Virus record (IMG/VR): IMGVR_UViG_3300042691_032227 | Reading direction: 5' to 3' (one strand) | Source: an uncultured virus (IMG/VR IMGVR_UViG_3300042691_032227) | Taxonomy: Duplodnaviria > Heunggongvirae > Uroviricota > Caudoviricetes | Length of the DNA stretch: 64,000 nt | Shown here: positions 1 to 64,000 of the stretch, in pieces | Position numbering within the stretch: the first letter of the stretch is position 1 | Layout of the letters: each line of letters starts with the position of its first letter | Notes under the pieces: generated by a model | Databases searched by the model: none | Told to the model about the DNA's origin: nothing | Seen by the model: the letters and a program-made list of their open reading frames with translations, nothing else | Position numbers and translations under genes: made by a program

Positions 1-80
1 TAAATGTTTTGTTGATAATCACTTTGTAACTTAGCAATAGATTGCATTTCTGATTCGGTAAATTTGATTACATCACTCAT
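1..80 (-). CDS. Partial hypothetical phage protein (5' end only, runs off window)
   Basis: Reverse strand from ATG at 80 reads MSDVIKFTESEMQSIAKLQSDYQQNI... open to the window edge; not in the ORF track. Confidence 0.6.
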   Translation of the reverse strand, partial: MSDVIKFTESEMQSIAKLQSDYQQNI

Positions 81-147
81 ATTTTTACAATACATATGTA
101 TTCAAACACTATTTTAGTTATTATAAATTATTTGATTAAAATTAAAT

Positions 148-175
148 TTGACAACACTTCATGTGTATGTATAAT
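148..175 (+). promoter_or_regulatory. Sigma70-type promoter (TTGACA-N16-TATAAT)
   Basis: TTGACA at 148-153 and TATAAT at 170-175, upstream of ORF 253. Confidence 0.65.
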
Positions 176-252
176 TAGATTATGGTCTAAGGCTGGTAAT
201 CTTGGATCTGTGTAAGTATACCAATAAATAAACACAAATTATATTTGTAAAT

Positions 253-444
253 ATGTCAGCAAAGAATATTGTATCAAACGAACGCGTAGCAAAGTATGCT
301 GTTATCAGAAATGGCATGAGGGTCTCTGATTTGGAATATGCCTCTAAGGATGAAGCTAAATCAGAATATGATCATTGGCACAAAGTTATTACACGATGGC
401 CAGATGGTAGTAAACTTGAAATCGTTGAAGTGAAAGGTAAATAA
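253..444 (+). CDS. Hypothetical protein
   Basis: 63-aa ORF, stop overlaps next start (TAATG). Confidence 0.7.
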   Translation: MSAKNIVSNERVAKYAVIRNGMRVSDLEYASKDEAKSEYDHWHKVITRWPDGSKLEIVEVKGK

Positions 445-671
445 TGAGTAAAGAAGTGTTTGGACTGCGAGAAAAAATCGCTAAGGCTACAAGCGAACAA
501 GAAATTGTAAAGTTGTTAAAGCTTGGAAATTCTTACGAATTTGCGAGTGCTAGAACCCGTGCTTCGTGGAAGAATACTGGATTTAGAGTTTTGGAAAATC
601 TAAAAAATACAGAATCTTCTACTAAGGAAACAACTGAGGTTAAACCAAAATCAAAAAAGCAAAAGAAGTAA
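444..671 (+). CDS. Hypothetical protein, basic C-terminus
   Basis: 75-aa ORF coupled to the previous ORF, followed by a terminator. Confidence 0.7.
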   Translation: MSKEVFGLREKIAKATSEQEIVKLLKLGNSYEFASARTRASWKNTGFRVLENLKNTESSTKETTEVKPKSKKQKK

Positions 672-694
672 TAGTATAAATCAAATTGTGTTTG

Positions 695-724
695 AAAGGC
701 GTCACTTAATGTGACGCCTTTTTT
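695..724 (+). terminator. Rho-independent terminator
   Basis: aaaggcgtcac-ttaat-gtgacgccttt hairpin followed by a T run. Confidence 0.85.
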
Positions 725-748
725 GTTTATTTGATATTTATTAAATGA

Positions 749-1105
749 ATGACAGAATCATTTCGTGCATTGACTTTGCCGTCTGATTACGAAGAAATGG
801 AACTCTTCATAAAGAACAACAAAGTCAAATTAACAGAGCAAATTGTTTTATCGGTGCAATACGCACTAAGCAACGGATTTTCGTCGGTAGAGGTGTTTAA
901 CTTTGAAGATTCAGATTTTATTGTTATATTAGATCAATCAACATTTAAAGATAACATAGATAACATCTTTGATTTTTACGTCAGTACTGAACAGTATGAG
1001 TTTTGTGATCGGTTAGTTAAATTAAAGCAACAACTAGAACAACATGAGCAAAAACAACAAGAAATCAGATACAAGTCCAAAGGTACATCAAAACACAAAA
1101 ATTAA
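749..1105 (+). CDS. Hypothetical protein
   Basis: 118-aa ORF preceded by TATTTATT at 735-742; overlaps the phoH start. Confidence 0.7.
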   Translation: MTESFRALTLPSDYEEMELFIKNNKVKLTEQIVLSVQYALSNGFSSVEVFNFEDSDFIVILDQSTFKDNIDNIFDFYVSTEQYEFCDRLVKLKQQLEQHEQKQQEIRYKSKGTSKHKN

Positions 1106-1763
1106 AGAATCTATTGGTATAGATGAACGAACATTAACACCGAAACAAATAGAATTATTAGAACTTTTAAAAAATAAAAATACAAAATGTGTCTTTATAT
1201 CAGGTCCGGCCGGTACATCTAAAACCTTTACAAGTGTATTAGCAGGTCTACATTTAGTAAATCAGAAGAGAGTAAGTGAAATTATATATGTTAGAAGTAT
1301 AGTAGAAAGTAGTGATAGTAAATTAGGATTTTTACCAGGTGAGATGGATGAAAAAATGAGTCCATATATTCAACCTCTTATTGACAAATTGGAAGAACTA
1401 CTTTCAAAACATGATATTGATAAGCTTAAAAAAGAAGAACGTATTCACGGGTTTCCTATAAACTTTCTACGTGGTTTGAGTTGGAACGCTAAGTGTATTG
1501 TAGCAGATGAAGCTCAAAATATGACTAAAAAGGAACTTACAACGTTACTAACGCGTGTAGGAGAATTTAGTAAATTATTTATATGTGGAGATCCAGACCA
1601 AAGTGATATTAATGGTAAAAGTGGATTTGTGCCTATGATGAATCTATTTGATGATGAAGAAAGTAAAAATAACGGTGTATATGTATTTAGATTCGACGAA
1701 GAAGATGTAGTTAGAAGTGGATTAGTCAAATTTGTATTAAAAAAACTTAAAACCTTGTCATAA
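1044..1763 (+). CDS. phoH: PhoH-like ATPase
   Basis: GPAGTSKT Walker A, LGFLPG, FLRG, DEAQN, GDPDQSD and RSGLV motifs typical of PhoH. Confidence 0.93.
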   Translation: MSKNNKKSDTSPKVHQNTKIKESIGIDERTLTPKQIELLELLKNKNTKCVFISGPAGTSKTFTSVLAGLHLVNQKRVSEIIYVRSIVESSDSKLGFLPGEMDEKMSPYIQPLIDKLEELLSKHDIDKLKKEERIHGFPINFLRGLSWNAKCIVADEAQNMTKKELTTLLTRVGEFSKLFICGDPDQSDINGKSGFVPMMNLFDDEESKNNGVYVFRFDEEDVVRSGLVKFVLKKLKTLS

Positions 1764-1781
1764 TTATATTTATATATTATT

Positions 1782-3095
1782 ATGGCAGTCCTATCTAATA
1801 ACGGAAGATTAATTTCTAGCTTACCCGCTACATCTATCATTAGCGCTACTGATGAGTTTTTGATTCAATCAAACGGAATCACTAAACGAACATCATACGC
1901 GGCACTAACTAGTTCAATTCTAGGTGCCGCTAGCTTCAATCCGTTTATCAACCAAGTAAATTTTAAAAATATAACCAATAAATTTACTGGTAGTTTTTTT
2001 AATCCTACAAATGGTATTTCAAATTTGTATACTGTAAAAGTTCGTAATGGAATGGTTATTACAGGTAGTTTATACACACAAAATATTGTCTCAAATAAGT
2101 TTAGTGGATCTATAACAGGTATATTATATGGCCGTGCATCGGGCAGTTTCAAAGGTGGGTTTACTGGTAGTTTGAGTGGATCGGTTAAAGGTCGTGTAAC
2201 CGGTTCTTATACAGGTAGTTTAAAGGGTGTATTGAATGGAAATGTTACTTCAACCGGTACAAGTACATTCAAAACAATTAATACGACGGCTATTACATCA
2301 ACAACCGGATTCTTAGGCAAATTGACAGGATCGATGCGTGGAGATGTATTTAATGAATCGAACGTTAAAGTACTAGAAAATGGTTCTGGAACGGCTACAC
2401 CAAACGGCGGTATACCAAATGCTTATTTTTATGGTACATCTTCATTTGCAGTACATGCTACACTGGCAGATACAGCATTAACAAGTGTTGCAACAAACGG
2501 TTTACCGTCAGGTGGTACTCAATATCAAATTTTGGCTAAAAACTCAGGTACAAACTATGATGTAATTTGGACTAATCCAATAACTGCAAGCACAGCTGGT
2601 AGTGCAAACTATTTAACAATTTGGGATGGCACTAGAGCTATTAAAAATGTAAATAGTTTTTATTACAATACATCCGATTATGTTACTGAATTACCTTTGA
2701 GAGCAAAATCAGGATTTTATATAAGTTCGGCTGACGGCGGTGCTTTTACAGGTTCATTAAGAAATAATGAAGATCTAAAAACCATTACTACTCCAGGACA
2801 AACACGCACTTTAAATGGTCATAAATTTGGCTCTATAAAACTTGAATTGTCGTCGAGTGGAACAATTACCATGTCTTTAAAATCGGGTCAAACATCTACC
2901 GTTTTAATTGAAAGCAACGGTTCTGGCAACAATGTTACTGCTTGGACAGGTCTTACAGAAACAGGTACAGTTTCTATATATTGGAAAAATGGCACAGTAC
3001 CTACTGTAAGTAGCGGCGCTGGTAAAAAAGACGTATTTACTTTTATTAACGTCAAAGGAAAAATATTTGCGTCTGCAATTCAAAATTTTAGCTGA
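1782..3095 (+). CDS. Putative tail fibre / virion structural protein
   Basis: [FYL]-[ST]-G-S periodic tract; GLPSGGTQYQILAKNSGTNYDVIW and C-terminal WKNGTVPTVS...DVFTF segments typical of fibre proteins. Confidence 0.65.
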   Translation: MAVLSNNGRLISSLPATSIISATDEFLIQSNGITKRTSYAALTSSILGAASFNPFINQVNFKNITNKFTGSFFNPTNGISNLYTVKVRNGMVITGSLYTQNIVSNKFSGSITGILYGRASGSFKGGFTGSLSGSVKGRVTGSYTGSLKGVLNGNVTSTGTSTFKTINTTAITSTTGFLGKLTGSMRGDVFNESNVKVLENGSGTATPNGGIPNAYFYGTSSFAVHATLADTALTSVATNGLPSGGTQYQILAKNSGTNYDVIWTNPITASTAGSANYLTIWDGTRAIKNVNSFYYNTSDYVTELPLRAKSGFYISSADGGAFTGSLRNNEDLKTITTPGQTRTLNGHKFGSIKLELSSSGTITMSLKSGQTSTVLIESNGSGNNVTAWTGLTETGTVSIYWKNGTVPTVSSGAGKKDVFTFINVKGKIFASAIQNFS

Positions 3096-3096
3096 T

Positions 3097-3423
3097 ATGA
3101 TAAAATCGTTTTCATTTTGGAAAGATGTAGATAATGTTCCTGGAGTTACTTATAAAATATTTTCGGGCACAACTACATCTAATGCTGCAGTATGTGCTAA
3201 TGGTAGTGCTGAAGTTGAATACAACTATACATCTGTGAGTGCTGGTAATGGTTCTACATTCTTTTATAGTACTTTAGATGGCTGTCCAAGCGGTATAACT
3301 TTGACAATAACCGCTTGTTTACCATCAGATGCAGTAGTAGTTGGTCCTCCTGTCAATGTTGGAGATCCTGTATCTGGAACAAATCCTAGAACCACACCAA
3401 CCGCAACAGGTACAGATTGTTAA
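3097..3423 (+). CDS. Small Cys/Thr-rich protein, possible fibre accessory
   Basis: ATG at 3097 directly after the upstream TGA (MIKSFSFW...); ORF-track start 3067 is an overlapping TTG. Confidence 0.6.
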   Translation: MIKSFSFWKDVDNVPGVTYKIFSGTTTSNAAVCANGSAEVEYNYTSVSAGNGSTFFYSTLDGCPSGITLTITACLPSDAVVVGPPVNVGDPVSGTNPRTTPTATGTDC

Positions 3424-3454
3424 TAAAACTTTTAAAAATATATACTTATAATAT

Positions 3455-3787
3455 ATGGCAACAAGTCCCTGTAATAACTTAAACGTAAAAACGCTTAGAA
3501 TAAGTCAGTTAGCAGCAACAGCTGGTATCAATAGTAGTGATTTAATATCTATTTCACAATATGACGCTGGCAACGACGTTTATTATTCAAAAAAAGCTAC
3601 GTTTGGAAATTTGGTAAATTATCTTTCTACGGTCAGTGGATCTTATTCTGGTAGTATAAAATTGACAAGTGGAATCACTGGATCAATAGTAACAGCAAAT
3701 GCCGCGGGTAGTTTTGGGAATGATAAGTTTTTTCCAGTACTTATAAATAATGTTAAGTACAAAATACCACTATATCCAAATACTTGA
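3455..3787 (+). CDS. Short virion/fibre protein
   Basis: N-terminus SPCNNLNV...ISQLA shared with the next ORF; TACTTATA upstream. Confidence 0.6.
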   Translation: MATSPCNNLNVKTLRISQLAATAGINSSDLISISQYDAGNDVYYSKKATFGNLVNYLSTVSGSYSGSIKLTSGITGSIVTANAAGSFGNDKFFPVLINNVKYKIPLYPNT

Positions 3788-3799
3788 TATTTATAATAT

Positions 3800-5374
3800 A
3801 TGTCTAGTCCTTGTAATAATTTAAACGTAGTTCCAATTAAAGTTAGTCAACTTGCAAGATATCAAAATTTAGATGTTAATGATCTATTTCTTACAGTTGA
3901 ATCTGGTTCTAGTTTGATTTCAAGAAGAAGTACACTAGGCGATGTTAAAAATACACTTAATAAATTAACAGGATCTTATACAGGCAGTTTTAGTGGTAGT
4001 TTTATTGGAATATTTACAGGAAAAGGCAGTGGTAGTTTTAGTGGTAGTCACTATGGTAAGTTTATTGGTAAAAATGCAAGTGTAAGTGGAAGTTTTAGTG
4101 GTAGTTTTTACGGCATATCAAACTTTAGCAAAACATCTTCTTATTTATTACAAACTACACAAAACACAACAAAAGGAGTAGGTTACTTTGATGGCACACG
4201 ATTAATAAGTGCTCCTGGTTTAGTATTTGATAATAATACAGGTGGATTTAAATCATTAAGTATTTCTTCATCTTTACCATTTAACTATTTAAACATTGCA
4301 AGTCGTGGATTAACTAGTGGCGGGGTTAAATACAATCAGGCTGGAATTAGTTTGGCCAATTATAACAGCAATGAACCATATCCAACATATGACTCATGGA
4401 TAATTCTCAGTGCTACAAGTGGAAGCTTAACGTTTGTTGCTCCAATTGGTTCCAATGCATTTTCTTCATCTACCATAAAAGCACAAAGTACTACCGGTGA
4501 ATGTTATGGTATGGTACAAAGAAGAAACGGTTTTTATTTTTGGCCATACATGCCTAGTAATACGCCGTCTAGAGATGGTGCGATAGGTATCGGAGTACAA
4601 CCACCAAGTGAAGCTACAGGATCATTCGACAAATATTTAAGAGCCAAACTACAGATAAACATGTTTAGTGGTAGTGGTGAAGGTCCGTGGAGTATACCAG
4701 CAACAGTTGAAAATCGTGCTACGGCTATATTGGTTAATTATGGGTCCGGAAGTACTACTACCGGATTTACAAAAACGTTCTTTGTATCTGGAAGTGGTAA
4801 TACATACATACATGGTAAATTAAATGTTAATAGAGGCGTTACAGGATCATTCAGAGGTATCGACAATATTACAAATTTCAAAGGCACTGGCAAAAAAGTA
4901 TCTTATAATGGTACTTCAAGCTATGCTGTAAGTAGTAGTTATAGTGTTTTAGCGGCCACCGCTAGTTATTTGGCCAGTGGTGGAGGTGGTGATATATTTG
5001 CAAATGCATCTTATGTTCAAAAAACCGGAGCCGGTACACCTGTTCAGTCAGGCACAGCAAATACGTTTGGACCTATAGGTGTGGTTGGTAAAAAAATAAA
5101 ATGGTTCAAAATAGAAGGCAGTTTTCAAGTAGGTGAAAATGATTATGTAACACTAAATGGTGTAACTTTTAATGGAACTTTACTTTCATCAAATGTATAT
5201 TCAAGTTGGGGATGGCAAAAAGGATATTCATTCAATCCAGATAGTGGAGACATAAGAACTCATTTTACAATCGAAGGGGCACCGCCTGCAGGATACACTT
5301 CAGGTACAGGTACACTGATTGTATATGCCGATGGAACATATTCATGTCAAGGATATGCAATTGGATATTATTAA
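3800..5374 (+). CDS. Putative tail fibre protein
   Basis: SPCNNLNV...VSQLA N-terminus, TGSYTGSFSGSF repeats, TSSYAVSSSY motif. Confidence 0.65.
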   Translation: MSSPCNNLNVVPIKVSQLARYQNLDVNDLFLTVESGSSLISRRSTLGDVKNTLNKLTGSYTGSFSGSFIGIFTGKGSGSFSGSHYGKFIGKNASVSGSFSGSFYGISNFSKTSSYLLQTTQNTTKGVGYFDGTRLISAPGLVFDNNTGGFKSLSISSSLPFNYLNIASRGLTSGGVKYNQAGISLANYNSNEPYPTYDSWIILSATSGSLTFVAPIGSNAFSSSTIKAQSTTGECYGMVQRRNGFYFWPYMPSNTPSRDGAIGIGVQPPSEATGSFDKYLRAKLQINMFSGSGEGPWSIPATVENRATAILVNYGSGSTTTGFTKTFFVSGSGNTYIHGKLNVNRGVTGSFRGIDNITNFKGTGKKVSYNGTSSYAVSSSYSVLAATASYLASGGGGDIFANASYVQKTGAGTPVQSGTANTFGPIGVVGKKIKWFKIEGSFQVGENDYVTLNGVTFNGTLLSSNVYSSWGWQKGYSFNPDSGDIRTHFTIEGAPPAGYTSGTGTLIVYADGTYSCQGYAIGYY

Positions 5375-5379
5375 TTTTC

Positions 5380-5407
5380 TTGACATTTTCTCCAATTGTG
5401 TTATATA
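5380..5407 (+). promoter_or_regulatory. Sigma70-type promoter for hsp20
   Basis: TTGACA at 5380-5385 and TG-T-TATATA at 5399-5407. Confidence 0.5.
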
Positions 5408-5508
5408 TATTGTTAGATGGTGATCTTATAGACACTATCTACTATAGTGCTCGAGTGAGGCTATTAGGTTAATAAGTTCAATAGAATTATTAAAAGAAAG
5501 GTAAATAT

Positions 5509-5994
5509 ATGTCAGTAGTAAGATATAATAGTCCGTTTGGTTTGCGTCACCTTGATCGTGACGAATTTCTAGCTCCGTTTGATCGTGTTTTTGACGAAGT
5601 ATTCGCAAATCACTTTCCAGAATTAACAAAAGAACTTGGAGTTGGATTCTTCGAAAAACAAAGTTATCCCCGTGTAGATGTAGTCGATTATAGTGATCGA
5701 GTAGAAATTCTAGCGGAAATTCCGGGTTTAAGTAAAGATGAAGTATCCGTCGAAGTACAAGAAAATGTACTTACAATCAGTGGTCAAAAAGTCAAAAAGG
5801 TTGACGATAAGGAATTAACAGGAAAATATATTCGTAGAGAGTTAAAGCACAGTAGTTTCAAACGCAGTTTTACACTTGGGGAACAGATTGATAAATCGGA
5901 ACCACAGGCTAAGTTTGAAAATGGATTGTTAACTGTAACTTTAGCTAAAGTAAAACCAGTTATTCCTGTTACAAAGAAAGTAAAGATTGATTAA
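5509..5994 (+). CDS. Small heat shock protein (Hsp20/alpha-crystallin)
   Basis: PRVDV..AEIPGLSKDEV.V.VQENVLTISG..YIRRE..SFKRSFTL..AKFENGLLTVTL; GAAAGG Shine-Dalgarno upstream. Confidence 0.95.
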   Translation: MSVVRYNSPFGLRHLDRDEFLAPFDRVFDEVFANHFPELTKELGVGFFEKQSYPRVDVVDYSDRVEILAEIPGLSKDEVSVEVQENVLTISGQKVKKVDDKELTGKYIRRELKHSSFKRSFTLGEQIDKSEPQAKFENGLLTVTLAKVKPVIPVTKKVKID

Positions 5995-6014
5995 TATTCA
6001 ATCAAGGTTATGTT

Positions 6015-6044
6015 AAACCCCGTTATTAAATTAACGGGGTTTTT
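6015..6044 (+). terminator. Rho-independent terminator
   Basis: aaaccccgtta-ttaaat-taacggggttt hairpin plus T run. Confidence 0.85.
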
Positions 6045-6065
6045 ATTTTACAGATATTTATAGAT

Positions 6066-7052
6066 ATGATAAAGTTTAATCATTTAGTAATATTCACATC
6101 ACTTTTAATAGCTGGATGTGCAGCATACTTTAGTGTATATGGAATAGGTTTACTATTTTCGGGAGCAACTATTGCTGCCATGATAATGGCATCTTCGTTG
6201 GAGTTGGGTAAACTTGTAACCACTAGTTGGTTATTTAGATATTGGCATAAAGCAAATCTTTTAATGAAAACCTATATGATAGTTGCTATCTTTGCTTTGA
6301 TGGCAATTACTTCACTTGGTATTTACGGGTTTTTAACGGCAGCATTTCAAAAATCTTCTCTGGAAACTGAATTGTCCGTGAATAAAATTGCTACGTTGGA
6401 AGTCCAAAAAACCGAAGAGTTGAGTAAAATCGAAGCCACAAAAAAATCTATAGAAAAGATATATGCTTTAAGAAGTTCACAAGAGTCTCGTCTTAATGAG
6501 GTTTTAACCAATGCTTTGATAGCTCGTAATCCAATACAGTTACAAAATATTCAGAATCAAATAAACGATCAGATCGGAGATTTGAATAAACAACTAGAAA
6601 CTGAAAATGAAAAACTAAAAAGTTACAGTGATAAGGCCTCTAAAATTGATGAAGGAATTTTCAAACTTAAGGTAGAAAATAGTCAAAAAAAGGATATTAC
6701 TACATTTAAGTTTGTTGCTGATCAGTTTAATACAACCATACAAAATGTAGTCAAGTGGTTTATAGCTGTACTAATTGCTGTATTTGATCCATTGGCAGTT
6801 ATTTTGTTATTAGCATACAATATGTCCACCAACAAAGTACATGATGAAGAAAAGTCTGAATTTGAAATTTATAAACAACAAAAACCAAAAGAAGAGCCTG
6901 TTGTTGAAAAAATAGTTGAGGTAGAAAAACCTGTTGAGAAAATTGTTGAAAAAATAGTTGAGGTAGAAAAACCTGTTGAGAAAATTGTTGAAAAAATAGT
7001 TGAAAAGCCTGTCAATAGACCGAATGGTGTTAGAGGAATGTTTAGTTTCTAA
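6066..7052 (+). CDS. Membrane protein with coiled coil and VEKIVEVEKP repeats
   Basis: About three N-terminal hydrophobic helices, central coiled coil, FDPLAVILLLA helix, repeat tail. Confidence 0.75.
   Translation: MIKFNHLVIFTSLLIAGCAAYFSVYGIGLLFSGATIAAMIMASSLELGKLVTTSWLFRYWHKANLLMKTYMIVAIFALMAITSLGIYGFLTAAFQKSSLETELSVNKIATLEVQKTEELSKIEATKKSIEKIYALRSSQESRLNEVLTNALIARNPIQLQNIQNQINDQIGDLNKQLETENEKLKSYSDKASKIDEGIFKLKVENSQKKDITTFKFVADQFNTTIQNVVKWFIAVLIAVFDPLAVILLLAYNMSTNKVHDEEKSEFEIYKQQKPKEEPVVEKIVEVEKPVEKIVEKIVEVEKPVEKIVEKIVEKPVNRPNGVRGMFSF
6903..7012 (+). repeat. 42-nt tandem coding repeat (VEKIVEVEKPVEKI)
   Basis: gttgaaaaaatagttgaggtagaaaaacctgttgagaaaatt at 6903 and 6945, partial third copy at 6987. 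Confidence 0.85.
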
Positions 7053-7100
7053 AATAAAAAAATTTAATAATTTTTTATCTATATATGTACTTATACGTAT

Positions 7101-7250
7101 ATGGACGAGAAAGAAATATTTGAACTGTACAAAAATTTGAAACGTGGATTTGACACATCAAATTGGGACTTAATCCAAGAATCTATAGATTATCTTTCAG
7201 AATATATAGAATTAGATGATGACGATGAAATGTTTGACGAAATAAACTAA
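7101..7250 (+). CDS. Small acidic hypothetical protein (49 aa)
   Basis: MDEKEIFELYKNLKRGFDTSNWDLIQESIDYLSEYIELDDDDEMFDEIN; TACTTATA at 7088; TAATG overlap with next ORF; below ORF-track cutoff. Confidence 0.7.
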   Translation: MDEKEIFELYKNLKRGFDTSNWDLIQESIDYLSEYIELDDDDEMFDEIN

Positions 7251-7564
7251 TGATATATTTACTGTTATTTTTGTTGTTGTTATCAACAATGCTAAATATT
7301 TTTTTAGTGGTGTCTTTAAAAAAGGCATTCACTCAAATTGATTTGCTAGAATCATGGTTGATTGATTTTAAAGCGTTAGTAAAAAATACATATAATAAGT
7401 TGAAATCTATAGATGACAGAGGTATATTTGTTAAAGACGATGATGTTGGAGTACTATTTACAGACTTATTAAACATTATTGATATAGCAAATAAAAGAAT
7501 TCAAACCGATGATAATGATAAATCCGCCGATTTTAATGAAAAAAACAAAAACGAAATCTTGTAA
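7250..7564 (+). CDS. Small membrane-anchored hypothetical protein
   Basis: N-terminal hydrophobic helix; coupled to upstream ORF. Confidence 0.7.
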   Translation: MIYLLLFLLLLSTMLNIFLVVSLKKAFTQIDLLESWLIDFKALVKNTYNKLKSIDDRGIFVKDDDVGVLFTDLLNIIDIANKRIQTDDNDKSADFNEKNKNEIL

Positions 7565-8507
7565 AAAGACTAAAAAGGTTGCTTCTGTTAAGACAAAACG
7601 TATTGTCAAAAACAAGACTAACTTGAAAACAAAGAAAGTAGTACCAAAGGTAAAAAAGCCAAAAATTACCATTGGCGTTTTATTGCCTTCCAAGAGTGTT
7701 AACAAACCTATTTCAAATATAGAAGTTCCACGTTCAGTTAAGCCGGAAATTATAGATTCGGATTTAAAAGAATCTACCGAAGAATCTCAGTTTGATATCA
7801 ACGGCGAACGTAAAAAACGCCGTGGTAGAAACAAGAAAGAAAAAATATATTTTTCTAAGAAAACCGAAGATGCTATCATCGAATATAATAACGAAGAAGA
7901 TGAAATTAAAAGAAACTATATATACGAAAACAAAATAAAATTTAGTTTTGAAAAATTAGTAGAAAACATATTCAATACGTTCAAATTTACATATTTCGAT
8001 AACAGTCCAATTGAAATTCAAAAAGAAACGGTATCTCATTTAGTAACTAACATACATAAATTTCAAGCTGGTAAAGGTAAAGCATTTAGTTATTTCAGCA
8101 TCGTAGCAAAAAACTATTTAATATTCCATAACAATAACAATTATAAACGTTTTAATCAACATGTAGATATTAGTGAAACTCCAAGTGAATCATCTGTATG
8201 TTTACAAACTGAAGACGCACATCATAAAGATGTTCAGACTCAAGAATTCATGAAGTTAATCGTAAATTATTGGGAAGCCAACATTACAAAAATATTCAAT
8301 AAACAAAAAGACTTAAATATCGCATACGCAGTTATTGAACTGTTTAGAAATTGTGAAAGAATTGAGAATTTTAACAAAAAAACATTATATCTCTATATTA
8401 GAGAACTAAGTAACTGTAAGACACAACAAATTACAAAAGTAATCAATAAAATGAAGAGTTATCAAAATCTAGTAATGCGAAATTATAGTAATAGAGGAAC
8501 ATTATAA
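7536..8507 (+). CDS. Putative late-transcription sigma factor (T4 gp55-like) with Lys-rich N-terminal extension
   Basis: YFSKKTEDAIIEY...IHKFQAGKGKAFSYFSIVAKNYLI resembles sigma region 2 of gp55-type factors; start could alternatively be 7509. Confidence 0.6.
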   Translation: MKKTKTKSCKKTKKVASVKTKRIVKNKTNLKTKKVVPKVKKPKITIGVLLPSKSVNKPISNIEVPRSVKPEIIDSDLKESTEESQFDINGERKKRRGRNKKEKIYFSKKTEDAIIEYNNEEDEIKRNYIYENKIKFSFEKLVENIFNTFKFTYFDNSPIEIQKETVSHLVTNIHKFQAGKGKAFSYFSIVAKNYLIFHNNNNYKRFNQHVDISETPSESSVCLQTEDAHHKDVQTQEFMKLIVNYWEANITKIFNKQKDLNIAYAVIELFRNCERIENFNKKTLYLYIRELSNCKTQQITKVINKMKSYQNLVMRNYSNRGTL

Positions 8508-8523
8508 AATCTAAATAATTAAT

Positions 8524-8550
8524 AAAACCACTCCAAAAGGAGTGGTTTTT
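8524..8550 (+). terminator. Rho-independent terminator
   Basis: aaaaccactcc-aaaa-ggagtggttttt. Confidence 0.85.
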
Positions 8551-8551
8551 C

Positions 8552-8559
8552 TATTTATA
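8552..8559 (+). promoter_or_regulatory. TATTTATA motif, putative phage late promoter (representative copy)
   Basis: Same or near-identical 8-mer precedes many genes (1767, 3443, 3788, 6055, 7088, 23608, 33743, 54068, 58372, 60363, 62815). Confidence 0.65.
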
Positions 8560-8564
8560 GGTAT

Positions 8565-8906
8565 ATGGACTTAAATTTTGAAATTTACAAAGGAAAGAAT
8601 TTTTCTGGTCTTTGTAAGGACATTGTGAAAAATTCAGAAAACAAGAAGGATCAAATCGATATTTTGATATCCGAGTTACGTACTTTAATTAAAACAGTCA
8701 ACGATGCTGTAATTATAGTACCTTTAATCAAGGACTACTATGATGTAGGTATCAAAAATGATGAACAATTGGTAAAATTGGCGGCTGTTGTACAACGTTT
8801 AGTTGCTAAAGGTGAAGCTACGGGAGAAGGTCCAGCTATGGTTCTTAGTGAAGAAGAAAGAAAACAATTAATGGAAGAAGTTATAACGATTAGTAAAGGT
8901 GAATAA
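8565..8906 (+). CDS. Hypothetical helical phage protein
   Basis: 113-aa ORF after the TATTTATA motif, heads the baseplate cluster. Confidence 0.75.
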   Translation: MDLNFEIYKGKNFSGLCKDIVKNSENKKDQIDILISELRTLIKTVNDAVIIVPLIKDYYDVGIKNDEQLVKLAAVVQRLVAKGEATGEGPAMVLSEEERKQLMEEVITISKGE

Positions 8907-8908
8907 TA

Positions 8909-10612
8909 ATGAGTACTAATATATCTACCATAGTAAAAAACTCGGGCAATTTAGCATCGAATATGATGACATCTTTTAAAGGTGTTGATACTAATTTTCT
9001 TAAATTAGCAGTTGTTGTAGACATTATATTAGATGATAAACATCCTTTTTTTGGAAAAACCACAGATAACGTAAATTCACAACCGCCTCCAACAATAAAA
9101 TATCAACAGATACCCGTAAACTATGAAAATACGATACCCTCGCCTTCTGATACGGACTATAGTTACATAGGAAGAGCTAAAGTACGTATTCTTGGAGAAG
9201 AACAACAAACAGCGTATGAAAAATTACCATGGGCAATTGCCATGGATAATACTATAACACAGTTGCCTCTCATAAATGAACAAGTATTGGTATTGAAGAT
9301 TGGTGAAACTTATTATTATACAAAACCATTTAATAGATTTAATTATCTAGGTACAAACGGAGACTTTGTGACGGAAAAGTCAAATAGTGACAAGAATAAA
9401 AGTGCAGTACCCTACTTGTTACCACCAAATCGAAAAAGTTATGTAAGTCATCCAGCATTTTTATCGATAAACCAAAACGGTTACTTTGGAAATTATTTCA
9501 TACTTAATCCATTTATACGTAGTATTAGAAAATTTGAGGGGGATACACTAATTGAAAGTAGATTCGGTCAATCCATACGTTTCAGTGCTTATGATGACGA
9601 TAGATTTAATGATAAAGGAGCATATCCATCATATGCTTTACTTGGAAATTTACTCAAAGAGTCATCCGAAGGTGGTTACGGTAATCCAAAGTTAACTATA
9701 CGCAATCGTCAACGTAATATAGCACAGAAAAAACCACAACAACTTCATCCTAAATTGCCTCCTATACCGGCTATTTCACCGTGGGAGAAAAATTATGGAG
9801 GTGAAATAGATGAAGATGTAAACAATGATGGTAGTACCATACAAATAACTAGTGGATATACTGTAAGTGCTTGGCAAACAACTGTATATAAAAGTATCTT
9901 TGGTATCACGAGCGATAATAAACCAACGGAGGAACAAGCTAGATTCAATCCAAATGGATCTACTCAATTTAAATTTCCAATTTTAGAAGGCGATCAAATT
10001 GTTATAAATACAGATAGATTGGTGTTGAGTAGTAGATTTGCAGAAACGTTTCATTTTAGTAAAAAACGTTATGCTGTTGCTACTGATAGTGAATATACTG
10101 TTGATGCAAATGATAATGTTGTTATTACAACAAACAACGTAGCTTGTATAAACGCCCCTCAAATATTTTTGGGTCAATATGGTGAAACAAATGAACCTGC
10201 TTTATTAGGTCAAACAACTGTAGATTGGATGTATGATCTTTGTAACTGGTTATTAGATCACGTACATTGGTACCACCACGTACATCCACATCCGCACGGT
10301 CATGAAGATGCTGGCAAAATTAACGCAGAAAATACAAACGATGCTGTTCCTGATCAAACACAAATACCTGTACAACAAATTAAGCTTAAATTGTTGAGAG
10401 ATAATTTACACAAAACTCTAAGTAGAAGAGTATTTGTTACCGGCGGAGGATATGCTCCTGGTAGTAATGGAGTCAAGCCACCAGGCAGTGGTGGAGAGTG
10501 TAAAGATCCGATCAATATCAATACCGTTACAGGTCAAGGAGTTATCGGTGATTTCAAAGGTAGAAATCGTCGTGAAGGTCCAGTACAAGTTGAATTTGAA
10601 TTTGAGAATTAA
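8909..10612 (+). CDS. Baseplate central spike/hub protein (gp5/gpV-like)
   Basis: OB-fold-like LPLINEQVLV, EGDTLIESRFGQSIRFS, QIVINTDRLVLSS beta-helix-like repeats, His-rich HxH tip; baseplate context. Confidence 0.6.
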   Translation: MSTNISTIVKNSGNLASNMMTSFKGVDTNFLKLAVVVDIILDDKHPFFGKTTDNVNSQPPPTIKYQQIPVNYENTIPSPSDTDYSYIGRAKVRILGEEQQTAYEKLPWAIAMDNTITQLPLINEQVLVLKIGETYYYTKPFNRFNYLGTNGDFVTEKSNSDKNKSAVPYLLPPNRKSYVSHPAFLSINQNGYFGNYFILNPFIRSIRKFEGDTLIESRFGQSIRFSAYDDDRFNDKGAYPSYALLGNLLKESSEGGYGNPKLTIRNRQRNIAQKKPQQLHPKLPPIPAISPWEKNYGGEIDEDVNNDGSTIQITSGYTVSAWQTTVYKSIFGITSDNKPTEEQARFNPNGSTQFKFPILEGDQIVINTDRLVLSSRFAETFHFSKKRYAVATDSEYTVDANDNVVITTNNVACINAPQIFLGQYGETNEPALLGQTTVDWMYDLCNWLLDHVHWYHHVHPHPHGHEDAGKINAENTNDAVPDQTQIPVQQIKLKLLRDNLHKTLSRRVFVTGGGYAPGSNGVKPPGSGGECKDPININTVTGQGVIGDFKGRNRREGPVQVEFEFEN

Positions 10613-10615
10613 TAT

Positions 10616-12295
10616 ATGGCAAACGAATCAAACTTTAACTATCCAACTGTAGATCTTCTGGGTAATTTACAGTCGAGTAAAACTCGTACCAAAGCAATAA
10701 AACAAAACGAAATACCGTATTATGTTGCTTTTTTTGGAGGATATCCTGTATATGCTGATACGTTGGAACAATTAAAAAAATTTGTTGCATCTTCTTCACT
10801 ATCAGCCGAAATAAAAAACAACGTTGCGAATCTTACTAACAAAACATGGGAAGATGTTAACGTAGCATTTTTAAGACCTAAAACTGCCGTTAGCCCAATT
10901 TATTTTAAAAATGAAAAACAAGAATATGTTTTTATTTTTGATGTTATTTATAGAGATTGGTATAAGAAAGAATATGACGGTCCTAACGATTCGTTTTTAA
11001 AAGCAGCTGCTAGACCAGTAACTACTCCTGATAAACCTTATAATTGGTTTCAAAATAATTGGTTAACTTATATACTTTCATCTGAAACCGAGTTATTACA
11101 GGGTAATTTTGTACAAGAAAATAGACTTGGATTTTCAAAAATAGCTACAGGTGGTTATGTAAAAAGTCAACAAGAAACTTATCAGTATGTAACAACTCTT
11201 TTCAACGGTTTAAAAGAAAAAGCACAAAATGGAACTCTTCCACCCGATGCTAGAAAAGATTTCGGATCTGTTTTTAATTTACCTACCGATCCTGATCCTG
11301 CTTTGCCAGGTCCACAAACACAAACTATATCAGGTGTAACAAATAAAGCGCCTGTAGTAGATAATCCAAATATAAAACTACCTTCTCAAGAAGTTAAAGG
11401 GTTGGATGCAAATGCAGCGCAACAAGCAGCAACACAGGCGCAAGGCGCAGCATCTAATGCATTGTCTCAAGCACAAAATGCAGCTGGAGGATTAGCTTCT
11501 CAAGCACAAGGAGCAGCTTCACAGGCACAGAGTACATTGGAAGGTGCTGCTGGTCAAGCACAAGGTGTTTTAGGAAATGCACAACAATCTGCCGGAGGAG
11601 TTTTAAGTAATTTGTCATCCGGAGTTAAAGGTGCTTTGGGAGGCGGTGCTTTAGGAGCCGGTATAGGTGCTTTGGCCGGAGGTGGAAAAGGTGCTTTAAT
11701 TGGAGCAGGTGCTGGAGTTTTAGCCGGTGGTATTGCTGGTAGTATAGTAGATAAACTCAATCCGAAAGGTATTGTACCGGACGGTATGGGTAAAGATTGG
11801 TCTCCAGATAAAGTTAGTCCCGAATCATTTGCTGGAAATGATAAATTTGTAGATCCTAAAACAGGTATGATTGGATCTACCTCCAAATTAGCCGCCGGAT
11901 TAAAAGGCGGATTATTGGGAGGTGGGTTAGGTGCTGGTATAGGAGCTTTGGCAGGTGGTGGTAAGGGAGCTTTAATAGGAGGATTAAGTGGTACTGCTTT
12001 GGGTGCTGGTTTATCAGTGGGAGGTATAACAGGTGGAGCTTTAGCTGGAGGTGGATTGGGAGCCGGTATTGGAGGATTGGTTGGAGGAGGAAAAGGAGCG
12101 GTGATAGGAGCAGTTTCAGGCGGAGCTGTTGGAGCGGCAGCTGCAAAGTTGGCCAGTGTACAAAAAGGATTACCAAAACCAAAAATACCAAAACCACCAA
12201 GTACACCTCGTATAAAGACAATAAAAATACCAAGACCATCCGATGCAAAAGGAGCAACAGATTTATTAAATTTACCTAAATCTAGTTTAGGTTAA
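10616..12295 (+). CDS. Glycine-zipper repeat protein
   Basis: Ala/Gln helical tract, then several GGxLGAGIGALAGGGKGALIG units; Pro/Lys tail. Confidence 0.7.
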   Translation: MANESNFNYPTVDLLGNLQSSKTRTKAIKQNEIPYYVAFFGGYPVYADTLEQLKKFVASSSLSAEIKNNVANLTNKTWEDVNVAFLRPKTAVSPIYFKNEKQEYVFIFDVIYRDWYKKEYDGPNDSFLKAAARPVTTPDKPYNWFQNNWLTYILSSETELLQGNFVQENRLGFSKIATGGYVKSQQETYQYVTTLFNGLKEKAQNGTLPPDARKDFGSVFNLPTDPDPALPGPQTQTISGVTNKAPVVDNPNIKLPSQEVKGLDANAAQQAATQAQGAASNALSQAQNAAGGLASQAQGAASQAQSTLEGAAGQAQGVLGNAQQSAGGVLSNLSSGVKGALGGGALGAGIGALAGGGKGALIGAGAGVLAGGIAGSIVDKLNPKGIVPDGMGKDWSPDKVSPESFAGNDKFVDPKTGMIGSTSKLAAGLKGGLLGGGLGAGIGALAGGGKGALIGGLSGTALGAGLSVGGITGGALAGGGLGAGIGGLVGGGKGAVIGAVSGGAVGAAAAKLASVQKGLPKPKIPKPPSTPRIKTIKIPRPSDAKGATDLLNLPKSSLG

Positions 12296-12312
12296 TAATT
12301 ATATATAATAGT

Positions 12313-12789
12313 ATGAAAATAGAAGTATTAAAAGAATTCATCAAAAAAACAGTACAACAAGAAGTACGTAATGTGATTCAAGCTGAACTTAAACTTCAGT
12401 TAGCAGAAATATTCTCTAAAGAAGTGAGTCAAACTAAAAAGAAAAACCCCGATTCTGATTTGGAACAACAAATTTTAAGAGAATTGGAAACTATGGGTGA
12501 ATCTTCTACTATTGAAGAAGAAGTCAAACCAGCTAAAAAGTTTGTTAAATATACCAATAATCCTTTATTGAATGATATTCTCAATCAAACCACTGGTGGA
12601 GTACCTCAAGAAGGCGGTATGGTCAGTATGTTAGGGGGATATGGCGGTGGAAGTGGAACTCAAGAAGTTATTACAGAAACCAAAGCACCAGAAAATGCTC
12701 CTGAACCAGTTAAAAGTGTATATACTGCTATGAACCGAGACTATAGATCATTAATGAAAGCGGTAAACAAGAAAAAAGGTGAAAAATAA
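12313..12789 (+). CDS. Hypothetical protein
   Basis: 158-aa ORF in baseplate cluster. Confidence 0.75.
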   Translation: MKIEVLKEFIKKTVQQEVRNVIQAELKLQLAEIFSKEVSQTKKKNPDSDLEQQILRELETMGESSTIEEEVKPAKKFVKYTNNPLLNDILNQTTGGVPQEGGMVSMLGGYGGGSGTQEVITETKAPENAPEPVKSVYTAMNRDYRSLMKAVNKKKGEK

Positions 12790-12797
12790 GGTAACTA

Positions 12798-13199
12798 ATG
12801 GCTACACCTAAAAAAGCAATAGGTTTGTCACTACCAATACAACTTGGTAATGAGGGATATTTTGCTACAAACAAAGATACCATTTCTCAGATAGCAGATA
12901 ATATACAAAATTTATTGTTAACTGCACCTGGTGAACGTAGATTTAACAACAGTTTTGGTTCAGGATTGTATAACTTGCTTTTTCAACCAATTGAAAGTGA
13001 TGTTACTAATGAAATGATTGTTGATGTAATACAACGAGATGTAGATAAGTATATTAATGGTACTACAATTCTAAAGGTAGAATTATCTCCACAACAACCA
13101 GAAAATAATGATAAAAATTCAATATTTATAAGTATTACATTTAGATATAACAATACTATAGGTACAACCCAACTAAATTTGGAAGGTAATAGAATATAA
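12798..13199 (+). CDS. Baseplate wedge / sheath initiator (gp25-like)
   Basis: NIQNLLLTAPGERRFNNSFGSGLYNLLF motif of the GPW/gp25 family. Confidence 0.88.
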   Translation: MATPKKAIGLSLPIQLGNEGYFATNKDTISQIADNIQNLLLTAPGERRFNNSFGSGLYNLLFQPIESDVTNEMIVDVIQRDVDKYINGTTILKVELSPQQPENNDKNSIFISITFRYNNTIGTTQLNLEGNRI

Positions 13200-15178
13200 T
13201 GTCAAAATTAATTAACAAAACGTTTAATGCAAATACAAAAGATATAAATTATCTTAATAGAGATTTTGCATCTTTACGTCAACAACTAATCGACTTTACT
13301 AAACAATATTACCCTCAAAGTTATAAAGATTTTAGTGAAAGTTCACCAGGTCAAATTTTTATAGAACAAGCAGCATATGTTGGTGACGTTCTTTCGTACT
13401 ATACGGATCAACAATTTTTTGAAAGTTTTCTACAATTTGCTCAAGATCGTAGAAATATTATCAACGGTGCAAAGTTTTTGGGATATAAACCAAAAGTAGC
13501 ATCGGCTTCTTCTACAATAGTAGATATATTTCAATTACTACCAGCAACACGTTCAAAAGATAATTTATATAGTCCAGACGAACGTTATTGTTTGATATTA
13601 AAACCTTTTACACAGTTGTCAAGTGTATCAGGTGTTAATTTCATAATAGAAGATAGTATTGATTTTAGTCAAGATACAAAATTCTCTCCTAGAGAAATAA
13701 CAGTATATAGTCGTGACAATACAGGAGCTCCACAATTTTACTTGATTAAGAAATCAGCAAAGGCTTATTCTGGAACATTAGTAGTAAAACAGTTTTCAGT
13801 GGGTGATCAAGTTCCGTTTTATACAATTAAATTGGATGAGACCAATGTTTTAAAAATTGTAAATGTTATCGATAGTAATAACACAAACTACTATGAAGTA
13901 GATTATTTAGCACAAGATACTATTCCTGTAGAATTAGATAATGTGCCACTAAACAATCAAACACTTTCACAGTATAGAAGTGAAACTCCTAAGATACTTA
14001 AGTATTTAAGAACTGAAAGAAGATTTGTAACTACAATTGATGAGAATAATCAAACCACTATTCAGTTTGGAGCAAATACTGAAAATTATGACAATACAAT
14101 CATAATTCCTAATCCATCTAATATTGGCGTATCACTTTCCAACTTAAAAAATCTGAATATTTCTTTGGACAATACAAACGTTCTAAAAGCTAATTCTTAT
14201 GGTGTTTCTCCCTCAAATACAACTTTAACAATTACATATATTGTGGGTGGAGGTTTAAATTCAAACGTAAATTCAAGTGAAATCAATAGTATTACTGCTG
14301 TATCATATTTGAATGACGTTACTGCATTGACTGATAGTGAAGTGACTTTATTAAATACTATTAAAAATTCTTTACGTGTTAATAACGTTGAATCATCTAC
14401 CGGCGGAGATGACGCTGAATCTAACGAAGAGATAAGACAGAACGCAATATTGAATTTTTCAACTCAAAATCGTATGGTTACAGAGGACGATTTCTTGTTG
14501 AGAGTTTATGCTTTGCCACCACAACTCGGAAACATCGCTAAAGCTTATGTACAAAGTAATCTTACGAGAGAAGTACAATATAACGGATTAATAACTGGTG
14601 TTTTAAATGTAAATAACAACTCTACTATAGATTTGACGCCTTTAAATCCACTTGATAGAAGAAAGTTTTTACAATCAAACAATCCGTTTACAAATAATCT
14701 ATATTTGTTAGGTTACGATGCAAATAAAAATCTTACACAAGTAAATCCAGCAACACTTCAAAACTTAGTTGCTTATTTACAAAATTATAAAATTCTAACT
14801 GATAAAATCAATATAGTAGACGGATATATTATTAATATAGGAGTACAATTTAAAATTACAGTATTTAAAGGTTTCAATAAATCTGAAGTACTAAATAATT
14901 GTATTCAATCTGTAAAGAATTTCTTTGATATTGATAATTGGAGTTTTAATCAACCAATCAATTTGAGTCAAATCAATTTTGAAATAATGCAAAATGAAGG
15001 TGTACAATCCGTGAGTGAGATTGTAGTTAAAAATTTAACTATAGACGATGGTAATTATTCGCCAGTAGCTTACGATATAGATATTGCAACTCAAAATAAT
15101 ATAGTATATCCGCCAAAAGATCCGGCAATATTTGAAGTAAAATACATGGATTCTGACATTAAAGGACTTGTAGTATAA
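13199..15178 (+). CDS. Baseplate wedge subunit (T4 gp6 / baseplate J-like)
   Basis: NYLNRDFASLRQQLI..YKDFSESSPG..AYVGDVLSYYTD..LGYKP; TGGDDAESNEEIRQNA..QNRMVT. Confidence 0.85.
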   Translation: MSKLINKTFNANTKDINYLNRDFASLRQQLIDFTKQYYPQSYKDFSESSPGQIFIEQAAYVGDVLSYYTDQQFFESFLQFAQDRRNIINGAKFLGYKPKVASASSTIVDIFQLLPATRSKDNLYSPDERYCLILKPFTQLSSVSGVNFIIEDSIDFSQDTKFSPREITVYSRDNTGAPQFYLIKKSAKAYSGTLVVKQFSVGDQVPFYTIKLDETNVLKIVNVIDSNNTNYYEVDYLAQDTIPVELDNVPLNNQTLSQYRSETPKILKYLRTERRFVTTIDENNQTTIQFGANTENYDNTIIIPNPSNIGVSLSNLKNLNISLDNTNVLKANSYGVSPSNTTLTITYIVGGGLNSNVNSSEINSITAVSYLNDVTALTDSEVTLLNTIKNSLRVNNVESSTGGDDAESNEEIRQNAILNFSTQNRMVTEDDFLLRVYALPPQLGNIAKAYVQSNLTREVQYNGLITGVLNVNNNSTIDLTPLNPLDRRKFLQSNNPFTNNLYLLGYDANKNLTQVNPATLQNLVAYLQNYKILTDKINIVDGYIINIGVQFKITVFKGFNKSEVLNNCIQSVKNFFDIDNWSFNQPINLSQINFEIMQNEGVQSVSEIVVKNLTIDDGNYSPVAYDIDIATQNNIVYPPKDPAIFEVKYMDSDIKGLVV

Positions 15179-15179
15179 T

Positions 15180-16847
15180 ATGCACACATTTATTTATCCA
15201 TCTCAAGACACCTACATAAACAATTCACCTGAGTTTATTAATAAAAACTTCGGGATTGATGAGATTCTTGAAATATACGCATCAAACAAAGGTACTACAA
15301 CTGTATATACCGATCCAAACTGGCATACAGCTCCTCTTACCGCTTCTTCATATGGTAACAACGGATGGTTAGCTTATACTACGTCATCATTGTTTATTTA
15401 TTCTGGAAGCAAATGGTATGCTTATGATTTGACTTCATCTGTCATTCCATTTACTTCGTTTATTTCTAATTTTACAGGCAGACTATCAAATGTAACTACA
15501 AATCCAAAAAGAGCATTGTATATTTCTGGATCCGCTACATATGCTTCCGGTTCCTTTAGTGGAAGTATTACTTCTTCACTGTGTATTTCATCATCTTACA
15601 GTGGAAGTTTTATTAGTACAAGCTTTAGAGGCATAATTAACACAGTAACATCTAGCAATTCTTACTATGTGGATGTGGTAAATTTTGCTGGATACTTTAA
15701 AGGACAATATTCTGGATCATTTACTAGACCATCAACCGCAACTTATTTAAATTATCCAGAATTTTCAAGAACATTTATTAAGTTTGATATAACAGAGTTG
15801 AGTCAATCGGTTGCAAGTAACAATATTAGTGGTTCAAACATTAAATTTACATTAAACTTGAAGTCGTGTGGTGCTAGAAACTTGCCACTTAACTATAAAA
15901 TTTATGCATATCCAATCAGTCAAAGTTGGAATAATGGAAATGGTAGATATGCCGACGGTGGATCTCAACTTGGAGCTAGTTGGAACTACAAAAACTATGA
16001 CGGAAATGGGATTTGGTATGGTAGTCAAATAACAAATAGCTATCAACAAGTAGATTATTTATTGACATCCTCATATTCCAGTGCAAGTTTTGAAAATCAA
16101 GGAGGTACATGGTTTTACAAAGTTCCAGCTTCTTATATCAATAAACCAAAGTGGATTTGTAACTCTACGAAATATCCTTCATTGGTAAATGCAAGTTTAA
16201 TTTGCAGTCAATCGTTTAATTATGGCCAACAAAGTGATGTAACAATGGACATCACCCGAATTGTTAGATCGTGGTTATGTGGATGTGTACCTAATCAAGG
16301 CTTAATATTGATTAGTTCTTTAGAACTTTCTACTCCGCCATTACAAGAAACAAATGGACTATTACAGTTCTTTAGTAGAGATACAAACACAATTTATAGT
16401 CCATATATTGACGTTGCTTGGGATGACAGTGTATTTAATACCGGAAGTTTAGCTCCTATTACAGGATCTATTCAAAATTTGATTACATTAAACTATTTGA
16501 AAGATGCTTATAAAGCCGGTAGTTTACCTAAAATCTATGTATTTGCTAGAGATAGATATCCTTTGAAGAATTTTCAAAAAGCATATCAACAACCATCGAT
16601 GGTTACACCTAAATACTTACCTACATCCTCATATTATATGATTAAGGATGCTGAGTCAGAAGAGGTTTTGGTAGGATTTGATCAATATACAAAATTAAGT
16701 TGTGATCCTAATAATGGAAATTATTTTAAGTTACAAACAACAGGATTACCACAGGAAAGATATTTGAAAATATTTATTAAGGTTGAATATGCTGACGGAA
16801 CAGTAGATATTGCTGATACCCAGAAGGTATTTAAAATAACAAGATAA
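15180..16847 (+). CDS. Virion structural protein (DNRLRE-like beta-sandwich)
   Basis: QDTYI..NFGIDEILEI, SRTFIKFDI, QFFSRDT..PYIDVAW; Ser/Gly-rich insert. Confidence 0.55.
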   Translation: MHTFIYPSQDTYINNSPEFINKNFGIDEILEIYASNKGTTTVYTDPNWHTAPLTASSYGNNGWLAYTTSSLFIYSGSKWYAYDLTSSVIPFTSFISNFTGRLSNVTTNPKRALYISGSATYASGSFSGSITSSLCISSSYSGSFISTSFRGIINTVTSSNSYYVDVVNFAGYFKGQYSGSFTRPSTATYLNYPEFSRTFIKFDITELSQSVASNNISGSNIKFTLNLKSCGARNLPLNYKIYAYPISQSWNNGNGRYADGGSQLGASWNYKNYDGNGIWYGSQITNSYQQVDYLLTSSYSSASFENQGGTWFYKVPASYINKPKWICNSTKYPSLVNASLICSQSFNYGQQSDVTMDITRIVRSWLCGCVPNQGLILISSLELSTPPLQETNGLLQFFSRDTNTIYSPYIDVAWDDSVFNTGSLAPITGSIQNLITLNYLKDAYKAGSLPKIYVFARDRYPLKNFQKAYQQPSMVTPKYLPTSSYYMIKDAESEEVLVGFDQYTKLSCDPNNGNYFKLQTTGLPQERYLKIFIKVEYADGTVDIADTQKVFKITR

Positions 16848-16848
16848 T

Positions 16849-17325
16849 ATGGCAAATATCCCACTAAATTACGATGTAGCTGTTGATGAAGTAAGTACCT
16901 TTAAAACATTTGGCACCTTCTCCAACAATACAGATTCTTTTGGAAATTTACAATTAGTTTATTCAGTAGCACAGTCTGTAAATGCAAATGTGAATTATGT
17001 TAAAGTACCATTAAAAACATTTGTTTATAATGAAAATAAAATTGTAGATTCAAATACGTCAGATTTTACAGAATTACAAACTCCTGAAACTCAACAAAAA
17101 CAAAATGTTAATGAGTTACTACAACAATACAACGAATTATTAGCTGAAAATAGAATTTTGAATCAAACAGTCAATGGTCTTGTTGAAAAGTATGAAAATA
17201 ACGATGACAAACAAGTAATTGACGCTCAAAAGAATACTATTATTGCATTGAGAATACAATTGGGACAAGGAAATGTTCCTTCAGATTTTTCAGATGACTT
17301 TCCGTTTTTACCTTTAGAATCATAA
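16849..17325 (+). CDS. Hypothetical protein with coiled coil
   Basis: 158-aa ORF tightly packed in the structural operon. Confidence 0.7.
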   Translation: MANIPLNYDVAVDEVSTFKTFGTFSNNTDSFGNLQLVYSVAQSVNANVNYVKVPLKTFVYNENKIVDSNTSDFTELQTPETQQKQNVNELLQQYNELLAENRILNQTVNGLVEKYENNDDKQVIDAQKNTIIALRIQLGQGNVPSDFSDDFPFLPLES

Positions 17326-17326
17326 T

Positions 17327-20300
17327 ATGCCTTACGATTATTTAACAATCAACGAACAAGATTTAGCTTATGGCATAGTAAGTGCTTCATATTTTGATAG
17401 CAATTTACAATCTTTATACGAACAACAAATATTGAATACCGAAGAATTTTTCGGGGATTCAAATGATGATATTATAGAACTAAGTGTTTATAATAGCAAT
17501 CAACAACCAATATCTTTTGATAGAATAATTCCAAGTACGACTTTTAGTATCGTAGAATCAAGTTATAGAGATATAAATAATCAACAATTATCCTATAGAG
17601 TAGCAAATCCATTTACGAATTATGCTTTATATAAAAATGAGTTGTTATTACATTCTCAATTTGATTTACAATTTAATCAACTAAGTCCCGGTTTATATTA
17701 TACTTTATACAATCCTGTTAGAAATATTGCTGGTAATACAACCAATAGATTGTTTATAAAGGAAATATCTCCTAGTAGGACCGAAATACGTTTATCATTC
17801 GCATTTAATACAGCTCTAAATGAAACAAACAGATTAGATGCTGTGAAAATTTCAGCATTTGCTGAGAAGAAATACATATTCTTACAAATTGTAGATGAAA
17901 TCATTCCAATAATTGATAAAAATCCAATTGACAATAGTTTCAACTCGGAAATCAATAATTTTAATTATTTTAAATATGCACAGTTACTTGGATTTAAATC
18001 TGTTGCTGAACTACAAGAATTTATCAATTTGATTTACGTCGGTTATGATAAAAATATTAATTTATCATCGGATCCTGATGCGGTTATAACCCAAAACATT
18101 AAATTTGTTGGTATTGCAGAACAACTTAGAAACTTCGTTTATCAATATAACGAAGTTGAATTTACGAAAGAAGAAATACTCAATGCATTTCAAATTATTG
18201 TTACAAAAGTAAGTCAAGATGCTATATTACAAAGAACTACGTTAACTGATATTGATTTACAAGAAACATTAAATGTATTTGTACAAGTAGTTTTTAACGA
18301 TTGGATATCACCCCAAACATCGGATTTATTAGATAAATACTTTAATAAGTTTTACGCATTTTTTAAGAATGCATTAAATTTTGATAATGGCAATCTGGTT
18401 AAGATTTTAAATCACACTAGTTATTTTAATCCTGTAGATGGTCGTGTTAATGTACAGATTAAGTTGGATCAACCTCTACCTTTGCAGTATAGTATAAAAG
18501 ATACGTGTTGGATATCTAATATATCTTTAGCTCCACTATACTTTAAAGTTAATTTATATACAGCTCCAGTTTCAAGAAAAGTCTTTTTAAATGGTGTAAA
18601 TTTTAGTGTTGCCGTACCTACCGTCAATCCTACAAACGATAATTTTAGAGACGATAAATCTAATACATTATTTGCCGCAGAATCTCGTTTACAACAAAAA
18701 ATAAATGACTTGTTGATAAATTATACAGACTTTAACAACTTCATAAATTTTTCTTCTGCTGAATTAAGAACCAAGATTGCTAAAAGCAAGTTGTCTAAGT
18801 ATCAATCATATAATTCTACGAAGAATAATATCAAAACGAAAGCAAATGCTACAACCAACACATCGATATCAGCTTCATATTCACAAGATTTAAAAATTGT
18901 AATTGAAGAACAAATTTCTTTGTTGAATAGTTTTGATGAATATGAATCATATCTATTTTACTATACGGGTAGTATAGATGATAAATTAGAAGAGGGTATA
19001 AATTATGATAAAAATAATTTTAACAGCCTTTTTTATCAATTGCCAGACTATATTAAGAGTGAAGCTGCGTATGGTGATTATGTAAAATTTACAGCAATGG
19101 TTGGACATTTTTTTGATAATATTCTTGTGTTTATCAAAAAGTTTCCAAAATCATATCCAATCGATTATAATGATAATAATCACTATCCGAAAAATTACAT
19201 TGAAGAATTATTAAATAATTTCAATTGGGACGTTACAAATGTTAAGTTTAATAGAAGTAATATACCACAATTGTTATTTGATCAAACACAGTTAACAGGC
19301 AGTTTGTCTTCTTCATATTTTACGTATGCTAAATCTATATTCAATCGTATAACGAATAATTTACCATACATTTATAAAACGAAGGGTACATCTGATTCTT
19401 TCAATTTGATTAGAACCATATTTGGTGTTTCTTCCGATTTAATAAACGTAGTAGAATATACAAGTCCAGATGTATTGGCTAACAGAAATGTTTTTTATGA
19501 TTTTGATGATATCATCTATGCCGCTACATTTGAAACGGATCAATTTATAAATTTCAATTTTACTGGCAGTGAATATAAGATATTTGCTGGACAACAATTT
19601 TACAGTGGAAGTTACAGTCAACTAACACGTTCATGTGTAGAAAGATTTACAGGTGTATCTACGGTAGAATGTACGTTTAGATCATCAGACTTTACAAAAT
19701 ATAATTTTAGAGATAGAATTCCTATAATTAAAAAGTTAAGAAACGATAAAGTCGATTGGCAAGTTTATTTGTATAAAACAAAACAAGCACAATCTGCTAA
19801 GTTAATATTTGAACTTACTCCAATTGAGTCTTTAATTACTTCAAGTATTTCTAGTATCGAATTACCTTATTTAAATGGTGATTTTTATACATTTATGTTG
19901 AGAAAACAACCAAATGAAACAATTGAATTTGATTCTTTATATATTGTATCTCAATCGAATGCGCTTACTCAATCATTAACGTCCTCAGCGGCAGATAAAT
20001 ATGTTCCTCATACATATACATTGAAAGTAAATCAATATTATGGAACTCAATTGAATTTTACTGACACGCAAAACAAAACTATATTATATAATCAAAATCA
20101 ATATTTTTCGTCCGGAAGTTATTATGTCGGAAACTTTTCTTCTTCAATACAATTCTATGGAAATATTGATAAGGTCAAGGTTCAAAAATACGCATTGAAC
20201 GATGCTGATTTTCGAGAACACTCTTATAATTTGAATTCAATTTCTATACCGGAAAAGTCTTTAGTATATGAAAATATGTATTATCTTTGGAGTTTTGATA

Positions 20301-21766
20301 CTCCTGTAAATTTGTATGGAAGTCCAGCTGTTATTCCAAATCAAAATAACAGATACAATACACAATTCTATGCATATAATTTTCAAAGAACGCCAGTAGT
20401 ATATGGCGCTCCTATTTGCGATACTATATTATCTGATATTTTCCCTTACCAATTTGAAAAGTTTAATATTAAACAAGCTATAAATTCAAATCGGTACGGT
20501 CCTAATTATAAAGCTAATGCAAATATCAATAAAATTGATCAAAAAGTTAGTTCAAATTTAGTACCATATGAATATTCTACATATACAGATGATATTTTGG
20601 GTAGCGATTCTAATTTAGTAGGATATTACATTTCTCCATACAGTTATCTTAATACCAAGATAGAAGACTTTTTGGGTAAAGAAGGCATTAGTGATATTAT
20701 CGGAGATCCTAAATATCTAACATCTAGAAATTACCCAGAATTAAAGTTGAGACAAAAAGAATTTTCGGCTGCAAATATAAAATATACTTATCCACAAGAA
20801 TACTATTCGACATATAGATTTTATATCGACTTTTCTATATTCGACTTTGTTAAGAAACTAACGCCTACTCGTAGTACGTTAAAAACTGGATTATTGTTGG
20901 AACCATCTATTTTTGAACGTGTTAAATTCAATTATAAAGACACCGATTTTTCCGCATTAGATCCTAATAGTACTTCTAGCTTAATATCATTTAATATAAA
21001 TCCAAAATTTACATCTTCATTGTTGGATACAAACGATACATCAAGTTATACAATAATAAATGTAAAAAACATCAATACTCTAAAAACTGATAATAACACT
21101 TACAATTATTCAATGTTTGAGATAAAGGATGTGGTGGATGATAGGGATTTTATATATGCTAAATATGGTAAGAACGTGTATATTGATTCTAACGGTTATA
21201 ATGTAAGAAATGTAGTTAAATATCCAACTGATGAATACTATCTGTCTACAAATAATACCGGATCCGCTATAATTATTTTTACATCCAGTTATGATTTAAT
21301 TCAATCAATCGGATCTGGATCCGGTCAGTTGTCAAATCAAATAACAGGCAGCAATTCTCTCAAGAATCTTTACAGTGGATCTTCAGGCAACGGTTATTCA
21401 CAGAGACATTTGAGTAAGTTTATTAGAGTCGGATCAAGAGTTAAAAAACAAGCGGTTTCTGGATCTTTTTATAAGATAGTAAACGGTATAAAGTTATTAG
21501 CTCCAGGTGCTTTAAATTATTACACATATGTTAAAGGTCAAAATGATTCTACAACTACTGTAAATCGTCAAGGGTTACCAAATGGAAGTTCTCCAATTAT
21601 CACAATACCAGGCTTTTTGAGTGTTGATATTGAAAGCGATAACTTCCCTAAATATGGTGAATTAACAGGATCAGCAGGAGCTCCTAATAGTTTGTTTGTA
21701 CAATTACCACTAACATGTTCTACATGTACTAGTGCTAGTTTGAATAATTATATTATGAATTTATAA
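17327..21766 (+). CDS. Large baseplate wedge protein (gp7/gpI-like)
   Basis: 1479 aa; EISPSRTEIRL, MVGHFFD, NLPYIYKTKGT (gpI-like KGT motif); baseplate context. Confidence 0.6.
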   Translation: MPYDYLTINEQDLAYGIVSASYFDSNLQSLYEQQILNTEEFFGDSNDDIIELSVYNSNQQPISFDRIIPSTTFSIVESSYRDINNQQLSYRVANPFTNYALYKNELLLHSQFDLQFNQLSPGLYYTLYNPVRNIAGNTTNRLFIKEISPSRTEIRLSFAFNTALNETNRLDAVKISAFAEKKYIFLQIVDEIIPIIDKNPIDNSFNSEINNFNYFKYAQLLGFKSVAELQEFINLIYVGYDKNINLSSDPDAVITQNIKFVGIAEQLRNFVYQYNEVEFTKEEILNAFQIIVTKVSQDAILQRTTLTDIDLQETLNVFVQVVFNDWISPQTSDLLDKYFNKFYAFFKNALNFDNGNLVKILNHTSYFNPVDGRVNVQIKLDQPLPLQYSIKDTCWISNISLAPLYFKVNLYTAPVSRKVFLNGVNFSVAVPTVNPTNDNFRDDKSNTLFAAESRLQQKINDLLINYTDFNNFINFSSAELRTKIAKSKLSKYQSYNSTKNNIKTKANATTNTSISASYSQDLKIVIEEQISLLNSFDEYESYLFYYTGSIDDKLEEGINYDKNNFNSLFYQLPDYIKSEAAYGDYVKFTAMVGHFFDNILVFIKKFPKSYPIDYNDNNHYPKNYIEELLNNFNWDVTNVKFNRSNIPQLLFDQTQLTGSLSSSYFTYAKSIFNRITNNLPYIYKTKGTSDSFNLIRTIFGVSSDLINVVEYTSPDVLANRNVFYDFDDIIYAATFETDQFINFNFTGSEYKIFAGQQFYSGSYSQLTRSCVERFTGVSTVECTFRSSDFTKYNFRDRIPIIKKLRNDKVDWQVYLYKTKQAQSAKLIFELTPIESLITSSISSIELPYLNGDFYTFMLRKQPNETIEFDSLYIVSQSNALTQSLTSSAADKYVPHTYTLKVNQYYGTQLNFTDTQNKTILYNQNQYFSSGSYYVGNFSSSIQFYGNIDKVKVQKYALNDADFREHSYNLNSISIPEKSLVYENMYYLWSFDTPVNLYGSPAVIPNQNNRYNTQFYAYNFQRTPVVYGAPICDTILSDIFPYQFEKFNIKQAINSNRYGPNYKANANINKIDQKVSSNLVPYEYSTYTDDILGSDSNLVGYYISPYSYLNTKIEDFLGKEGISDIIGDPKYLTSRNYPELKLRQKEFSAANIKYTYPQEYYSTYRFYIDFSIFDFVKKLTPTRSTLKTGLLLEPSIFERVKFNYKDTDFSALDPNSTSSLISFNINPKFTSSLLDTNDTSSYTIINVKNINTLKTDNNTYNYSMFEIKDVVDDRDFIYAKYGKNVYIDSNGYNVRNVVKYPTDEYYLSTNNTGSAIIIFTSSYDLIQSIGSGSGQLSNQITGSNSLKNLYSGSSGNGYSQRHLSKFIRVGSRVKKQAVSGSFYKIVNGIKLLAPGALNYYTYVKGQNDSTTTVNRQGLPNGSSPIITIPGFLSVDIESDNFPKYGELTGSAGAPNSLFVQLPLTCSTCTSASLNNYIMNL

Positions 21767-21815
21767 CAGATTTTTTGATTAAAAACCAAAAACGATTGAT
21801 AATTATTTAATATAT

Positions 21816-22457
21816 ATGGCATACCTTAATAACAACGTTCTCACCGTCAACGCAATTTTGACAAAAAAGGGTCGTGAAGTATTGGCAAAGACGGGTGGAT
21901 TGAACATTACAGCTTTTGCTTTGGCTGATGATGAAATTGACTATACACAATTTAATCCAAATCATCCAATGGGCAGTGCATACTTTGATATTGCAATTCG
22001 TAACACTCCAATTATGGAACCAATTACGGATGAAACACAAACCATGAAGTATAAGTTGGTTACACTAAACGACGGTGTAACTTCTGTACCAACAATCAGT
22101 ATTGCGCCACCTGTAATTTCAGTACCTCGTACATATACATCAGCAATCGATATTATTCCAAGTACAAGTCCAGTTTATAATGTAACTTTGGGTTATACGG
22201 CAATTTTGTCAAATAAAAATGTTGGTACTCTTGTAGTAACCGAAACAAACAGTTTAAATTCTGCAACAGCAACTATTCCTACTTTCTCAGGCGATCTTGC
22301 TTCACAAGCTTCACAAGTTGTGGTAGGTAATAAGTTCAGATTTATACCTAATACGTCATTATCCAAGACTACTACAACAAATATTACAATTATAGGAAAT
22401 GAAAGTGGTGGTAGTGCTTCAATCAATGTGACCGTAAGTGTACCAACTACAAACTAA
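21816..22457 (+). CDS. Baseplate/tail-collar structural protein
   Basis: AILTKKGREVLA..ITAFALADDEIDY resembles fibre-attachment N-terminal domains. Confidence 0.6.
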   Translation: MAYLNNNVLTVNAILTKKGREVLAKTGGLNITAFALADDEIDYTQFNPNHPMGSAYFDIAIRNTPIMEPITDETQTMKYKLVTLNDGVTSVPTISIAPPVISVPRTYTSAIDIIPSTSPVYNVTLGYTAILSNKNVGTLVVTETNSLNSATATIPTFSGDLASQASQVVVGNKFRFIPNTSLSKTTTTNITIIGNESGGSASINVTVSVPTTN

Positions 22458-22463
22458 TAAATT

Positions 22464-23585
22464 ATGATATTCACTCCATTTACTCCAGACGATATAGTAG
22501 CAGGTAGAATAAACCAAGTATCATCCGGTATGTTTGGTACTGGCAGTTTGACAGTTGCACAATCGACATTTACATCTGCTTCAGCACAAGCCAACGTATT
22601 AACCGGATCGGGTCCATTTGATGTTAAAAACGGACAATACTATATTGACGTTTATAGCGGAGGAGATCAATATTTTGCAGTCGCATATGGTGATTACTAT
22701 AATTCAGGTAGTAGTTATTTCGACTATTCTGGTCAAAGTATAGCTAAAGTATATACCAACGAAACAAAAGTAATTTATACACAATATAAAAATACACTAC
22801 TACAACCAGGCGACACATTCTTTAGTTTTGCGTCTGGTAGTGTGGATAGTCCAGTAGATAGTTCAGCTATATTCGTATTGAACTATGTAGCTGACAAATT
22901 CCAAGATCAAATTGACCCTGGACAAATTCAAGTTAATTTAAGTGGATCATTTGGTCAATATTCATATATAGATGATTCTCAAGTTGTAAATACCCAACAA
23001 AATGTTTACAATTTAATTTCAGGATCAATTATCAACGGAGTACCAACACCTTACACCAAAAACGGTACAGTAACAGCTGTTTACGAAGGAATCGGATTGT
23101 TTTATCCTACAAATGGTATTGTAGTATTCAACGCAATTAAATTAGATGCTAAAGTTGGTATTACACCTACCAGTCCATCCGGTACACCACAAATTACGGC
23201 AACAAGACCATCCAATGCTTCATCAACTCAATTTAAAAATTATTGGAGAGATTGGATTCGTAAGTTTTATAATTCTTTAAGAAAATCCACCAAAAACATG
23301 GCGGTTAGAAAGAGTGAGTTTGTACCATCTACAAACTATTTCGTTCGTGTAAAGAATAAAGAATTTAATTATAGTAACAACCCAACATTTGTTTCCGATG
23401 GAAGTGATGGTCAAACAAAAGGTACAATTATTTATCCAGCTTTGATAAGTAATCCTCGTACTTACATCACTACAGTAGGATTATATGATGCTAATAACGA
23501 ACTATTAGCCGTGGGTAAATTGAGTAAGCCTACACAAAAATCATTTGATAATGAATTGTTGATTAAATGTAGAATCGATTTTTAA
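22464..23585 (+). CDS. Virion structural (baseplate) protein
   Basis: C-terminal EFNYSNNPT..YITTVGLYDANNELLAVGKLSKP motif. Confidence 0.65.
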   Translation: MIFTPFTPDDIVAGRINQVSSGMFGTGSLTVAQSTFTSASAQANVLTGSGPFDVKNGQYYIDVYSGGDQYFAVAYGDYYNSGSSYFDYSGQSIAKVYTNETKVIYTQYKNTLLQPGDTFFSFASGSVDSPVDSSAIFVLNYVADKFQDQIDPGQIQVNLSGSFGQYSYIDDSQVVNTQQNVYNLISGSIINGVPTPYTKNGTVTAVYEGIGLFYPTNGIVVFNAIKLDAKVGITPTSPSGTPQITATRPSNASSTQFKNYWRDWIRKFYNSLRKSTKNMAVRKSEFVPSTNYFVRVKNKEFNYSNNPTFVSDGSDGQTKGTIIYPALISNPRTYITTVGLYDANNELLAVGKLSKPTQKSFDNELLIKCRIDF

Positions 23586-23620
23586 TTTAAATAAGTTTAA
23601 TTTTTCCTATTTATATTGGG

Positions 23621-26098
23621 ATGATTAAGTTTCTTAAAAATCAAGATATACAGATTACTACATTTGCAGTTGCTAAGAAAAAAATTGCTAATAACATTTT
23701 TTATGATTTAATTCTTGCAAGCGACGGTACATATGATTTTCCACTTATCATTCCTGTACAAGAATGTGGTTACAATTATAATAGTTTGCAAACAGGTTCG
23801 TTTGCTTCTATAAATTATAATTGTGATGGTACTTCATTGAATACAAATGGATTTTTAGCAAGTTCTCCATTTACAGATCAAAATAATCCTGAATTTAGAT
23901 TGGGTTTAAAAATACCTTCAAGTTCCGTTTTTTATCCAGTAGGAGATCCAAATTATAATCCGCTTACAAATCCTACCAATTTAGACGGTACATATCAAGG
24001 ACAAGTTTATAATACAATTAAAAACATGTATTATAACAACTACAATAATGCATATCAACAATTTGGTATCGATGGATTTGATACTTCATTAGCAAAATTA
24101 AATCTTGATGATAAATTTGTAAGTTATACCCTAAATGTTACTCAAAGTGGAGATAAAATTAGACCCAAGAGTGTTATAATAAACAATCAAACCGGCGATA
24201 TAGTAGCCTACATTGTTGATGATGGTAACAATAATTTGTTTATATCAGGTTCATATTTTGTAAATGATTTTGAATTACAAACCAACAATACAGCATCCGT
24301 ATTAAATTATTGTTATCAAGGAATTGGTAGATATTTATGTGTGCCACCACCACCACCGCCACCTGCTCCATCACCAACACCTTCTCCTAGTGTTACACCT
24401 ACTCCAACAGTCACTCCAACTCCTAGTTTAACACCTACACCTAGCGTCACGCCTACTCCAAGTGTAACTGTTACGCCTAGTATAACACCTACTCCAAGTG
24501 TAACACCTACTCCAAGTGTAACACCTACTCCAAGCATAACTCCCAGTGTTAGCATAACACCTACTCCCAGTGTAACACCAACTCCAAGTGTAACAGTCAC
24601 TCCTAGCGTAACACCAAGTATTAGCGTAACACCTACGCCAAGTGTAACGCCTAGTATTAGCATAACACCTACGCCAAGTGTAACGCCTAGTATTAGCATA
24701 ACACCTACGCCTAGCACAACTCCTGCTGGAAGCGTGACACCTACGCCAAGCATTACACCTAGTATCAGCATAACACCTACGCCTAGCACAACTCCTGCTG
24801 GAAGCGTGACACCTACGCCAAGTGTAACGCCTAGTATTAGCATAACACCTACACCTAGTGGTACTCCAGGAGCAAGCGTGACACCTACGCCAAGTGTAAC
24901 GCCTAGTATTAGCATAACACCTACACCTAGTGGTACTCCAGGAGCAAGCGTGACACCTACGCCAAGCATTACACCTAGTATCAGCATAACACCTACACCT
25001 AGTGGTACTCCAGAAGCAAGCGTGACACCTACACCAAGCATTACACCTAGTATCAGCATAACCCCTACGCCTAGTATAACATCAACACCTAGTATAACTC
25101 CAACCACCAGTATTACGCCTACACCAAGCATTACACCTAGTATTAGCGTAACACCTACACCTAGTGGTACTCCAGGAGCAAGTGTGACGCCTACACCAAG
25201 TGTAACGCCTAGTATTAGCATAACTCCTAGTATAACACCTACGCCAAGTATAACGCCTACACCAAGTGTAACGCCTACACCAAGTGTAACGCCTACACCA
25301 AGTGTAACGCCTAGTGTCAGCATAACGCCTAGTGTCAGCATAACGCCTAGTGTAAGTGTAACACCGAGTATAACGCCTACACCAAGTGTAACGCCTAGTG
25401 TCAGCATAACGCCTAGTGTAAGTGTAACACCGAGTATAACACCTACGCCAAGTATAACGCCTAGCGTCAGCATAACGCCTAGTGTAAGTATAACACCTAC
25501 AACAAGCATTACACCTACACCTAGTATTACGCCTACAGTAACACCTACACCAAGCACTAGTACTGCTCCAGCCGGCGCTGCATATTTCGTTGTGTATCCA
25601 GCGGCTAGCGCATGTCCTCAACAAGACCCTTGTCCCGATCCTATACCAAGTGGGTGTGACTGTTACACAGGAGCTCCTACCGGAGCAAGATGTAATAATG
25701 GTAATATGGAAGTTGTATCATCGTGTGTATCACAAAACAGCGGTAATGGTATATTGGTTTATACACAATGCAATGCAAGTGTCACTATTACAGATACAGC
25801 TGAAGTTCCTCTAACGGCATTGGGATTGAGATGTAGTAACAAAGTTATAGCTACAGGATATATTAGTTCAGGCTTTGTTCCAGACAATGGCGCCGCCGTT
25901 ACATTGTATACTACACAAAAGGCTTATTCGCCAGTCGATGGTTGTTGTGTACAAAATGTAAATATTAACTATAATGTAGACTTTGACTCATTCCTAATTA
26001 AGTTGGCAGCTGCTTGTGGTAGTGGAACTGTCGAAGATCCATATCGTATATTCACACAAGGTTCTGAACCTCAATCTCCTTGTCAGTCATGTCCGTAA
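23621..26098 (+). CDS. Structural protein with mucin-like Thr/Ser/Pro tract and Cys-rich C-terminal domain
   Basis: N-terminal domain resembles ORF 22464; ~400 aa of TPTPS(V/I) repeats; Cys-rich tail. Confidence 0.8.
24344..25570 (+). repeat. Low-complexity TPTPS(V/I) coding repeat with nested 72-nt tandem units
   Basis: Unit [24 protein letters not shown] recurs at 72-nt spacing (e.g. 24721/24793; 24860/24932/25004). Confidence 0.9.
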
Positions 26099-26135
26099 GT
26101 TAAAAGTTATATGAACTAAAATCCAACGTCGTTAA

Positions 26136-26151
26136 AGACTCTTAAGAGTCT
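26136..26151. other. Perfect 16-bp palindrome
   Basis: AGACTCTTAAGAGTCT in the intergenic gap before the glycosyltransferase cassette. Confidence 0.6.
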
Positions 26152-26198
26152 CATAATTATAAAAAATAGTTACAAATATAACATGATATATTATAGAT

Positions 26199-28802
26199 AT
26201 GTCAAAGATATTTGTACAAATAGCGAGTTATAGAGATCCAGAATTAATTCCAACAATCAAAGATTGTATTGATAAAGCAAAACATCCGGAAAATTTAGTT
26301 TTTGCTATAGGATGGCAACATGATGAATCTGAAAATTTGGATGAATTCAAAAATGATAATAGATTCAAAATTATTGACATACCTTATAAGGAAAGCAAAG
26401 GTGTCTGTTGGGTAAGACATCAACTTAATTTATTGTATTCTGGCGAAGAGTATTGTATGCAATTAGATAGTCATCATCGATTTGTGGAAAATTGGGATGA
26501 ACAATTAATTGAAATGTTAAAAGATCTACAAAAAAAAGGATCTAAAAAACCATTGATTACTGCTTATATTCCGTCATATGAACCAAATAATGATCCTGCT
26601 GCTAGAGTACACGAACCGTGGATGATATGTTTTGATAGATATTTACCTGAAGGGCCAATATTTCCAACGCCGTCTGTGATACCGAATTATAAAAAGTTGA
26701 CTTCTCCCATTCCAGCAAGATTTTTTTCCGGACATTTTGTTTTTACACTTGGTTCATTTGTTAAAGAAGTTGTATATGATCCAAACCTATACTTTCACGG
26801 TGAAGAAATAAATATGGCTGTTAGAGCTTACACACACGGATATGATTTATTTCACCCACATAAAATTGTAGCGTGGCATTATTATTATAGAAATGGTGCG
26901 GTTAAACAGTGGGATGATGATAAGATTTGGAATGAGAGAAACAATTCTTCACATCTTAGAACAAGAAAACTATTTGGTATGGATGGCGAAATCAAAAATA
27001 TAGATTTTGGCATTTTTGATTTGGGTAAAGTTAGATCATTAGAAGATTATGAAAGATTTGCTGGAGTAAGATTTAAAGACAGAGCTGTACAACAATATAC
27101 ATTAGATCAAAAACTGGCACCAAATCCGATTATAGAAGATTCGGTTGAATATGAAAAGTCGTGGATACATGTTTTTAAATTTTGCATAGATATGCATGTA
27201 GATAGTGTTCCCGAAAACGATTATGATGCCTGGATCATTGCATTTAAAAATGCAGATGGTAAAGAAATTATTAGATGTGACGCGGATGAAAATGAAGTAA
27301 ATTCATTTAAAAGATCAAATCCTTCTGATAAATGGTATAGAATTTGGAGAACTTTTTATACAAAAGAACTTCCATACAGTTATGTATTTTGGCCACATAG
27401 TAAATCAAAGGGATGGACGGAGAGAATAGAACGTATCATTTATGATTTTAAAAAACCAATTCCACGTACACCCGATCCTGTCAGTCTGTGGAAACATATA
27501 AACAAATACAAGAAATCCAAAGTTAAGTTTAATAAAAATCCAAATAAACGTAAAATATTTGTTCATATACCGGCATATAGAGATCCTGAACTATTACCTA
27601 CGATAGAAAGTGCATTGACTAATGCTAAACATCCTGAAAGATTAGTTTTTGGAATTTGTCATCAATTTAATGAAGATGATAAGTTTTCTAGAGATATAGA
27701 CAAATATCGTAACGACGAAAGGTTTAGAATTATTGACATGGATTATACTGAAGCAAAAGGGTTGCCATTTGCTAGGTATCAGATCAACACAATGATGCTC
27801 GATGAAGAGTACATTTTACAGTTAGACAGTCATCATCGTTTTAATAAAGACTGGGATAATACTTTAATTGAAATGCACGACGGTTTAAAAAAAGACGGTG
27901 TTAAAAAACCACTTGTTGCTGGATATCTTCCTTTTTATGATCCAACTGACGATCCTAAATCTAGAACAAAAGAACCTTGGCAGTCGGTAATGTCTTGTTT
28001 TTATCCACACGGTACTATTTTTATTAGACCCGCTGCTTTTAAGAATCTTAATCAAATAACAAAACCTGTACCAGCTCGGTTTTTATCAGGCCATTTTTGT
28101 TTTGGTGATAATCACTGGGCTAAGACTATTAAACACGATGTGGATATTTTCTTTAGTGGAGAAGAAATAAATCTCACCGTTAGATCTTTTACACACGGAT
28201 ATGATATTTATCATCCACATAAAGTTGTTATTTGGCATTCAATGACTAGAAAAGAGCGTGATGGTATTCTTGTGTGGGATGATCAAAATAAAAGAGGTGA
28301 AAATTGGAGTGATTCACAGAATAAGGCGAGAGCTAAAATTAGACAGTTACTACAAACCGAATACAATGGATTTGATTTGACTGGATATGATCTTGGTAAA
28401 GAACGATCATTACATGATTACGAACTATATTCAGGTATATGTTTTAAAGAAAAATCAGTTCAACAGTATACTATGGATAATGATATTCCACCAAATCCAC
28501 CAATGTCAGACGATGAATGGAAAAAATCACTTAAAAAGTCATTTTATCATCTAGTTAATATTACTAGAGATCAATTACCTGCAAATGATTATTCTGCTAT
28601 TTTAGTAGCATTCGATGATGCTGGTGGTAAATCTGTAAATAGTAAATATATTGTTGGAAAACAATTAACCGATTTTATACATAACAGTACGCCAATTCAT
28701 TATGAAGAATATTTCTTAACTGATAGGTGGCCTATAAAAGTGGTTTATTGGGCAGTAAGTGAAACAAGAGGTTGGTCAGAACGTATAGAAATAAAATTAT
28801 GA
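26199..28802 (+). CDS. Tandem GT60-like polypeptide GlcNAc-transferase (two catalytic domains)
   Basis: Two copies of IFV.I..YRDPEL..QLDSHHRF..WD..LI..ARF.SGHF.F..F.GEEIN..VR..THGYD..HP, matching the Gnt1/GT60 signature with DSH motif. Confidence 0.82.
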   Translation: MSKIFVQIASYRDPELIPTIKDCIDKAKHPENLVFAIGWQHDESENLDEFKNDNRFKIIDIPYKESKGVCWVRHQLNLLYSGEEYCMQLDSHHRFVENWDEQLIEMLKDLQKKGSKKPLITAYIPSYEPNNDPAARVHEPWMICFDRYLPEGPIFPTPSVIPNYKKLTSPIPARFFSGHFVFTLGSFVKEVVYDPNLYFHGEEINMAVRAYTHGYDLFHPHKIVAWHYYYRNGAVKQWDDDKIWNERNNSSHLRTRKLFGMDGEIKNIDFGIFDLGKVRSLEDYERFAGVRFKDRAVQQYTLDQKLAPNPIIEDSVEYEKSWIHVFKFCIDMHVDSVPENDYDAWIIAFKNADGKEIIRCDADENEVNSFKRSNPSDKWYRIWRTFYTKELPYSYVFWPHSKSKGWTERIERIIYDFKKPIPRTPDPVSLWKHINKYKKSKVKFNKNPNKRKIFVHIPAYRDPELLPTIESALTNAKHPERLVFGICHQFNEDDKFSRDIDKYRNDERFRIIDMDYTEAKGLPFARYQINTMMLDEEYILQLDSHHRFNKDWDNTLIEMHDGLKKDGVKKPLVAGYLPFYDPTDDPKSRTKEPWQSVMSCFYPHGTIFIRPAAFKNLNQITKPVPARFLSGHFCFGDNHWAKTIKHDVDIFFSGEEINLTVRSFTHGYDIYHPHKVVIWHSMTRKERDGILVWDDQNKRGENWSDSQNKARAKIRQLLQTEYNGFDLTGYDLGKERSLHDYELYSGICFKEKSVQQYTMDNDIPPNPPMSDDEWKKSLKKSFYHLVNITRDQLPANDYSAILVAFDDAGGKSVNSKYIVGKQLTDFIHNSTPIHYEEYFLTDRWPIKVVYWAVSETRGWSERIEIKL

Positions 28803-29503
28803 TTATGAATGAGAAATATACAAAAATACTAGAGTTATCTAAAAATTTTAATCCAGATGTAATTTACTGGGATCGTGTTAGATTAGAACCATTTGAAAAT
28901 AGTCTAAGAAGTTATCCCGCAAAATGGATAAGAAAAACACATGAGTTTCTTAGAATTTTAGAAGCAAAAACTATAGTGGAAATAGGATCTACTCGTATAG
29001 AAACTACACAAAAATGTATCGACTATTATAACAAATCATTTGATATAAAAGAATGTGAGGCACCGCCTTGTTGTCAAGATGGACATTCTACTCATTTTTG
29101 GGCTAAAGAAGGATACGATGTATACACAGTTGATATAGATCCACATTGTAAGACACAATTAGAAAATCAGTATAAATATCATTTAAACGAAGATCTTCCA
29201 AGTAATTTACATATTTGCATTCCACAATGTGGAATTGAATTTTTAAAAAATTTTAATAAACAAATCGACTTTTTGTATTTAGATGGATGGGATGTTGGTA
29301 GTCATTTATATGCAGAAAAACATTTAGAAGCATTTATTACAGCAAGACCCAAATTATCTCCCTTACATTTAATATCTGTAGATGATACTGATTTTATAGA
29401 ACCTGTTGGTGGAAAAGACAAATTATTAACACCATATCTTTTACAAAATGGATATACAAAAATCGTGGGGGGGAGGCAATCGATATTTATAAATCATGAA
29501 TGA
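28799..29503 (+). CDS. Class I SAM-dependent methyltransferase
   Basis: IVEIGS, VYTVDID, IDFLYLDG, VDD motifs; ATG at 28799 overlaps the upstream stop. Confidence 0.7.
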   Translation: MIMNEKYTKILELSKNFNPDVIYWDRVRLEPFENSLRSYPAKWIRKTHEFLRILEAKTIVEIGSTRIETTQKCIDYYNKSFDIKECEAPPCCQDGHSTHFWAKEGYDVYTVDIDPHCKTQLENQYKYHLNEDLPSNLHICIPQCGIEFLKNFNKQIDFLYLDGWDVGSHLYAEKHLEAFITARPKLSPLHLISVDDTDFIEPVGGKDKLLTPYLLQNGYTKIVGGRQSIFINHE

Positions 29504-30512
29504 ATCTCCTAAAATTGCAATGTATTGTTTTGGCACCCCTATGAAATATAGGTTTGATTTACTACTAAAATCTTGTAGTGACGTTGTTAAGAATTATATT
29601 GTAATATTTACTACAAAATATTATTTTGAGTTGTATAAAGATTATCACGATTTATTTACGTTTGTTGTAATTGACGATTTACGAAACGATAATTTATTAA
29701 GTTTACAAAACGAAATATGCATGGAAGCTTCTTCAGACGAAGAGTTTTATTTAAAATTTAATCAATTTTATTCTATAAATAAAATTCAAGTGCCTTTGTT
29801 TTTAAACAGGTATATATTAAAATATTTTTCGGAAAAAAATATTCTAAATTTTGTTATTGTGGATACTGATATGGTTATACGAAACGATATAGAATGTATT
29901 GAAGATTTTTTTAATAATATACCTGTAGGGTCGGTTTATGCTTGGAATCAAGGATATCATACAAAAGAATCTTCTTATGTTAATATTATTTTTAATTTTT
30001 TGGAAAAATGTACTAATAATCAATTACCCAAATTTAAATTAGAAAATTTTCAGTTTCGTAACGATGATAGTTTTATTTATGGCGGAAATTTTAAAAATAA
30101 AAAAGATTTACTTTTATTATTTAATTTAATCGATACTTTTATAACTGAATCATTTTCTCTGAACCAGACTCTTTTATTTAAAGGAACGTATTATCACAAT
30201 TTTATTTGGACATTTCCAACGGCATTTGATATATTAAAAAATAACTTAGATTATTTATATTTAAATGCACAAGATCTAACTCATTTACCAAAATGGGGTA
30301 ATATAATGATTCATAAAACTAGGCCGGAGGATACATTTCATTCAGTTGGTTCCCGTTCATGTTGGGACCATTTTTCTTTTGACTATTCGGATGTAACGTC
30401 TATATCAAAATTTATTAAAAACAATAAGTTACAACTTAAAAAATATTATGATCAACATCTCCCAATTTTAGAAATTACCGATACCCACGTTTATACCACG
30501 ATTGGAAATTAA
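29496..30512 (+). CDS. Putative glycosyltransferase-like protein
   Basis: FVIVDTDMVI DxD motif; within glycan cassette; very AT-rich. Confidence 0.45.
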   Translation: MNESPKIAMYCFGTPMKYRFDLLLKSCSDVVKNYIVIFTTKYYFELYKDYHDLFTFVVIDDLRNDNLLSLQNEICMEASSDEEFYLKFNQFYSINKIQVPLFLNRYILKYFSEKNILNFVIVDTDMVIRNDIECIEDFFNNIPVGSVYAWNQGYHTKESSYVNIIFNFLEKCTNNQLPKFKLENFQFRNDDSFIYGGNFKNKKDLLLLFNLIDTFITESFSLNQTLLFKGTYYHNFIWTFPTAFDILKNNLDYLYLNAQDLTHLPKWGNIMIHKTRPEDTFHSVGSRSCWDHFSFDYSDVTSISKFIKNNKLQLKKYYDQHLPILEITDTHVYTTIGN

Positions 30513-30514
30513 AT

Positions 30515-31339
30515 ATGAAAACCATAATCACGCTTACCACAATACCCACACGTTTAAATTCTACAACATATACGTCAGGTATTAAAGATTGTTTAAATTC
30601 ATTATTAAATCAAGAATTTGATGGCGATTACGAAATCCATTTAAACATACCAGATGAAAATCATAAAACCAAAGAAAAATATATTGTGCCTGATTGTCTT
30701 AAAAATTTAAGCATAACCAATCCTAAATTAAAGTTATTTTGTGGATTACAAGATTTGGGGACAATAACTAAGATTTTTTATACATTACATCGGGAAGACA
30801 ATCCAAATACTATAATAGTGGTATGTGATGATGATTTAATATATCATCCTTCGATGTTATCAGAACACGTTAAGAACCAATCTATATATGAAAATACTGC
30901 AATTGGTTATGATGGTATGAGGGCTGATAGAGAAACACCAGAAGACGTTTCAAAATTAAAAGGAGATGTAAGAGATCATTATGTCGTCTCGGTTGCTGAA
31001 AACATATATGTTAATGTATTGCAACACTATAAAACTGTTTCTTATAAAAGAAACTTTTTTAAAGATGATTTTTTTGAATTTTATAAAGAGGGAAGTTGGA
31101 ATGATGATATTATCGTTGCAGCATATTTAGGAAAACACAACATTCGAAAAATGGTGACTTTTTATGAAAACGAAGAAAAACTTCTATCGTTACAAGACTG
31201 GAGAGACAAAGGAGGGGTAACGACTTTTCCTGTACTTTCACACACAACACATGATATAAATGAAGGATGCAATTTATATCGTCAAGAACAAGCCGACGAT
31301 TCACACACTAATTTTTATAAAATGGGTTATTTAAAATGA
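30515..31339 (+). CDS. GT-A fold glycosyltransferase
   Basis: ITLTTIPTRL N-terminus, VCDDDLIY, NDDII motifs. Confidence 0.7.
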   Translation: MKTIITLTTIPTRLNSTTYTSGIKDCLNSLLNQEFDGDYEIHLNIPDENHKTKEKYIVPDCLKNLSITNPKLKLFCGLQDLGTITKIFYTLHREDNPNTIIVVCDDDLIYHPSMLSEHVKNQSIYENTAIGYDGMRADRETPEDVSKLKGDVRDHYVVSVAENIYVNVLQHYKTVSYKRNFFKDDFFEFYKEGSWNDDIIVAAYLGKHNIRKMVTFYENEEKLLSLQDWRDKGGVTTFPVLSHTTHDINEGCNLYRQEQADDSHTNFYKMGYLK

Positions 31340-33726
31340 ATATAATATCTGACACTTTACATTATATAGGTAAAAACTACAATGATACGTTTGTTTTGCA
31401 AATTGGAGCAATGGACGGTATAATTTTTGACGATACCCGTGGTTTTTTAGATATGTATCGATGGCCAGCATTATTAGTTGAACCGATTCCGTCTATTATG
31501 GAAGAGTTAAAAAAGAACTTTTCTTATGTAGATAATTATAAATACGAACAATCTGCTATATCCGATTTTGATGGAGAAACTGTAATGTTAACAATTCCAT
31601 CAGATGTTATTGAAAGAGAGAATTTACATACTGGATATAAAGGTATGAGTGCTTTGTATCCTTTAAGAAATGGATTTGGAAGTGATTATCAACGAGACGT
31701 AGATGTTAAATCCAAATTCGGAGTAGATATAAAAGTTAATACGTTAACATTAAAATCTTTAATAGATAAACATAACATATCAAAAATTGACGTTTTAATT
31801 TGTGATGCCGAAGGTTATGACTGGAAAATATTTCAACAATTAGATTTTAGTAAAATTCGTCCAAAATTTATAAGATTAGAATATATCAATCTTTCCGAAG
31901 AAGAGAAAAAATTAACAATTGAAAAATTTGAAAAAAATGGTTATGTGATTGAAATAGGTCAAAATATAGATGGCGTCGATAGACAAATTTACGAAAAAAT
32001 TAAAAACAATGTTAACACAGTCGGTAAAAGTAAAATATCTAAAGACTTAACCGTTGTTACAGGTCTTTGGAACATAAACAGAACAGGAAGATCGTTTGAT
32101 CATTATATTGAACATTTTAATAAGTTATTGGATATTGATGCAAATTTATTTATTTATTTGCCAAAAGAATTAGAACATTTGGTTTGGAAAAAAAGATCTC
32201 CACAAAACACTTACGTAAAAATATATGAGTTGAGTGATATAAAAAATATGTATAACCCATTTTGGGAAAAAACACAAAAAATAAGAACCGATCATAATTG
32301 GTTCAATATAGCAGGGTGGTTATCATCTTCTCCACAAGCATCTTTAGAATGGTATAATCCAATAGTACAATCAAAAATGTTTTTATTGAATGATGTTACC
32401 ATTTGGAATCCGTTTGATACAAAACATTTTATTTGGTTAGACGCAGGAATAACAAATACCGTATATGAAAAATATTTTACTGACAATAAGTGTTTGGATA
32501 AAATAATTCCTTATTTAGAATCATTTTTGTTTTTAAGTTATCCATATGAAGCTGATAAAGAAATACATGGATTTGATTACAACAAAATTAATCAGTATTG
32601 TGGTCAGAAAGTAAAATACGTTTGTAGGGGTGGGCTATTTGGTGGAAGTAAAGATGTTATTAATCAAGCAAACGCAATGTATTATTCGTTGTTAGATAGA
32701 AGTTTGAATGATGGTTGTATGGGTACAGAAGAGAGTATATTTACTATAATGTCTTATTTAGAGCCGGAGAAGTATAGAAGATATTCATTAGATTCAAATG
32801 GTTTAATTGTAAAATTTGTACAATCGCTTATTGATAATACGGTACAACTTGAAAAGATACCTAAAACAGCTAATGTTTATATTCCAAAAAAGTCAGTGGA
32901 TGTTGATAAGTTAAAATTATCAATATATATGTTAACATTTAACTTTCCACATCAAGTCGAACATACTATACAAACCTGGCTTAAACATCCAAAGTGGATA
33001 ACCAATACACGAAACATTTTGATTGATAATTCTACAAACGAAGAAGCTAGAATTGCAAATGCAGAATTGTGTAAAAAGTATAATTTTGAACATATCATAA
33101 ATAATCAAAATACAGGAATAAATGGTGGTAGATTTAAAGCAGCACAACACTTTCAAGAATCTGATAGTGATTATTATGTATTTTTGGAAGATGATATGGG
33201 TATACATGAACCCGGATCCGAAGTATGTCGTAATGGATTCACAACCTACGTACCAAATTTGTATGATAAAGTTTTAAAAATTATTGATGGAGACAACGAT
33301 GTAGATTTCTTAAAGTTTTCATACACAGAAGTATACATGGATAACAACATACAAGTTTCTTGGTACAATGTGCCTCAAACAGTAAGAAATGAAATCTGGC
33401 CTACTTACAGTAAATTACCAGTTACGGGACACGATCCTAACTGTCCTAGAACTAAGTTTGATACAATCGAAGTAGTTGACGGATTGAGTTATATCAAGGG
33501 TGAAGTATATTATGCAAATTGGCCAATGATAGTCGGTAAACGAGGAAATAAAAAGATGTTTTTAGATACCACATGGGCCCATCCATATGAACAAACGTGG
33601 ATGAGTCATATGTTTCAAGAAACAAGAAAAGGTAACTTAAAACCAGCTGTATTATTAGCAAGTCCTGTTAATCACAATAGAATTGCTTATTATAAACCCG
33701 AGGAAAGAAAAGAAAATGCTGGATAA
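31336..33726 (+). CDS. Fusion: FkbM methyltransferase + HtrL/YibB-like + GT2-like domains
   Basis: QIGAMDG/LVEP/ICDAEGYD (FkbM); TVVTGLWNI..IWLDAG..GGLFGG (HtrL-like); IDNS..FLEDD (GT-A). Confidence 0.72.
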   Translation: MNIISDTLHYIGKNYNDTFVLQIGAMDGIIFDDTRGFLDMYRWPALLVEPIPSIMEELKKNFSYVDNYKYEQSAISDFDGETVMLTIPSDVIERENLHTGYKGMSALYPLRNGFGSDYQRDVDVKSKFGVDIKVNTLTLKSLIDKHNISKIDVLICDAEGYDWKIFQQLDFSKIRPKFIRLEYINLSEEEKKLTIEKFEKNGYVIEIGQNIDGVDRQIYEKIKNNVNTVGKSKISKDLTVVTGLWNINRTGRSFDHYIEHFNKLLDIDANLFIYLPKELEHLVWKKRSPQNTYVKIYELSDIKNMYNPFWEKTQKIRTDHNWFNIAGWLSSSPQASLEWYNPIVQSKMFLLNDVTIWNPFDTKHFIWLDAGITNTVYEKYFTDNKCLDKIIPYLESFLFLSYPYEADKEIHGFDYNKINQYCGQKVKYVCRGGLFGGSKDVINQANAMYYSLLDRSLNDGCMGTEESIFTIMSYLEPEKYRRYSLDSNGLIVKFVQSLIDNTVQLEKIPKTANVYIPKKSVDVDKLKLSIYMLTFNFPHQVEHTIQTWLKHPKWITNTRNILIDNSTNEEARIANAELCKKYNFEHIINNQNTGINGGRFKAAQHFQESDSDYYVFLEDDMGIHEPGSEVCRNGFTTYVPNLYDKVLKIIDGDNDVDFLKFSYTEVYMDNNIQVSWYNVPQTVRNEIWPTYSKLPVTGHDPNCPRTKFDTIEVVDGLSYIKGEVYYANWPMIVGKRGNKKMFLDTTWAHPYEQTWMSHMFQETRKGNLKPAVLLASPVNHNRIAYYKPEERKENAG

Positions 33727-33756
33727 TTATGGCAAATTTGAATATTTATATACATA

Positions 33757-36399
33757 ATGTCCAATTTACAAAACATATATAATCAAAATTATGGTACTAT
33801 AGTCTGTACCAACGGCGATTATGTTGCTATAGGCAATCCAATTGATCAAGACTATGACAGTTGTGAGGGATTTGGCAAAATAGGACAGGTATTGTTGTAT
33901 AAAAAAGACAATTATTTAAATCAATATAGATTGTCTAATATTCTTACCAATAAAACTTTTGCGCAAAATGGTACGTTGTTTACGTATTATACTGAACAAA
34001 GTAGTAGTACTTCATTTACAGCATCATTTACAAAAGATGACGGTGGGGTTAATAGTGTTAATACAACATGTAGTTATTTAGTAACCGAAGTAGGTACTGA
34101 AGACATATATCAATCTAAATACGGATATGCTGTAGATTTATCTACCTATTTCATGGCGGTTGGCGATTATGGTTCAATTAATAGTTACTATCCTGGGTTA
34201 ACAGCATCAAAAGCTACCATATCTATATATGAAATAAATCCAAATTATGTATATGATCTTACTTCAAGTGTAACGGCTGTAGAAACTACTGATTATCAAA
34301 GTTTGGAAACTTATAATGTAAGTAATATTCCAATATGTGTAATTACAGGTTCACAAATTGATCAGTTTGGAAGATGTGTAAGTATTTCAAATAACTATTT
34401 AGCAGTTGGTGCGCCTACATACAACGGTGGTAGAGGTGCTGTCTATTTATATAAATATTCCGATGCAGATTGTATATATTCGCTTCAAAAAATTCTAAGT
34501 TGTAGTATAAACGATTACCCTCTTCAAACTGGATTTGGATTCTCTATCTCTATTGACAAGAAAAATGAAAATATCTTGGTGGTGGGTAGTAATCAAGTAT
34601 CTCATTCAAATGTATATTTATATCAAACTTCATCAAATGGATGGAATTTAAATCAAGTTTTTAGTCAAAACACAAGTTCACAATATTATAAATTAGAGAA
34701 TTCTACGTTTGAATTGTTTCCAAGTGGAAGTCAAACTAAAACTAGATTTGGTTATTCGGTATCACTATATGATAGGATTTTAGCAATAGGTGCTCCAAAT
34801 GACTTGGTTTATTGGGAATATTCCGGATCAAATGTATTACGTCAACGAGGCAGTGTTTATCTATATGAAAACGGTCAATGCGACGCTGATGTAAATTGTG
34901 GATTTCAATTATTGACTAAATTATACGGAGATGACGTAACTTTCAAAGATAATCTATTTGGATTTTCGGTTTCGGTTTACAACAATAAAGTGTTAATAGG
35001 ATCACCTAAGCCATATTTTCCATTTAGTTCGTTGTTTATTTCTAGTTCAATTAATTATTACGATTTAACATTTGATCAATATGATTACGGTGAATCTACA
35101 TACAGTGGACAAAGTTTACTTTATTATGTATCAAAGTCTTTAATTACTCAACTAACTACCGATCCGATTTCAAAACGTAAAGAAATAGGTAAGCCATTTA
35201 ATGCATTTGGTTATAGTGTATCTGTATCAGATCAAAATGTTGTGATAGGAGCTCCTATTCCGCTTAATGATGATTTTAGATTATCCGGAATATTAATTAC
35301 CGAATCGGGCAGTAGAAGTGATTTATCGTATTTACTTACATCGTCATATCAAAGTGAAGATTGTACAGTGACTTCAAGTTTTGTATATTTTCAGATGGAA
35401 GATTGTATAAGTTGTGGTCCAACTGAACCCGTTAGTGGCCCTGAAGATTGTTATTGTTATTGTAAAAAATGTAACAATTTGGTGGTATTTGTTGAAGAAC
35501 AAGGCGATGTTAAAGATGCATCCGAATTGATTTTGGGTAAATCTTACATTTATAATTTAACAGACTTACAAAAAGACTACAATGTTGGTAATGTGTTCTA
35601 CAACACTAACACAATCGTTATCAATAATACCGGCAGTGTATTGAAAAATTTAACTTTGGATCCTACAAATTATGAAAACACATATTTGTATATGGAATAT
35701 CAAAGTCAAATTTCTTTACACGAAAAACAATATATTTGTACAGTTGAACCCGGAGAATTTAACGTTTCAACCAATCCTACGGCAATAACATCTTCAATGT
35801 TTGATTATGGAGTAATAAATACACAAACGTTTGACTTTAATAATCTTGATATCATTTTAAGATATATTAATTATAGAATTTCTGTAGACGGGTCTGAAAA
35901 ATGGTGGAACAATTTTATAAGCGGAGATGTGGAAGAATCCATATTTACTTTCTATACATCATCGTTTTATGATTATGAACAAAATAGATTAACCGAAGCT
36001 TTGAAGTATAAATGCAGTACCTTAGATTTTGACGTTAACGGCGACGGTATAGCTAATAGTCAAGATGGTTCTGCTATATGGAAGTATTTCATTCAAGACT
36101 TTACCATCAATAATTATCAAAATTATATCAATCAAAGATCTAAACGAAAGAACTATGATGATATGGTTTCTTTCTTAAATAAGAAAACAGGTAAATTTAA
36201 TAGTGGTTTAATAAAGAACGATTTCTTTGGATATAGTATAAGTTCATCATTTGATCCAACAGGTTCATACCTAGCACCATATATAACTACTGTAGGCCTA
36301 TATAGTGGTGCTGATTTGGTTGCGATGGCTAAATTAGCAGCGCCTATTAAAAATACAGGTGAGATTCCTATTAATATTGTTGTTAAATGGGACACTTAA
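33757..36399 (+). CDS. Virion structural protein with FG-GAP-like beta-propeller and EF-hand/dockerin-like motif
   Basis: Repeated FG(Y/F)SVS..L.IGAP..G.VYLY blades; DVNGDGIANSQD; C-terminal YITTVGLY..AKLAAP like ORF 22464. Confidence 0.75.
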   Translation: MSNLQNIYNQNYGTIVCTNGDYVAIGNPIDQDYDSCEGFGKIGQVLLYKKDNYLNQYRLSNILTNKTFAQNGTLFTYYTEQSSSTSFTASFTKDDGGVNSVNTTCSYLVTEVGTEDIYQSKYGYAVDLSTYFMAVGDYGSINSYYPGLTASKATISIYEINPNYVYDLTSSVTAVETTDYQSLETYNVSNIPICVITGSQIDQFGRCVSISNNYLAVGAPTYNGGRGAVYLYKYSDADCIYSLQKILSCSINDYPLQTGFGFSISIDKKNENILVVGSNQVSHSNVYLYQTSSNGWNLNQVFSQNTSSQYYKLENSTFELFPSGSQTKTRFGYSVSLYDRILAIGAPNDLVYWEYSGSNVLRQRGSVYLYENGQCDADVNCGFQLLTKLYGDDVTFKDNLFGFSVSVYNNKVLIGSPKPYFPFSSLFISSSINYYDLTFDQYDYGESTYSGQSLLYYVSKSLITQLTTDPISKRKEIGKPFNAFGYSVSVSDQNVVIGAPIPLNDDFRLSGILITESGSRSDLSYLLTSSYQSEDCTVTSSFVYFQMEDCISCGPTEPVSGPEDCYCYCKKCNNLVVFVEEQGDVKDASELILGKSYIYNLTDLQKDYNVGNVFYNTNTIVINNTGSVLKNLTLDPTNYENTYLYMEYQSQISLHEKQYICTVEPGEFNVSTNPTAITSSMFDYGVINTQTFDFNNLDIILRYINYRISVDGSEKWWNNFISGDVEESIFTFYTSSFYDYEQNRLTEALKYKCSTLDFDVNGDGIANSQDGSAIWKYFIQDFTINNYQNYINQRSKRKNYDDMVSFLNKKTGKFNSGLIKNDFFGYSISSSFDPTGSYLAPYITTVGLYSGADLVAMAKLAAPIKNTGEIPINIVVKWDT

Positions 36400-36425
36400 T
36401 TATATTTATTATAAAATAGACATTT

Positions 36426-36920
36426 ATGGCAACCATAGCTTCAGATACTTCAAAAATAAACCGTACATCTTTATCTAAAGGAATAGGGGATCTTTATCTT
36501 TCTAAGGCTCCTGCTGGTGGAGCATTTTCAGCATATGATGCTGGAAACAATACTATGATTAAAGGTGTAACTGCTCCGTATGGTTTTACACAAAAGTCAA
36601 GAGATTATACAGTCGAACCGGGTTTTAAAGTTGGAGTTAATACTGGCACTGAAAATTTTAACGGTAAAGCTTTAAATTATAGTGACAATACAGCCAACGG
36701 GCCTGTTTTAAAGTCAGGCGTAAATAAGATTTCTACAAATTGGAATGGTGGAGCTTCATTACAAGATGCTCTATATACTAAAGATCCTGGTTTTAGACTA
36801 AAAACTCCTATTGGTGCAAGTCAATTTAAAGATGTATCTGGACAAAGAAGTTTGGAACTTTCAAGGTACGTTAAAGGTTTTAATAGTAACAAATATATTA
36901 ACGGTTCATTTACTCGTTAA
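36426..36920 (+). CDS. Hypothetical protein
   Basis: 164-aa Gly/Ser-rich ORF after TATTTATT. Confidence 0.7.
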   Translation: MATIASDTSKINRTSLSKGIGDLYLSKAPAGGAFSAYDAGNNTMIKGVTAPYGFTQKSRDYTVEPGFKVGVNTGTENFNGKALNYSDNTANGPVLKSGVNKISTNWNGGASLQDALYTKDPGFRLKTPIGASQFKDVSGQRSLELSRYVKGFNSNKYINGSFTR

Positions 36921-36932
36921 TATATATTCTAA

Positions 36933-37442
36933 ATGGTTATATTAGGATTAGACTCATCTACATCTACAACTGGTTGGTCTTTCTGTGAAAATGGAAAGAT
37001 TCTTTCTGCTGGTTTTATAGATACAAAAAAATTAGAAACTACTAAAGAGAAAACGTTTCATGTTATATCTTGTTTGGAAAAAACCAAGGAGATTAAAAGA
37101 GTCGATGAAATTAATCTTGAGGCAGCATTAAGTGGATTTGCCGGTGGGTTTACCAGTCAACAAGTTATTATAACTTTGGCTAGACACAACGCTGTATTCG
37201 CTTATATCATTGAAGAACATTTTAAAAAGAAAGTTAACTTATTGTCGGTTAACACAATGAGAAAACAATTATTTGGTAAATGTAGAATCAAAGGAGTAAA
37301 GTCCAAAGACTTTGTTAAACAAGAGTTGGAATCTTTGATACCTGACATAGTTAATTTTACAGTTAAGAATAAAAAAGGCAACTGGGATGAACGTAACGGT
37401 GATATGTATGATGCTATAGTAGCCGGCTTATATAAAAATTAA
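36933..37442 (+). CDS. RuvC-like Holliday junction resolvase
   Basis: ILGLDSSTSTTGWS, central NLEAA, C-terminal DMYDAIVAG acidic triad pattern. Confidence 0.8.
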   Translation: MVILGLDSSTSTTGWSFCENGKILSAGFIDTKKLETTKEKTFHVISCLEKTKEIKRVDEINLEAALSGFAGGFTSQQVIITLARHNAVFAYIIEEHFKKKVNLLSVNTMRKQLFGKCRIKGVKSKDFVKQELESLIPDIVNFTVKNKKGNWDERNGDMYDAIVAGLYKN

Positions 37443-37447
37443 AGTGC

Positions 37448-37476
37448 TTGATTTAATTTAAATGTTTTGATATACT
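37448..37476 (+). promoter_or_regulatory. Sigma70-type extended -10 promoter of the primase operon
   Basis: TTGATT-N17-TATACT with TGn before the -10; ATG lies 7 nt downstream. Confidence 0.55.
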
Positions 37477-37483
37477 ATAGTAA

Positions 37484-38401
37484 ATGACTAATGGTTCTGT
37501 TATAGAAACACTTTCAAAACTGTTTAAGCAAAAGCCTCATATACAAAAAGGTGGGGATGAAATATTAGTTTTTTGTCCGAGTTGTAAGCATCACAAACGA
37601 AAATTAAATATTAACACTACAACTGGTTATTATCAGTGTTGGGTATGTGGTTTTAGTGGTAAAAGCTTTACATCTTTGTTAAAGAAGGTAAAGGCACCCG
37701 CAGAATTTTATAAGGTATTGTGTAAGGATAATGTTAAAATAACTTATACAATTGAAGAAGATAAAAAAGAACTGATTTTACCAGAGGAATTTAAACCGTT
37801 GTGTAAACCAAACAAAGACTTTGCTTACAAACATGCTTTGAATTATTGTTTACAACGTAATCTTACAATTCATGAAATTGTTAGATACAACATTGGATAT
37901 TGTTCTGAAGGCAATTTTGCTAATAGAGTAATTATTCCATCATACGACAAAGATGGAAAACTAAACTTTTATTGTGGTAGAGATTTTTGTGGTGGTAAAC
38001 TTAAATATAGATTGTGTGACGGTAGTAAAGATATAATCGGATTTGAATTATTTACAGATTTTAATCAACCAATTACAGTTGTAGAGGGTCCATTTGACGC
38101 TTTATCTGTAAAGTACAACGTTGTACCGTTATTTGGTAAAACACTATCAAAGAAACTAAAAATAAAGTTGATGACGAATAAACCTCCGAGAGTAAATGTT
38201 CTTTTGGACAATGATGCATTATCTTCAAGTATTAAAATTTGTGAATTCTTAGTAAGTAATAATATAGAAACACACTTGGTATTGTTGGATGGCAAAGATC
38301 CAAATGAAATCGGTCACGAAAAAACTTGGCAAACCATCAGCAACAGTGTTAGAATGGATGAAAGTCTATTGTACAGATATAAGTTAACAAATAAATTATG
38401 A
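37484..38401 (+). CDS. DNA primase (zinc finger + TOPRIM)
   Basis: CPSC..CWVC zinc-binding region, RVIIPSYD, VVEGPFDA, LDND, KDPNE. Confidence 0.88.
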   Translation: MTNGSVIETLSKLFKQKPHIQKGGDEILVFCPSCKHHKRKLNINTTTGYYQCWVCGFSGKSFTSLLKKVKAPAEFYKVLCKDNVKITYTIEEDKKELILPEEFKPLCKPNKDFAYKHALNYCLQRNLTIHEIVRYNIGYCSEGNFANRVIIPSYDKDGKLNFYCGRDFCGGKLKYRLCDGSKDIIGFELFTDFNQPITVVEGPFDALSVKYNVVPLFGKTLSKKLKIKLMTNKPPRVNVLLDNDALSSSIKICEFLVSNNIETHLVLLDGKDPNEIGHEKTWQTISNSVRMDESLLYRYKLTNKL

Positions 38402-41400
38402 TTGTATTAAAAAATACAGATGAAAAAATCAATTGCATAATGCATATTGCAGACATTCATATTCGTCTTACACAAAGACACGATGAATATAAGTCAGTTT
38501 TTCAAAAGTTTTATGCAGCTCTTGATAAAGCAAAAACACTAAATGCAGTATTAGTAGTTGCGGGTGATATTTTTCATAATAAATCTGACTTAAGTCCGGA
38601 ATGTGTAAAAATCGGAAGTGAATTTCTAAAAAATTGCGCTGATCGTGTTCCTACAATTCTCACTGCGGGAAATCATGACGCTACATTAGCTAATAAGTCT
38701 AGATTAGATTGTTTAACTCCAATCGTAGACAGTTTAAATCATTCAAATCTTTATTACTTAAAGGCAAGTGATGTATTTAGGTATGAAAATATCTTGTTTA
38801 ATAATTTCAGCGTATTTGATAGTCCTGAAAAATACGTAAAATTAGATGATGTACCCGCAAAGTATCTGGTTGGTACAGATCATCACATTGCACTGTTTCA
38901 CGGACCCGTAAATAATGCTGTTACTGATATTGGATATACTGTAAGCAATCGTGCTATTACAAATGAACTATTTGACGGTCACCATATTGCAATGTTAGGT
39001 GACATTCACAAGCACCAAGTTCTACAAGAATATGATGAAAAGGAAAATAAACCAGTAATTGTATACGCAGGTTCTATGATTCAACAAAATCATGGTGAAG
39101 AACTTAAAGGTCATGGATTTTTGATGTGGGACTTAAAACGTAAAGTATATAAACACTATGAGTTATCAAATGATCACGGTTTTTATACAGTTGAAATCAA
39201 TAAAGGCAAGCTAGTAACGGATATTTCATCAATTCCAAAGAAGGCTACATTAAGAGTAATCTGTAGGGAATCTATACCCTCACAGGTAAAGGAAATTGTA
39301 AGTGAAATTAAAGAGAAATGTACTTTAGTTGAAACTACATATGTTCGTGGTGATGAACTTTCTAATGATTTGACTTTAAAGTCTGGTCAGATATTTGACA
39401 TACACAACATTTTTAATGTCGATTATCAAAATAAACTTATTGAAGATAATCTCGTATCTAAAAATTTGGGTAAGGATATTATAGAAAAAGTTAAAGAGTT
39501 AAATAAAACTCTGAATAAAGAAATACCCAAGGATAAAGCACCAAAGAACATTCGATGGAAGCCAAAGATGTTTGAGTTTGATAATATGTTTAGTTATGGT
39601 GAGGGTAACATAATTGATTTCACAAAACTAAAAGGTACTATCGGATTATTTGCACCAAATGCAAGTGGTAAATCAAGTATCATGGATGCACTTGCGTTTT
39701 GTGTATTTGATAAGTTTAGTAAAGGATTCAAAGCATCACACGTTTTAAATACTCAAAAGATGAGTTTTCGTTGTAAATTCAACTTTGAGGTAAATGGAGT
39801 CGATTACTTTATTGAACGTGACGGTAAAGCCGATAAAAAAGGAAATGTTAAGGTTGATGTTAAGTTCTATAAAATAGAAAACGGCAATGAAGTACCATTA
39901 AACGGAGAAGCTCGTAGAAGCACGAATGATATAATCAGAGATTACGTAGGTACGTATGAAGACTTTATTTTAACAGTTCTTAGTATACAGAATAGTAAGG
40001 CTGGATCTTTTATCGATCTAGGTCAAACTGAACGTAAGGATTTATTGTGCCAATTTATGGGATTGACCGTATTTGATCAATTGTACAATTTGGCAAATGA
40101 CAAGTTTAAAGAAACAAATACACTTTTAAAGAATGTAAGCAAAGAACAGTTACTTCAAGAGTTACAAAATGTATCTGGTAGTATTGATATTAATAATTCA
40201 AGTATTACACAATATAATTTAGAAGTAAAAGAGTTGGAATCTAAAAAAGACGAACAAAATAACAAGTTGTTGGAGCTATCAAATAACGTTGTTAAGACCT
40301 CTTCATTTGATATTGATATCACAGAACTAGAATCAGAAAAGAAAGATTTGGAATCTAAAGTTAGTAACTTTGAAAAAGATATTAATGATAAAAAGACTAA
40401 GTTTTTGTCGATTGAATCCGAATTAAATAATTTATCTTCGTCATTAAAAAGTTGTGATAATATCGAAACTGATTATGAACAATATAAAATTTGCAAAGAC
40501 GAAGAATCCAAAAAGTCTTCTGAAATTGATAAGCTTAAAGTAGTCGTTAAAAATAAAATCGACAAGTTAAAAAAATTAGAAGAACATAAGTACGATCCTA
40601 ATTGTACATATTGTGTAAATAACGTTTTTGTAAAAGATGCTATTAAGACCAAAGAAGAATTGGAACTTGATAAAAACAAAGGAAAATTGTTGGTAGAAGA
40701 GTATAATATCATAAAGAATAGATTGGATTCATTTGGTGATATAGAAACCCGTTATAAAGAATGCCAGAGCGTTAATAACAATAAAGTTAAATTAGAGAAG
40801 ACCAAAGAAGTTTTATCTACAGCAATATTACGTGACGAAAATTTCAAGATTAAACTACAAAACACTTTAAAAGAGGTAGTTCAAAAGATTGAAAATTTTT
40901 ATAAAAATAAAGATATTATTGAAAATAACATCAAGCTGATTGCAGAAATTAATGATGTGAAATCTTTGATTAAGGATTGTGAAGTTCAGATTAAATCGTT
41001 GAATAATAAATTGTTTAATACTTCTACTGAAAAGGGACGACTTGAATTGCAGTATAAAAATACAACCGATCAGCTTAACAAGGTTAAAGAGCTTGAAGAT
41101 TCGTATGAGTCTTATAAACTATATACCAATGTTATCAGCCGAGATGGTATTCCATATGAGATTATTACCAAGACTTTGCCTGAAATTGAGAAGGAAGTTA
41201 ACAACATTCTTCATCAATTGGTGGAATTTAGTGTATCTATGCAAACAGATGGTAAAAACATCAGTACAAATATTGTTTATGATGATAGACAATGGCCACT
41301 TGAAATGGCTAGTGGTATGGAGAAGTTTGTAAGTGGATTGGCAATAAGAGTTGCATTGATCAACATTAGTAACTTACCAAGACCAAATATCATTTGTATT

Positions 41401-41583
41401 GATGAAGGATTTGGTTGTGCTGACAGCGACCACTTGGGTCAGATGGGTGCTTTATTTAACTATTTAAAACATCAATTTGATTTTATCTGGGTTATTAGTC
41501 ATCTGGATCAAATGAGAGATATGGTTGATACTAGACTAGAAATAAAAAAAGAAAACGGATATAGTAAGGTAGTATATATTTGA
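38398..41583 (+). CDS. Fused SbcD(Mre11/gp47)-SbcC(Rad50/gp46) recombination nuclease
   Basis: DIH, GDIFH, GNHD, GDIHKH phosphoesterase motifs; APNASGKS Walker A; CTYC hook; ASGME signature; ICIDEG Walker B; ISH. Confidence 0.9.
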   Translation: MIVLKNTDEKINCIMHIADIHIRLTQRHDEYKSVFQKFYAALDKAKTLNAVLVVAGDIFHNKSDLSPECVKIGSEFLKNCADRVPTILTAGNHDATLANKSRLDCLTPIVDSLNHSNLYYLKASDVFRYENILFNNFSVFDSPEKYVKLDDVPAKYLVGTDHHIALFHGPVNNAVTDIGYTVSNRAITNELFDGHHIAMLGDIHKHQVLQEYDEKENKPVIVYAGSMIQQNHGEELKGHGFLMWDLKRKVYKHYELSNDHGFYTVEINKGKLVTDISSIPKKATLRVICRESIPSQVKEIVSEIKEKCTLVETTYVRGDELSNDLTLKSGQIFDIHNIFNVDYQNKLIEDNLVSKNLGKDIIEKVKELNKTLNKEIPKDKAPKNIRWKPKMFEFDNMFSYGEGNIIDFTKLKGTIGLFAPNASGKSSIMDALAFCVFDKFSKGFKASHVLNTQKMSFRCKFNFEVNGVDYFIERDGKADKKGNVKVDVKFYKIENGNEVPLNGEARRSTNDIIRDYVGTYEDFILTVLSIQNSKAGSFIDLGQTERKDLLCQFMGLTVFDQLYNLANDKFKETNTLLKNVSKEQLLQELQNVSGSIDINNSSITQYNLEVKELESKKDEQNNKLLELSNNVVKTSSFDIDITELESEKKDLESKVSNFEKDINDKKTKFLSIESELNNLSSSLKSCDNIETDYEQYKICKDEESKKSSEIDKLKVVVKNKIDKLKKLEEHKYDPNCTYCVNNVFVKDAIKTKEELELDKNKGKLLVEEYNIIKNRLDSFGDIETRYKECQSVNNNKVKLEKTKEVLSTAILRDENFKIKLQNTLKEVVQKIENFYKNKDIIENNIKLIAEINDVKSLIKDCEVQIKSLNNKLFNTSTEKGRLELQYKNTTDQLNKVKELEDSYESYKLYTNVISRDGIPYEIITKTLPEIEKEVNNILHQLVEFSVSMQTDGKNISTNIVYDDRQWPLEMASGMEKFVSGLAIRVALINISNLPRPNIICIDEGFGCADSDHLGQMGALFNYLKHQFDFIWVISHLDQMRDMVDTRLEIKKENGYSKVVYI

Positions 41584-41589
41584 TATTAT

Positions 41590-43512
41590 ATGAAGATATT
41601 GTTTATAACACCACATTTGTCTACAGGCGGAGGTCCACAATACTTATTAAAGAAAATCGTCGAATTGAAAGATCATCACGATGTTTATTGTGTTGAATAT
41701 GATGATATTACAGGAGGTGTATTTGTAGTACAACGTAATAGAATACGAGAAATACTAGGCGATAAGTTAATAACACTTACCGACAATAAAGTAGAATTAT
41801 TAAATCAAATCGATAATATTAAACCTGACGTAATTCACTTTGAAGAATTGCCTGAGTATTTTTGTGAGAGAACGATTGCTGAAAAAATCTATGTTTCTGA
41901 CAGAACTTATAAAATCATAGAAACCTCACATGATAGTAGTTTCGAGGTAAGTTCTAAACAATTTTTTCCAGATAGATTTGCTTTTGTAAGCATTTATCAA
42001 AAGAAAATGTTCGCCTCTTTGGATATACCATCGGATGTTGTAGAATATCCTATTGAATATAAAACCAAGACTGATAGAAATAGTTCGTTATTGGCATTAG
42101 GTTTAGATCCGAATCTCACACATTTTGTGAATGTAGGATTGTTTACTCCTCGTAAAAATCAGGCAGAAATTATAGAATATGCTCGTAGATTAACGGATCA
42201 GCCTGTTCAATTTCATTTCGTAGGTAATCAAGCACAAAATTTTAGTTTCTACTGGGAACCTTTAATAAAAGATTTACCTAAAAATTGTAAGATTTGGGGA
42301 GAACGTAGAGATGTAGATACATTTTATAATGCAATGGATGTATTTTTGTTTACCTCAAAAGGTACTATTAAAGATAAAGAGACAAGTCCATTAGTTATAA
42401 GAGAAGCTATAGGTTGGAATATTCCATCGTTATTGTATAACTTACCAGTTTACTGTGGAATGTATGATAAGTATCCAAATTTAAATTGGTTAACCCCAGA
42501 TTTTGAAAACAACTTAAAGTTGATAAAAGATAAAATAAAATCAAATATTGTAGATATTACCAATGTCGATTTAGATATCAATCTATCATTTACCGAGCCA
42601 AACTCTATACATTTAATTTCAAGTAAAGGATTTAGTGGTTATGTATCTGTTAAAGATAATATGACAAAAATGCCTATGTATTTTTGTCATATAAGCATGG
42701 AAAAAGATTGTTGGTGGCGTATAGTTCCAAATGGAGATAGAAACTTTAAAAACGAAAGTTATTTTAGCGAATTTTTGTTAGAATTTTATACAAATGATAA
42801 AAAACTAATTGGCTCTAAAACTCTAAAGATAAGAGATCTGGACTATACTCCGATCAAACTGAATAAAAACTTTTCTCCGTTTGACTGTTTGTATATTAAT
42901 TATAAACAAATGTTTTATGAAGACATTTATAAAAATTGTGAATTGTCAAATCTTAATACTGTTATTGATATAGGAGCAAATGTAGGATTATTCAGTTTGT
43001 ATATGTTAAATATACGTAACTGTAATACTATACACGCTGTAGAACCTACTAAGAAAGCGTTTGATCAAATATCGGAATCTTTAAAGGGTGAAAGCAACGC
43101 TCATATTCATAAGTTAGCAATTTATAATTTTAATGGAAAATTTAAAATAAAGTCAGTCGAAGATAATTCTACGATTAGTGGATTTATAGACGATACTCAT
43201 CCATATACAAATCACAATATGAATGAAGAAGAAGTCGATGTCATCACTCTTAAAGACTTTATGATCAACAATAAATTAGATCACGTAGATTTGATTAAAA
43301 TAGATATTGAAGGAGCCGAGTATGATGTAATCAATAGCCTTTCAGATAAAGACTTATTAAAATCAGATAGATATTTAATTGAATATCACTGGGCCAAACA
43401 TAAAAATATAAAGCCGATTGTTGAAAGATTTAAATCTATAGGATACTCAATATATAATCCAGAAGACCCAGAATTCAAAGAAGATGTAGGTTTCTTTTTT
43501 GCAAAAAAATAA
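41590..43512 (+). CDS. GT4-like glycosyltransferase fused to FkbM methyltransferase
   Basis: MKILFITPHLSTGGG, VG..RKNQ, ETSPLVIREA; IDIGANVG and IKIDIEGAE. Confidence 0.82.
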   Translation: MKILFITPHLSTGGGPQYLLKKIVELKDHHDVYCVEYDDITGGVFVVQRNRIREILGDKLITLTDNKVELLNQIDNIKPDVIHFEELPEYFCERTIAEKIYVSDRTYKIIETSHDSSFEVSSKQFFPDRFAFVSIYQKKMFASLDIPSDVVEYPIEYKTKTDRNSSLLALGLDPNLTHFVNVGLFTPRKNQAEIIEYARRLTDQPVQFHFVGNQAQNFSFYWEPLIKDLPKNCKIWGERRDVDTFYNAMDVFLFTSKGTIKDKETSPLVIREAIGWNIPSLLYNLPVYCGMYDKYPNLNWLTPDFENNLKLIKDKIKSNIVDITNVDLDINLSFTEPNSIHLISSKGFSGYVSVKDNMTKMPMYFCHISMEKDCWWRIVPNGDRNFKNESYFSEFLLEFYTNDKKLIGSKTLKIRDLDYTPIKLNKNFSPFDCLYINYKQMFYEDIYKNCELSNLNTVIDIGANVGLFSLYMLNIRNCNTIHAVEPTKKAFDQISESLKGESNAHIHKLAIYNFNGKFKIKSVEDNSTISGFIDDTHPYTNHNMNEEEVDVITLKDFMINNKLDHVDLIKIDIEGAEYDVINSLSDKDLLKSDRYLIEYHWAKHKNIKPIVERFKSIGYSIYNPEDPEFKEDVGFFFAKK

Positions 43513-43516
43513 AATT

Positions 43517-46099
43517 ATGTTTCCTAAAAAAGCATTTGTAACGTTTGTTAATGAACGTTACTGTCCATTAGTAGAAAAATTAATAGAAAGTATAAGTTTA
43601 TTTTCAAGTTATCCAATAATATTATACACTTTTAATTTTGACTATACTAAGAAACATAATAACGTTTATACAAAACGTATAGACGATGTGAATTTGAAAG
43701 ACCCTAATTTTATACTTAGTACTGATACGAGTTTAGGTATAGTAGAACGTAGCGATTATAATACATACTACGTTTTAAGTAGAAAACCAAGTGTAATATT
43801 AGATGTTTTAAATCATGGATTAGAAGAAGGAATATTTCTAGATGCTGATGGGATAGTTCGTGAAAATATCGATGAATCTTTTGAATACTTAAAAGAGTGT
43901 GAAAATTATCCTCTGGTTGGTAAAGGTATATTCGAATACATGATTTTAAACGGAATTGGCGATCCCAGATTAGGCGACCCGTTGGAACTTCCAATGATGA
44001 ATCTATATGATGTTAAACATAGATCGATGTATTATGTACAAACAAATTTTATAGTATTTAATAAGAACTGTTGTTCTTTTTTTGAAGAATGTATAAAAAT
44101 ATCAAATGATATACGTATATTAAACAATAATTTATTGTATGCGCCGTATCATGATGAAACAATAATAAATGTATTGTTATGGAAATATAATGCAACTAAA
44201 CATCTGCCTATTATTCACTTCAATTTGTCGAATTGCGATTCTATAAAAAATTTTTATGAAAATCCAAAAACTGATTATTGGGTTGATGAATGTGCATGGC
44301 ATTACATACCAAAAGATAAAAATGATATAAAATTTTTCCATGGATGTAAATCGGTTTCTGAGTTAGATAACTGTTTAGAATATTTAAAAAACAAGATTTT
44401 TAATATGAATGGATTTTATAAAAATAAAAAGAGAATTGCAATAGTAACGTTGTTTGATAAAAACTATGCTGATTTAGCAAAACTATCAATACCAAATAAA
44501 ATGTCATACGCCGGTAAATATGATTATGATTTTATTTATTTTAACGATGTTATTGATAGGACAAGACCTGCTCAATGGGGAATGGTGAAGGCTGTAGAAA
44601 GTCTTTTGTTAACGGATAAATATGATTGGGTATGGTGGATCGATTTAGATTCGTTGATAGTAAATTTTGATATTCAGTTAGAATCGATAATTGACAATAA
44701 TTATGATTTAATTTTTACAGCAAACAAATACAGTTATATATCTAATGGATCTGCGTTTTATAGAAATTGTGATTTGACAAAACAATTTTTAAGAGATGCA
44801 TATGACTTAGAAAAACCATATCTTAAAAACATAGATGTTAATGTATTTGATCATGCACAACAATCTATGCGATTGTTATTATTAAACGAAGAAGTTTATA
44901 AGAATCGTACAAAAATGATTCATGAACGAGTTTGTAATGGATTTTGTAAAACAAATGACCCGAATGTGTTACAATATTATCCAAATTGGAATCAAGAAGA
45001 TAACATATATCAATCAGGCGACTTTATTATTCAATTTTGTGGTAGATCGTATCAACAAAGATTGGATGACTTTTTGGAATATATGTTACCAAAAAAGATT
45101 GCTTTAATATTATTTTCAAACGACGATTACATAATTAATAGTCAATTACAGTCTGTGAAAAACACACAATTTGAGCTGGAGATTTATCTTTCAAGAGATT
45201 ATTCTCCAAATGGATATGCTTCATTTTCACAAATGGTTAATGAATCGGTTTATAATACGAAATCCGAATATATGATTTTTGTAAATCCAAAAACAGTTTT
45301 AAATGAGAATGATTTAAAGTTTATAATAAAAGAATTAATGTTAGGTAAATGCTTTGCGTCTTTAGTTGGATTTGGTTTATTTGGTACAACAAAATCATTA
45401 TTTAAAGAAATAGGCATGATGGATGAACGGTTTCTCGCCGGTGAGTATGAAGATAACGATTTTGCTTTAAGACTTAAACTTTTTGGAAAGGCAATATATG
45501 TAAAATTAGATTTATCTAAATATGACTATTTGAAACACTCATCGGCATATAATGTTATTAGAGGTTGTGGTTTATCATTGTTTAATGATAAGTGGAATCC
45601 AAGTCATGATGCTAAAACATACACTATCACAGAAAATAATATGAAAAATAAACGTTTACCAAAACATATTGAGGTAGACGAAAGTGTAAAATATTCTTGG
45701 ATGAATTTTGACAAATCGGAAATTCACGATGATTATTATATCTTTAATCATTTAAAAAATTATAAAATAAAAGTTGTTAGTAAAAACAAAGTTAGATCTG
45801 AAATAAATGGATCGTTAACAGTCAAATTTAGTGATACGAATCAATTCTATATCGAATTTATAGCTGATAAACTTCATTTTATTACTGTACATGTCAATGA
45901 TATTACACACCCTACAATACATCACGCGCCTATTAATTTAGTTTTATGTGCTAATAATTGGTGGGGTGTTGAATTGGATAGTAAAAAACGTCATGAACTT
46001 AAGGTTTTTAGTGAAGGCACTTTATTATATAAAACGATATTAGTAAAACCATTTGAAACCGTCAATAAATTTATAACACATATATATCATTTCGATTAA
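43517..46099 (+). CDS. Multi-domain glycosyltransferase (GT-A + GT34/MNN10-like + GT2-like)
   Basis: FLDADG..HDET; YDWVWWIDLDSLIVN; IGMMDERF..GEYEDND; ATG at 43517 preferred to TTG at 43499. Confidence 0.72.
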   Translation: MFPKKAFVTFVNERYCPLVEKLIESISLFSSYPIILYTFNFDYTKKHNNVYTKRIDDVNLKDPNFILSTDTSLGIVERSDYNTYYVLSRKPSVILDVLNHGLEEGIFLDADGIVRENIDESFEYLKECENYPLVGKGIFEYMILNGIGDPRLGDPLELPMMNLYDVKHRSMYYVQTNFIVFNKNCCSFFEECIKISNDIRILNNNLLYAPYHDETIINVLLWKYNATKHLPIIHFNLSNCDSIKNFYENPKTDYWVDECAWHYIPKDKNDIKFFHGCKSVSELDNCLEYLKNKIFNMNGFYKNKKRIAIVTLFDKNYADLAKLSIPNKMSYAGKYDYDFIYFNDVIDRTRPAQWGMVKAVESLLLTDKYDWVWWIDLDSLIVNFDIQLESIIDNNYDLIFTANKYSYISNGSAFYRNCDLTKQFLRDAYDLEKPYLKNIDVNVFDHAQQSMRLLLLNEEVYKNRTKMIHERVCNGFCKTNDPNVLQYYPNWNQEDNIYQSGDFIIQFCGRSYQQRLDDFLEYMLPKKIALILFSNDDYIINSQLQSVKNTQFELEIYLSRDYSPNGYASFSQMVNESVYNTKSEYMIFVNPKTVLNENDLKFIIKELMLGKCFASLVGFGLFGTTKSLFKEIGMMDERFLAGEYEDNDFALRLKLFGKAIYVKLDLSKYDYLKHSSAYNVIRGCGLSLFNDKWNPSHDAKTYTITENNMKNKRLPKHIEVDESVKYSWMNFDKSEIHDDYYIFNHLKNYKIKVVSKNKVRSEINGSLTVKFSDTNQFYIEFIADKLHFITVHVNDITHPTIHHAPINLVLCANNWWGVELDSKKRHELKVFSEGTLLYKTILVKPFETVNKFITHIYHFD

Positions 46100-46100
46100 A

Positions 46101-47075
46101 ATGAAAAATATAGCAATAATATCATGTTATGCAGATTCACCTTATAAAAAATCAATATTACTTGATTATATAAGACAGTTTAAAAAACTATCAAATACTG
46201 ATATATTATTAGTATCACATATTCCCTTACCGGAACATATATTAAATGAGATTAATTACTTTATTTACGACTCCGATAACTTTTTATTGCCCCTACAAAA
46301 CACACCTGTTTCTTGGTTTGTTTATAACAAGTTAAAAATAAACATACTTAGTTGTAGACATGGATTTGCGTTTATGAAAAACGTGAATAATGCATTAAAA
46401 TTTGTCAAATCTCTAGGTTATGATAAATTTATTTTTTCAGATTACGACAACATTTTAAACGATGAAGATTTATTTAAAATTAGTAATATACCACAGTTAT
46501 TAGATCAACATGGTAAAAAGATGTTTGTTTTTAAAAATTATAATAGATCCAGCCCTGGTGGTTACTCGTATGAATCTAAATTTTTTGCGGGTGACGTAAA
46601 TTATTTTGTAGATGCCGTTCCATTACCTGTGAGTTATGACGATTGGCTTAATATAGAACCATATAAATCTTCTTCGAATATAGTGGAAGAAATACTTGTA
46701 TCTTTATTTAATAAATTTGAAAATGAATTGTATATTATAGAAGATAATATAAACTCTTATTTTTCAAAAAGCCAAATTGATATTTTTCATCATTTCAACA
46801 AAAAATATTCATTGATTTATAATTTGAATGATAAATTTAAACCTTTGTTTTTTTATATAACATCCGAAGACGGTGAGTTTGAGTTGATAGTTAATAATCA
46901 AACTATATTCAAGGTTGAATGCAATAAATCAAATTGGTTATTACATTTCATAGATATAAATGAAATTGATACCGAGATTGTGTTTAAATATAATAATGAA
47001 ATCTTATTTGATAGGATAGTTAATATCAATACTATAGAGAATTTAAAATCTATAGCCTACGTACAAACAGTTTAA
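46101..47075 (+). CDS. Hypothetical protein, possibly glycosyltransferase-related
   Basis: ILLVSH..YDSDN, SDYD motifs; inside glycan cassette. Confidence 0.5.
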   Translation: MKNIAIISCYADSPYKKSILLDYIRQFKKLSNTDILLVSHIPLPEHILNEINYFIYDSDNFLLPLQNTPVSWFVYNKLKINILSCRHGFAFMKNVNNALKFVKSLGYDKFIFSDYDNILNDEDLFKISNIPQLLDQHGKKMFVFKNYNRSSPGGYSYESKFFAGDVNYFVDAVPLPVSYDDWLNIEPYKSSSNIVEEILVSLFNKFENELYIIEDNINSYFSKSQIDIFHHFNKKYSLIYNLNDKFKPLFFYITSEDGEFELIVNNQTIFKVECNKSNWLLHFIDINEIDTEIVFKYNNEILFDRIVNINTIENLKSIAYVQTV

Positions 47076-47117
47076 TTAAAATAAACGATTTGGTATTTTT
47101 GTTCTATAAATAATAGT

Positions 47118-49889
47118 ATGAGAATTATTAATGTTACACCGGGTCTAATTTCGATTCCTCCAAATGGATGGGGGGCTGTAGAAAAAATTATTTGGGAATA
47201 TCATTTGATTTTAGAACGTAAAAATATACAGAGTAAAATTTGTTATTTGGATGAAGTTAATTATAAACATGGCGATATAGTTCACATACACATTGCAAAT
47301 TTAGCAGTACAGGCACATAAACGAGGAATACCTTATTATTTTACATGTCATGATCATCATGCCTATTTATACGGTAAAGATTCCGGTATATTCAAACAAA
47401 ACTACGAAGCAATAAAAAATTCTATAAAATCGTTTGTTCCGGCAAAGTACTTAATAGATTACTTCAATTTACCAAATTTAGAATATTTAAGTCACGGTGT
47501 AAATTCTGATTTTTTTAAACCAGTTGAAAAAAAGTTCTCGACACATAAACTATTATGTGTAGCTAATAATGGGTTTACACATGACATGTCAGAAGATCGT
47601 AAAGGATTTTTGTACGCAATTGAAGTGGCTAAAAAATTAAACTTACCAATTACCATTGCAGGACCGAAAAATAACAAGAAGTTTTTTGATAAAATCAATC
47701 CTACGTATGAAAAATTAACTATAAAGTACGATCTTACTGAACAGGAGTTGTTGAAAACTTATCAAGAACATACTATATTTTTACATCCTTCTATATTAGA
47801 AGCAGGACATCCAAATTTAACATTATTAGAAGCGATGTCATGTGGTTTACCAATCGTAGGAACGTTTGAAAAAAATAATACATTATCTGGTCTCTATAGA
47901 ATAGAAAGAGATACTGAAAGTGTATTAACAGGCGTGAAACATGTTATTCAACACTACGATAAATTTAGAGAAAATTCTATAATTACAGCAAAAAATAAAT
48001 CGTGGGACAAAATTGTAGATACATTATTAGATAGATACGTTTTAAAAGATTCAAATATGAAAACTCAATTAGAAGAGATTTATAAAAATACAGTTATTAA
48101 CCATAAAAATAGCATACCTCCTAGAAATGTTATAAAACATGATTTTACAGATGGGTGTAAAGTGGAAGTATTGGGACACTTTGATAGAGAGTATTCTGTC
48201 AAGTTTTTTAATAAACAAAATAATAGTTTGGTTTATGAGACTCGGATAAAAAATAATATGTGGTGTATGCCTAGTATTAAGTATTTTATAAACTGGCGAA
48301 TTGAAGTTTTAGATCTTCATACAAAGGAACAAACTAATTTTGATTTTGATTTGAATGGTAAATCTGTAAAAATTATAAATGAATCCCCATCTTTAGGAGA
48401 TTTTATTTCGTGGATGCCTTATATTGACAAATTTCAAAAAACTCATAAGTGTGATTTAGATTTTTATACACCACATTTAGATTTGTTTAAAGAATCATAT
48501 CCAAACATTAATTTTTTAAAATTTGACGCGGCTGTTTTAAAAGAATATTACGCTTCATATAAAATTGGATGTTTTATGTCTGATGAGGCGAGACAATATT
48601 CTCCAAAAGATTATAGAACACAGAATTTACAACAAATAACCGCTGAGATTTTGGGATTTGAATATAAAGAAATTCTTCCCAAAAAGTTAAAATCAACACG
48701 GGGAAGTAATATTCCAAAAAAATACGTATGTATAGCAACACAGTCAACGTCTCAGTGTAAATACTGGAGTGCAGATGGATGGCAACAAACAGTAGACTAT
48801 TTAAAATCACTTGACTATGAAGTAGTTTGTATAGATAGATATTCACAATATGGCAATAGCGTTGTAATAAACTCTATTCCTAAGAATTGTATTGATAAAA
48901 CAGGAGACATTTCTTTACAAGACCGTATAGATGATATATCTAATTGTGAGTTTTTTATAGGACTTAGTTCTGGACTATCGTGGTTAGCATGGGCTTGTCA
49001 TAAACCTGTAATTATGATTTCTGGATTTACAAAGGCTTTTAATGAATTCAATAATCCGTATAGAGTGATAAATGAATCGGTATGTAATGGATGTTGGAAT
49101 AATACAAAATTTAAATTCGACGGCGGAGATTGGAATTGGTGTCCAGTTAATAAAGGTACAGAAAAACAATTTGAATGTTATAAACAAATATCGTTTGAAA
49201 CGGTAAAACAAAATATTGATCGGTTGATAAACCCAAATCAAGATATTAAATCTACAAAAAAATTCGATCCATTTACATATAAAGAAATATTTGAATGGAA
49301 TCAATATGAGAAATTTGTGCAGGTGGAAAAAAATGATTTTGTAGTAGATTTGGGATGTTCTATGGGATATTTTTATATCAAACACAAAAATAAAGGTATA
49401 AAGTATATTGGCGTAGATGGCAGTACCGATTGTTTGTCTGACTTTATAGATAATATAGACGGAGATACGTCGCCTGTTTTAATTCACTCCTTAATTGATA
49501 CACGTAAATCAATTCAAACATTTGCTTCAATGTTCCACAATAACAAAGAACAAAAATCTTTATCTATAACATTTCCGGATCTGATAAAATTACTGAATCG
49601 TTCTGTTGATTTCTTAAAATTTGATATCGAAGGTTTTGAAAAAACGTTTTTAGACGAAAATTATGATTTATTTAAATCTTCTGTCAAAAAGTTCAGCGGA
49701 GAATTTCATTTTGCAGGTGGACATTTTCCCAGAAATTACGGATACGAAGTACTTAAGAAGGTAATGTACGATAAAGATTTAACCGTTCGACTGTTTTCTA
49801 TCGATGGTGTTGATATTACAGATAGCTTCTGGAACGATCCAAATTACTATACGGAGATCATTATATCTGGGTTTGTAAATAAATCTTAA
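47118..49889 (+). CDS. Fusion: GT4-like + Aah/TibC-like protein O-heptosyltransferase + FkbM-like domain
   Basis: IPPNGWGAVE/EAGHPNLTLLEAM (GT4); SLGDFISWMPY, QSTSQCKYW, FIGLSSGLSWLAW, ISGFT, CNGCW..WCP..FEC (heptosyltransferase); VDLG..KFDIEGFE. Confidence 0.8.
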   Translation: MRIINVTPGLISIPPNGWGAVEKIIWEYHLILERKNIQSKICYLDEVNYKHGDIVHIHIANLAVQAHKRGIPYYFTCHDHHAYLYGKDSGIFKQNYEAIKNSIKSFVPAKYLIDYFNLPNLEYLSHGVNSDFFKPVEKKFSTHKLLCVANNGFTHDMSEDRKGFLYAIEVAKKLNLPITIAGPKNNKKFFDKINPTYEKLTIKYDLTEQELLKTYQEHTIFLHPSILEAGHPNLTLLEAMSCGLPIVGTFEKNNTLSGLYRIERDTESVLTGVKHVIQHYDKFRENSIITAKNKSWDKIVDTLLDRYVLKDSNMKTQLEEIYKNTVINHKNSIPPRNVIKHDFTDGCKVEVLGHFDREYSVKFFNKQNNSLVYETRIKNNMWCMPSIKYFINWRIEVLDLHTKEQTNFDFDLNGKSVKIINESPSLGDFISWMPYIDKFQKTHKCDLDFYTPHLDLFKESYPNINFLKFDAAVLKEYYASYKIGCFMSDEARQYSPKDYRTQNLQQITAEILGFEYKEILPKKLKSTRGSNIPKKYVCIATQSTSQCKYWSADGWQQTVDYLKSLDYEVVCIDRYSQYGNSVVINSIPKNCIDKTGDISLQDRIDDISNCEFFIGLSSGLSWLAWACHKPVIMISGFTKAFNEFNNPYRVINESVCNGCWNNTKFKFDGGDWNWCPVNKGTEKQFECYKQISFETVKQNIDRLINPNQDIKSTKKFDPFTYKEIFEWNQYEKFVQVEKNDFVVDLGCSMGYFYIKHKNKGIKYIGVDGSTDCLSDFIDNIDGDTSPVLIHSLIDTRKSIQTFASMFHNNKEQKSLSITFPDLIKLLNRSVDFLKFDIEGFEKTFLDENYDLFKSSVKKFSGEFHFAGGHFPRNYGYEVLKKVMYDKDLTVRLFSIDGVDITDSFWNDPNYYTEIIISGFVNKS

Positions 49890-49981
49890 CAAAATCCAAA
49901 AAGATATAATAAATAGTTCAATCTTGACTTTTTTCTGTTATATTTATTGATTAAATATAACTTCGAAAGGATATTAACATT

Positions 49982-52900
49982 ATGCCAATACAAGAAGGAG
50001 GCACGTTTGCCCCAACACAAAATATAGTAAGTCCAGGCGTTTTCACAAGAGAAAACGATCTGTCAGGTTTAGCACAAGGAGTAGCCAATATAGGCGGTGC
50101 TATAGTAGCTCCATTCGCTGACGGTCCAGCGTTCTTTCCAGCAACAATAAGTGAAGTTTCTACACTAGAAAGTCGTTTCGGCGTTGCAGATGGAGTATAT
50201 TATGGTCCATATACCGCAAAAGAATATCTACAACAACAAGGTATCGTTACTGTAGTTCGTGTAGGTGGTCTAACAGGTTATTGGCAAAAGAATCCATTGA
50301 TTGTATACGCTCAACCAGGTGAATGGTTACGTAATACAGACGCAGGTGCAATTACATCTGCTTCTTTCATGTATCTAGATAGCAATAGCTATACCACAAA
50401 TATCAATTATCAACAAAGTAGTTCTTTGTTAAGATTGTCAGCAAGTGCTGCAGTAGGTCCAAGAATGGGTACTACTCCATTTTTCTCAGGATCACTAACC
50501 TTTACAAAAGTTACCACAGCTGATGTTACATCTTTCCTATCAAGTTTAGGAGGTAGTAGTTTGCCAGGTTATAGTGTTCTATCAGCATCGATGTATGCTT
50601 CCGCAAGTAAAGGTAAATTATTTAGTGTAACCGATGCATTTGCCGGTCTAGCAAATTCATACTATAAATTGTTTAGTGGTAGTGCAGCTACTAAAGGTAG
50701 AGTTGCAAGTTTGGGATCTTCAATCGGATATGCTTTGGCAGGATTCGATTTTGATAAATCCCGTGTAAGCGGAAGTATTACTCTTGTAGGCGGTGGTTCT
50801 GCTAAGTTTAAACTAGCATATGATACAGCCGTATTTACTACAACAGGTGGTACAGACGCTCCTGGTAATAAAACAGGTAACGGTCCAACATATCCTAATT
50901 ATTATGCTTATTTGACAGCATCATATACACCATCTCCGTTCAAGTACGGATTTGTATTTGCTAAATATCCTTCTAATCAAGCATTAACATTTGCTACTGC
51001 AAGTTTCCAATCTTCATCTGCTCAATACGAAGCTCGTTATGATGTTTCAAGAGTAGCATTGAGTGGTTCATTGAACGTAACATTTGGTTCAGTAGCAGCA
51101 ACCAGTAATACAACTACAAGTTCGTTGACAGCAACAGGAACTTTGAGTGGTAGTTTGTTGTATGCTGGTCAAAGTGTTGAAGTTGGTGATATAAATAACG
51201 TACTATTACTACGTAAATTCGTAATTGGTGGTGCAACAAAAATTGGTACTCCTTCAGGAGCATCAGTATTGTCAACCGGACAAGGTTTGTTCTTATTGAC
51301 TTCAAGTGTTCAAGGCTTGATTGTAGATGCAGAAACCGCAATAGGTACCGCCTTTGCTGAAAGTAGCACAACCAATGGTTTGTTCTCTTCGTCATTTATT
51401 AAGACAGGAGCTACAATTATTGAAAATGATGCTTATTTCAGTGTATCTGGCAATCATCCAGTACTAACTAGTGGTAGCTTTGCTTCCATTAGAGGAATTG
51501 GTACTTGTGTAGCCGGTCTACAAGTAAAAGGTGTAATCAGTGGCGATTTTGGTAAATATAACGGTAATTTCAATAACCAAGATAACCCAGGTAACGATCC
51601 ATGTAATCCAAATATAGCTGGTCGTCAGAAGATGATTTTGGCAGTGTTGGCTAATACACAAAATGCTTCAACACAATTCAGTAGTGATTATGAAGTATAT
51701 GGATTCAATACCTCAACATTATCTCAATTGACAAGTAGCGTATTCCCATATAAGGGTGCAATTAATCCTAATGAAAACGTTTACAACTTGGCATTGAAGT
51801 ATAACTTCACAAATCCAGATGGTACCGTAAGTGCCGGTACATACGGTTATTATGATTTCAGTCTAAACGAAAGTGATAATAACTACATCAAGGATGTATT
51901 CGGAATGGATCCAACCGTTGGAAATCCATCCAAACAAATCGCTGGACAAAAAGTAGAAGCTGCTTATAACTACGTTCTATTCGAAGATAGTATCAAGAAG
52001 TTCGTAGCAGAAAAGACCAGTACTTTGGGTTGGAGATTGTTGGTTGGTACAAACACTCTATCAGGCAGTTCTCTGGTTGGTGAGCCATTGAAGTTTGTTG
52101 ATCAATATAGCACCAATTTAAATGCGGGTGACAGTCAATTCTCTATCACCAACGCAATTACACCTTGGGTTTACAGTCAACAAATTGCTCCATTCAAGGG
52201 TAGTGCGGAAGGAGATACTACTCCAACTAAGTTCCAATTGTTCAGAGTACATACTTTGAGTGATGGTACTTTGAGTAACAGAAAATACAAGATCGAAATC
52301 AGCAACGTTAAGTTGGCCGGAACTGTACCAGGCAGTGAATGGGGTACATTTACACTAGCAGTACGTGCTTATAGCGATACTGATAAGAAACCAAAGTATT
52401 TGGAAATCTTCCAAAATTGTAATCTAGATCCAGCCTCTGCTAATTTCGTAGCACGTAAGATTGGTGATAGATACGCATATATCACTTATGCTGGTAAGAT
52501 TATCCAATTTGGTGATTATCCAAACTTGAGTAGATATGTCAGAATCGAAATGGCAGATACAGCTTATCCTGTTATCTCAGTTCCATACGGATTTGAAGCA
52601 TACAATACTCCAATTGACAGTACCGCTAATGCTTATATTCCTTATATTCAATATAGTAAGGCAAGTATCTACGGTTTGGCTCCTGGTAAGTATCCATCTG
52701 GTACAGTATTTAATGCCGTACCACAAAGTGATGACGAAATTCTAGCTCTATATCCAACCGCTTCGTTTGGTGTAGGTGTAGAAAATAATACACAACAATA
52801 CTTCAAACCACTACCATATTTTGGAAGTGTTGATGCAAATGGTCAAAACATCGACTTTGATCTTGAAGATAAAGTATGGGGTACAAGTACAGCTAAGTAT

Positions 52901-54004
52901 TACGCTCAAGGCGTACCAGCAAGTACAGGTTCTCTACTAGCTCCAAGTTTGAGTGGTAGTATTCCAAGTAACTACGATCCAGTAAATGAATCTACATATG
53001 TAAAACTACGTAAGTTCGTTATCGGATTCCAAGGTGGATTTGATGGTCAATGGCCAGCAATTCCAATCAACGTAGGTAGTGCTATTACACCAGGTAATAC
53101 ACAAGGTCTAGACTGTACAAATATCAACAGTCCAGGTAGTATTGCTTACAAACAATGTATTGCTGCTCTAGGTAATGCCGATGAATTTGATATCAACTTG
53201 ATCGTATTGCCCGGTATCTTCCGTGAGATGCACAGTTATGTTACCGACTTGGTAATCAATATGTGTGAAACTCGTCAAGATTGTTTCTACATTATGGATA
53301 ACGTAGTGTTCCCAGCAAGCAATCAAACCGTAGGATTGATTGATGCAGCAATTAACACTGTTGCTACAATCGACAGTAATTATGTAGGTACTTATTATCC
53401 TTGGGTTAAAATCCTAGATACTAACACCAACAAGATTATTAGTGTTCCACCTTCAGTAGTATTACCAGCAGTTTATGCTGCTAATGACAATGCTGCTGCT
53501 GAATGGTACGCTCCAGCCGGTCTAAACCGTGGTGGTATTCCAACCGCAGTACAAGTACTTGATAGAGTGACTCATAGCGAACGTGACCAACTTTATGAAG
53601 GTCGTGTAAATCCAATCGCAGCATTCCCTGGTCAAGGTATTTGTGTATGGGGTCAAAAGACTCTACAAATCGCTCCAAGTGCTTTGGATCGTATCAATGT
53701 ACGTCGCTTGTTGATCAACTTGAAGAAGTTTATCGCAAGTTCAAGCAATTACTTGGTATTCGAACAAAACGTAGCTGCTACACGTAATCGTTTCTTGAGT
53801 ATCGTAACTCCATATTTGGAATCGGTACAACAACGTAACGGTATCTACGCATTCCAAGTCAAAATGGATGCTGAAAACAATACTCCTGACTTGATTGACC
53901 GTAACATCCTCTACGGACAAATCTTCATCCAACCAACTAGAACTGCTGAATTCATTATCCTCGACTTCAACATTCTACCAACTGGAGCAAGTTTCAACGT
54001 ATAA
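49982..54004 (+). CDS. Contractile tail sheath protein with large Ser/Gly-rich insertion
   Basis: SPGVFTRENDLS N-terminus; YYPWV..WYAPAGLNRG..VNPIA..WGQKTL..LDRINVRRL..FEQN..QPTRTAEFI. Confidence 0.95.
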   Translation: MPIQEGGTFAPTQNIVSPGVFTRENDLSGLAQGVANIGGAIVAPFADGPAFFPATISEVSTLESRFGVADGVYYGPYTAKEYLQQQGIVTVVRVGGLTGYWQKNPLIVYAQPGEWLRNTDAGAITSASFMYLDSNSYTTNINYQQSSSLLRLSASAAVGPRMGTTPFFSGSLTFTKVTTADVTSFLSSLGGSSLPGYSVLSASMYASASKGKLFSVTDAFAGLANSYYKLFSGSAATKGRVASLGSSIGYALAGFDFDKSRVSGSITLVGGGSAKFKLAYDTAVFTTTGGTDAPGNKTGNGPTYPNYYAYLTASYTPSPFKYGFVFAKYPSNQALTFATASFQSSSAQYEARYDVSRVALSGSLNVTFGSVAATSNTTTSSLTATGTLSGSLLYAGQSVEVGDINNVLLLRKFVIGGATKIGTPSGASVLSTGQGLFLLTSSVQGLIVDAETAIGTAFAESSTTNGLFSSSFIKTGATIIENDAYFSVSGNHPVLTSGSFASIRGIGTCVAGLQVKGVISGDFGKYNGNFNNQDNPGNDPCNPNIAGRQKMILAVLANTQNASTQFSSDYEVYGFNTSTLSQLTSSVFPYKGAINPNENVYNLALKYNFTNPDGTVSAGTYGYYDFSLNESDNNYIKDVFGMDPTVGNPSKQIAGQKVEAAYNYVLFEDSIKKFVAEKTSTLGWRLLVGTNTLSGSSLVGEPLKFVDQYSTNLNAGDSQFSITNAITPWVYSQQIAPFKGSAEGDTTPTKFQLFRVHTLSDGTLSNRKYKIEISNVKLAGTVPGSEWGTFTLAVRAYSDTDKKPKYLEIFQNCNLDPASANFVARKIGDRYAYITYAGKIIQFGDYPNLSRYVRIEMADTAYPVISVPYGFEAYNTPIDSTANAYIPYIQYSKASIYGLAPGKYPSGTVFNAVPQSDDEILALYPTASFGVGVENNTQQYFKPLPYFGSVDANGQNIDFDLEDKVWGTSTAKYYAQGVPASTGSLLAPSLSGSIPSNYDPVNESTYVKLRKFVIGFQGGFDGQWPAIPINVGSAITPGNTQGLDCTNINSPGSIAYKQCIAALGNADEFDINLIVLPGIFREMHSYVTDLVINMCETRQDCFYIMDNVVFPASNQTVGLIDAAINTVATIDSNYVGTYYPWVKILDTNTNKIISVPPSVVLPAVYAANDNAAAEWYAPAGLNRGGIPTAVQVLDRVTHSERDQLYEGRVNPIAAFPGQGICVWGQKTLQIAPSALDRINVRRLLINLKKFIASSSNYLVFEQNVAATRNRFLSIVTPYLESVQQRNGIYAFQVKMDAENNTPDLIDRNILYGQIFIQPTRTAEFIILDFNILPTGASFNV

Positions 54005-54025
54005 GTTGAGTTAAACGCAATAACG

Positions 54026-54055
54026 AGCCCCGCTTAGAAATAAGCGGGGTTTTTT
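54026..54055 (+). terminator. Rho-independent terminator
   Basis: gccccgctta-gaaa-taagcggggt followed by T run. Confidence 0.9.
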
Positions 54056-54079
54056 GTTTACTGGGTATATTTATATATT

Positions 54080-54370
54080 ATGATACTATTAACTAGAATT
54101 GTTGAAGATTTAACTAACCCACAAGTTAAACAAACAGTCGATCCATCGCTTTTAAAAATGATAGATGAAGTTATCAACGACACAAATGTTTTAGTTGTGA
54201 ATAACTTAAAAATGATAAAAGATATAATATCAAAAGAGCCGATTGATAAAGCTAAATTGGATGTAGCTTTAAGTAATTATAAAAGATATTTTAATAGAGA
54301 CAATGGTGGTACTCCCGAAGTAATTCGTGGTATGACTATGCAAAAAAAACTAGATGAGTTATCAAAATGA
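54080..54370 (+). CDS. Hypothetical protein
   Basis: 96 aa, TATTTATA at 54068, MILLTRIVE N-terminus. Confidence 0.7.
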   Translation: MILLTRIVEDLTNPQVKQTVDPSLLKMIDEVINDTNVLVVNNLKMIKDIISKEPIDKAKLDVALSNYKRYFNRDNGGTPEVIRGMTMQKKLDELSK

Positions 54371-55140
54371 TTAGTTTAACCGATTTATTATTAGAAGCTA
54401 AACTTCCTCAAAGCGAGCAAGATATGGATCTTTATGCTCGTAAATACAAAAAAACAATAGATTATTTACGTACCAAGAACAAAGTATTGTTATTAACTAC
54501 TAGCAATAGATGGAGTGGTCATAAAGATGATATTGCTAAAAGCACACAGTTAGCTATTAAAATACAAGATTTACTCGGCAAAGAAAAAGTATCGTTGATA
54601 GATACTACCAAATTAAATATAGTTCCGTGTGAAGGCAACGTATCGTCAAAATGGGGAAATCATTGTGGTACAAAAGATTCAGTTTTAAAAGATAAAGAAA
54701 AAAATCCAAGTGGAGAACATCGTTGTTGGGCGAGTATTAATAACAAAAACGATGAATTGTGGAAGATAAGTAAAGAGTTATTTGAAAGCGATTGTGTAGT
54801 CTTTTTTGCAAGTGTTAGATGGGGTCAAGCTAACGGATACTATCAAAAATTAATTGAAAGATTAACCTGGATTGAAAACAGACATTCCACTTTGGGAGAA
54901 AGTAATATTGTCAAAAATATTGATTCAGGATTTATTGCAACTGGACAAAATTGGAATGGTAAAGATGTTACCCAAACACAAAAAGAAGTGCTTCAATTTT
55001 TTGGATTCAAAACCCCTGACCAATTATTTTGGAATTGGCAATTTACTGATAATAGTCTAGACGAAACTAAGAGTTCCTACAAAAAAGCAATTCCTGTATT
55101 TGATAAAACATTTTTAAAACCATATGATAAAGCTGAATAA
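54367..55140 (+). CDS. Flavodoxin-fold protein (NADPH-dependent FMN reductase / iron-sulfur flavoprotein-like)
   Basis: VLLLTTSNR, KST.LA, LNIVPCEG..C..C..DEL..I..L.ESD.VVF.SVRWG..KLIERL. Confidence 0.7.
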   Translation: MISLTDLLLEAKLPQSEQDMDLYARKYKKTIDYLRTKNKVLLLTTSNRWSGHKDDIAKSTQLAIKIQDLLGKEKVSLIDTTKLNIVPCEGNVSSKWGNHCGTKDSVLKDKEKNPSGEHRCWASINNKNDELWKISKELFESDCVVFFASVRWGQANGYYQKLIERLTWIENRHSTLGESNIVKNIDSGFIATGQNWNGKDVTQTQKEVLQFFGFKTPDQLFWNWQFTDNSLDETKSSYKKAIPVFDKTFLKPYDKAE

Positions 55141-56158
55141 TATTTTGAATGAAGTAATACAAGAAGGTGGTGCCGGGGGTCATATGGCACATCCATTTGA
55201 TTTTGTAAATACAGGAGCAAAGTTAGTTGACGTATTTGCTAAATCGGTAAAGTCATTAAAACAAGGTGGTGGTTCTGTTAAGATCGACGGTGTTAATGCC
55301 AGCATCCGTATGGTAAACGGTCAATTTGTAATGGATCGTGGTTCAGCAAAACCACTTGATATCAAAGGAATGCGACCAGAAGACTTACCGAGTAGATTTG
55401 AACCCGGACATGGATTTATTGGTATAGGTACAAAAGTAATTAACATCTTTGATGAAGCCATTCCATCTACCACATCCGAATTAAAAAAATTGGGTTTATT
55501 GGATAATCCAAATATATTGTTTAACATTGAATATGTTGAAGGTACAACAAATGTAGTTGGATACGGTAATATAGGTAACTTCTTAGCCATTCACGGATTG
55601 AAGGAAATCAAACCAAAGACATTTGGTAAAGACGGTAGTGTCAAATCAAGAGTAGCCACTGAAATTCCTTACGATAAAACAGCAATGCAGTCTTACATCA
55701 ATAAGTTAAATAAGGTTGCTATGAAGTATGGTTTTAAGGTGTTAGGTAGTGTTGACACTACTTTCAAATCAGAACCAAAACTAGCAAACGTTTTGTCACA
55801 ATCTATAACGTTATATCCTACCAGTACGCCAGTTACTAAGACACTCAAAGATTGGTTAAAGGGAGTAAAAATACAGACTCCATTAATTACCCGTGAACAA
55901 TTTATTAAAGCCAGTAACAGTAAAGATATATCTACCGAGTTTGCTGGTCAAGATGTTAATAAAATATTAAATGACACGATTGTTTATTTAGCTACAATTA
56001 AGTTGGGAGATGAAATATTAAATAATGCTACCAGCGAAATCGGAGATTTAGATAAACATGAAGGTATAGTTATAAGAGATTCTAGCATTTATAGTAGTCC
56101 TTTCAAAATTACAGGAAGTTTTATTATAAAAGGTCTAGAAAGTAAGTTTAAGAAATAA
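55124..56158 (+). CDS. Putative ligase-type nucleotidyltransferase
   Basis: KIDG (motif I-like), NIEY, EGIVIR (motif IV-like), FKITG (motif V-like); GHMAHPFD N-terminus. Confidence 0.5.
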   Translation: MIKLNNILNEVIQEGGAGGHMAHPFDFVNTGAKLVDVFAKSVKSLKQGGGSVKIDGVNASIRMVNGQFVMDRGSAKPLDIKGMRPEDLPSRFEPGHGFIGIGTKVINIFDEAIPSTTSELKKLGLLDNPNILFNIEYVEGTTNVVGYGNIGNFLAIHGLKEIKPKTFGKDGSVKSRVATEIPYDKTAMQSYINKLNKVAMKYGFKVLGSVDTTFKSEPKLANVLSQSITLYPTSTPVTKTLKDWLKGVKIQTPLITREQFIKASNSKDISTEFAGQDVNKILNDTIVYLATIKLGDEILNNATSEIGDLDKHEGIVIRDSSIYSSPFKITGSFIIKGLESKFKK

Positions 56159-56176
56159 AATAAATACATATTTGTT

Positions 56177-56824
56177 ATGAAAAGAGCATCAGGTAAAAGT
56201 AATCTAGGCATTGTTAAGGATTACCTAGAGGGTAATCGTCCATTCGTACAAGTTGGTTATGATCCCAACTTAAACAACAACAAACGTAAAGAAGGTGAAG
56301 AATGGGAAGACGCACAAGGTAGAAAATGGGTTTGGAAAAATGGGGTAAAACGCAGAGTTCCTAAAAAAGCAAAGATTATTAACGAACAACGTTGCAAGAA
56401 ATGTAATATGGATGTTCGTTGGGGAAATTATTTAGATGATCGTGTATGGCCAAAAACAGGAATGTGTTATGACTGTTATATCAATTTCCAGACAGATCTA
56501 AAAATAATGGGTATGTTTGAAGTGTATAATGAACTTCAAGATCTAAAAAATGAACGTAGCATATTACAGGATTATAAGAATAAATTTGAAGAAAGTAAAA
56601 AATTCTGTGAGGAAAATAAAGATAAAGATGTTACATTCTTGGAAGAAGATGGATCATTTGAAAAATGGGATGGTAATATTGACTACAATACAATTCTTGA
56701 AGATCTGAATAAAGATCTTGAAGTTGTATATAAACGTCTAGACGAATTAAATGTTAAGATAAAAGAGTACGAAGAAAAGTATGAGTCAGCAAAATCTGAG
56801 AGAGATAATAAAACAAGAGTATAA
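56177..56824 (+). CDS. Hypothetical protein with CxxC..CxxC zinc finger
   Basis: RCKKC..MCYDC, coiled C-terminus; overlaps terminase start. Confidence 0.7.
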   Translation: MKRASGKSNLGIVKDYLEGNRPFVQVGYDPNLNNNKRKEGEEWEDAQGRKWVWKNGVKRRVPKKAKIINEQRCKKCNMDVRWGNYLDDRVWPKTGMCYDCYINFQTDLKIMGMFEVYNELQDLKNERSILQDYKNKFEESKKFCEENKDKDVTFLEEDGSFEKWDGNIDYNTILEDLNKDLEVVYKRLDELNVKIKEYEEKYESAKSERDNKTRV

Positions 56825-58370
56825 GAGATGTATTGAAGATCCCATATACTTCATGAAGAAGTATGTGAAGATTCAGCATCCTATACGAGGTACAGTTGGA
56901 TTCGAACTGTATCCATTCCAAGAAGACGCTTTACAAGAGTTTGTTGATAATCAGTTAAACATTGTTCTTAAAAGCCGTCAAATGGGTATTAGTACTCTTA
57001 CTGCTGCTTATAGTTTATGGTTAATGACGTTCCACAACGATAAGAATATTCTTTGTATTAGTATCACACAGGAAACCGCAAAGGAAATCGTTACCAAGGT
57101 TAGATTTGCAAATGATAATCTTCCGAGTTGGCTAAAGGTACCGTGTGTAGAAGATAATCGTCTATCGTTACGTCTCAAAAACGGTTCACAAATCAAAGCC
57201 GTATCATCAGCTGGTACTGCCGGTCGTTCATCCGCACTGTCATTACTAATCATAGACGAAGCTGCGTTTATTGATGGTATTGAGGAAATATGGTTATCTT
57301 CACAATACACACTATCTACCGGTGGTAGAGCTATTATATTAAGCACTCCAAACGGCGTGGGTAACTTCTTCCATAAAACGTGGGTAGAAGCCGAAGAAGG
57401 TAAAAATAACTTTAAGACTATTAGATTACCTTGGTATTTGCATCCAGAAAGAGATCAAGCTTGGAGAGATAAACAAACAGAATTATCAGGTGTTAAAGGC
57501 GCGGCACAAGAATGTGATTGTGATTTTAGTACATCAGGTAATCAAGTAGTTAGTGTTGATGTATTAGAGTTTTATAAACAGACATACATAAAAGATCCTA
57601 TAGAAAGACGGGGTAATAATCAAGATTTATGGATATGGGATTATCCAAATTATAGTAAAAATTACTTAGTGACAGCGGATTGTGCTAGAGGAGATGGTGG
57701 AGATTTTAGTGCTTTTCACGTTATAGACGTTGATAGTATGGAACAGGTAGCTGAATATAAAGGACAATTAACTACAAAGGATTATGGAAACTTGTTAGTT
57801 AGTGTAGCTACCGAATACAACAATGCACTGTTAGTTGTAGAAAACAATAACGTTGGTTGGGGTACACTTCAACAAATTATAGATAGAAATTATCAAAATA
57901 CTTTCTATAGTTCAAGTGATCTTACTATTGTAGATGTGGAAAAGTCTTATAGTAATAAATTACACGCACAAGATAAAAAATTAGTTGCGGGATTTACTAC
58001 TACAACTAAAAATCGTCCTTTGATTGTAAGCAATTTAGAGTTATTTTTTAGACAAAAACAAGTAATAATCAAATCAAAACGTTTATACGAAGAGTTAAAT
58101 GTATTTATTTGGAATGGTCCCAAAGCAGAAGCAATGCGAGGATACAACGATGATTTGGTAATGTCTATTGGTATAGGTTTATGGGTCCGTGAAACTGCAC
58201 TTCGACTTAGAAATGATCAAATAGCTTATAATAAAGCTATGATTTCTAAGATATCTAAAGTAGCAAGTCCTGTAATATTACCCAAAGAAATTAGTTCGGT
58301 ACCCGATCATCATAAGACTCTTGAATTTACCGTTAACGATAAAAAAGAAAGTTTAAGTTGGTTATTGTAA
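56781..58370 (+). CDS. Terminase large subunit (T4 gp17-like)
   Basis: LYPFQ, KSRQMGIST, LIIDEAAF, STPNG, DCARGDGGDFSAF, NDDLVMS. Confidence 0.95.
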   Translation: MSQQNLREIIKQEYKRCIEDPIYFMKKYVKIQHPIRGTVGFELYPFQEDALQEFVDNQLNIVLKSRQMGISTLTAAYSLWLMTFHNDKNILCISITQETAKEIVTKVRFANDNLPSWLKVPCVEDNRLSLRLKNGSQIKAVSSAGTAGRSSALSLLIIDEAAFIDGIEEIWLSSQYTLSTGGRAIILSTPNGVGNFFHKTWVEAEEGKNNFKTIRLPWYLHPERDQAWRDKQTELSGVKGAAQECDCDFSTSGNQVVSVDVLEFYKQTYIKDPIERRGNNQDLWIWDYPNYSKNYLVTADCARGDGGDFSAFHVIDVDSMEQVAEYKGQLTTKDYGNLLVSVATEYNNALLVVENNNVGWGTLQQIIDRNYQNTFYSSSDLTIVDVEKSYSNKLHAQDKKLVAGFTTTTKNRPLIVSNLELFFRQKQVIIKSKRLYEELNVFIWNGPKAEAMRGYNDDLVMSIGIGLWVRETALRLRNDQIAYNKAMISKISKVASPVILPKEISSVPDHHKTLEFTVNDKKESLSWLL

Positions 58371-58391
58371 ATACTTATATAATAGAATAAT

Positions 58392-60329
58392 ATGGCAGAT
58401 CAATCATTTCAGGAATTAAGAAACCGTTCATTATTTGCACGTTTGAAACGTTTGTTTTCAAACGACGTAATTGTTAGAAACATTGGCGGTAAAAAGTTAA
58501 AGGTTGTCGATACCGATGAAATTCAGTATGCCACAGATCGTAATAGTTTAAGAGATCGTTTTAATAGATTACGTACCACTTCATATAACCAATATACTAG
58601 AGATTTTAATCTATCATATCAAAGCAGTCGTGTAGAATTATTTCGTGATTATGATACAATGGATATGGATCCGATCTTGGCATCTGCATTAGACATATAT
58701 GCCGACGAATGTACTACTAGAGATGAAATGGGAGAAATTCTACAAATCAAATCTACAAATGACGAAATCAAGAATATTCTTCATAATCTATTTTATGACA
58801 TTCTAAATATAGAATTCAATTTATGGAGTTGGACACGTTGTATGGTAAAATACGGAGATTTTTATCTTCGTTTACATATTAGTCCAGAATATGGTGTTTA
58901 TTTGGTTGAACCTCTAAGCACATATTATGTTACCCGTGTAGAAAATGCAGCATTAACAAATAAAAACTTTGTAAAGTTTCAAGTTAATCTTCCATATGGT
59001 AATAAAATAGAAGATTTGGAAAATTATCAGATAGCACATTTTCGTTTATTGAGTGATAGTAATTTCTTACCATATGGTAAGAGTATGTTGGAAGGTGCTC
59101 GTCGTGTTTGGAAACAGTTGAGTTTGATGGAAGACGCAATGTTAATTCATCGTATCATGCGTGCTCCTGAAAAACGTATTTTCAAGGTTGATATTGGTAA
59201 CATTCCACCTAATGAAGTGGATAACCACATGGAACGTATTATGACTCAAATGAAAAAGGTTCCATATGTAGATCAACAAACGGGTGATTATAACTTACGT
59301 TTCAATTTACAAAACATGGTTGAAGACTTTTTCCTACCAGTTCGTGGTAGTGATAGTGGCACCAGTATTGATAATTTGCCTGGATTGGAATGGACCGGAA
59401 CAGACGATATCGAATATCTTCGTAACAAGATGATGGCAGCCCTTAAGATTCCAAAAGCATTCTTGGGATATGACGAAAGTTTAAGTGGTAAAGCTACATT
59501 AGCTGCCGAAGATATTCGTTTTGCTAGAACAATTCAACGTATACAAAGAATTATTGTAAGTGAATTAAATAAGATTGCAGTAATTCATTTATATAGTCAA
59601 GGATATCGTGATGAATCTTTGGTCGATTTCACTTTAGAGTTAACAAATCCATCTACCATTTTTGAAAAAGAAAAGATAGATGTTTGGAAGAGTAAAGTTG
59701 AAGTGTCCAAAGACATGCAAGAAAATAAATTCTTTAGCAAAAAATGGATTTATGAAAATGTGTTTGGTTTGAGCGATCAAGATATGATCGAATTACAGAA
59801 ACAGTTAATTGATGATGCTAAGGGCACTTATAGATTTAAACAAATTGAGGAAGAAGGTAACGATCCAGCTATCAATTTCTTGAAATCGTCGGAAAAGAAA
59901 GAAGACGGCGGTGGAGGTGGTGGCGAAGGTGATATGGGCGGAGCTGGTGCTGATATGGGAGGTGTAGAACCAAGTGGATCTGAACCTCCAGCTGGTGAGG
60001 GTGAAAAAGGAGGAGACGCCGGTGCAGATGACACTTCTAAACCAACTGGTGGCGAATCTAAGCCAGCAGCTCCAAAGTTAGCCGAACGGGATCAAACTGG
60101 TAGAAAAGATGCAAGTAAATATAGGTTTGGTGAAGATCCACTTGGAACACTAGAGAATAACAGACGTAGTGATTTATCAGTAACACACAAGTATAAAAAC
60201 AAGTCTCCTTTATCATTGGAATCTCTAAGAGGATTGACTGATATGTTGAATACGGTGGAAGATGAAAAACAAATTTTAAGAGAAGGAGAAGAAAAATCCT
60301 TTATGGATGAAAGAAATATAAAAGAATAA
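58392..60329 (+). CDS. Portal protein (T4 gp20-like)
   Basis: LMEDAMLIHRIMRAPEKRIFKVDIGN, EDFFLPVRG, DDIEY..ALKIPK. Confidence 0.93.
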   Translation: MADQSFQELRNRSLFARLKRLFSNDVIVRNIGGKKLKVVDTDEIQYATDRNSLRDRFNRLRTTSYNQYTRDFNLSYQSSRVELFRDYDTMDMDPILASALDIYADECTTRDEMGEILQIKSTNDEIKNILHNLFYDILNIEFNLWSWTRCMVKYGDFYLRLHISPEYGVYLVEPLSTYYVTRVENAALTNKNFVKFQVNLPYGNKIEDLENYQIAHFRLLSDSNFLPYGKSMLEGARRVWKQLSLMEDAMLIHRIMRAPEKRIFKVDIGNIPPNEVDNHMERIMTQMKKVPYVDQQTGDYNLRFNLQNMVEDFFLPVRGSDSGTSIDNLPGLEWTGTDDIEYLRNKMMAALKIPKAFLGYDESLSGKATLAAEDIRFARTIQRIQRIIVSELNKIAVIHLYSQGYRDESLVDFTLELTNPSTIFEKEKIDVWKSKVEVSKDMQENKFFSKKWIYENVFGLSDQDMIELQKQLIDDAKGTYRFKQIEEEGNDPAINFLKSSEKKEDGGGGGGEGDMGGAGADMGGVEPSGSEPPAGEGEKGGDAGADDTSKPTGGESKPAAPKLAERDQTGRKDASKYRFGEDPLGTLENNRRSDLSVTHKYKNKSPLSLESLRGLTDMLNTVEDEKQILREGEEKSFMDERNIKE

Positions 60330-60385
60330 ACACAAATCCTATATATTTAAGGAGTTCTGATATATTTATAAATAATATTAATATT

Positions 60386-61270
60386 ATGCATAAGAAAGCA
60401 AAACATTCAAAATTCAAGAATGCTGGAATATTGTTTGAACTTCTTACGCGTCAAATTACTGCAGATATTTTGGCGGGTAGGGATGAGACGTTCACTAAAA
60501 ATTTGATGTTTAAGTACTTCCACGAAAGTAAGGAACTTGGCAAAGAAGCACAGTTATACAATTTTGTACTACAACAAACCAGCAAGGATGCAAACGCAGC
60601 AGAACGTATTCTAAACGTAGTACTACAAACACGTTCTAAATTAGATGAACGTGAACTAAACAAACAAAAGTACAACGTAATCAAAGAAATAAAAGAAAAG
60701 TATAATATTGATGAATTTTTGAAGAACAAGATTCCCAATTATAAACTGTACGCTTCTATTTATAAATTATTTGAAAATCAAGCAGAACAAGAAGTTAAAT
60801 TTGATGTACAAGAATTGGTAGAGTCGAGAGAATATATTATTGAAAATTTGACCAAAGAAAAGAAGAACAGTGAAGAGAGTTTGGATGTTTATGGAAGTCA
60901 AAGTGCAGAAGTAAGATTGTTAGCTTATAAGTTCTTGATTGAAAATTTCAATACCAAGTATAGTAATTTGTTACCAGCACAAAAGAAACTACTTAAAGAA
61001 TATATTACAAATATTAGCAATTCAAGTAAATTTACTAAATTTGTGAATGAAGAATATAAGAGAGTAAGTCTCATACTAAAAGATACTCTTCAAACAGTTA
61101 ATTCAGACATTGTAAAGATTAAGATCACTGAAGTTGTTAATCAATTTACAAATAAAAGCGTTACTGGTGTAGTAAAAGAAAATCAATTAACTTCATTGTT
61201 GAATGCATATGAATTGGTTGAAGAACTTGAAAAGTTAAAGAATGAAGCCACACCTAAGAAAGAAAGTTAA
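60386..61270 (+). CDS. Hypothetical protein, head-assembly cluster
   Basis: Helical 294-aa ORF between portal and protease; TATTTATA upstream. Confidence 0.7.
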   Translation: MHKKAKHSKFKNAGILFELLTRQITADILAGRDETFTKNLMFKYFHESKELGKEAQLYNFVLQQTSKDANAAERILNVVLQTRSKLDERELNKQKYNVIKEIKEKYNIDEFLKNKIPNYKLYASIYKLFENQAEQEVKFDVQELVESREYIIENLTKEKKNSEESLDVYGSQSAEVRLLAYKFLIENFNTKYSNLLPAQKKLLKEYITNISNSSKFTKFVNEEYKRVSLILKDTLQTVNSDIVKIKITEVVNQFTNKSVTGVVKENQLTSLLNAYELVEELEKLKNEATPKKES

Positions 61271-62210
61271 GGCACTCTTAAATAAATTAAGAGCAAAAAA
61301 CGAAGCCAGTACTACAGGTACTATGCCAGTTGCTTCAGGTCCAGTTGCAGTAGGTGGAGATGCAGCTAGAACACCTTTTGCTTTTTCCAAGAGAGGCGCA
61401 AGACCAGCTACTTATACTCAATTAGGATATAAATTAGCAAAACCAGTTAAAAGAAGTCCTGGTTATAAGTTGGAAAATCAAATGTATAGTGAACCAGCAT
61501 TTGTTACTCCAGCATTTAACATTGAGCCGGTTGATACATATATTGATAAAAACGGATTAGTACAACACAACGATCCTAATTTAGATCCTAATTTAATTGG
61601 GTATAAACAAGGTAGTTTGCCGTTTACAGAGGGATTTAATGGATTAAAGTACGAACAAGAAACTCCACAAGCTGTTCAGCCACCTCCACAACAACCATCT
61701 ACACAGCCTACACAAAAACCCCAAGCACAACCATCTGTAGATGTAAAGAATTATGATGTGTTGCCTGATTTTACAGCATTTGATACTAAACTAAAAAGTA
61801 GTACCGAAACTTTAAAGAATAATTTACAAAAGACTATTCAAGACAAAATTTTAGGTAAAAAGATTGTTGTAAGAGCTAGTAAAGGATACAAACAACCAGA
61901 AACGGATTATACAATCAATGTTACCGGAGTAGCAATTGATTATTACTATGATAGATATGTTATTATCATTATAGGCCGTGAAGAAAATAAACAGAAAGTT
62001 GCTAAGTTCTTTATTAAGCCTGGATTTTCAATCAAAATATTAGGTTCTGCTGATCTAAAACCTAAAGATAAATATCAAGTAGCTAAATCACAAGCTCTTG
62101 TTAATCCACAACAATCAGCTACACCAACAAATACGGTGACATCGGATGAAGAAGAAACACCTTCTGAACCCGAAGCTGAACAACAACCTTCTACACAACC
62201 GAAAGTATAA
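61242..62210 (+). CDS. Hypothetical protein with Pro/Gln-rich linkers, head cluster
   Basis: 322-aa ORF upstream of the prohead protease. Confidence 0.7.
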   Translation: MKPHLRKKVKALLNKLRAKNEASTTGTMPVASGPVAVGGDAARTPFAFSKRGARPATYTQLGYKLAKPVKRSPGYKLENQMYSEPAFVTPAFNIEPVDTYIDKNGLVQHNDPNLDPNLIGYKQGSLPFTEGFNGLKYEQETPQAVQPPPQQPSTQPTQKPQAQPSVDVKNYDVLPDFTAFDTKLKSSTETLKNNLQKTIQDKILGKKIVVRASKGYKQPETDYTINVTGVAIDYYYDRYVIIIIGREENKQKVAKFFIKPGFSIKILGSADLKPKDKYQVAKSQALVNPQQSATPTNTVTSDEEETPSEPEAEQQPSTQPKV

Positions 62211-62211
62211 T

Positions 62212-62814
62212 ATGAAACAAGTATTAATTGATGTAATGCCATTTGAGTTTAAAAAGTCCGCCTTGAATGAATCTCTCAAGGACGGAAAATTACTCGTCAG
62301 TGGCGTACTACAAAGAGCGGATGCAAAAAATCAAAACGGCAGAGTTTATCCGGAGGATGTCTTGAAGAGAGAATCTGAAAAATACATGCAGAACTTTGTA
62401 AAACAACGTCGTGCTATGGGTGAACTTGATCATCCAGAATCTTCAGTCGTTAATTTAAAGAATGTAAGTCACAATATCGTTGATATGGGATGGGACGGTA
62501 AAGACTTAGTTGGAACCGTTGAAATTTTACCAACACCAAGTGGTAACATTTTAAGAGATTTACTACAATCTGGTATTTTATTGGGAATCAGCAGTCGTGG
62601 TCTAGGATCTGTAAAGAAAGATATGAGAGAAGGTGCTGATGTTGTACAAGATGACTTTGATTTAATTGCCTTTGACTTTGTAAGCAATCCTAGTACACAA
62701 GGCGCTTTCATGTATCCACAAGGTAAGATCAATGAAAGTGTAGAACAAAAAATAATTATTAACCCATATAGTAATGTTGAAAGAATTATCCACAACATTC
62801 TATCAGAACTATAA
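62212..62814 (+). CDS. Prohead core protease (T4 gp21-like)
   Basis: NQNGRVYP, AMGELDHP, VSH, GISSRGLGS, DFVSNPS; ATG at 62212 follows upstream stop. Confidence 0.93.
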   Translation: MKQVLIDVMPFEFKKSALNESLKDGKLLVSGVLQRADAKNQNGRVYPEDVLKRESEKYMQNFVKQRRAMGELDHPESSVVNLKNVSHNIVDMGWDGKDLVGTVEILPTPSGNILRDLLQSGILLGISSRGLGSVKKDMREGADVVQDDFDLIAFDFVSNPSTQGAFMYPQGKINESVEQKIIINPYSNVERIIHNILSEL

Positions 62815-62826
62815 TATTTATAAAGT

Positions 62827-63264
62827 ATGAAATTAAAACATTTACTAGAAAATTCTACTGAACACGCATATACTCCACTTACCGTATATGAAAAGAAGAA
62901 CATGGTTGAAACCATTAAGGCTTATAACGAATATCGTAAGGGATTGAAAGCTGATGGAGTTTATGCTACTGCTCAAAAAATAATGGAAGCTGTAAATTTG
63001 GCTGAACGTTATGCTTTGAAAGAATGTGGCGATTGGATGGAAGCTAAGATGGTAGAACGTGATATGAAAGAAATCAAACGTGATGCCGCTAAGATGTACG
63101 AAGAAGCACAAAAGATGAAAGCCATTGAAAAACAACTAGAAATGTTGTATGAAGAAGTGGGTCGTCGTTTGGAAAGATATTTTGAAATTGCCGACCCAGC
63201 ACAAATTTCACCACAATCAAATGAAGTTAAAGCTTCGTCCACTTCATCGGAATTGAGTCAATAA
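62827..63264 (+). CDS. Hypothetical protein
   Basis: 145-aa helical ORF, MKLKHLLE N-terminus, TATTTATA at 62815. Confidence 0.72.
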   Translation: MKLKHLLENSTEHAYTPLTVYEKKNMVETIKAYNEYRKGLKADGVYATAQKIMEAVNLAERYALKECGDWMEAKMVERDMKEIKRDAAKMYEEAQKMKAIEKQLEMLYEEVGRRLERYFEIADPAQISPQSNEVKASSTSSELSQ

Positions 63265-63700
63265 ATTCCAACATTTTATCGAACGTTTCAAAAACGTATT
63301 TTCTATTAGTTTCAATAACATAACCTTCGTCAGTTTTATAGACGAAGGTTTTTATTTTTTCATTTTCCATTTTAATTGACGGTACTTCAATTTCACTAAA
63401 CATTTTGTAGTCGTCATCAATTCTAAAGTTCATTTCTCCCAATATATCAAGTTCTTTAAAGTCCCAACCATTTGGGTGGTCAATATCTTCCAATTTATAA
63501 ATCTTTACATCTTCTTCAAAGTTATCTGTATTGATAAAGTTTATTAATTTTGGACTTTTATGATTATTATAGTTGTTATTTAACGCACGAACATCTGGAT
63601 TAGAATATGGAGTTTCATTTCCGGTTCTCTTGATATTTTTATATGTATCCTTGGATTGATTCATGTGTCTGTTGAAATTAGGATTAAAATTGTATGGCAT
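63227..63700 (-). CDS. Hypothetical protein
   Basis: 157-aa reverse-strand ORF converging on 62827. Confidence 0.7.
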   Translation of the reverse strand: MPYNFNPNFNRHMNQSKDTYKNIKRTGNETPYSNPDVRALNNNYNNHKSPKLINFINTDNFEEDVKIYKLEDIDHPNGWDFKELDILGEMNFRIDDDYKMFSEIEVPSIKMENEKIKTFVYKTDEGYVIETNRKYVFETFDKMLEFIDSIPMKWTKL

Positions 63701-63701
63701 A

Positions 63702-64000
63702 TTAAATGGATCCTAGGGTTGTATTAATACGATCAATAAAGTCTGCTAGTGTTTTTGTTTTGTCAGCAATATCTTTATCATCAAAACTGTTGCTCAATAA
63801 ATCGAGAATTTCTTTTTCAGGTTTGTCTGGAAACGATCTTTCTATAAAACAAGCGTATTTGTATGTACCGTCGTTTTTATCAACTAGTTTTTTAAATACA
63901 AATTTTTTGTTTGTATTGTTGCTGCTAATTTCGGTATATACTTCATTTGTATTTTTGTTGTTTTTAAATGAAGTTTTGCCGAATCCAGCAAATCCATTTT
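63702..64000 (-). CDS. Partial hypothetical protein (3' end)
   Basis: Open reverse frame ...NGFAGFGKTSF...RINTTLGSI-stop ending just before the ATG of ORF 63700. Confidence 0.65.
   Translation of the reverse strand, partial: NGFAGFGKTSFKNNKNTNEVYTEISSNNTNKKFVFKKLVDKNDGTYKYACFIERSFPDKPEKEILDLLSNSFDDKDIADKTKTLADFIDRINTTLGSI

Follow-up and report, generated by a model that had tools for sequence, protein, structure and literature searches.

The closest described relatives of the system considered here are the protist α-GlcNAc-transferases of family GT60 (Pfam PF11397), which include Dictyostelium enzymes, the mucin-type initiating enzymes of Trypanosoma cruzi, and Skp1 Gnt1. The passages of PMC8724618 on this family describe it as protein-specific and lacking a ricin-type lectin domain, with characterised members that modify mucin-like Thr-rich repeats. 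Mucin-type glycosylation in animals uses the GT27 GalNAc-transferases. In bacteria, GtfA/B glycosylate serine-rich repeat proteins by cytoplasmic O-glycosylation, and in the TibC/AAH heptosylation of autotransporters a soluble enzyme modifies adhesin repeats before assembly or export.

Some viruses encode such machinery themselves. Mycobacteriophage glycosyltransferases have the phage's own structural proteins as targets, and the glycans are reported at the C-termini of capsid and tail-tube subunits (Freeman et al. 2023, as described in a section of PMC12619734). Giant viruses have virus-encoded machinery that is independent of the ER and Golgi (the chlorovirus capsid, mentioned in a passage of PMC5852040, and Mimivirus R699). 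The cultured Xanthomonas jumbo phage XacN1 has at least two Schiff-stained virion glycoproteins (PMC5852040, Supplementary Fig. S4 legend); the parts of that paper dealing with the PAS staining do not identify the sugar-carrying proteins, and connect the stained bands with neither the GT60 family nor the TP tracts. We found no paper on the pairing of GT60 with Thr/Pro-rich genes in phages.

The DNA analysed here (the window) is a 64-kb stretch from an uncultured jumbo phage. Because a fibre-like protein with about 400 residues of Thr/Pro repeat adjoins a doubled enzyme of the initiating family, it is most likely that the phage covers proteins of its own particle with sugar. We put the probability that it encodes a cytoplasmic mucin-type protein O-glycosylation system at roughly 0.65. 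Family membership, fold, the motifs in both enzyme units, gene pairing, Thr/Pro co-occurrence and repeat-length variation were computed in this work. The open reading frames claimed in an earlier note on this DNA are all present where that note places them, on the + strand, and are listed here with their neighbours.

22464..23585, + strand: 373-aa upstream neighbour (C-terminal motif shared with the FG-GAP protein)
23621..26098, + strand: P0001, 825 aa, the proposed acceptor (translation, tandem array, phrog match)
P0001 aa 1 to about 240: N-terminal domain
P0001 aa about 240-655, nt about 24341-25585, + strand: [T/S]-[P/V/I] repeat stalk
P0001 aa about 655-825: Cys-rich C-terminal domain
26199..28802, + strand: tandem GT60 enzyme, 867 aa (PF11397, phrog_24687, signature motifs)
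26199..27488, + strand: GT60 unit A, a GT-A catalytic domain and a β-rich C-terminal domain of about 115 aa (PF11397, AlphaFold2, Foldseek)
27531..28802, + strand: GT60 unit B, a diverged duplicate (PF11397, motifs)
28772..29503, + strand: 243-aa protein, possible class I SAM methyltransferase, variable cassette (Atlas neighbours, motifs by eye)
29496..30512, + strand: 338-aa protein with a conserved D-x-D, variable cassette (alignment A3)
30515..31339, + strand: 274-aa GT2-like protein, variable cassette (sub-threshold PF00535)
31336..33726, + strand: fusion of FkbM methyltransferase, HtrL-like GT-A and GT-A, 796 aa (Pfam, AlphaFold2, Foldseek)
33757..36399, + strand: 880-aa FG-GAP repeat protein, immediately 3' of the glycosylation genes (PF14312, E 1.8e-26)

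The signature YRD / QLDSHHRF / GEEI / THGYD occurs in two copies in the 26199-28802 product, as the earlier note had read it. The double PF11397 match that the note predicted was obtained in a Pfam search (E 7.9e-125, in four stretches, well over cut-off), and phrog_24687 (409 positions) also matches twice (E 8.6e-257). Unit A is 43% identical to unit B and 54-59% identical to single-unit homologues. Unit B retains the YRD, LDSHHRF, GEEI and THGYD residues, which are invariant in all 17 GT60 units aligned, both halves of the tandem enzyme included.

The structure of unit A was predicted using AlphaFold2 (pLDDT 79.6, pTM 0.80). The top Foldseek matches were GalNAc-T4, T2, T10 and PGANT9 (E 1.9e-10 to about 1e-8, TMq about 0.45), and in the model the fold is nearest to the GT27 polypeptide GalNAc-transferases, which bears out the kinship claimed previously. 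Identity to GT27 is only 8-18%, and the phage enzyme does not belong to GT27; it also has neither the Golgi membrane anchor nor the ricin lectin domain. The surroundings of the D-S-H motif are presumably of a similar 'LDSH' type in GT27. Like other GT60 enzymes, the phage enzyme combines its GT-A fold with a Thr/Pro-rich repeat as candidate acceptor, and like cytoplasmic Gnt1 it is soluble. A hydrophobic N-terminus is absent from the translations of both the enzyme and P0001. The phage enzyme differs from the protist enzymes in being phage-encoded and tandemly duplicated, in the extra β-rich domain of each unit, and in its pairing with a two-GT-A-domain enzyme; its activity, donor and linkage are predictions. 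Compared with TibC/AAH and GtfA/B, which are GT-B enzymes, the initiator here would be a GT-A enzyme, and the acceptor motif is also different.

The Thr/Ser/Pro repeats of about 400 aa noted earlier in the gene at 23621 were found by translation to be about 415 residues of almost pure [T/S]-[P/V/I], of which prolines form about a quarter. T, P and S make up 48% of the entire protein. In the DNA this is a tandem array (24376-25537) with a period of 18 nt and higher orders of 36, 72 and 144 nt, and the corresponding gene of locus L005 is identical except for one 72-nt unit. P0001 is the sole Thr/Pro-rich ORF of the window by the criterion used in our locus survey. No recognisable fold or family was found for its N- and C-terminal domains, and phrog_15511 (unknown function) matches aa 597-785 (E 3.6e-20). 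Among related GT60 loci, the N-domain is common only to L005, L006 and L009, and the C-domain only to L005, L007, L008 and L009.

The glycosylation cluster is in the tail-fibre region, with a fibre-like gene on either side. The 373-aa and 880-aa proteins share the motif YITTVGLY..L.A..KL..P at their C-termini (13/27 identical, E 0.002), and the 22464-23585 product is probably a fibre or baseplate protein. P0001 would itself be a virion protein, as judged solely from the position and order of its gene.

The FkbM-HtrL-GT fusion described in the earlier note was confirmed at 31336-33726 (Pfam: FkbM E 5e-13, HtrL_YibB E 1.5e-14, weak GT2). Its two-GT-A core of about 560 aa is the conserved partner of GT60, being present at 81/93 GT60 loci, while the next most common family is present at 27/93; this supports the suggestion that the glycan is extended. 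The AlphaFold2 model of the partner (pLDDT 91.4) has Mimivirus R699, a collagen glucosyltransferase, as its top Foldseek match, followed by K4CP, LH3 and LARGE1, and its C-terminal GT-A domain aligns with Z 16.2 and rmsd 4.2 over 205 residues (VIA-align). In the model, the two-GT-A fold thus resembles those of collagen-glycosylating and polymerising enzymes. The likeness to R699 is at fold level only (10-12% identity), and the giant viruses are eukaryotic viruses with other acceptors (N-linked capsid glycans, collagen hydroxylysine).

The genes located between GT60 and its partner differ among loci, and the methyltransferase and further GT-A enzymes proposed for them held up less well. Neither Pfam nor NCBIfam gave a match for the 28772-29503 product. 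Its nearest clusters by Atlas features (score 0.96-0.98) have Methyltransf_24 in 12-97% of their members, and the motifs IVEIGS and LYLDGWD were spotted by eye, which suggest that it is possibly a class I SAM methyltransferase, as a lead rather than proof. It is present in L009, L018 and L019 and absent from L006-L008. The 338-aa protein has 43 homologues without any Pfam domain, and a profile search of the PDB found none; in the alignment, D125 does not vary and D123 hardly does, and this D-x-D is the sole basis of its GT-A label. The only match of the 274-aa protein, with homologues in L009, L018 and L019, is to PF00535 (GT2) and is sub-threshold (E 0.0037), scoring 17.7 bits where 23.3 would be needed. 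What stands of the methyl cap envisaged in the earlier note comes from the FkbM domains alone.

The wider interpretation in that note, of O-glycosylation by the phage of a mucin-like protein, is supported. In the scheme that we propose, the soluble tandem GT60 enzyme would initiate glycans on Thr/Ser hydroxyls of the P0001 repeat stalk, and probably also of Thr/Pro tracts encoded in other parts of the genome. By analogy with the family, the sugar would be α-GlcNAc from UDP-GlcNAc. The two-GT-A partner would add the next sugars, and the FkbM-type domains together with the lineage-variable cassette (28772-31339) would complete and diversify the glycan. P0001 would then assemble as a baseplate-distal fibre, anchored by its conserved N-terminus and ending in a Cys-rich tip that is variable; the glycosylated stalk between them would differ in length by steps of 72 nt. 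The order of these steps is presumed, and possible benefits are stiffening, protease or antibody shielding, and adhesion. By comparison with mycobacteriophages, the candidate acceptors would be long internal Thr/Pro stalks of fibre-like proteins, and the initiator a GT60 enzyme.

The co-occurrence of Thr/Pro-rich genes with GT60, put forward in the earlier note as a test, gave a positive result. Of the viral GT60 loci, 53/94 have a Thr/Pro-rich ORF no more than 10 kb from GT60, or 51/93 using ORFs of at least 120 aa, compared with 0/80 portal-anchored control loci from the same lineage (0.96 Mb). Such an ORF is directly upstream (end no more than 900 nt away, same strand) in 35/93. The GT60 loci are phylogenetically related, and these counts should be read with those of clusters: an upstream Thr/Pro-rich ORF is present in 12/45 clusters at 80% identity, and an adjacent one in six of the only nine clusters at 70%. 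The domains that flank the repeats are diverse, with 71 N-domains falling into 26 clusters and 63 C-domains into 35, and what the repeats of all loci strictly conserve is T/S at alternate positions. DNA coding for TPTPxxTP was found in 8/8 GT60-positive phage genomes (2-32 matches each; 0-1 for a reversed-pattern control) and in 0/7 GT60-negative phages (1.78 Mb in total), whose negative status is based on one tblastn search.

Tracts found by pattern are more than 10 kb from GT60 in 3/5 complete genomes. In the reverse test, blind-picked (TP)5 loci had GT60 within 10 kb in 7/80 cases and none nearby in 73/80; in the searchable large contigs of the latter kind, GT60 was elsewhere on the contig in 2/2. 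Four further contigs with Thr/Pro tracts contained no GT60, one of them a near-complete phage (93%), so Thr/Pro tracts also occur without GT60.

The alternative that survives best, which we consider unlikely, is that phage proteins are indeed glycosylated, with other virion proteins (capsid, sheath, β-helical fibres) as acceptors, the stalk gene adjoining GT60 only since accessory genes often insert at the ends of fibre modules. This would fit the 42/93 loci in which no ORF within 10 kb is Thr/Pro-rich, and genomes G003 and G004, where more than 50 kb separates the tracts from GT60. The window also encodes a very large sheath (1340 aa) and a TibC-like enzyme that would use other substrates. 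This enzyme is part of a second group of genes.

41590..49889, + strand: second glycosylation cluster (Pfam), with a possible tie to the first cluster
41590-43512, + strand: GT4 and FkbM (Pfam)
43499-46099, + strand: GT34-like protein (xyloglucan xylosyltransferase match, E 2e-6)
46101-47075, + strand: 324-aa unknown
47118-49889, + strand: GT4, TibC-like heptosyltransferase and FkbM (Pfam, TibC match)

TibC (PDB 4RAP) matches aa 334-703 of the last product (E 1.3e-74), and this second type of protein-glycosylating enzyme in the window shows protein glycosylation to be a theme of the phage. The other-acceptor explanation is opposed by the distribution of tracts between GT60-positive and GT60-negative genomes, and by the substrates of the characterised GT60 enzymes (PMC8724618, in part). 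GT60 homologues are also found in bacteria, and the adjacency recurs not only with unrelated flanking domains but in bacterial chromosomal loci without phage fibre modules, for example in a Jiulongibacter sediminis isolate.

It is less likely again that the cluster acts during infection on glycoconjugates or proteins of the host (LPS core, capsule, surface proteins), for superinfection exclusion or takeover and not to decorate the virion. Phage glycosyltransferases often target host surface glycans or DNA, according to a section of PMC12619734, the glycosylation genes of XacN1 adjoin replication genes, and HtrL_YibB takes its name in Pfam and NCBIfam from an E. coli gene located in the LPS-core region. 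However, the partner scores 54.8 bits against the HtrL equivalog model (NCBIfam), far under the cut-off of 264.9. Membrane segments are absent from the cluster enzymes, GT60 is described as protein-specific (PMC8724618, in part), the genes are inside the tail-fibre region, and the co-occurrence with phage-encoded Thr/Pro tracts would be left unexplained.

A third explanation keeps the proposed mechanism and places the sugar on hydroxyproline formed from the stalk prolines, as for Skp1 Gnt1, a Hyp-specific member of GT60 (PMC8724618, from its reference list). The proline content of the repeat would allow this. A scan of 46 window ORFs gave no 2OG-Fe(II) prolyl-hydroxylase domain, and none was over cut-off in the five complete GT60-positive genomes (a single sub-threshold match, 24.3 bits against 27). 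A Thr/Ser linkage is thus favoured, in line with the strict conservation of T/S in the repeat, and we regard hydroxyproline as very unlikely. Hypermodification of phage DNA bases is hardly credible: phage glycosyltransferases commonly serve to glycosylate DNA (PMC12619734, in part) and RuvC, primase and SbcCD-like genes adjoin the cluster, but no hydroxymethylase or base-modification gene was found within the window, GT60 and TibC are both families specific for proteins, and the linkage to Thr/Pro tracts would have no explanation.

A cultured phage with comparable genes is XacN1, and its Schiff-positive virion proteins lend support to the proposal. ORF334, which is named in the XacN1 paper (PMC5852040, in part), is a GT60 homologue (40-45% identity), and ORF330 is a two-GT-A partner (40% identity). 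TP tracts are also numerous in XacN1, where they belong to large proteins encoded close to the tail genes. Its GT60 enzyme has one unit only, with a carbamoyltransferase next to it downstream, whereas that of the window phage is in tandem.

The window has a G+C content of approximately 30%, and every gene lies on the + strand. Its nearest record is a near-identical 44-kb IMG/VR fragment with an estimated completeness of 15%, which suggests a jumbo genome. Portals from at least 606 IMG/VR stretches match that of the window, the best 80 at 80-100% identity, and the lineage is therefore abundant. Among isolates, Microcystis phage Mel-JY01 (56%) and Flavobacterium phage immuto (53%) have the most similar portals. 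The main features are as follows.

12798-13199, + strand: gp25-like protein, baseplate/tail region
13199-15178, + strand: gp6-like wedge, baseplate/tail region
Baseplate/tail region: tape-measure-like protein
15180-23585, + strand: five ORFs without a family
23621-33726, + strand: putative glycosylation gene set, from the stalk protein P0001 to the two-GT-A partner
3' of 23621-33726: FG-GAP protein, RuvC-like resolvase, primase and SbcCD-like protein
41590-49889, + strand: second glycosyltransferase cluster
Late genes of the window: 1340-aa tail sheath, large terminase, T4-type portal and prohead protease

The gene set at 23621-33726 is read here as a cytoplasmic protein O-glycosylation system, which is supported in silico and to which we give a probability of about 0.65. 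In the proposed scheme, the GT60 enzyme would initiate on Thr or Ser of the repeats, the two-GT-A partner would extend the chain, and the FkbM domains together with the variable genes would finish the glycan. PMC8724618 treats mucin-type O-glycosylation initiated by GT60/GT27 enzymes as a eukaryotic trait, and phage virion glycosylation is known from very few cases (PMC12619734). By analogy, the window system may work in the same way as protist mucin-type initiation and as the few known virus-encoded systems of virion glycosylation. What sets it apart from the known systems is the host domain, the tandem arrangement of the enzyme, the additional C-terminal domain, the fixed two-GT-A partner and the swappable cassette.

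In ORF 26199-28802, a unit of approximately 410 aa is duplicated head to tail. The earlier note had claimed two domains with a common signature and had proposed a search against GT60/PF11397. Both units match PF11397 (417.4 bits; cut-off 21; E 7.9e-125), and both keep YRD, LDSHHRF, GEEI and most of THGYD. The enzyme also matches phrog_24687 twice, and the near-identical record G001 gives the PF11397 match as well. When 17 units from 13 loci were aligned, 95 positions were invariant, among them YRD, LDSHHRF, GEEI, T212, G214, Y215 and D216, with H213 near-invariant. The sequence L89-D90-S91-H92-H93 is invariant in 17/17 units and contains a D-x-H motif (D90/H92), which we take to be the metal-binding site. 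Unit A is 54-59% identical to single-unit enzymes and is their orthologue; unit B is the copy that has diverged (43%).

A search of the PDB with the sequence of the enzyme gave zero hits, and there appears to be no solved GT60 structure, so the fold was compared using a model. The AlphaFold (AF2) model of unit A, built on the 17-sequence alignment (pLDDT 79.6, pTM 0.80), has a GT-A domain followed by a β-rich domain at approximately residues 320-415. Its best PDB match is the polypeptide GalNAc-transferase GalNAc-T4 (E 1.9e-10), and the next best are T2, T10, T7, T12, PGANT9 and Toxoplasma GalNAc-T3; the GalNAc-transferases outrank wall-teichoic-acid and other GT2 enzymes. The kinship to polypeptide GalNAc-transferases that had been suggested from the sequence is borne out, in that the best matches of the model are GT27 enzymes. 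Pfam finds no lectin family in the window enzyme. Its GT27-like fold without a lectin domain is consistent with PMC8724618, which describes GT60 enzymes as GT27 relatives without the ricin-like domain. As judged by sequence, predicted fold and motif, the window enzyme is a member of PF11397/GT60.

The GT60 family is large, with 4,628 clusters at 50% identity (E ≤ 0.001), or 957 at E ≤ 1e-30. Proteins P0049-P0057 are multi-unit members of 1100-2460 aa (up to 2,461 aa), with up to 4 stretches matched to the unit, so that multi-unit GT60 proteins far bigger than the window's tandem do exist.

The candidate acceptor is P0001 (ORF 23621-26098, 825 aa), which is in three parts: an N-domain of about 240 aa, a repeat of about 415 aa and a Cys-rich C-domain of about 170 aa. 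The earlier description of some 400 aa of Thr/Ser/Pro repeats is therefore accurate. The repeat has Thr or Ser at every second residue with Pro, Val or Ile between, and is encoded by a tandem array (24376-25537) of 18-nt units with super-units of 36, 72 and 144 nt. P0001 thus has the long Pro/Thr/Ser tandem repeats that are the hallmark of a mucin-like (PTS) domain. It also appears to vary in repeat number between alleles: the gene is 100% identical in the window and the viral locus L005 but for a single 72-nt unit (24 aa) of the array, a difference due either to genuine copy-number change or to collapse of the array during assembly. In relatives the repeat is 166-255 aa long.

Two minus-strand ORFs, 24316-25557 and 25082-25624 (Gly/Val-rich), were rejected as genes, being mirror by-products of the repeat. 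In NCBIfam the repeat weakly matches LpxD/LpxA hexapeptide proteins (24 bits; cut-off 207). A left-handed β-helix was considered and rejected, because two prolines per hexad do not suit that fold, and the matches are put down to composition.

The baseplate wedge genes (phrog_219, gp25) precede P0001, which has fibre-like genes on both sides. Family, homologue and structure searches found no family or fold that places it in the virion. The C-terminal domain has no homologues at E ≤ 0.001 among proteins of 453-1444 aa, and an Atlas search with the N-domain gave no usable match (model pLDDT 0.32, all TM scores <0.35). The idea that P0001 could be a fibre draws on three features: it closes the baseplate block, it is built as anchor, stalk and variable tip, and the genes flanking the set share a motif. 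This motif, YITTVGLY..L.A..KL..P, is found at the C-termini of the 373-aa and 880-aa (FG-GAP) proteins that flank the gene set (23462-23585 and 36279-36399; 13/27 identical, E 0.002). It is kept in locus L006, and may be a common attachment module of fibre proteins. PDB sequence searches with the 1479-aa, 373-aa and 880-aa neighbours gave nothing meaningful.

The association between GT60 and Thr/Pro tracts was analysed in phages by fetching 10 kb on each side of GT60 loci. A Thr/Pro-rich ORF was defined as a stop-to-stop ORF having any 40-residue window with T+P+S ≥ 60%, P ≥ 15% and T+S ≥ 30%. Such an ORF is present within 10 kb of GT60 in 53/94 loci (ORFs ≥ 100 aa) or 51/93 (ORFs ≥ 120 aa), and in none of 80 portal-anchored control loci from the same lineage (0.96 Mb). 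There is no second one in the rest of the 64-kb window. In 35/93 loci it lies on the same strand as GT60 and ends within 900 nt upstream of it. The loci are related, and adjacency was therefore also counted per GT60 cluster, giving 22/67 at 90% identity, 12/45 at 80% and 6/9 at 70%. The domains flanking the tracts are diverse (26 N-side clusters from 71 sequences and 35 C-side clusters from 63 sequences), and therefore what recurs beside GT60 is a compositional class and not one gene family.

The same association is seen in whole genomes, using DNA coding for TPTPxxTP, with the reversed pattern as control. All eight GT60-positive genomes tested contain the pattern: 20, 6, 16, 8 and 2 hits in five complete IMG/VR genomes, 32 in XacN1, 22 in Xoo-sp13 and 24 in RAS14, against 0-1 hits for the reversed pattern. 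It is absent from all seven GT60-negative phages (Mel-JY01, immuto_3-5A, RsoM2USA, LR756508, PA5oct, P-SSM7 and RM378; 1.78 Mb in total), whose status comes from one search in which 4 of 50,697 GenBank phage records matched the enzyme. The co-occurrence of TP-repeat and GT60 genes proposed in the earlier note is thus found for both loci and genomes. The two need not be close together: of the five complete genomes, three (G003, G004 and G006) have the tracts located by the pattern >10 kb from GT60, and two of these >50 kb. Loci coding for (TP)5 were also picked blind, and 7/80 (on 6 contigs) have GT60 within 10 kb. Among larger (TP)5 contigs without a nearby GT60, it was found elsewhere in 2/2 in one batch and in 0/4 in a second, which included one contig 93% complete. 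Thr/Pro tracts therefore do occur without GT60, though GT60 genomes have tracts.

These tracts bear on the residue that would be modified. Linkage to hydroxyproline, as an alternative to Thr/Ser, is ranked low: no prolyl hydroxylase was found among the 46 window ORFs scanned, PF13640 gives nothing over cut-off in five complete GT60-positive genomes, and the feature conserved in the tracts is the alternating hydroxy-amino acid. For these reasons linkage to Thr/Ser is preferred.

The neighbours of GT60 were collected with two queries, namely the window enzyme, which gave 15 viral loci, and the unit alignment, which matched at least 627 IMG/VR stretches, of which 80 were kept. ORFs ≥120 aa were clustered in 93 loci, one locus that duplicated another being left out. 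Besides GT60 there is one widely shared family, present in 81/93 loci, while the second most shared is in 27/93. Its members, of approximately 560 aa, are homologous to residues 235-796 of the product of ORF 31336-33726, referred to here as the partner. The AF2 model of the partner (pLDDT 91.4, from a 48-sequence alignment) has two GT-A domains in one chain. The best Foldseek matches are Mimivirus R699, the chondroitin polymerase K4CP, LH3 and LARGE1, with E 4e-11 to 1e-8 over both domains and an rmsd of ~16-27 Å, which is large because the domain orientation differs. Alignment of the C-terminal GT-A domain alone by VIA-align gave Z 16.2 and rmsd 4.2 over 205 residues. Literature listings give R699 as a collagen glucosyltransferase.

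The FkbM-HtrL-GT fusion described from the sequence also stands, with FkbM fused to the partner and an HtrL-like domain that scores 54.7 bits against PF09612 (cut-off 24.1). An HtrL orthologue was ruled out (NCBIfam equivalog TIGR02192, 54.8 bits against a cut-off of 264.9), and the domain is therefore called HtrL-like. The window and L006 have FkbM joined to the partner; L007-L009 do not. The genes between GT60 and partner vary among close relatives. There are three in the window and L009, and two in L006 (12559-14396; 292 and 320 aa) that are unrelated to the window's three, a difference that resembles the swapping of cassettes in O-antigen loci. For the 338-aa protein of the window cassette, the homologue profile had no PDB match, and no Pfam family was found in 32 members.

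GT60 relatives were also found in 198 stretches of GTDB genomes, from which 79 loci were kept. The partner is present in 36/79, and a Thr/Pro-rich ORF was called in 40/79, several of the high-G+C calls being spurious frames. Adjacency is clear on megabase contigs of Saprospiraceae, Sphingomonadales, Vicinamibacterales and others. A cultured, non-pathogenic isolate, Jiulongibacter sediminis JN14-9, carries an example.

L203 7948-15151: Jiulongibacter sediminis isolate locus, chromosomal module including two GT60 genes

The order here is UDP-glucose dehydrogenase and epimerase, second GT60, 262-aa protein, GT60, carbamoyltransferase and FkbM-HtrL-GT. The 262-aa protein has a hydrophobic N-terminus and a TP tract of about 140 aa. 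The order GT60-carbamoyltransferase is common to this locus and to XacN1, Xoo-sp13 and RAS14.

XacN1 is the isolated phage in which the GT60 homologue (ORF334) can be set beside staining of virions. At least two XacN1 virion proteins were stained with Schiff reagent (PMC5852040, including the legend of Supplementary Fig. S4), and its authors suggested that phage enzymes may make these glycoproteins, the bands being presented without protein identity (PMC5852040). TP tracts are found in the large unassigned ORF369, 370 and 372, beside the tail sheath genes, and also in ORF325, ORF350 and ORF384.

The second cluster of the window consists of the following genes.

41590-47075, + strand: GT4 + FkbM protein (640 aa), GT34-like protein (866 aa) and a 324-aa unknown
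47118-49889, + strand: 923-aa protein, GT4 + TibC-like + FkbM

TibC is a protein O-heptosyltransferase that glycosylates an E. coli autotransporter adhesin. Residues 334-703 of the 923-aa protein align with residues 20-386 of TibC (PDB 4RAP, 406 residues; E 1.3e-74), so that the similarity to TibC/AAH is nearly full-length. It includes the Cys cluster C-x-x-C...W-C-P...F-E-C, which presumably binds iron. Three huge uncultured phages have homologues, and so does Mel-JY01, where the protein is labelled as FkbM methyltransferase; a literature search found no published phage copies of a TibC-type heptosyltransferase. This putative enzyme is independent of GT60 and strengthens the view that the phage may decorate proteins. 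The GT34-like protein has a weak match to xyloglucan xylosyltransferase (E 2e-6). The two clusters together have at least eight glycosyltransferase domains and three FkbM domains.

What recurs is thus a module of GT60 enzyme, fixed partner and Thr/Pro repeat proteins, and GT60 relatives are spread over at least 627 IMG/VR stretches, 198 bacterial-genome stretches and ~4,600 clusters (50% identity). A search of literature that covered few subscription journals found no papers on GT60 in phages or bacteria. If the chemistry holds, glycan-coated fibres would be common in abundant freshwater jumbo phages and would bear on adsorption, stability and evasion of immunity or defence; bacteria would have a new protein-glycosylation system with a simple acceptor code; and eukaryotic mucin-type glycosylation would have a prokaryotic root. 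A joint reading goes further, and we consider it rather unlikely as a whole. According to this, jumbo phages and many bacteria would run a complete cytoplasmic mucin/proteoglycan factory. GT60 would seed hundreds of sites on Thr/Pro "bottlebrush" fibre stalks, the bifunctional two-GT-A enzyme would polymerise or extend, swappable cassettes would vary the glycan, which would serve as a coat affecting host range or countering defences, and the TibC-type initiator would decorate other fibre proteins. Eukaryotic GT60/GT27 mucin-type O-glycosylation would then descend from the prokaryotic or viral system.

Some other features of the window are recorded here. Upstream of the tail module are PhoH-like and Hsp20 genes (1044-1763 and 5509-5994), both of which are common auxiliary genes in phages of aquatic habitats. 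The tail sheath protein (49982-54004) is 1340 aa long, with recognisable sheath domains in the last ~280 residues only. The G+C content of its gene and of the repeat gene is raised to 0.39-0.43, compared to ~0.30.
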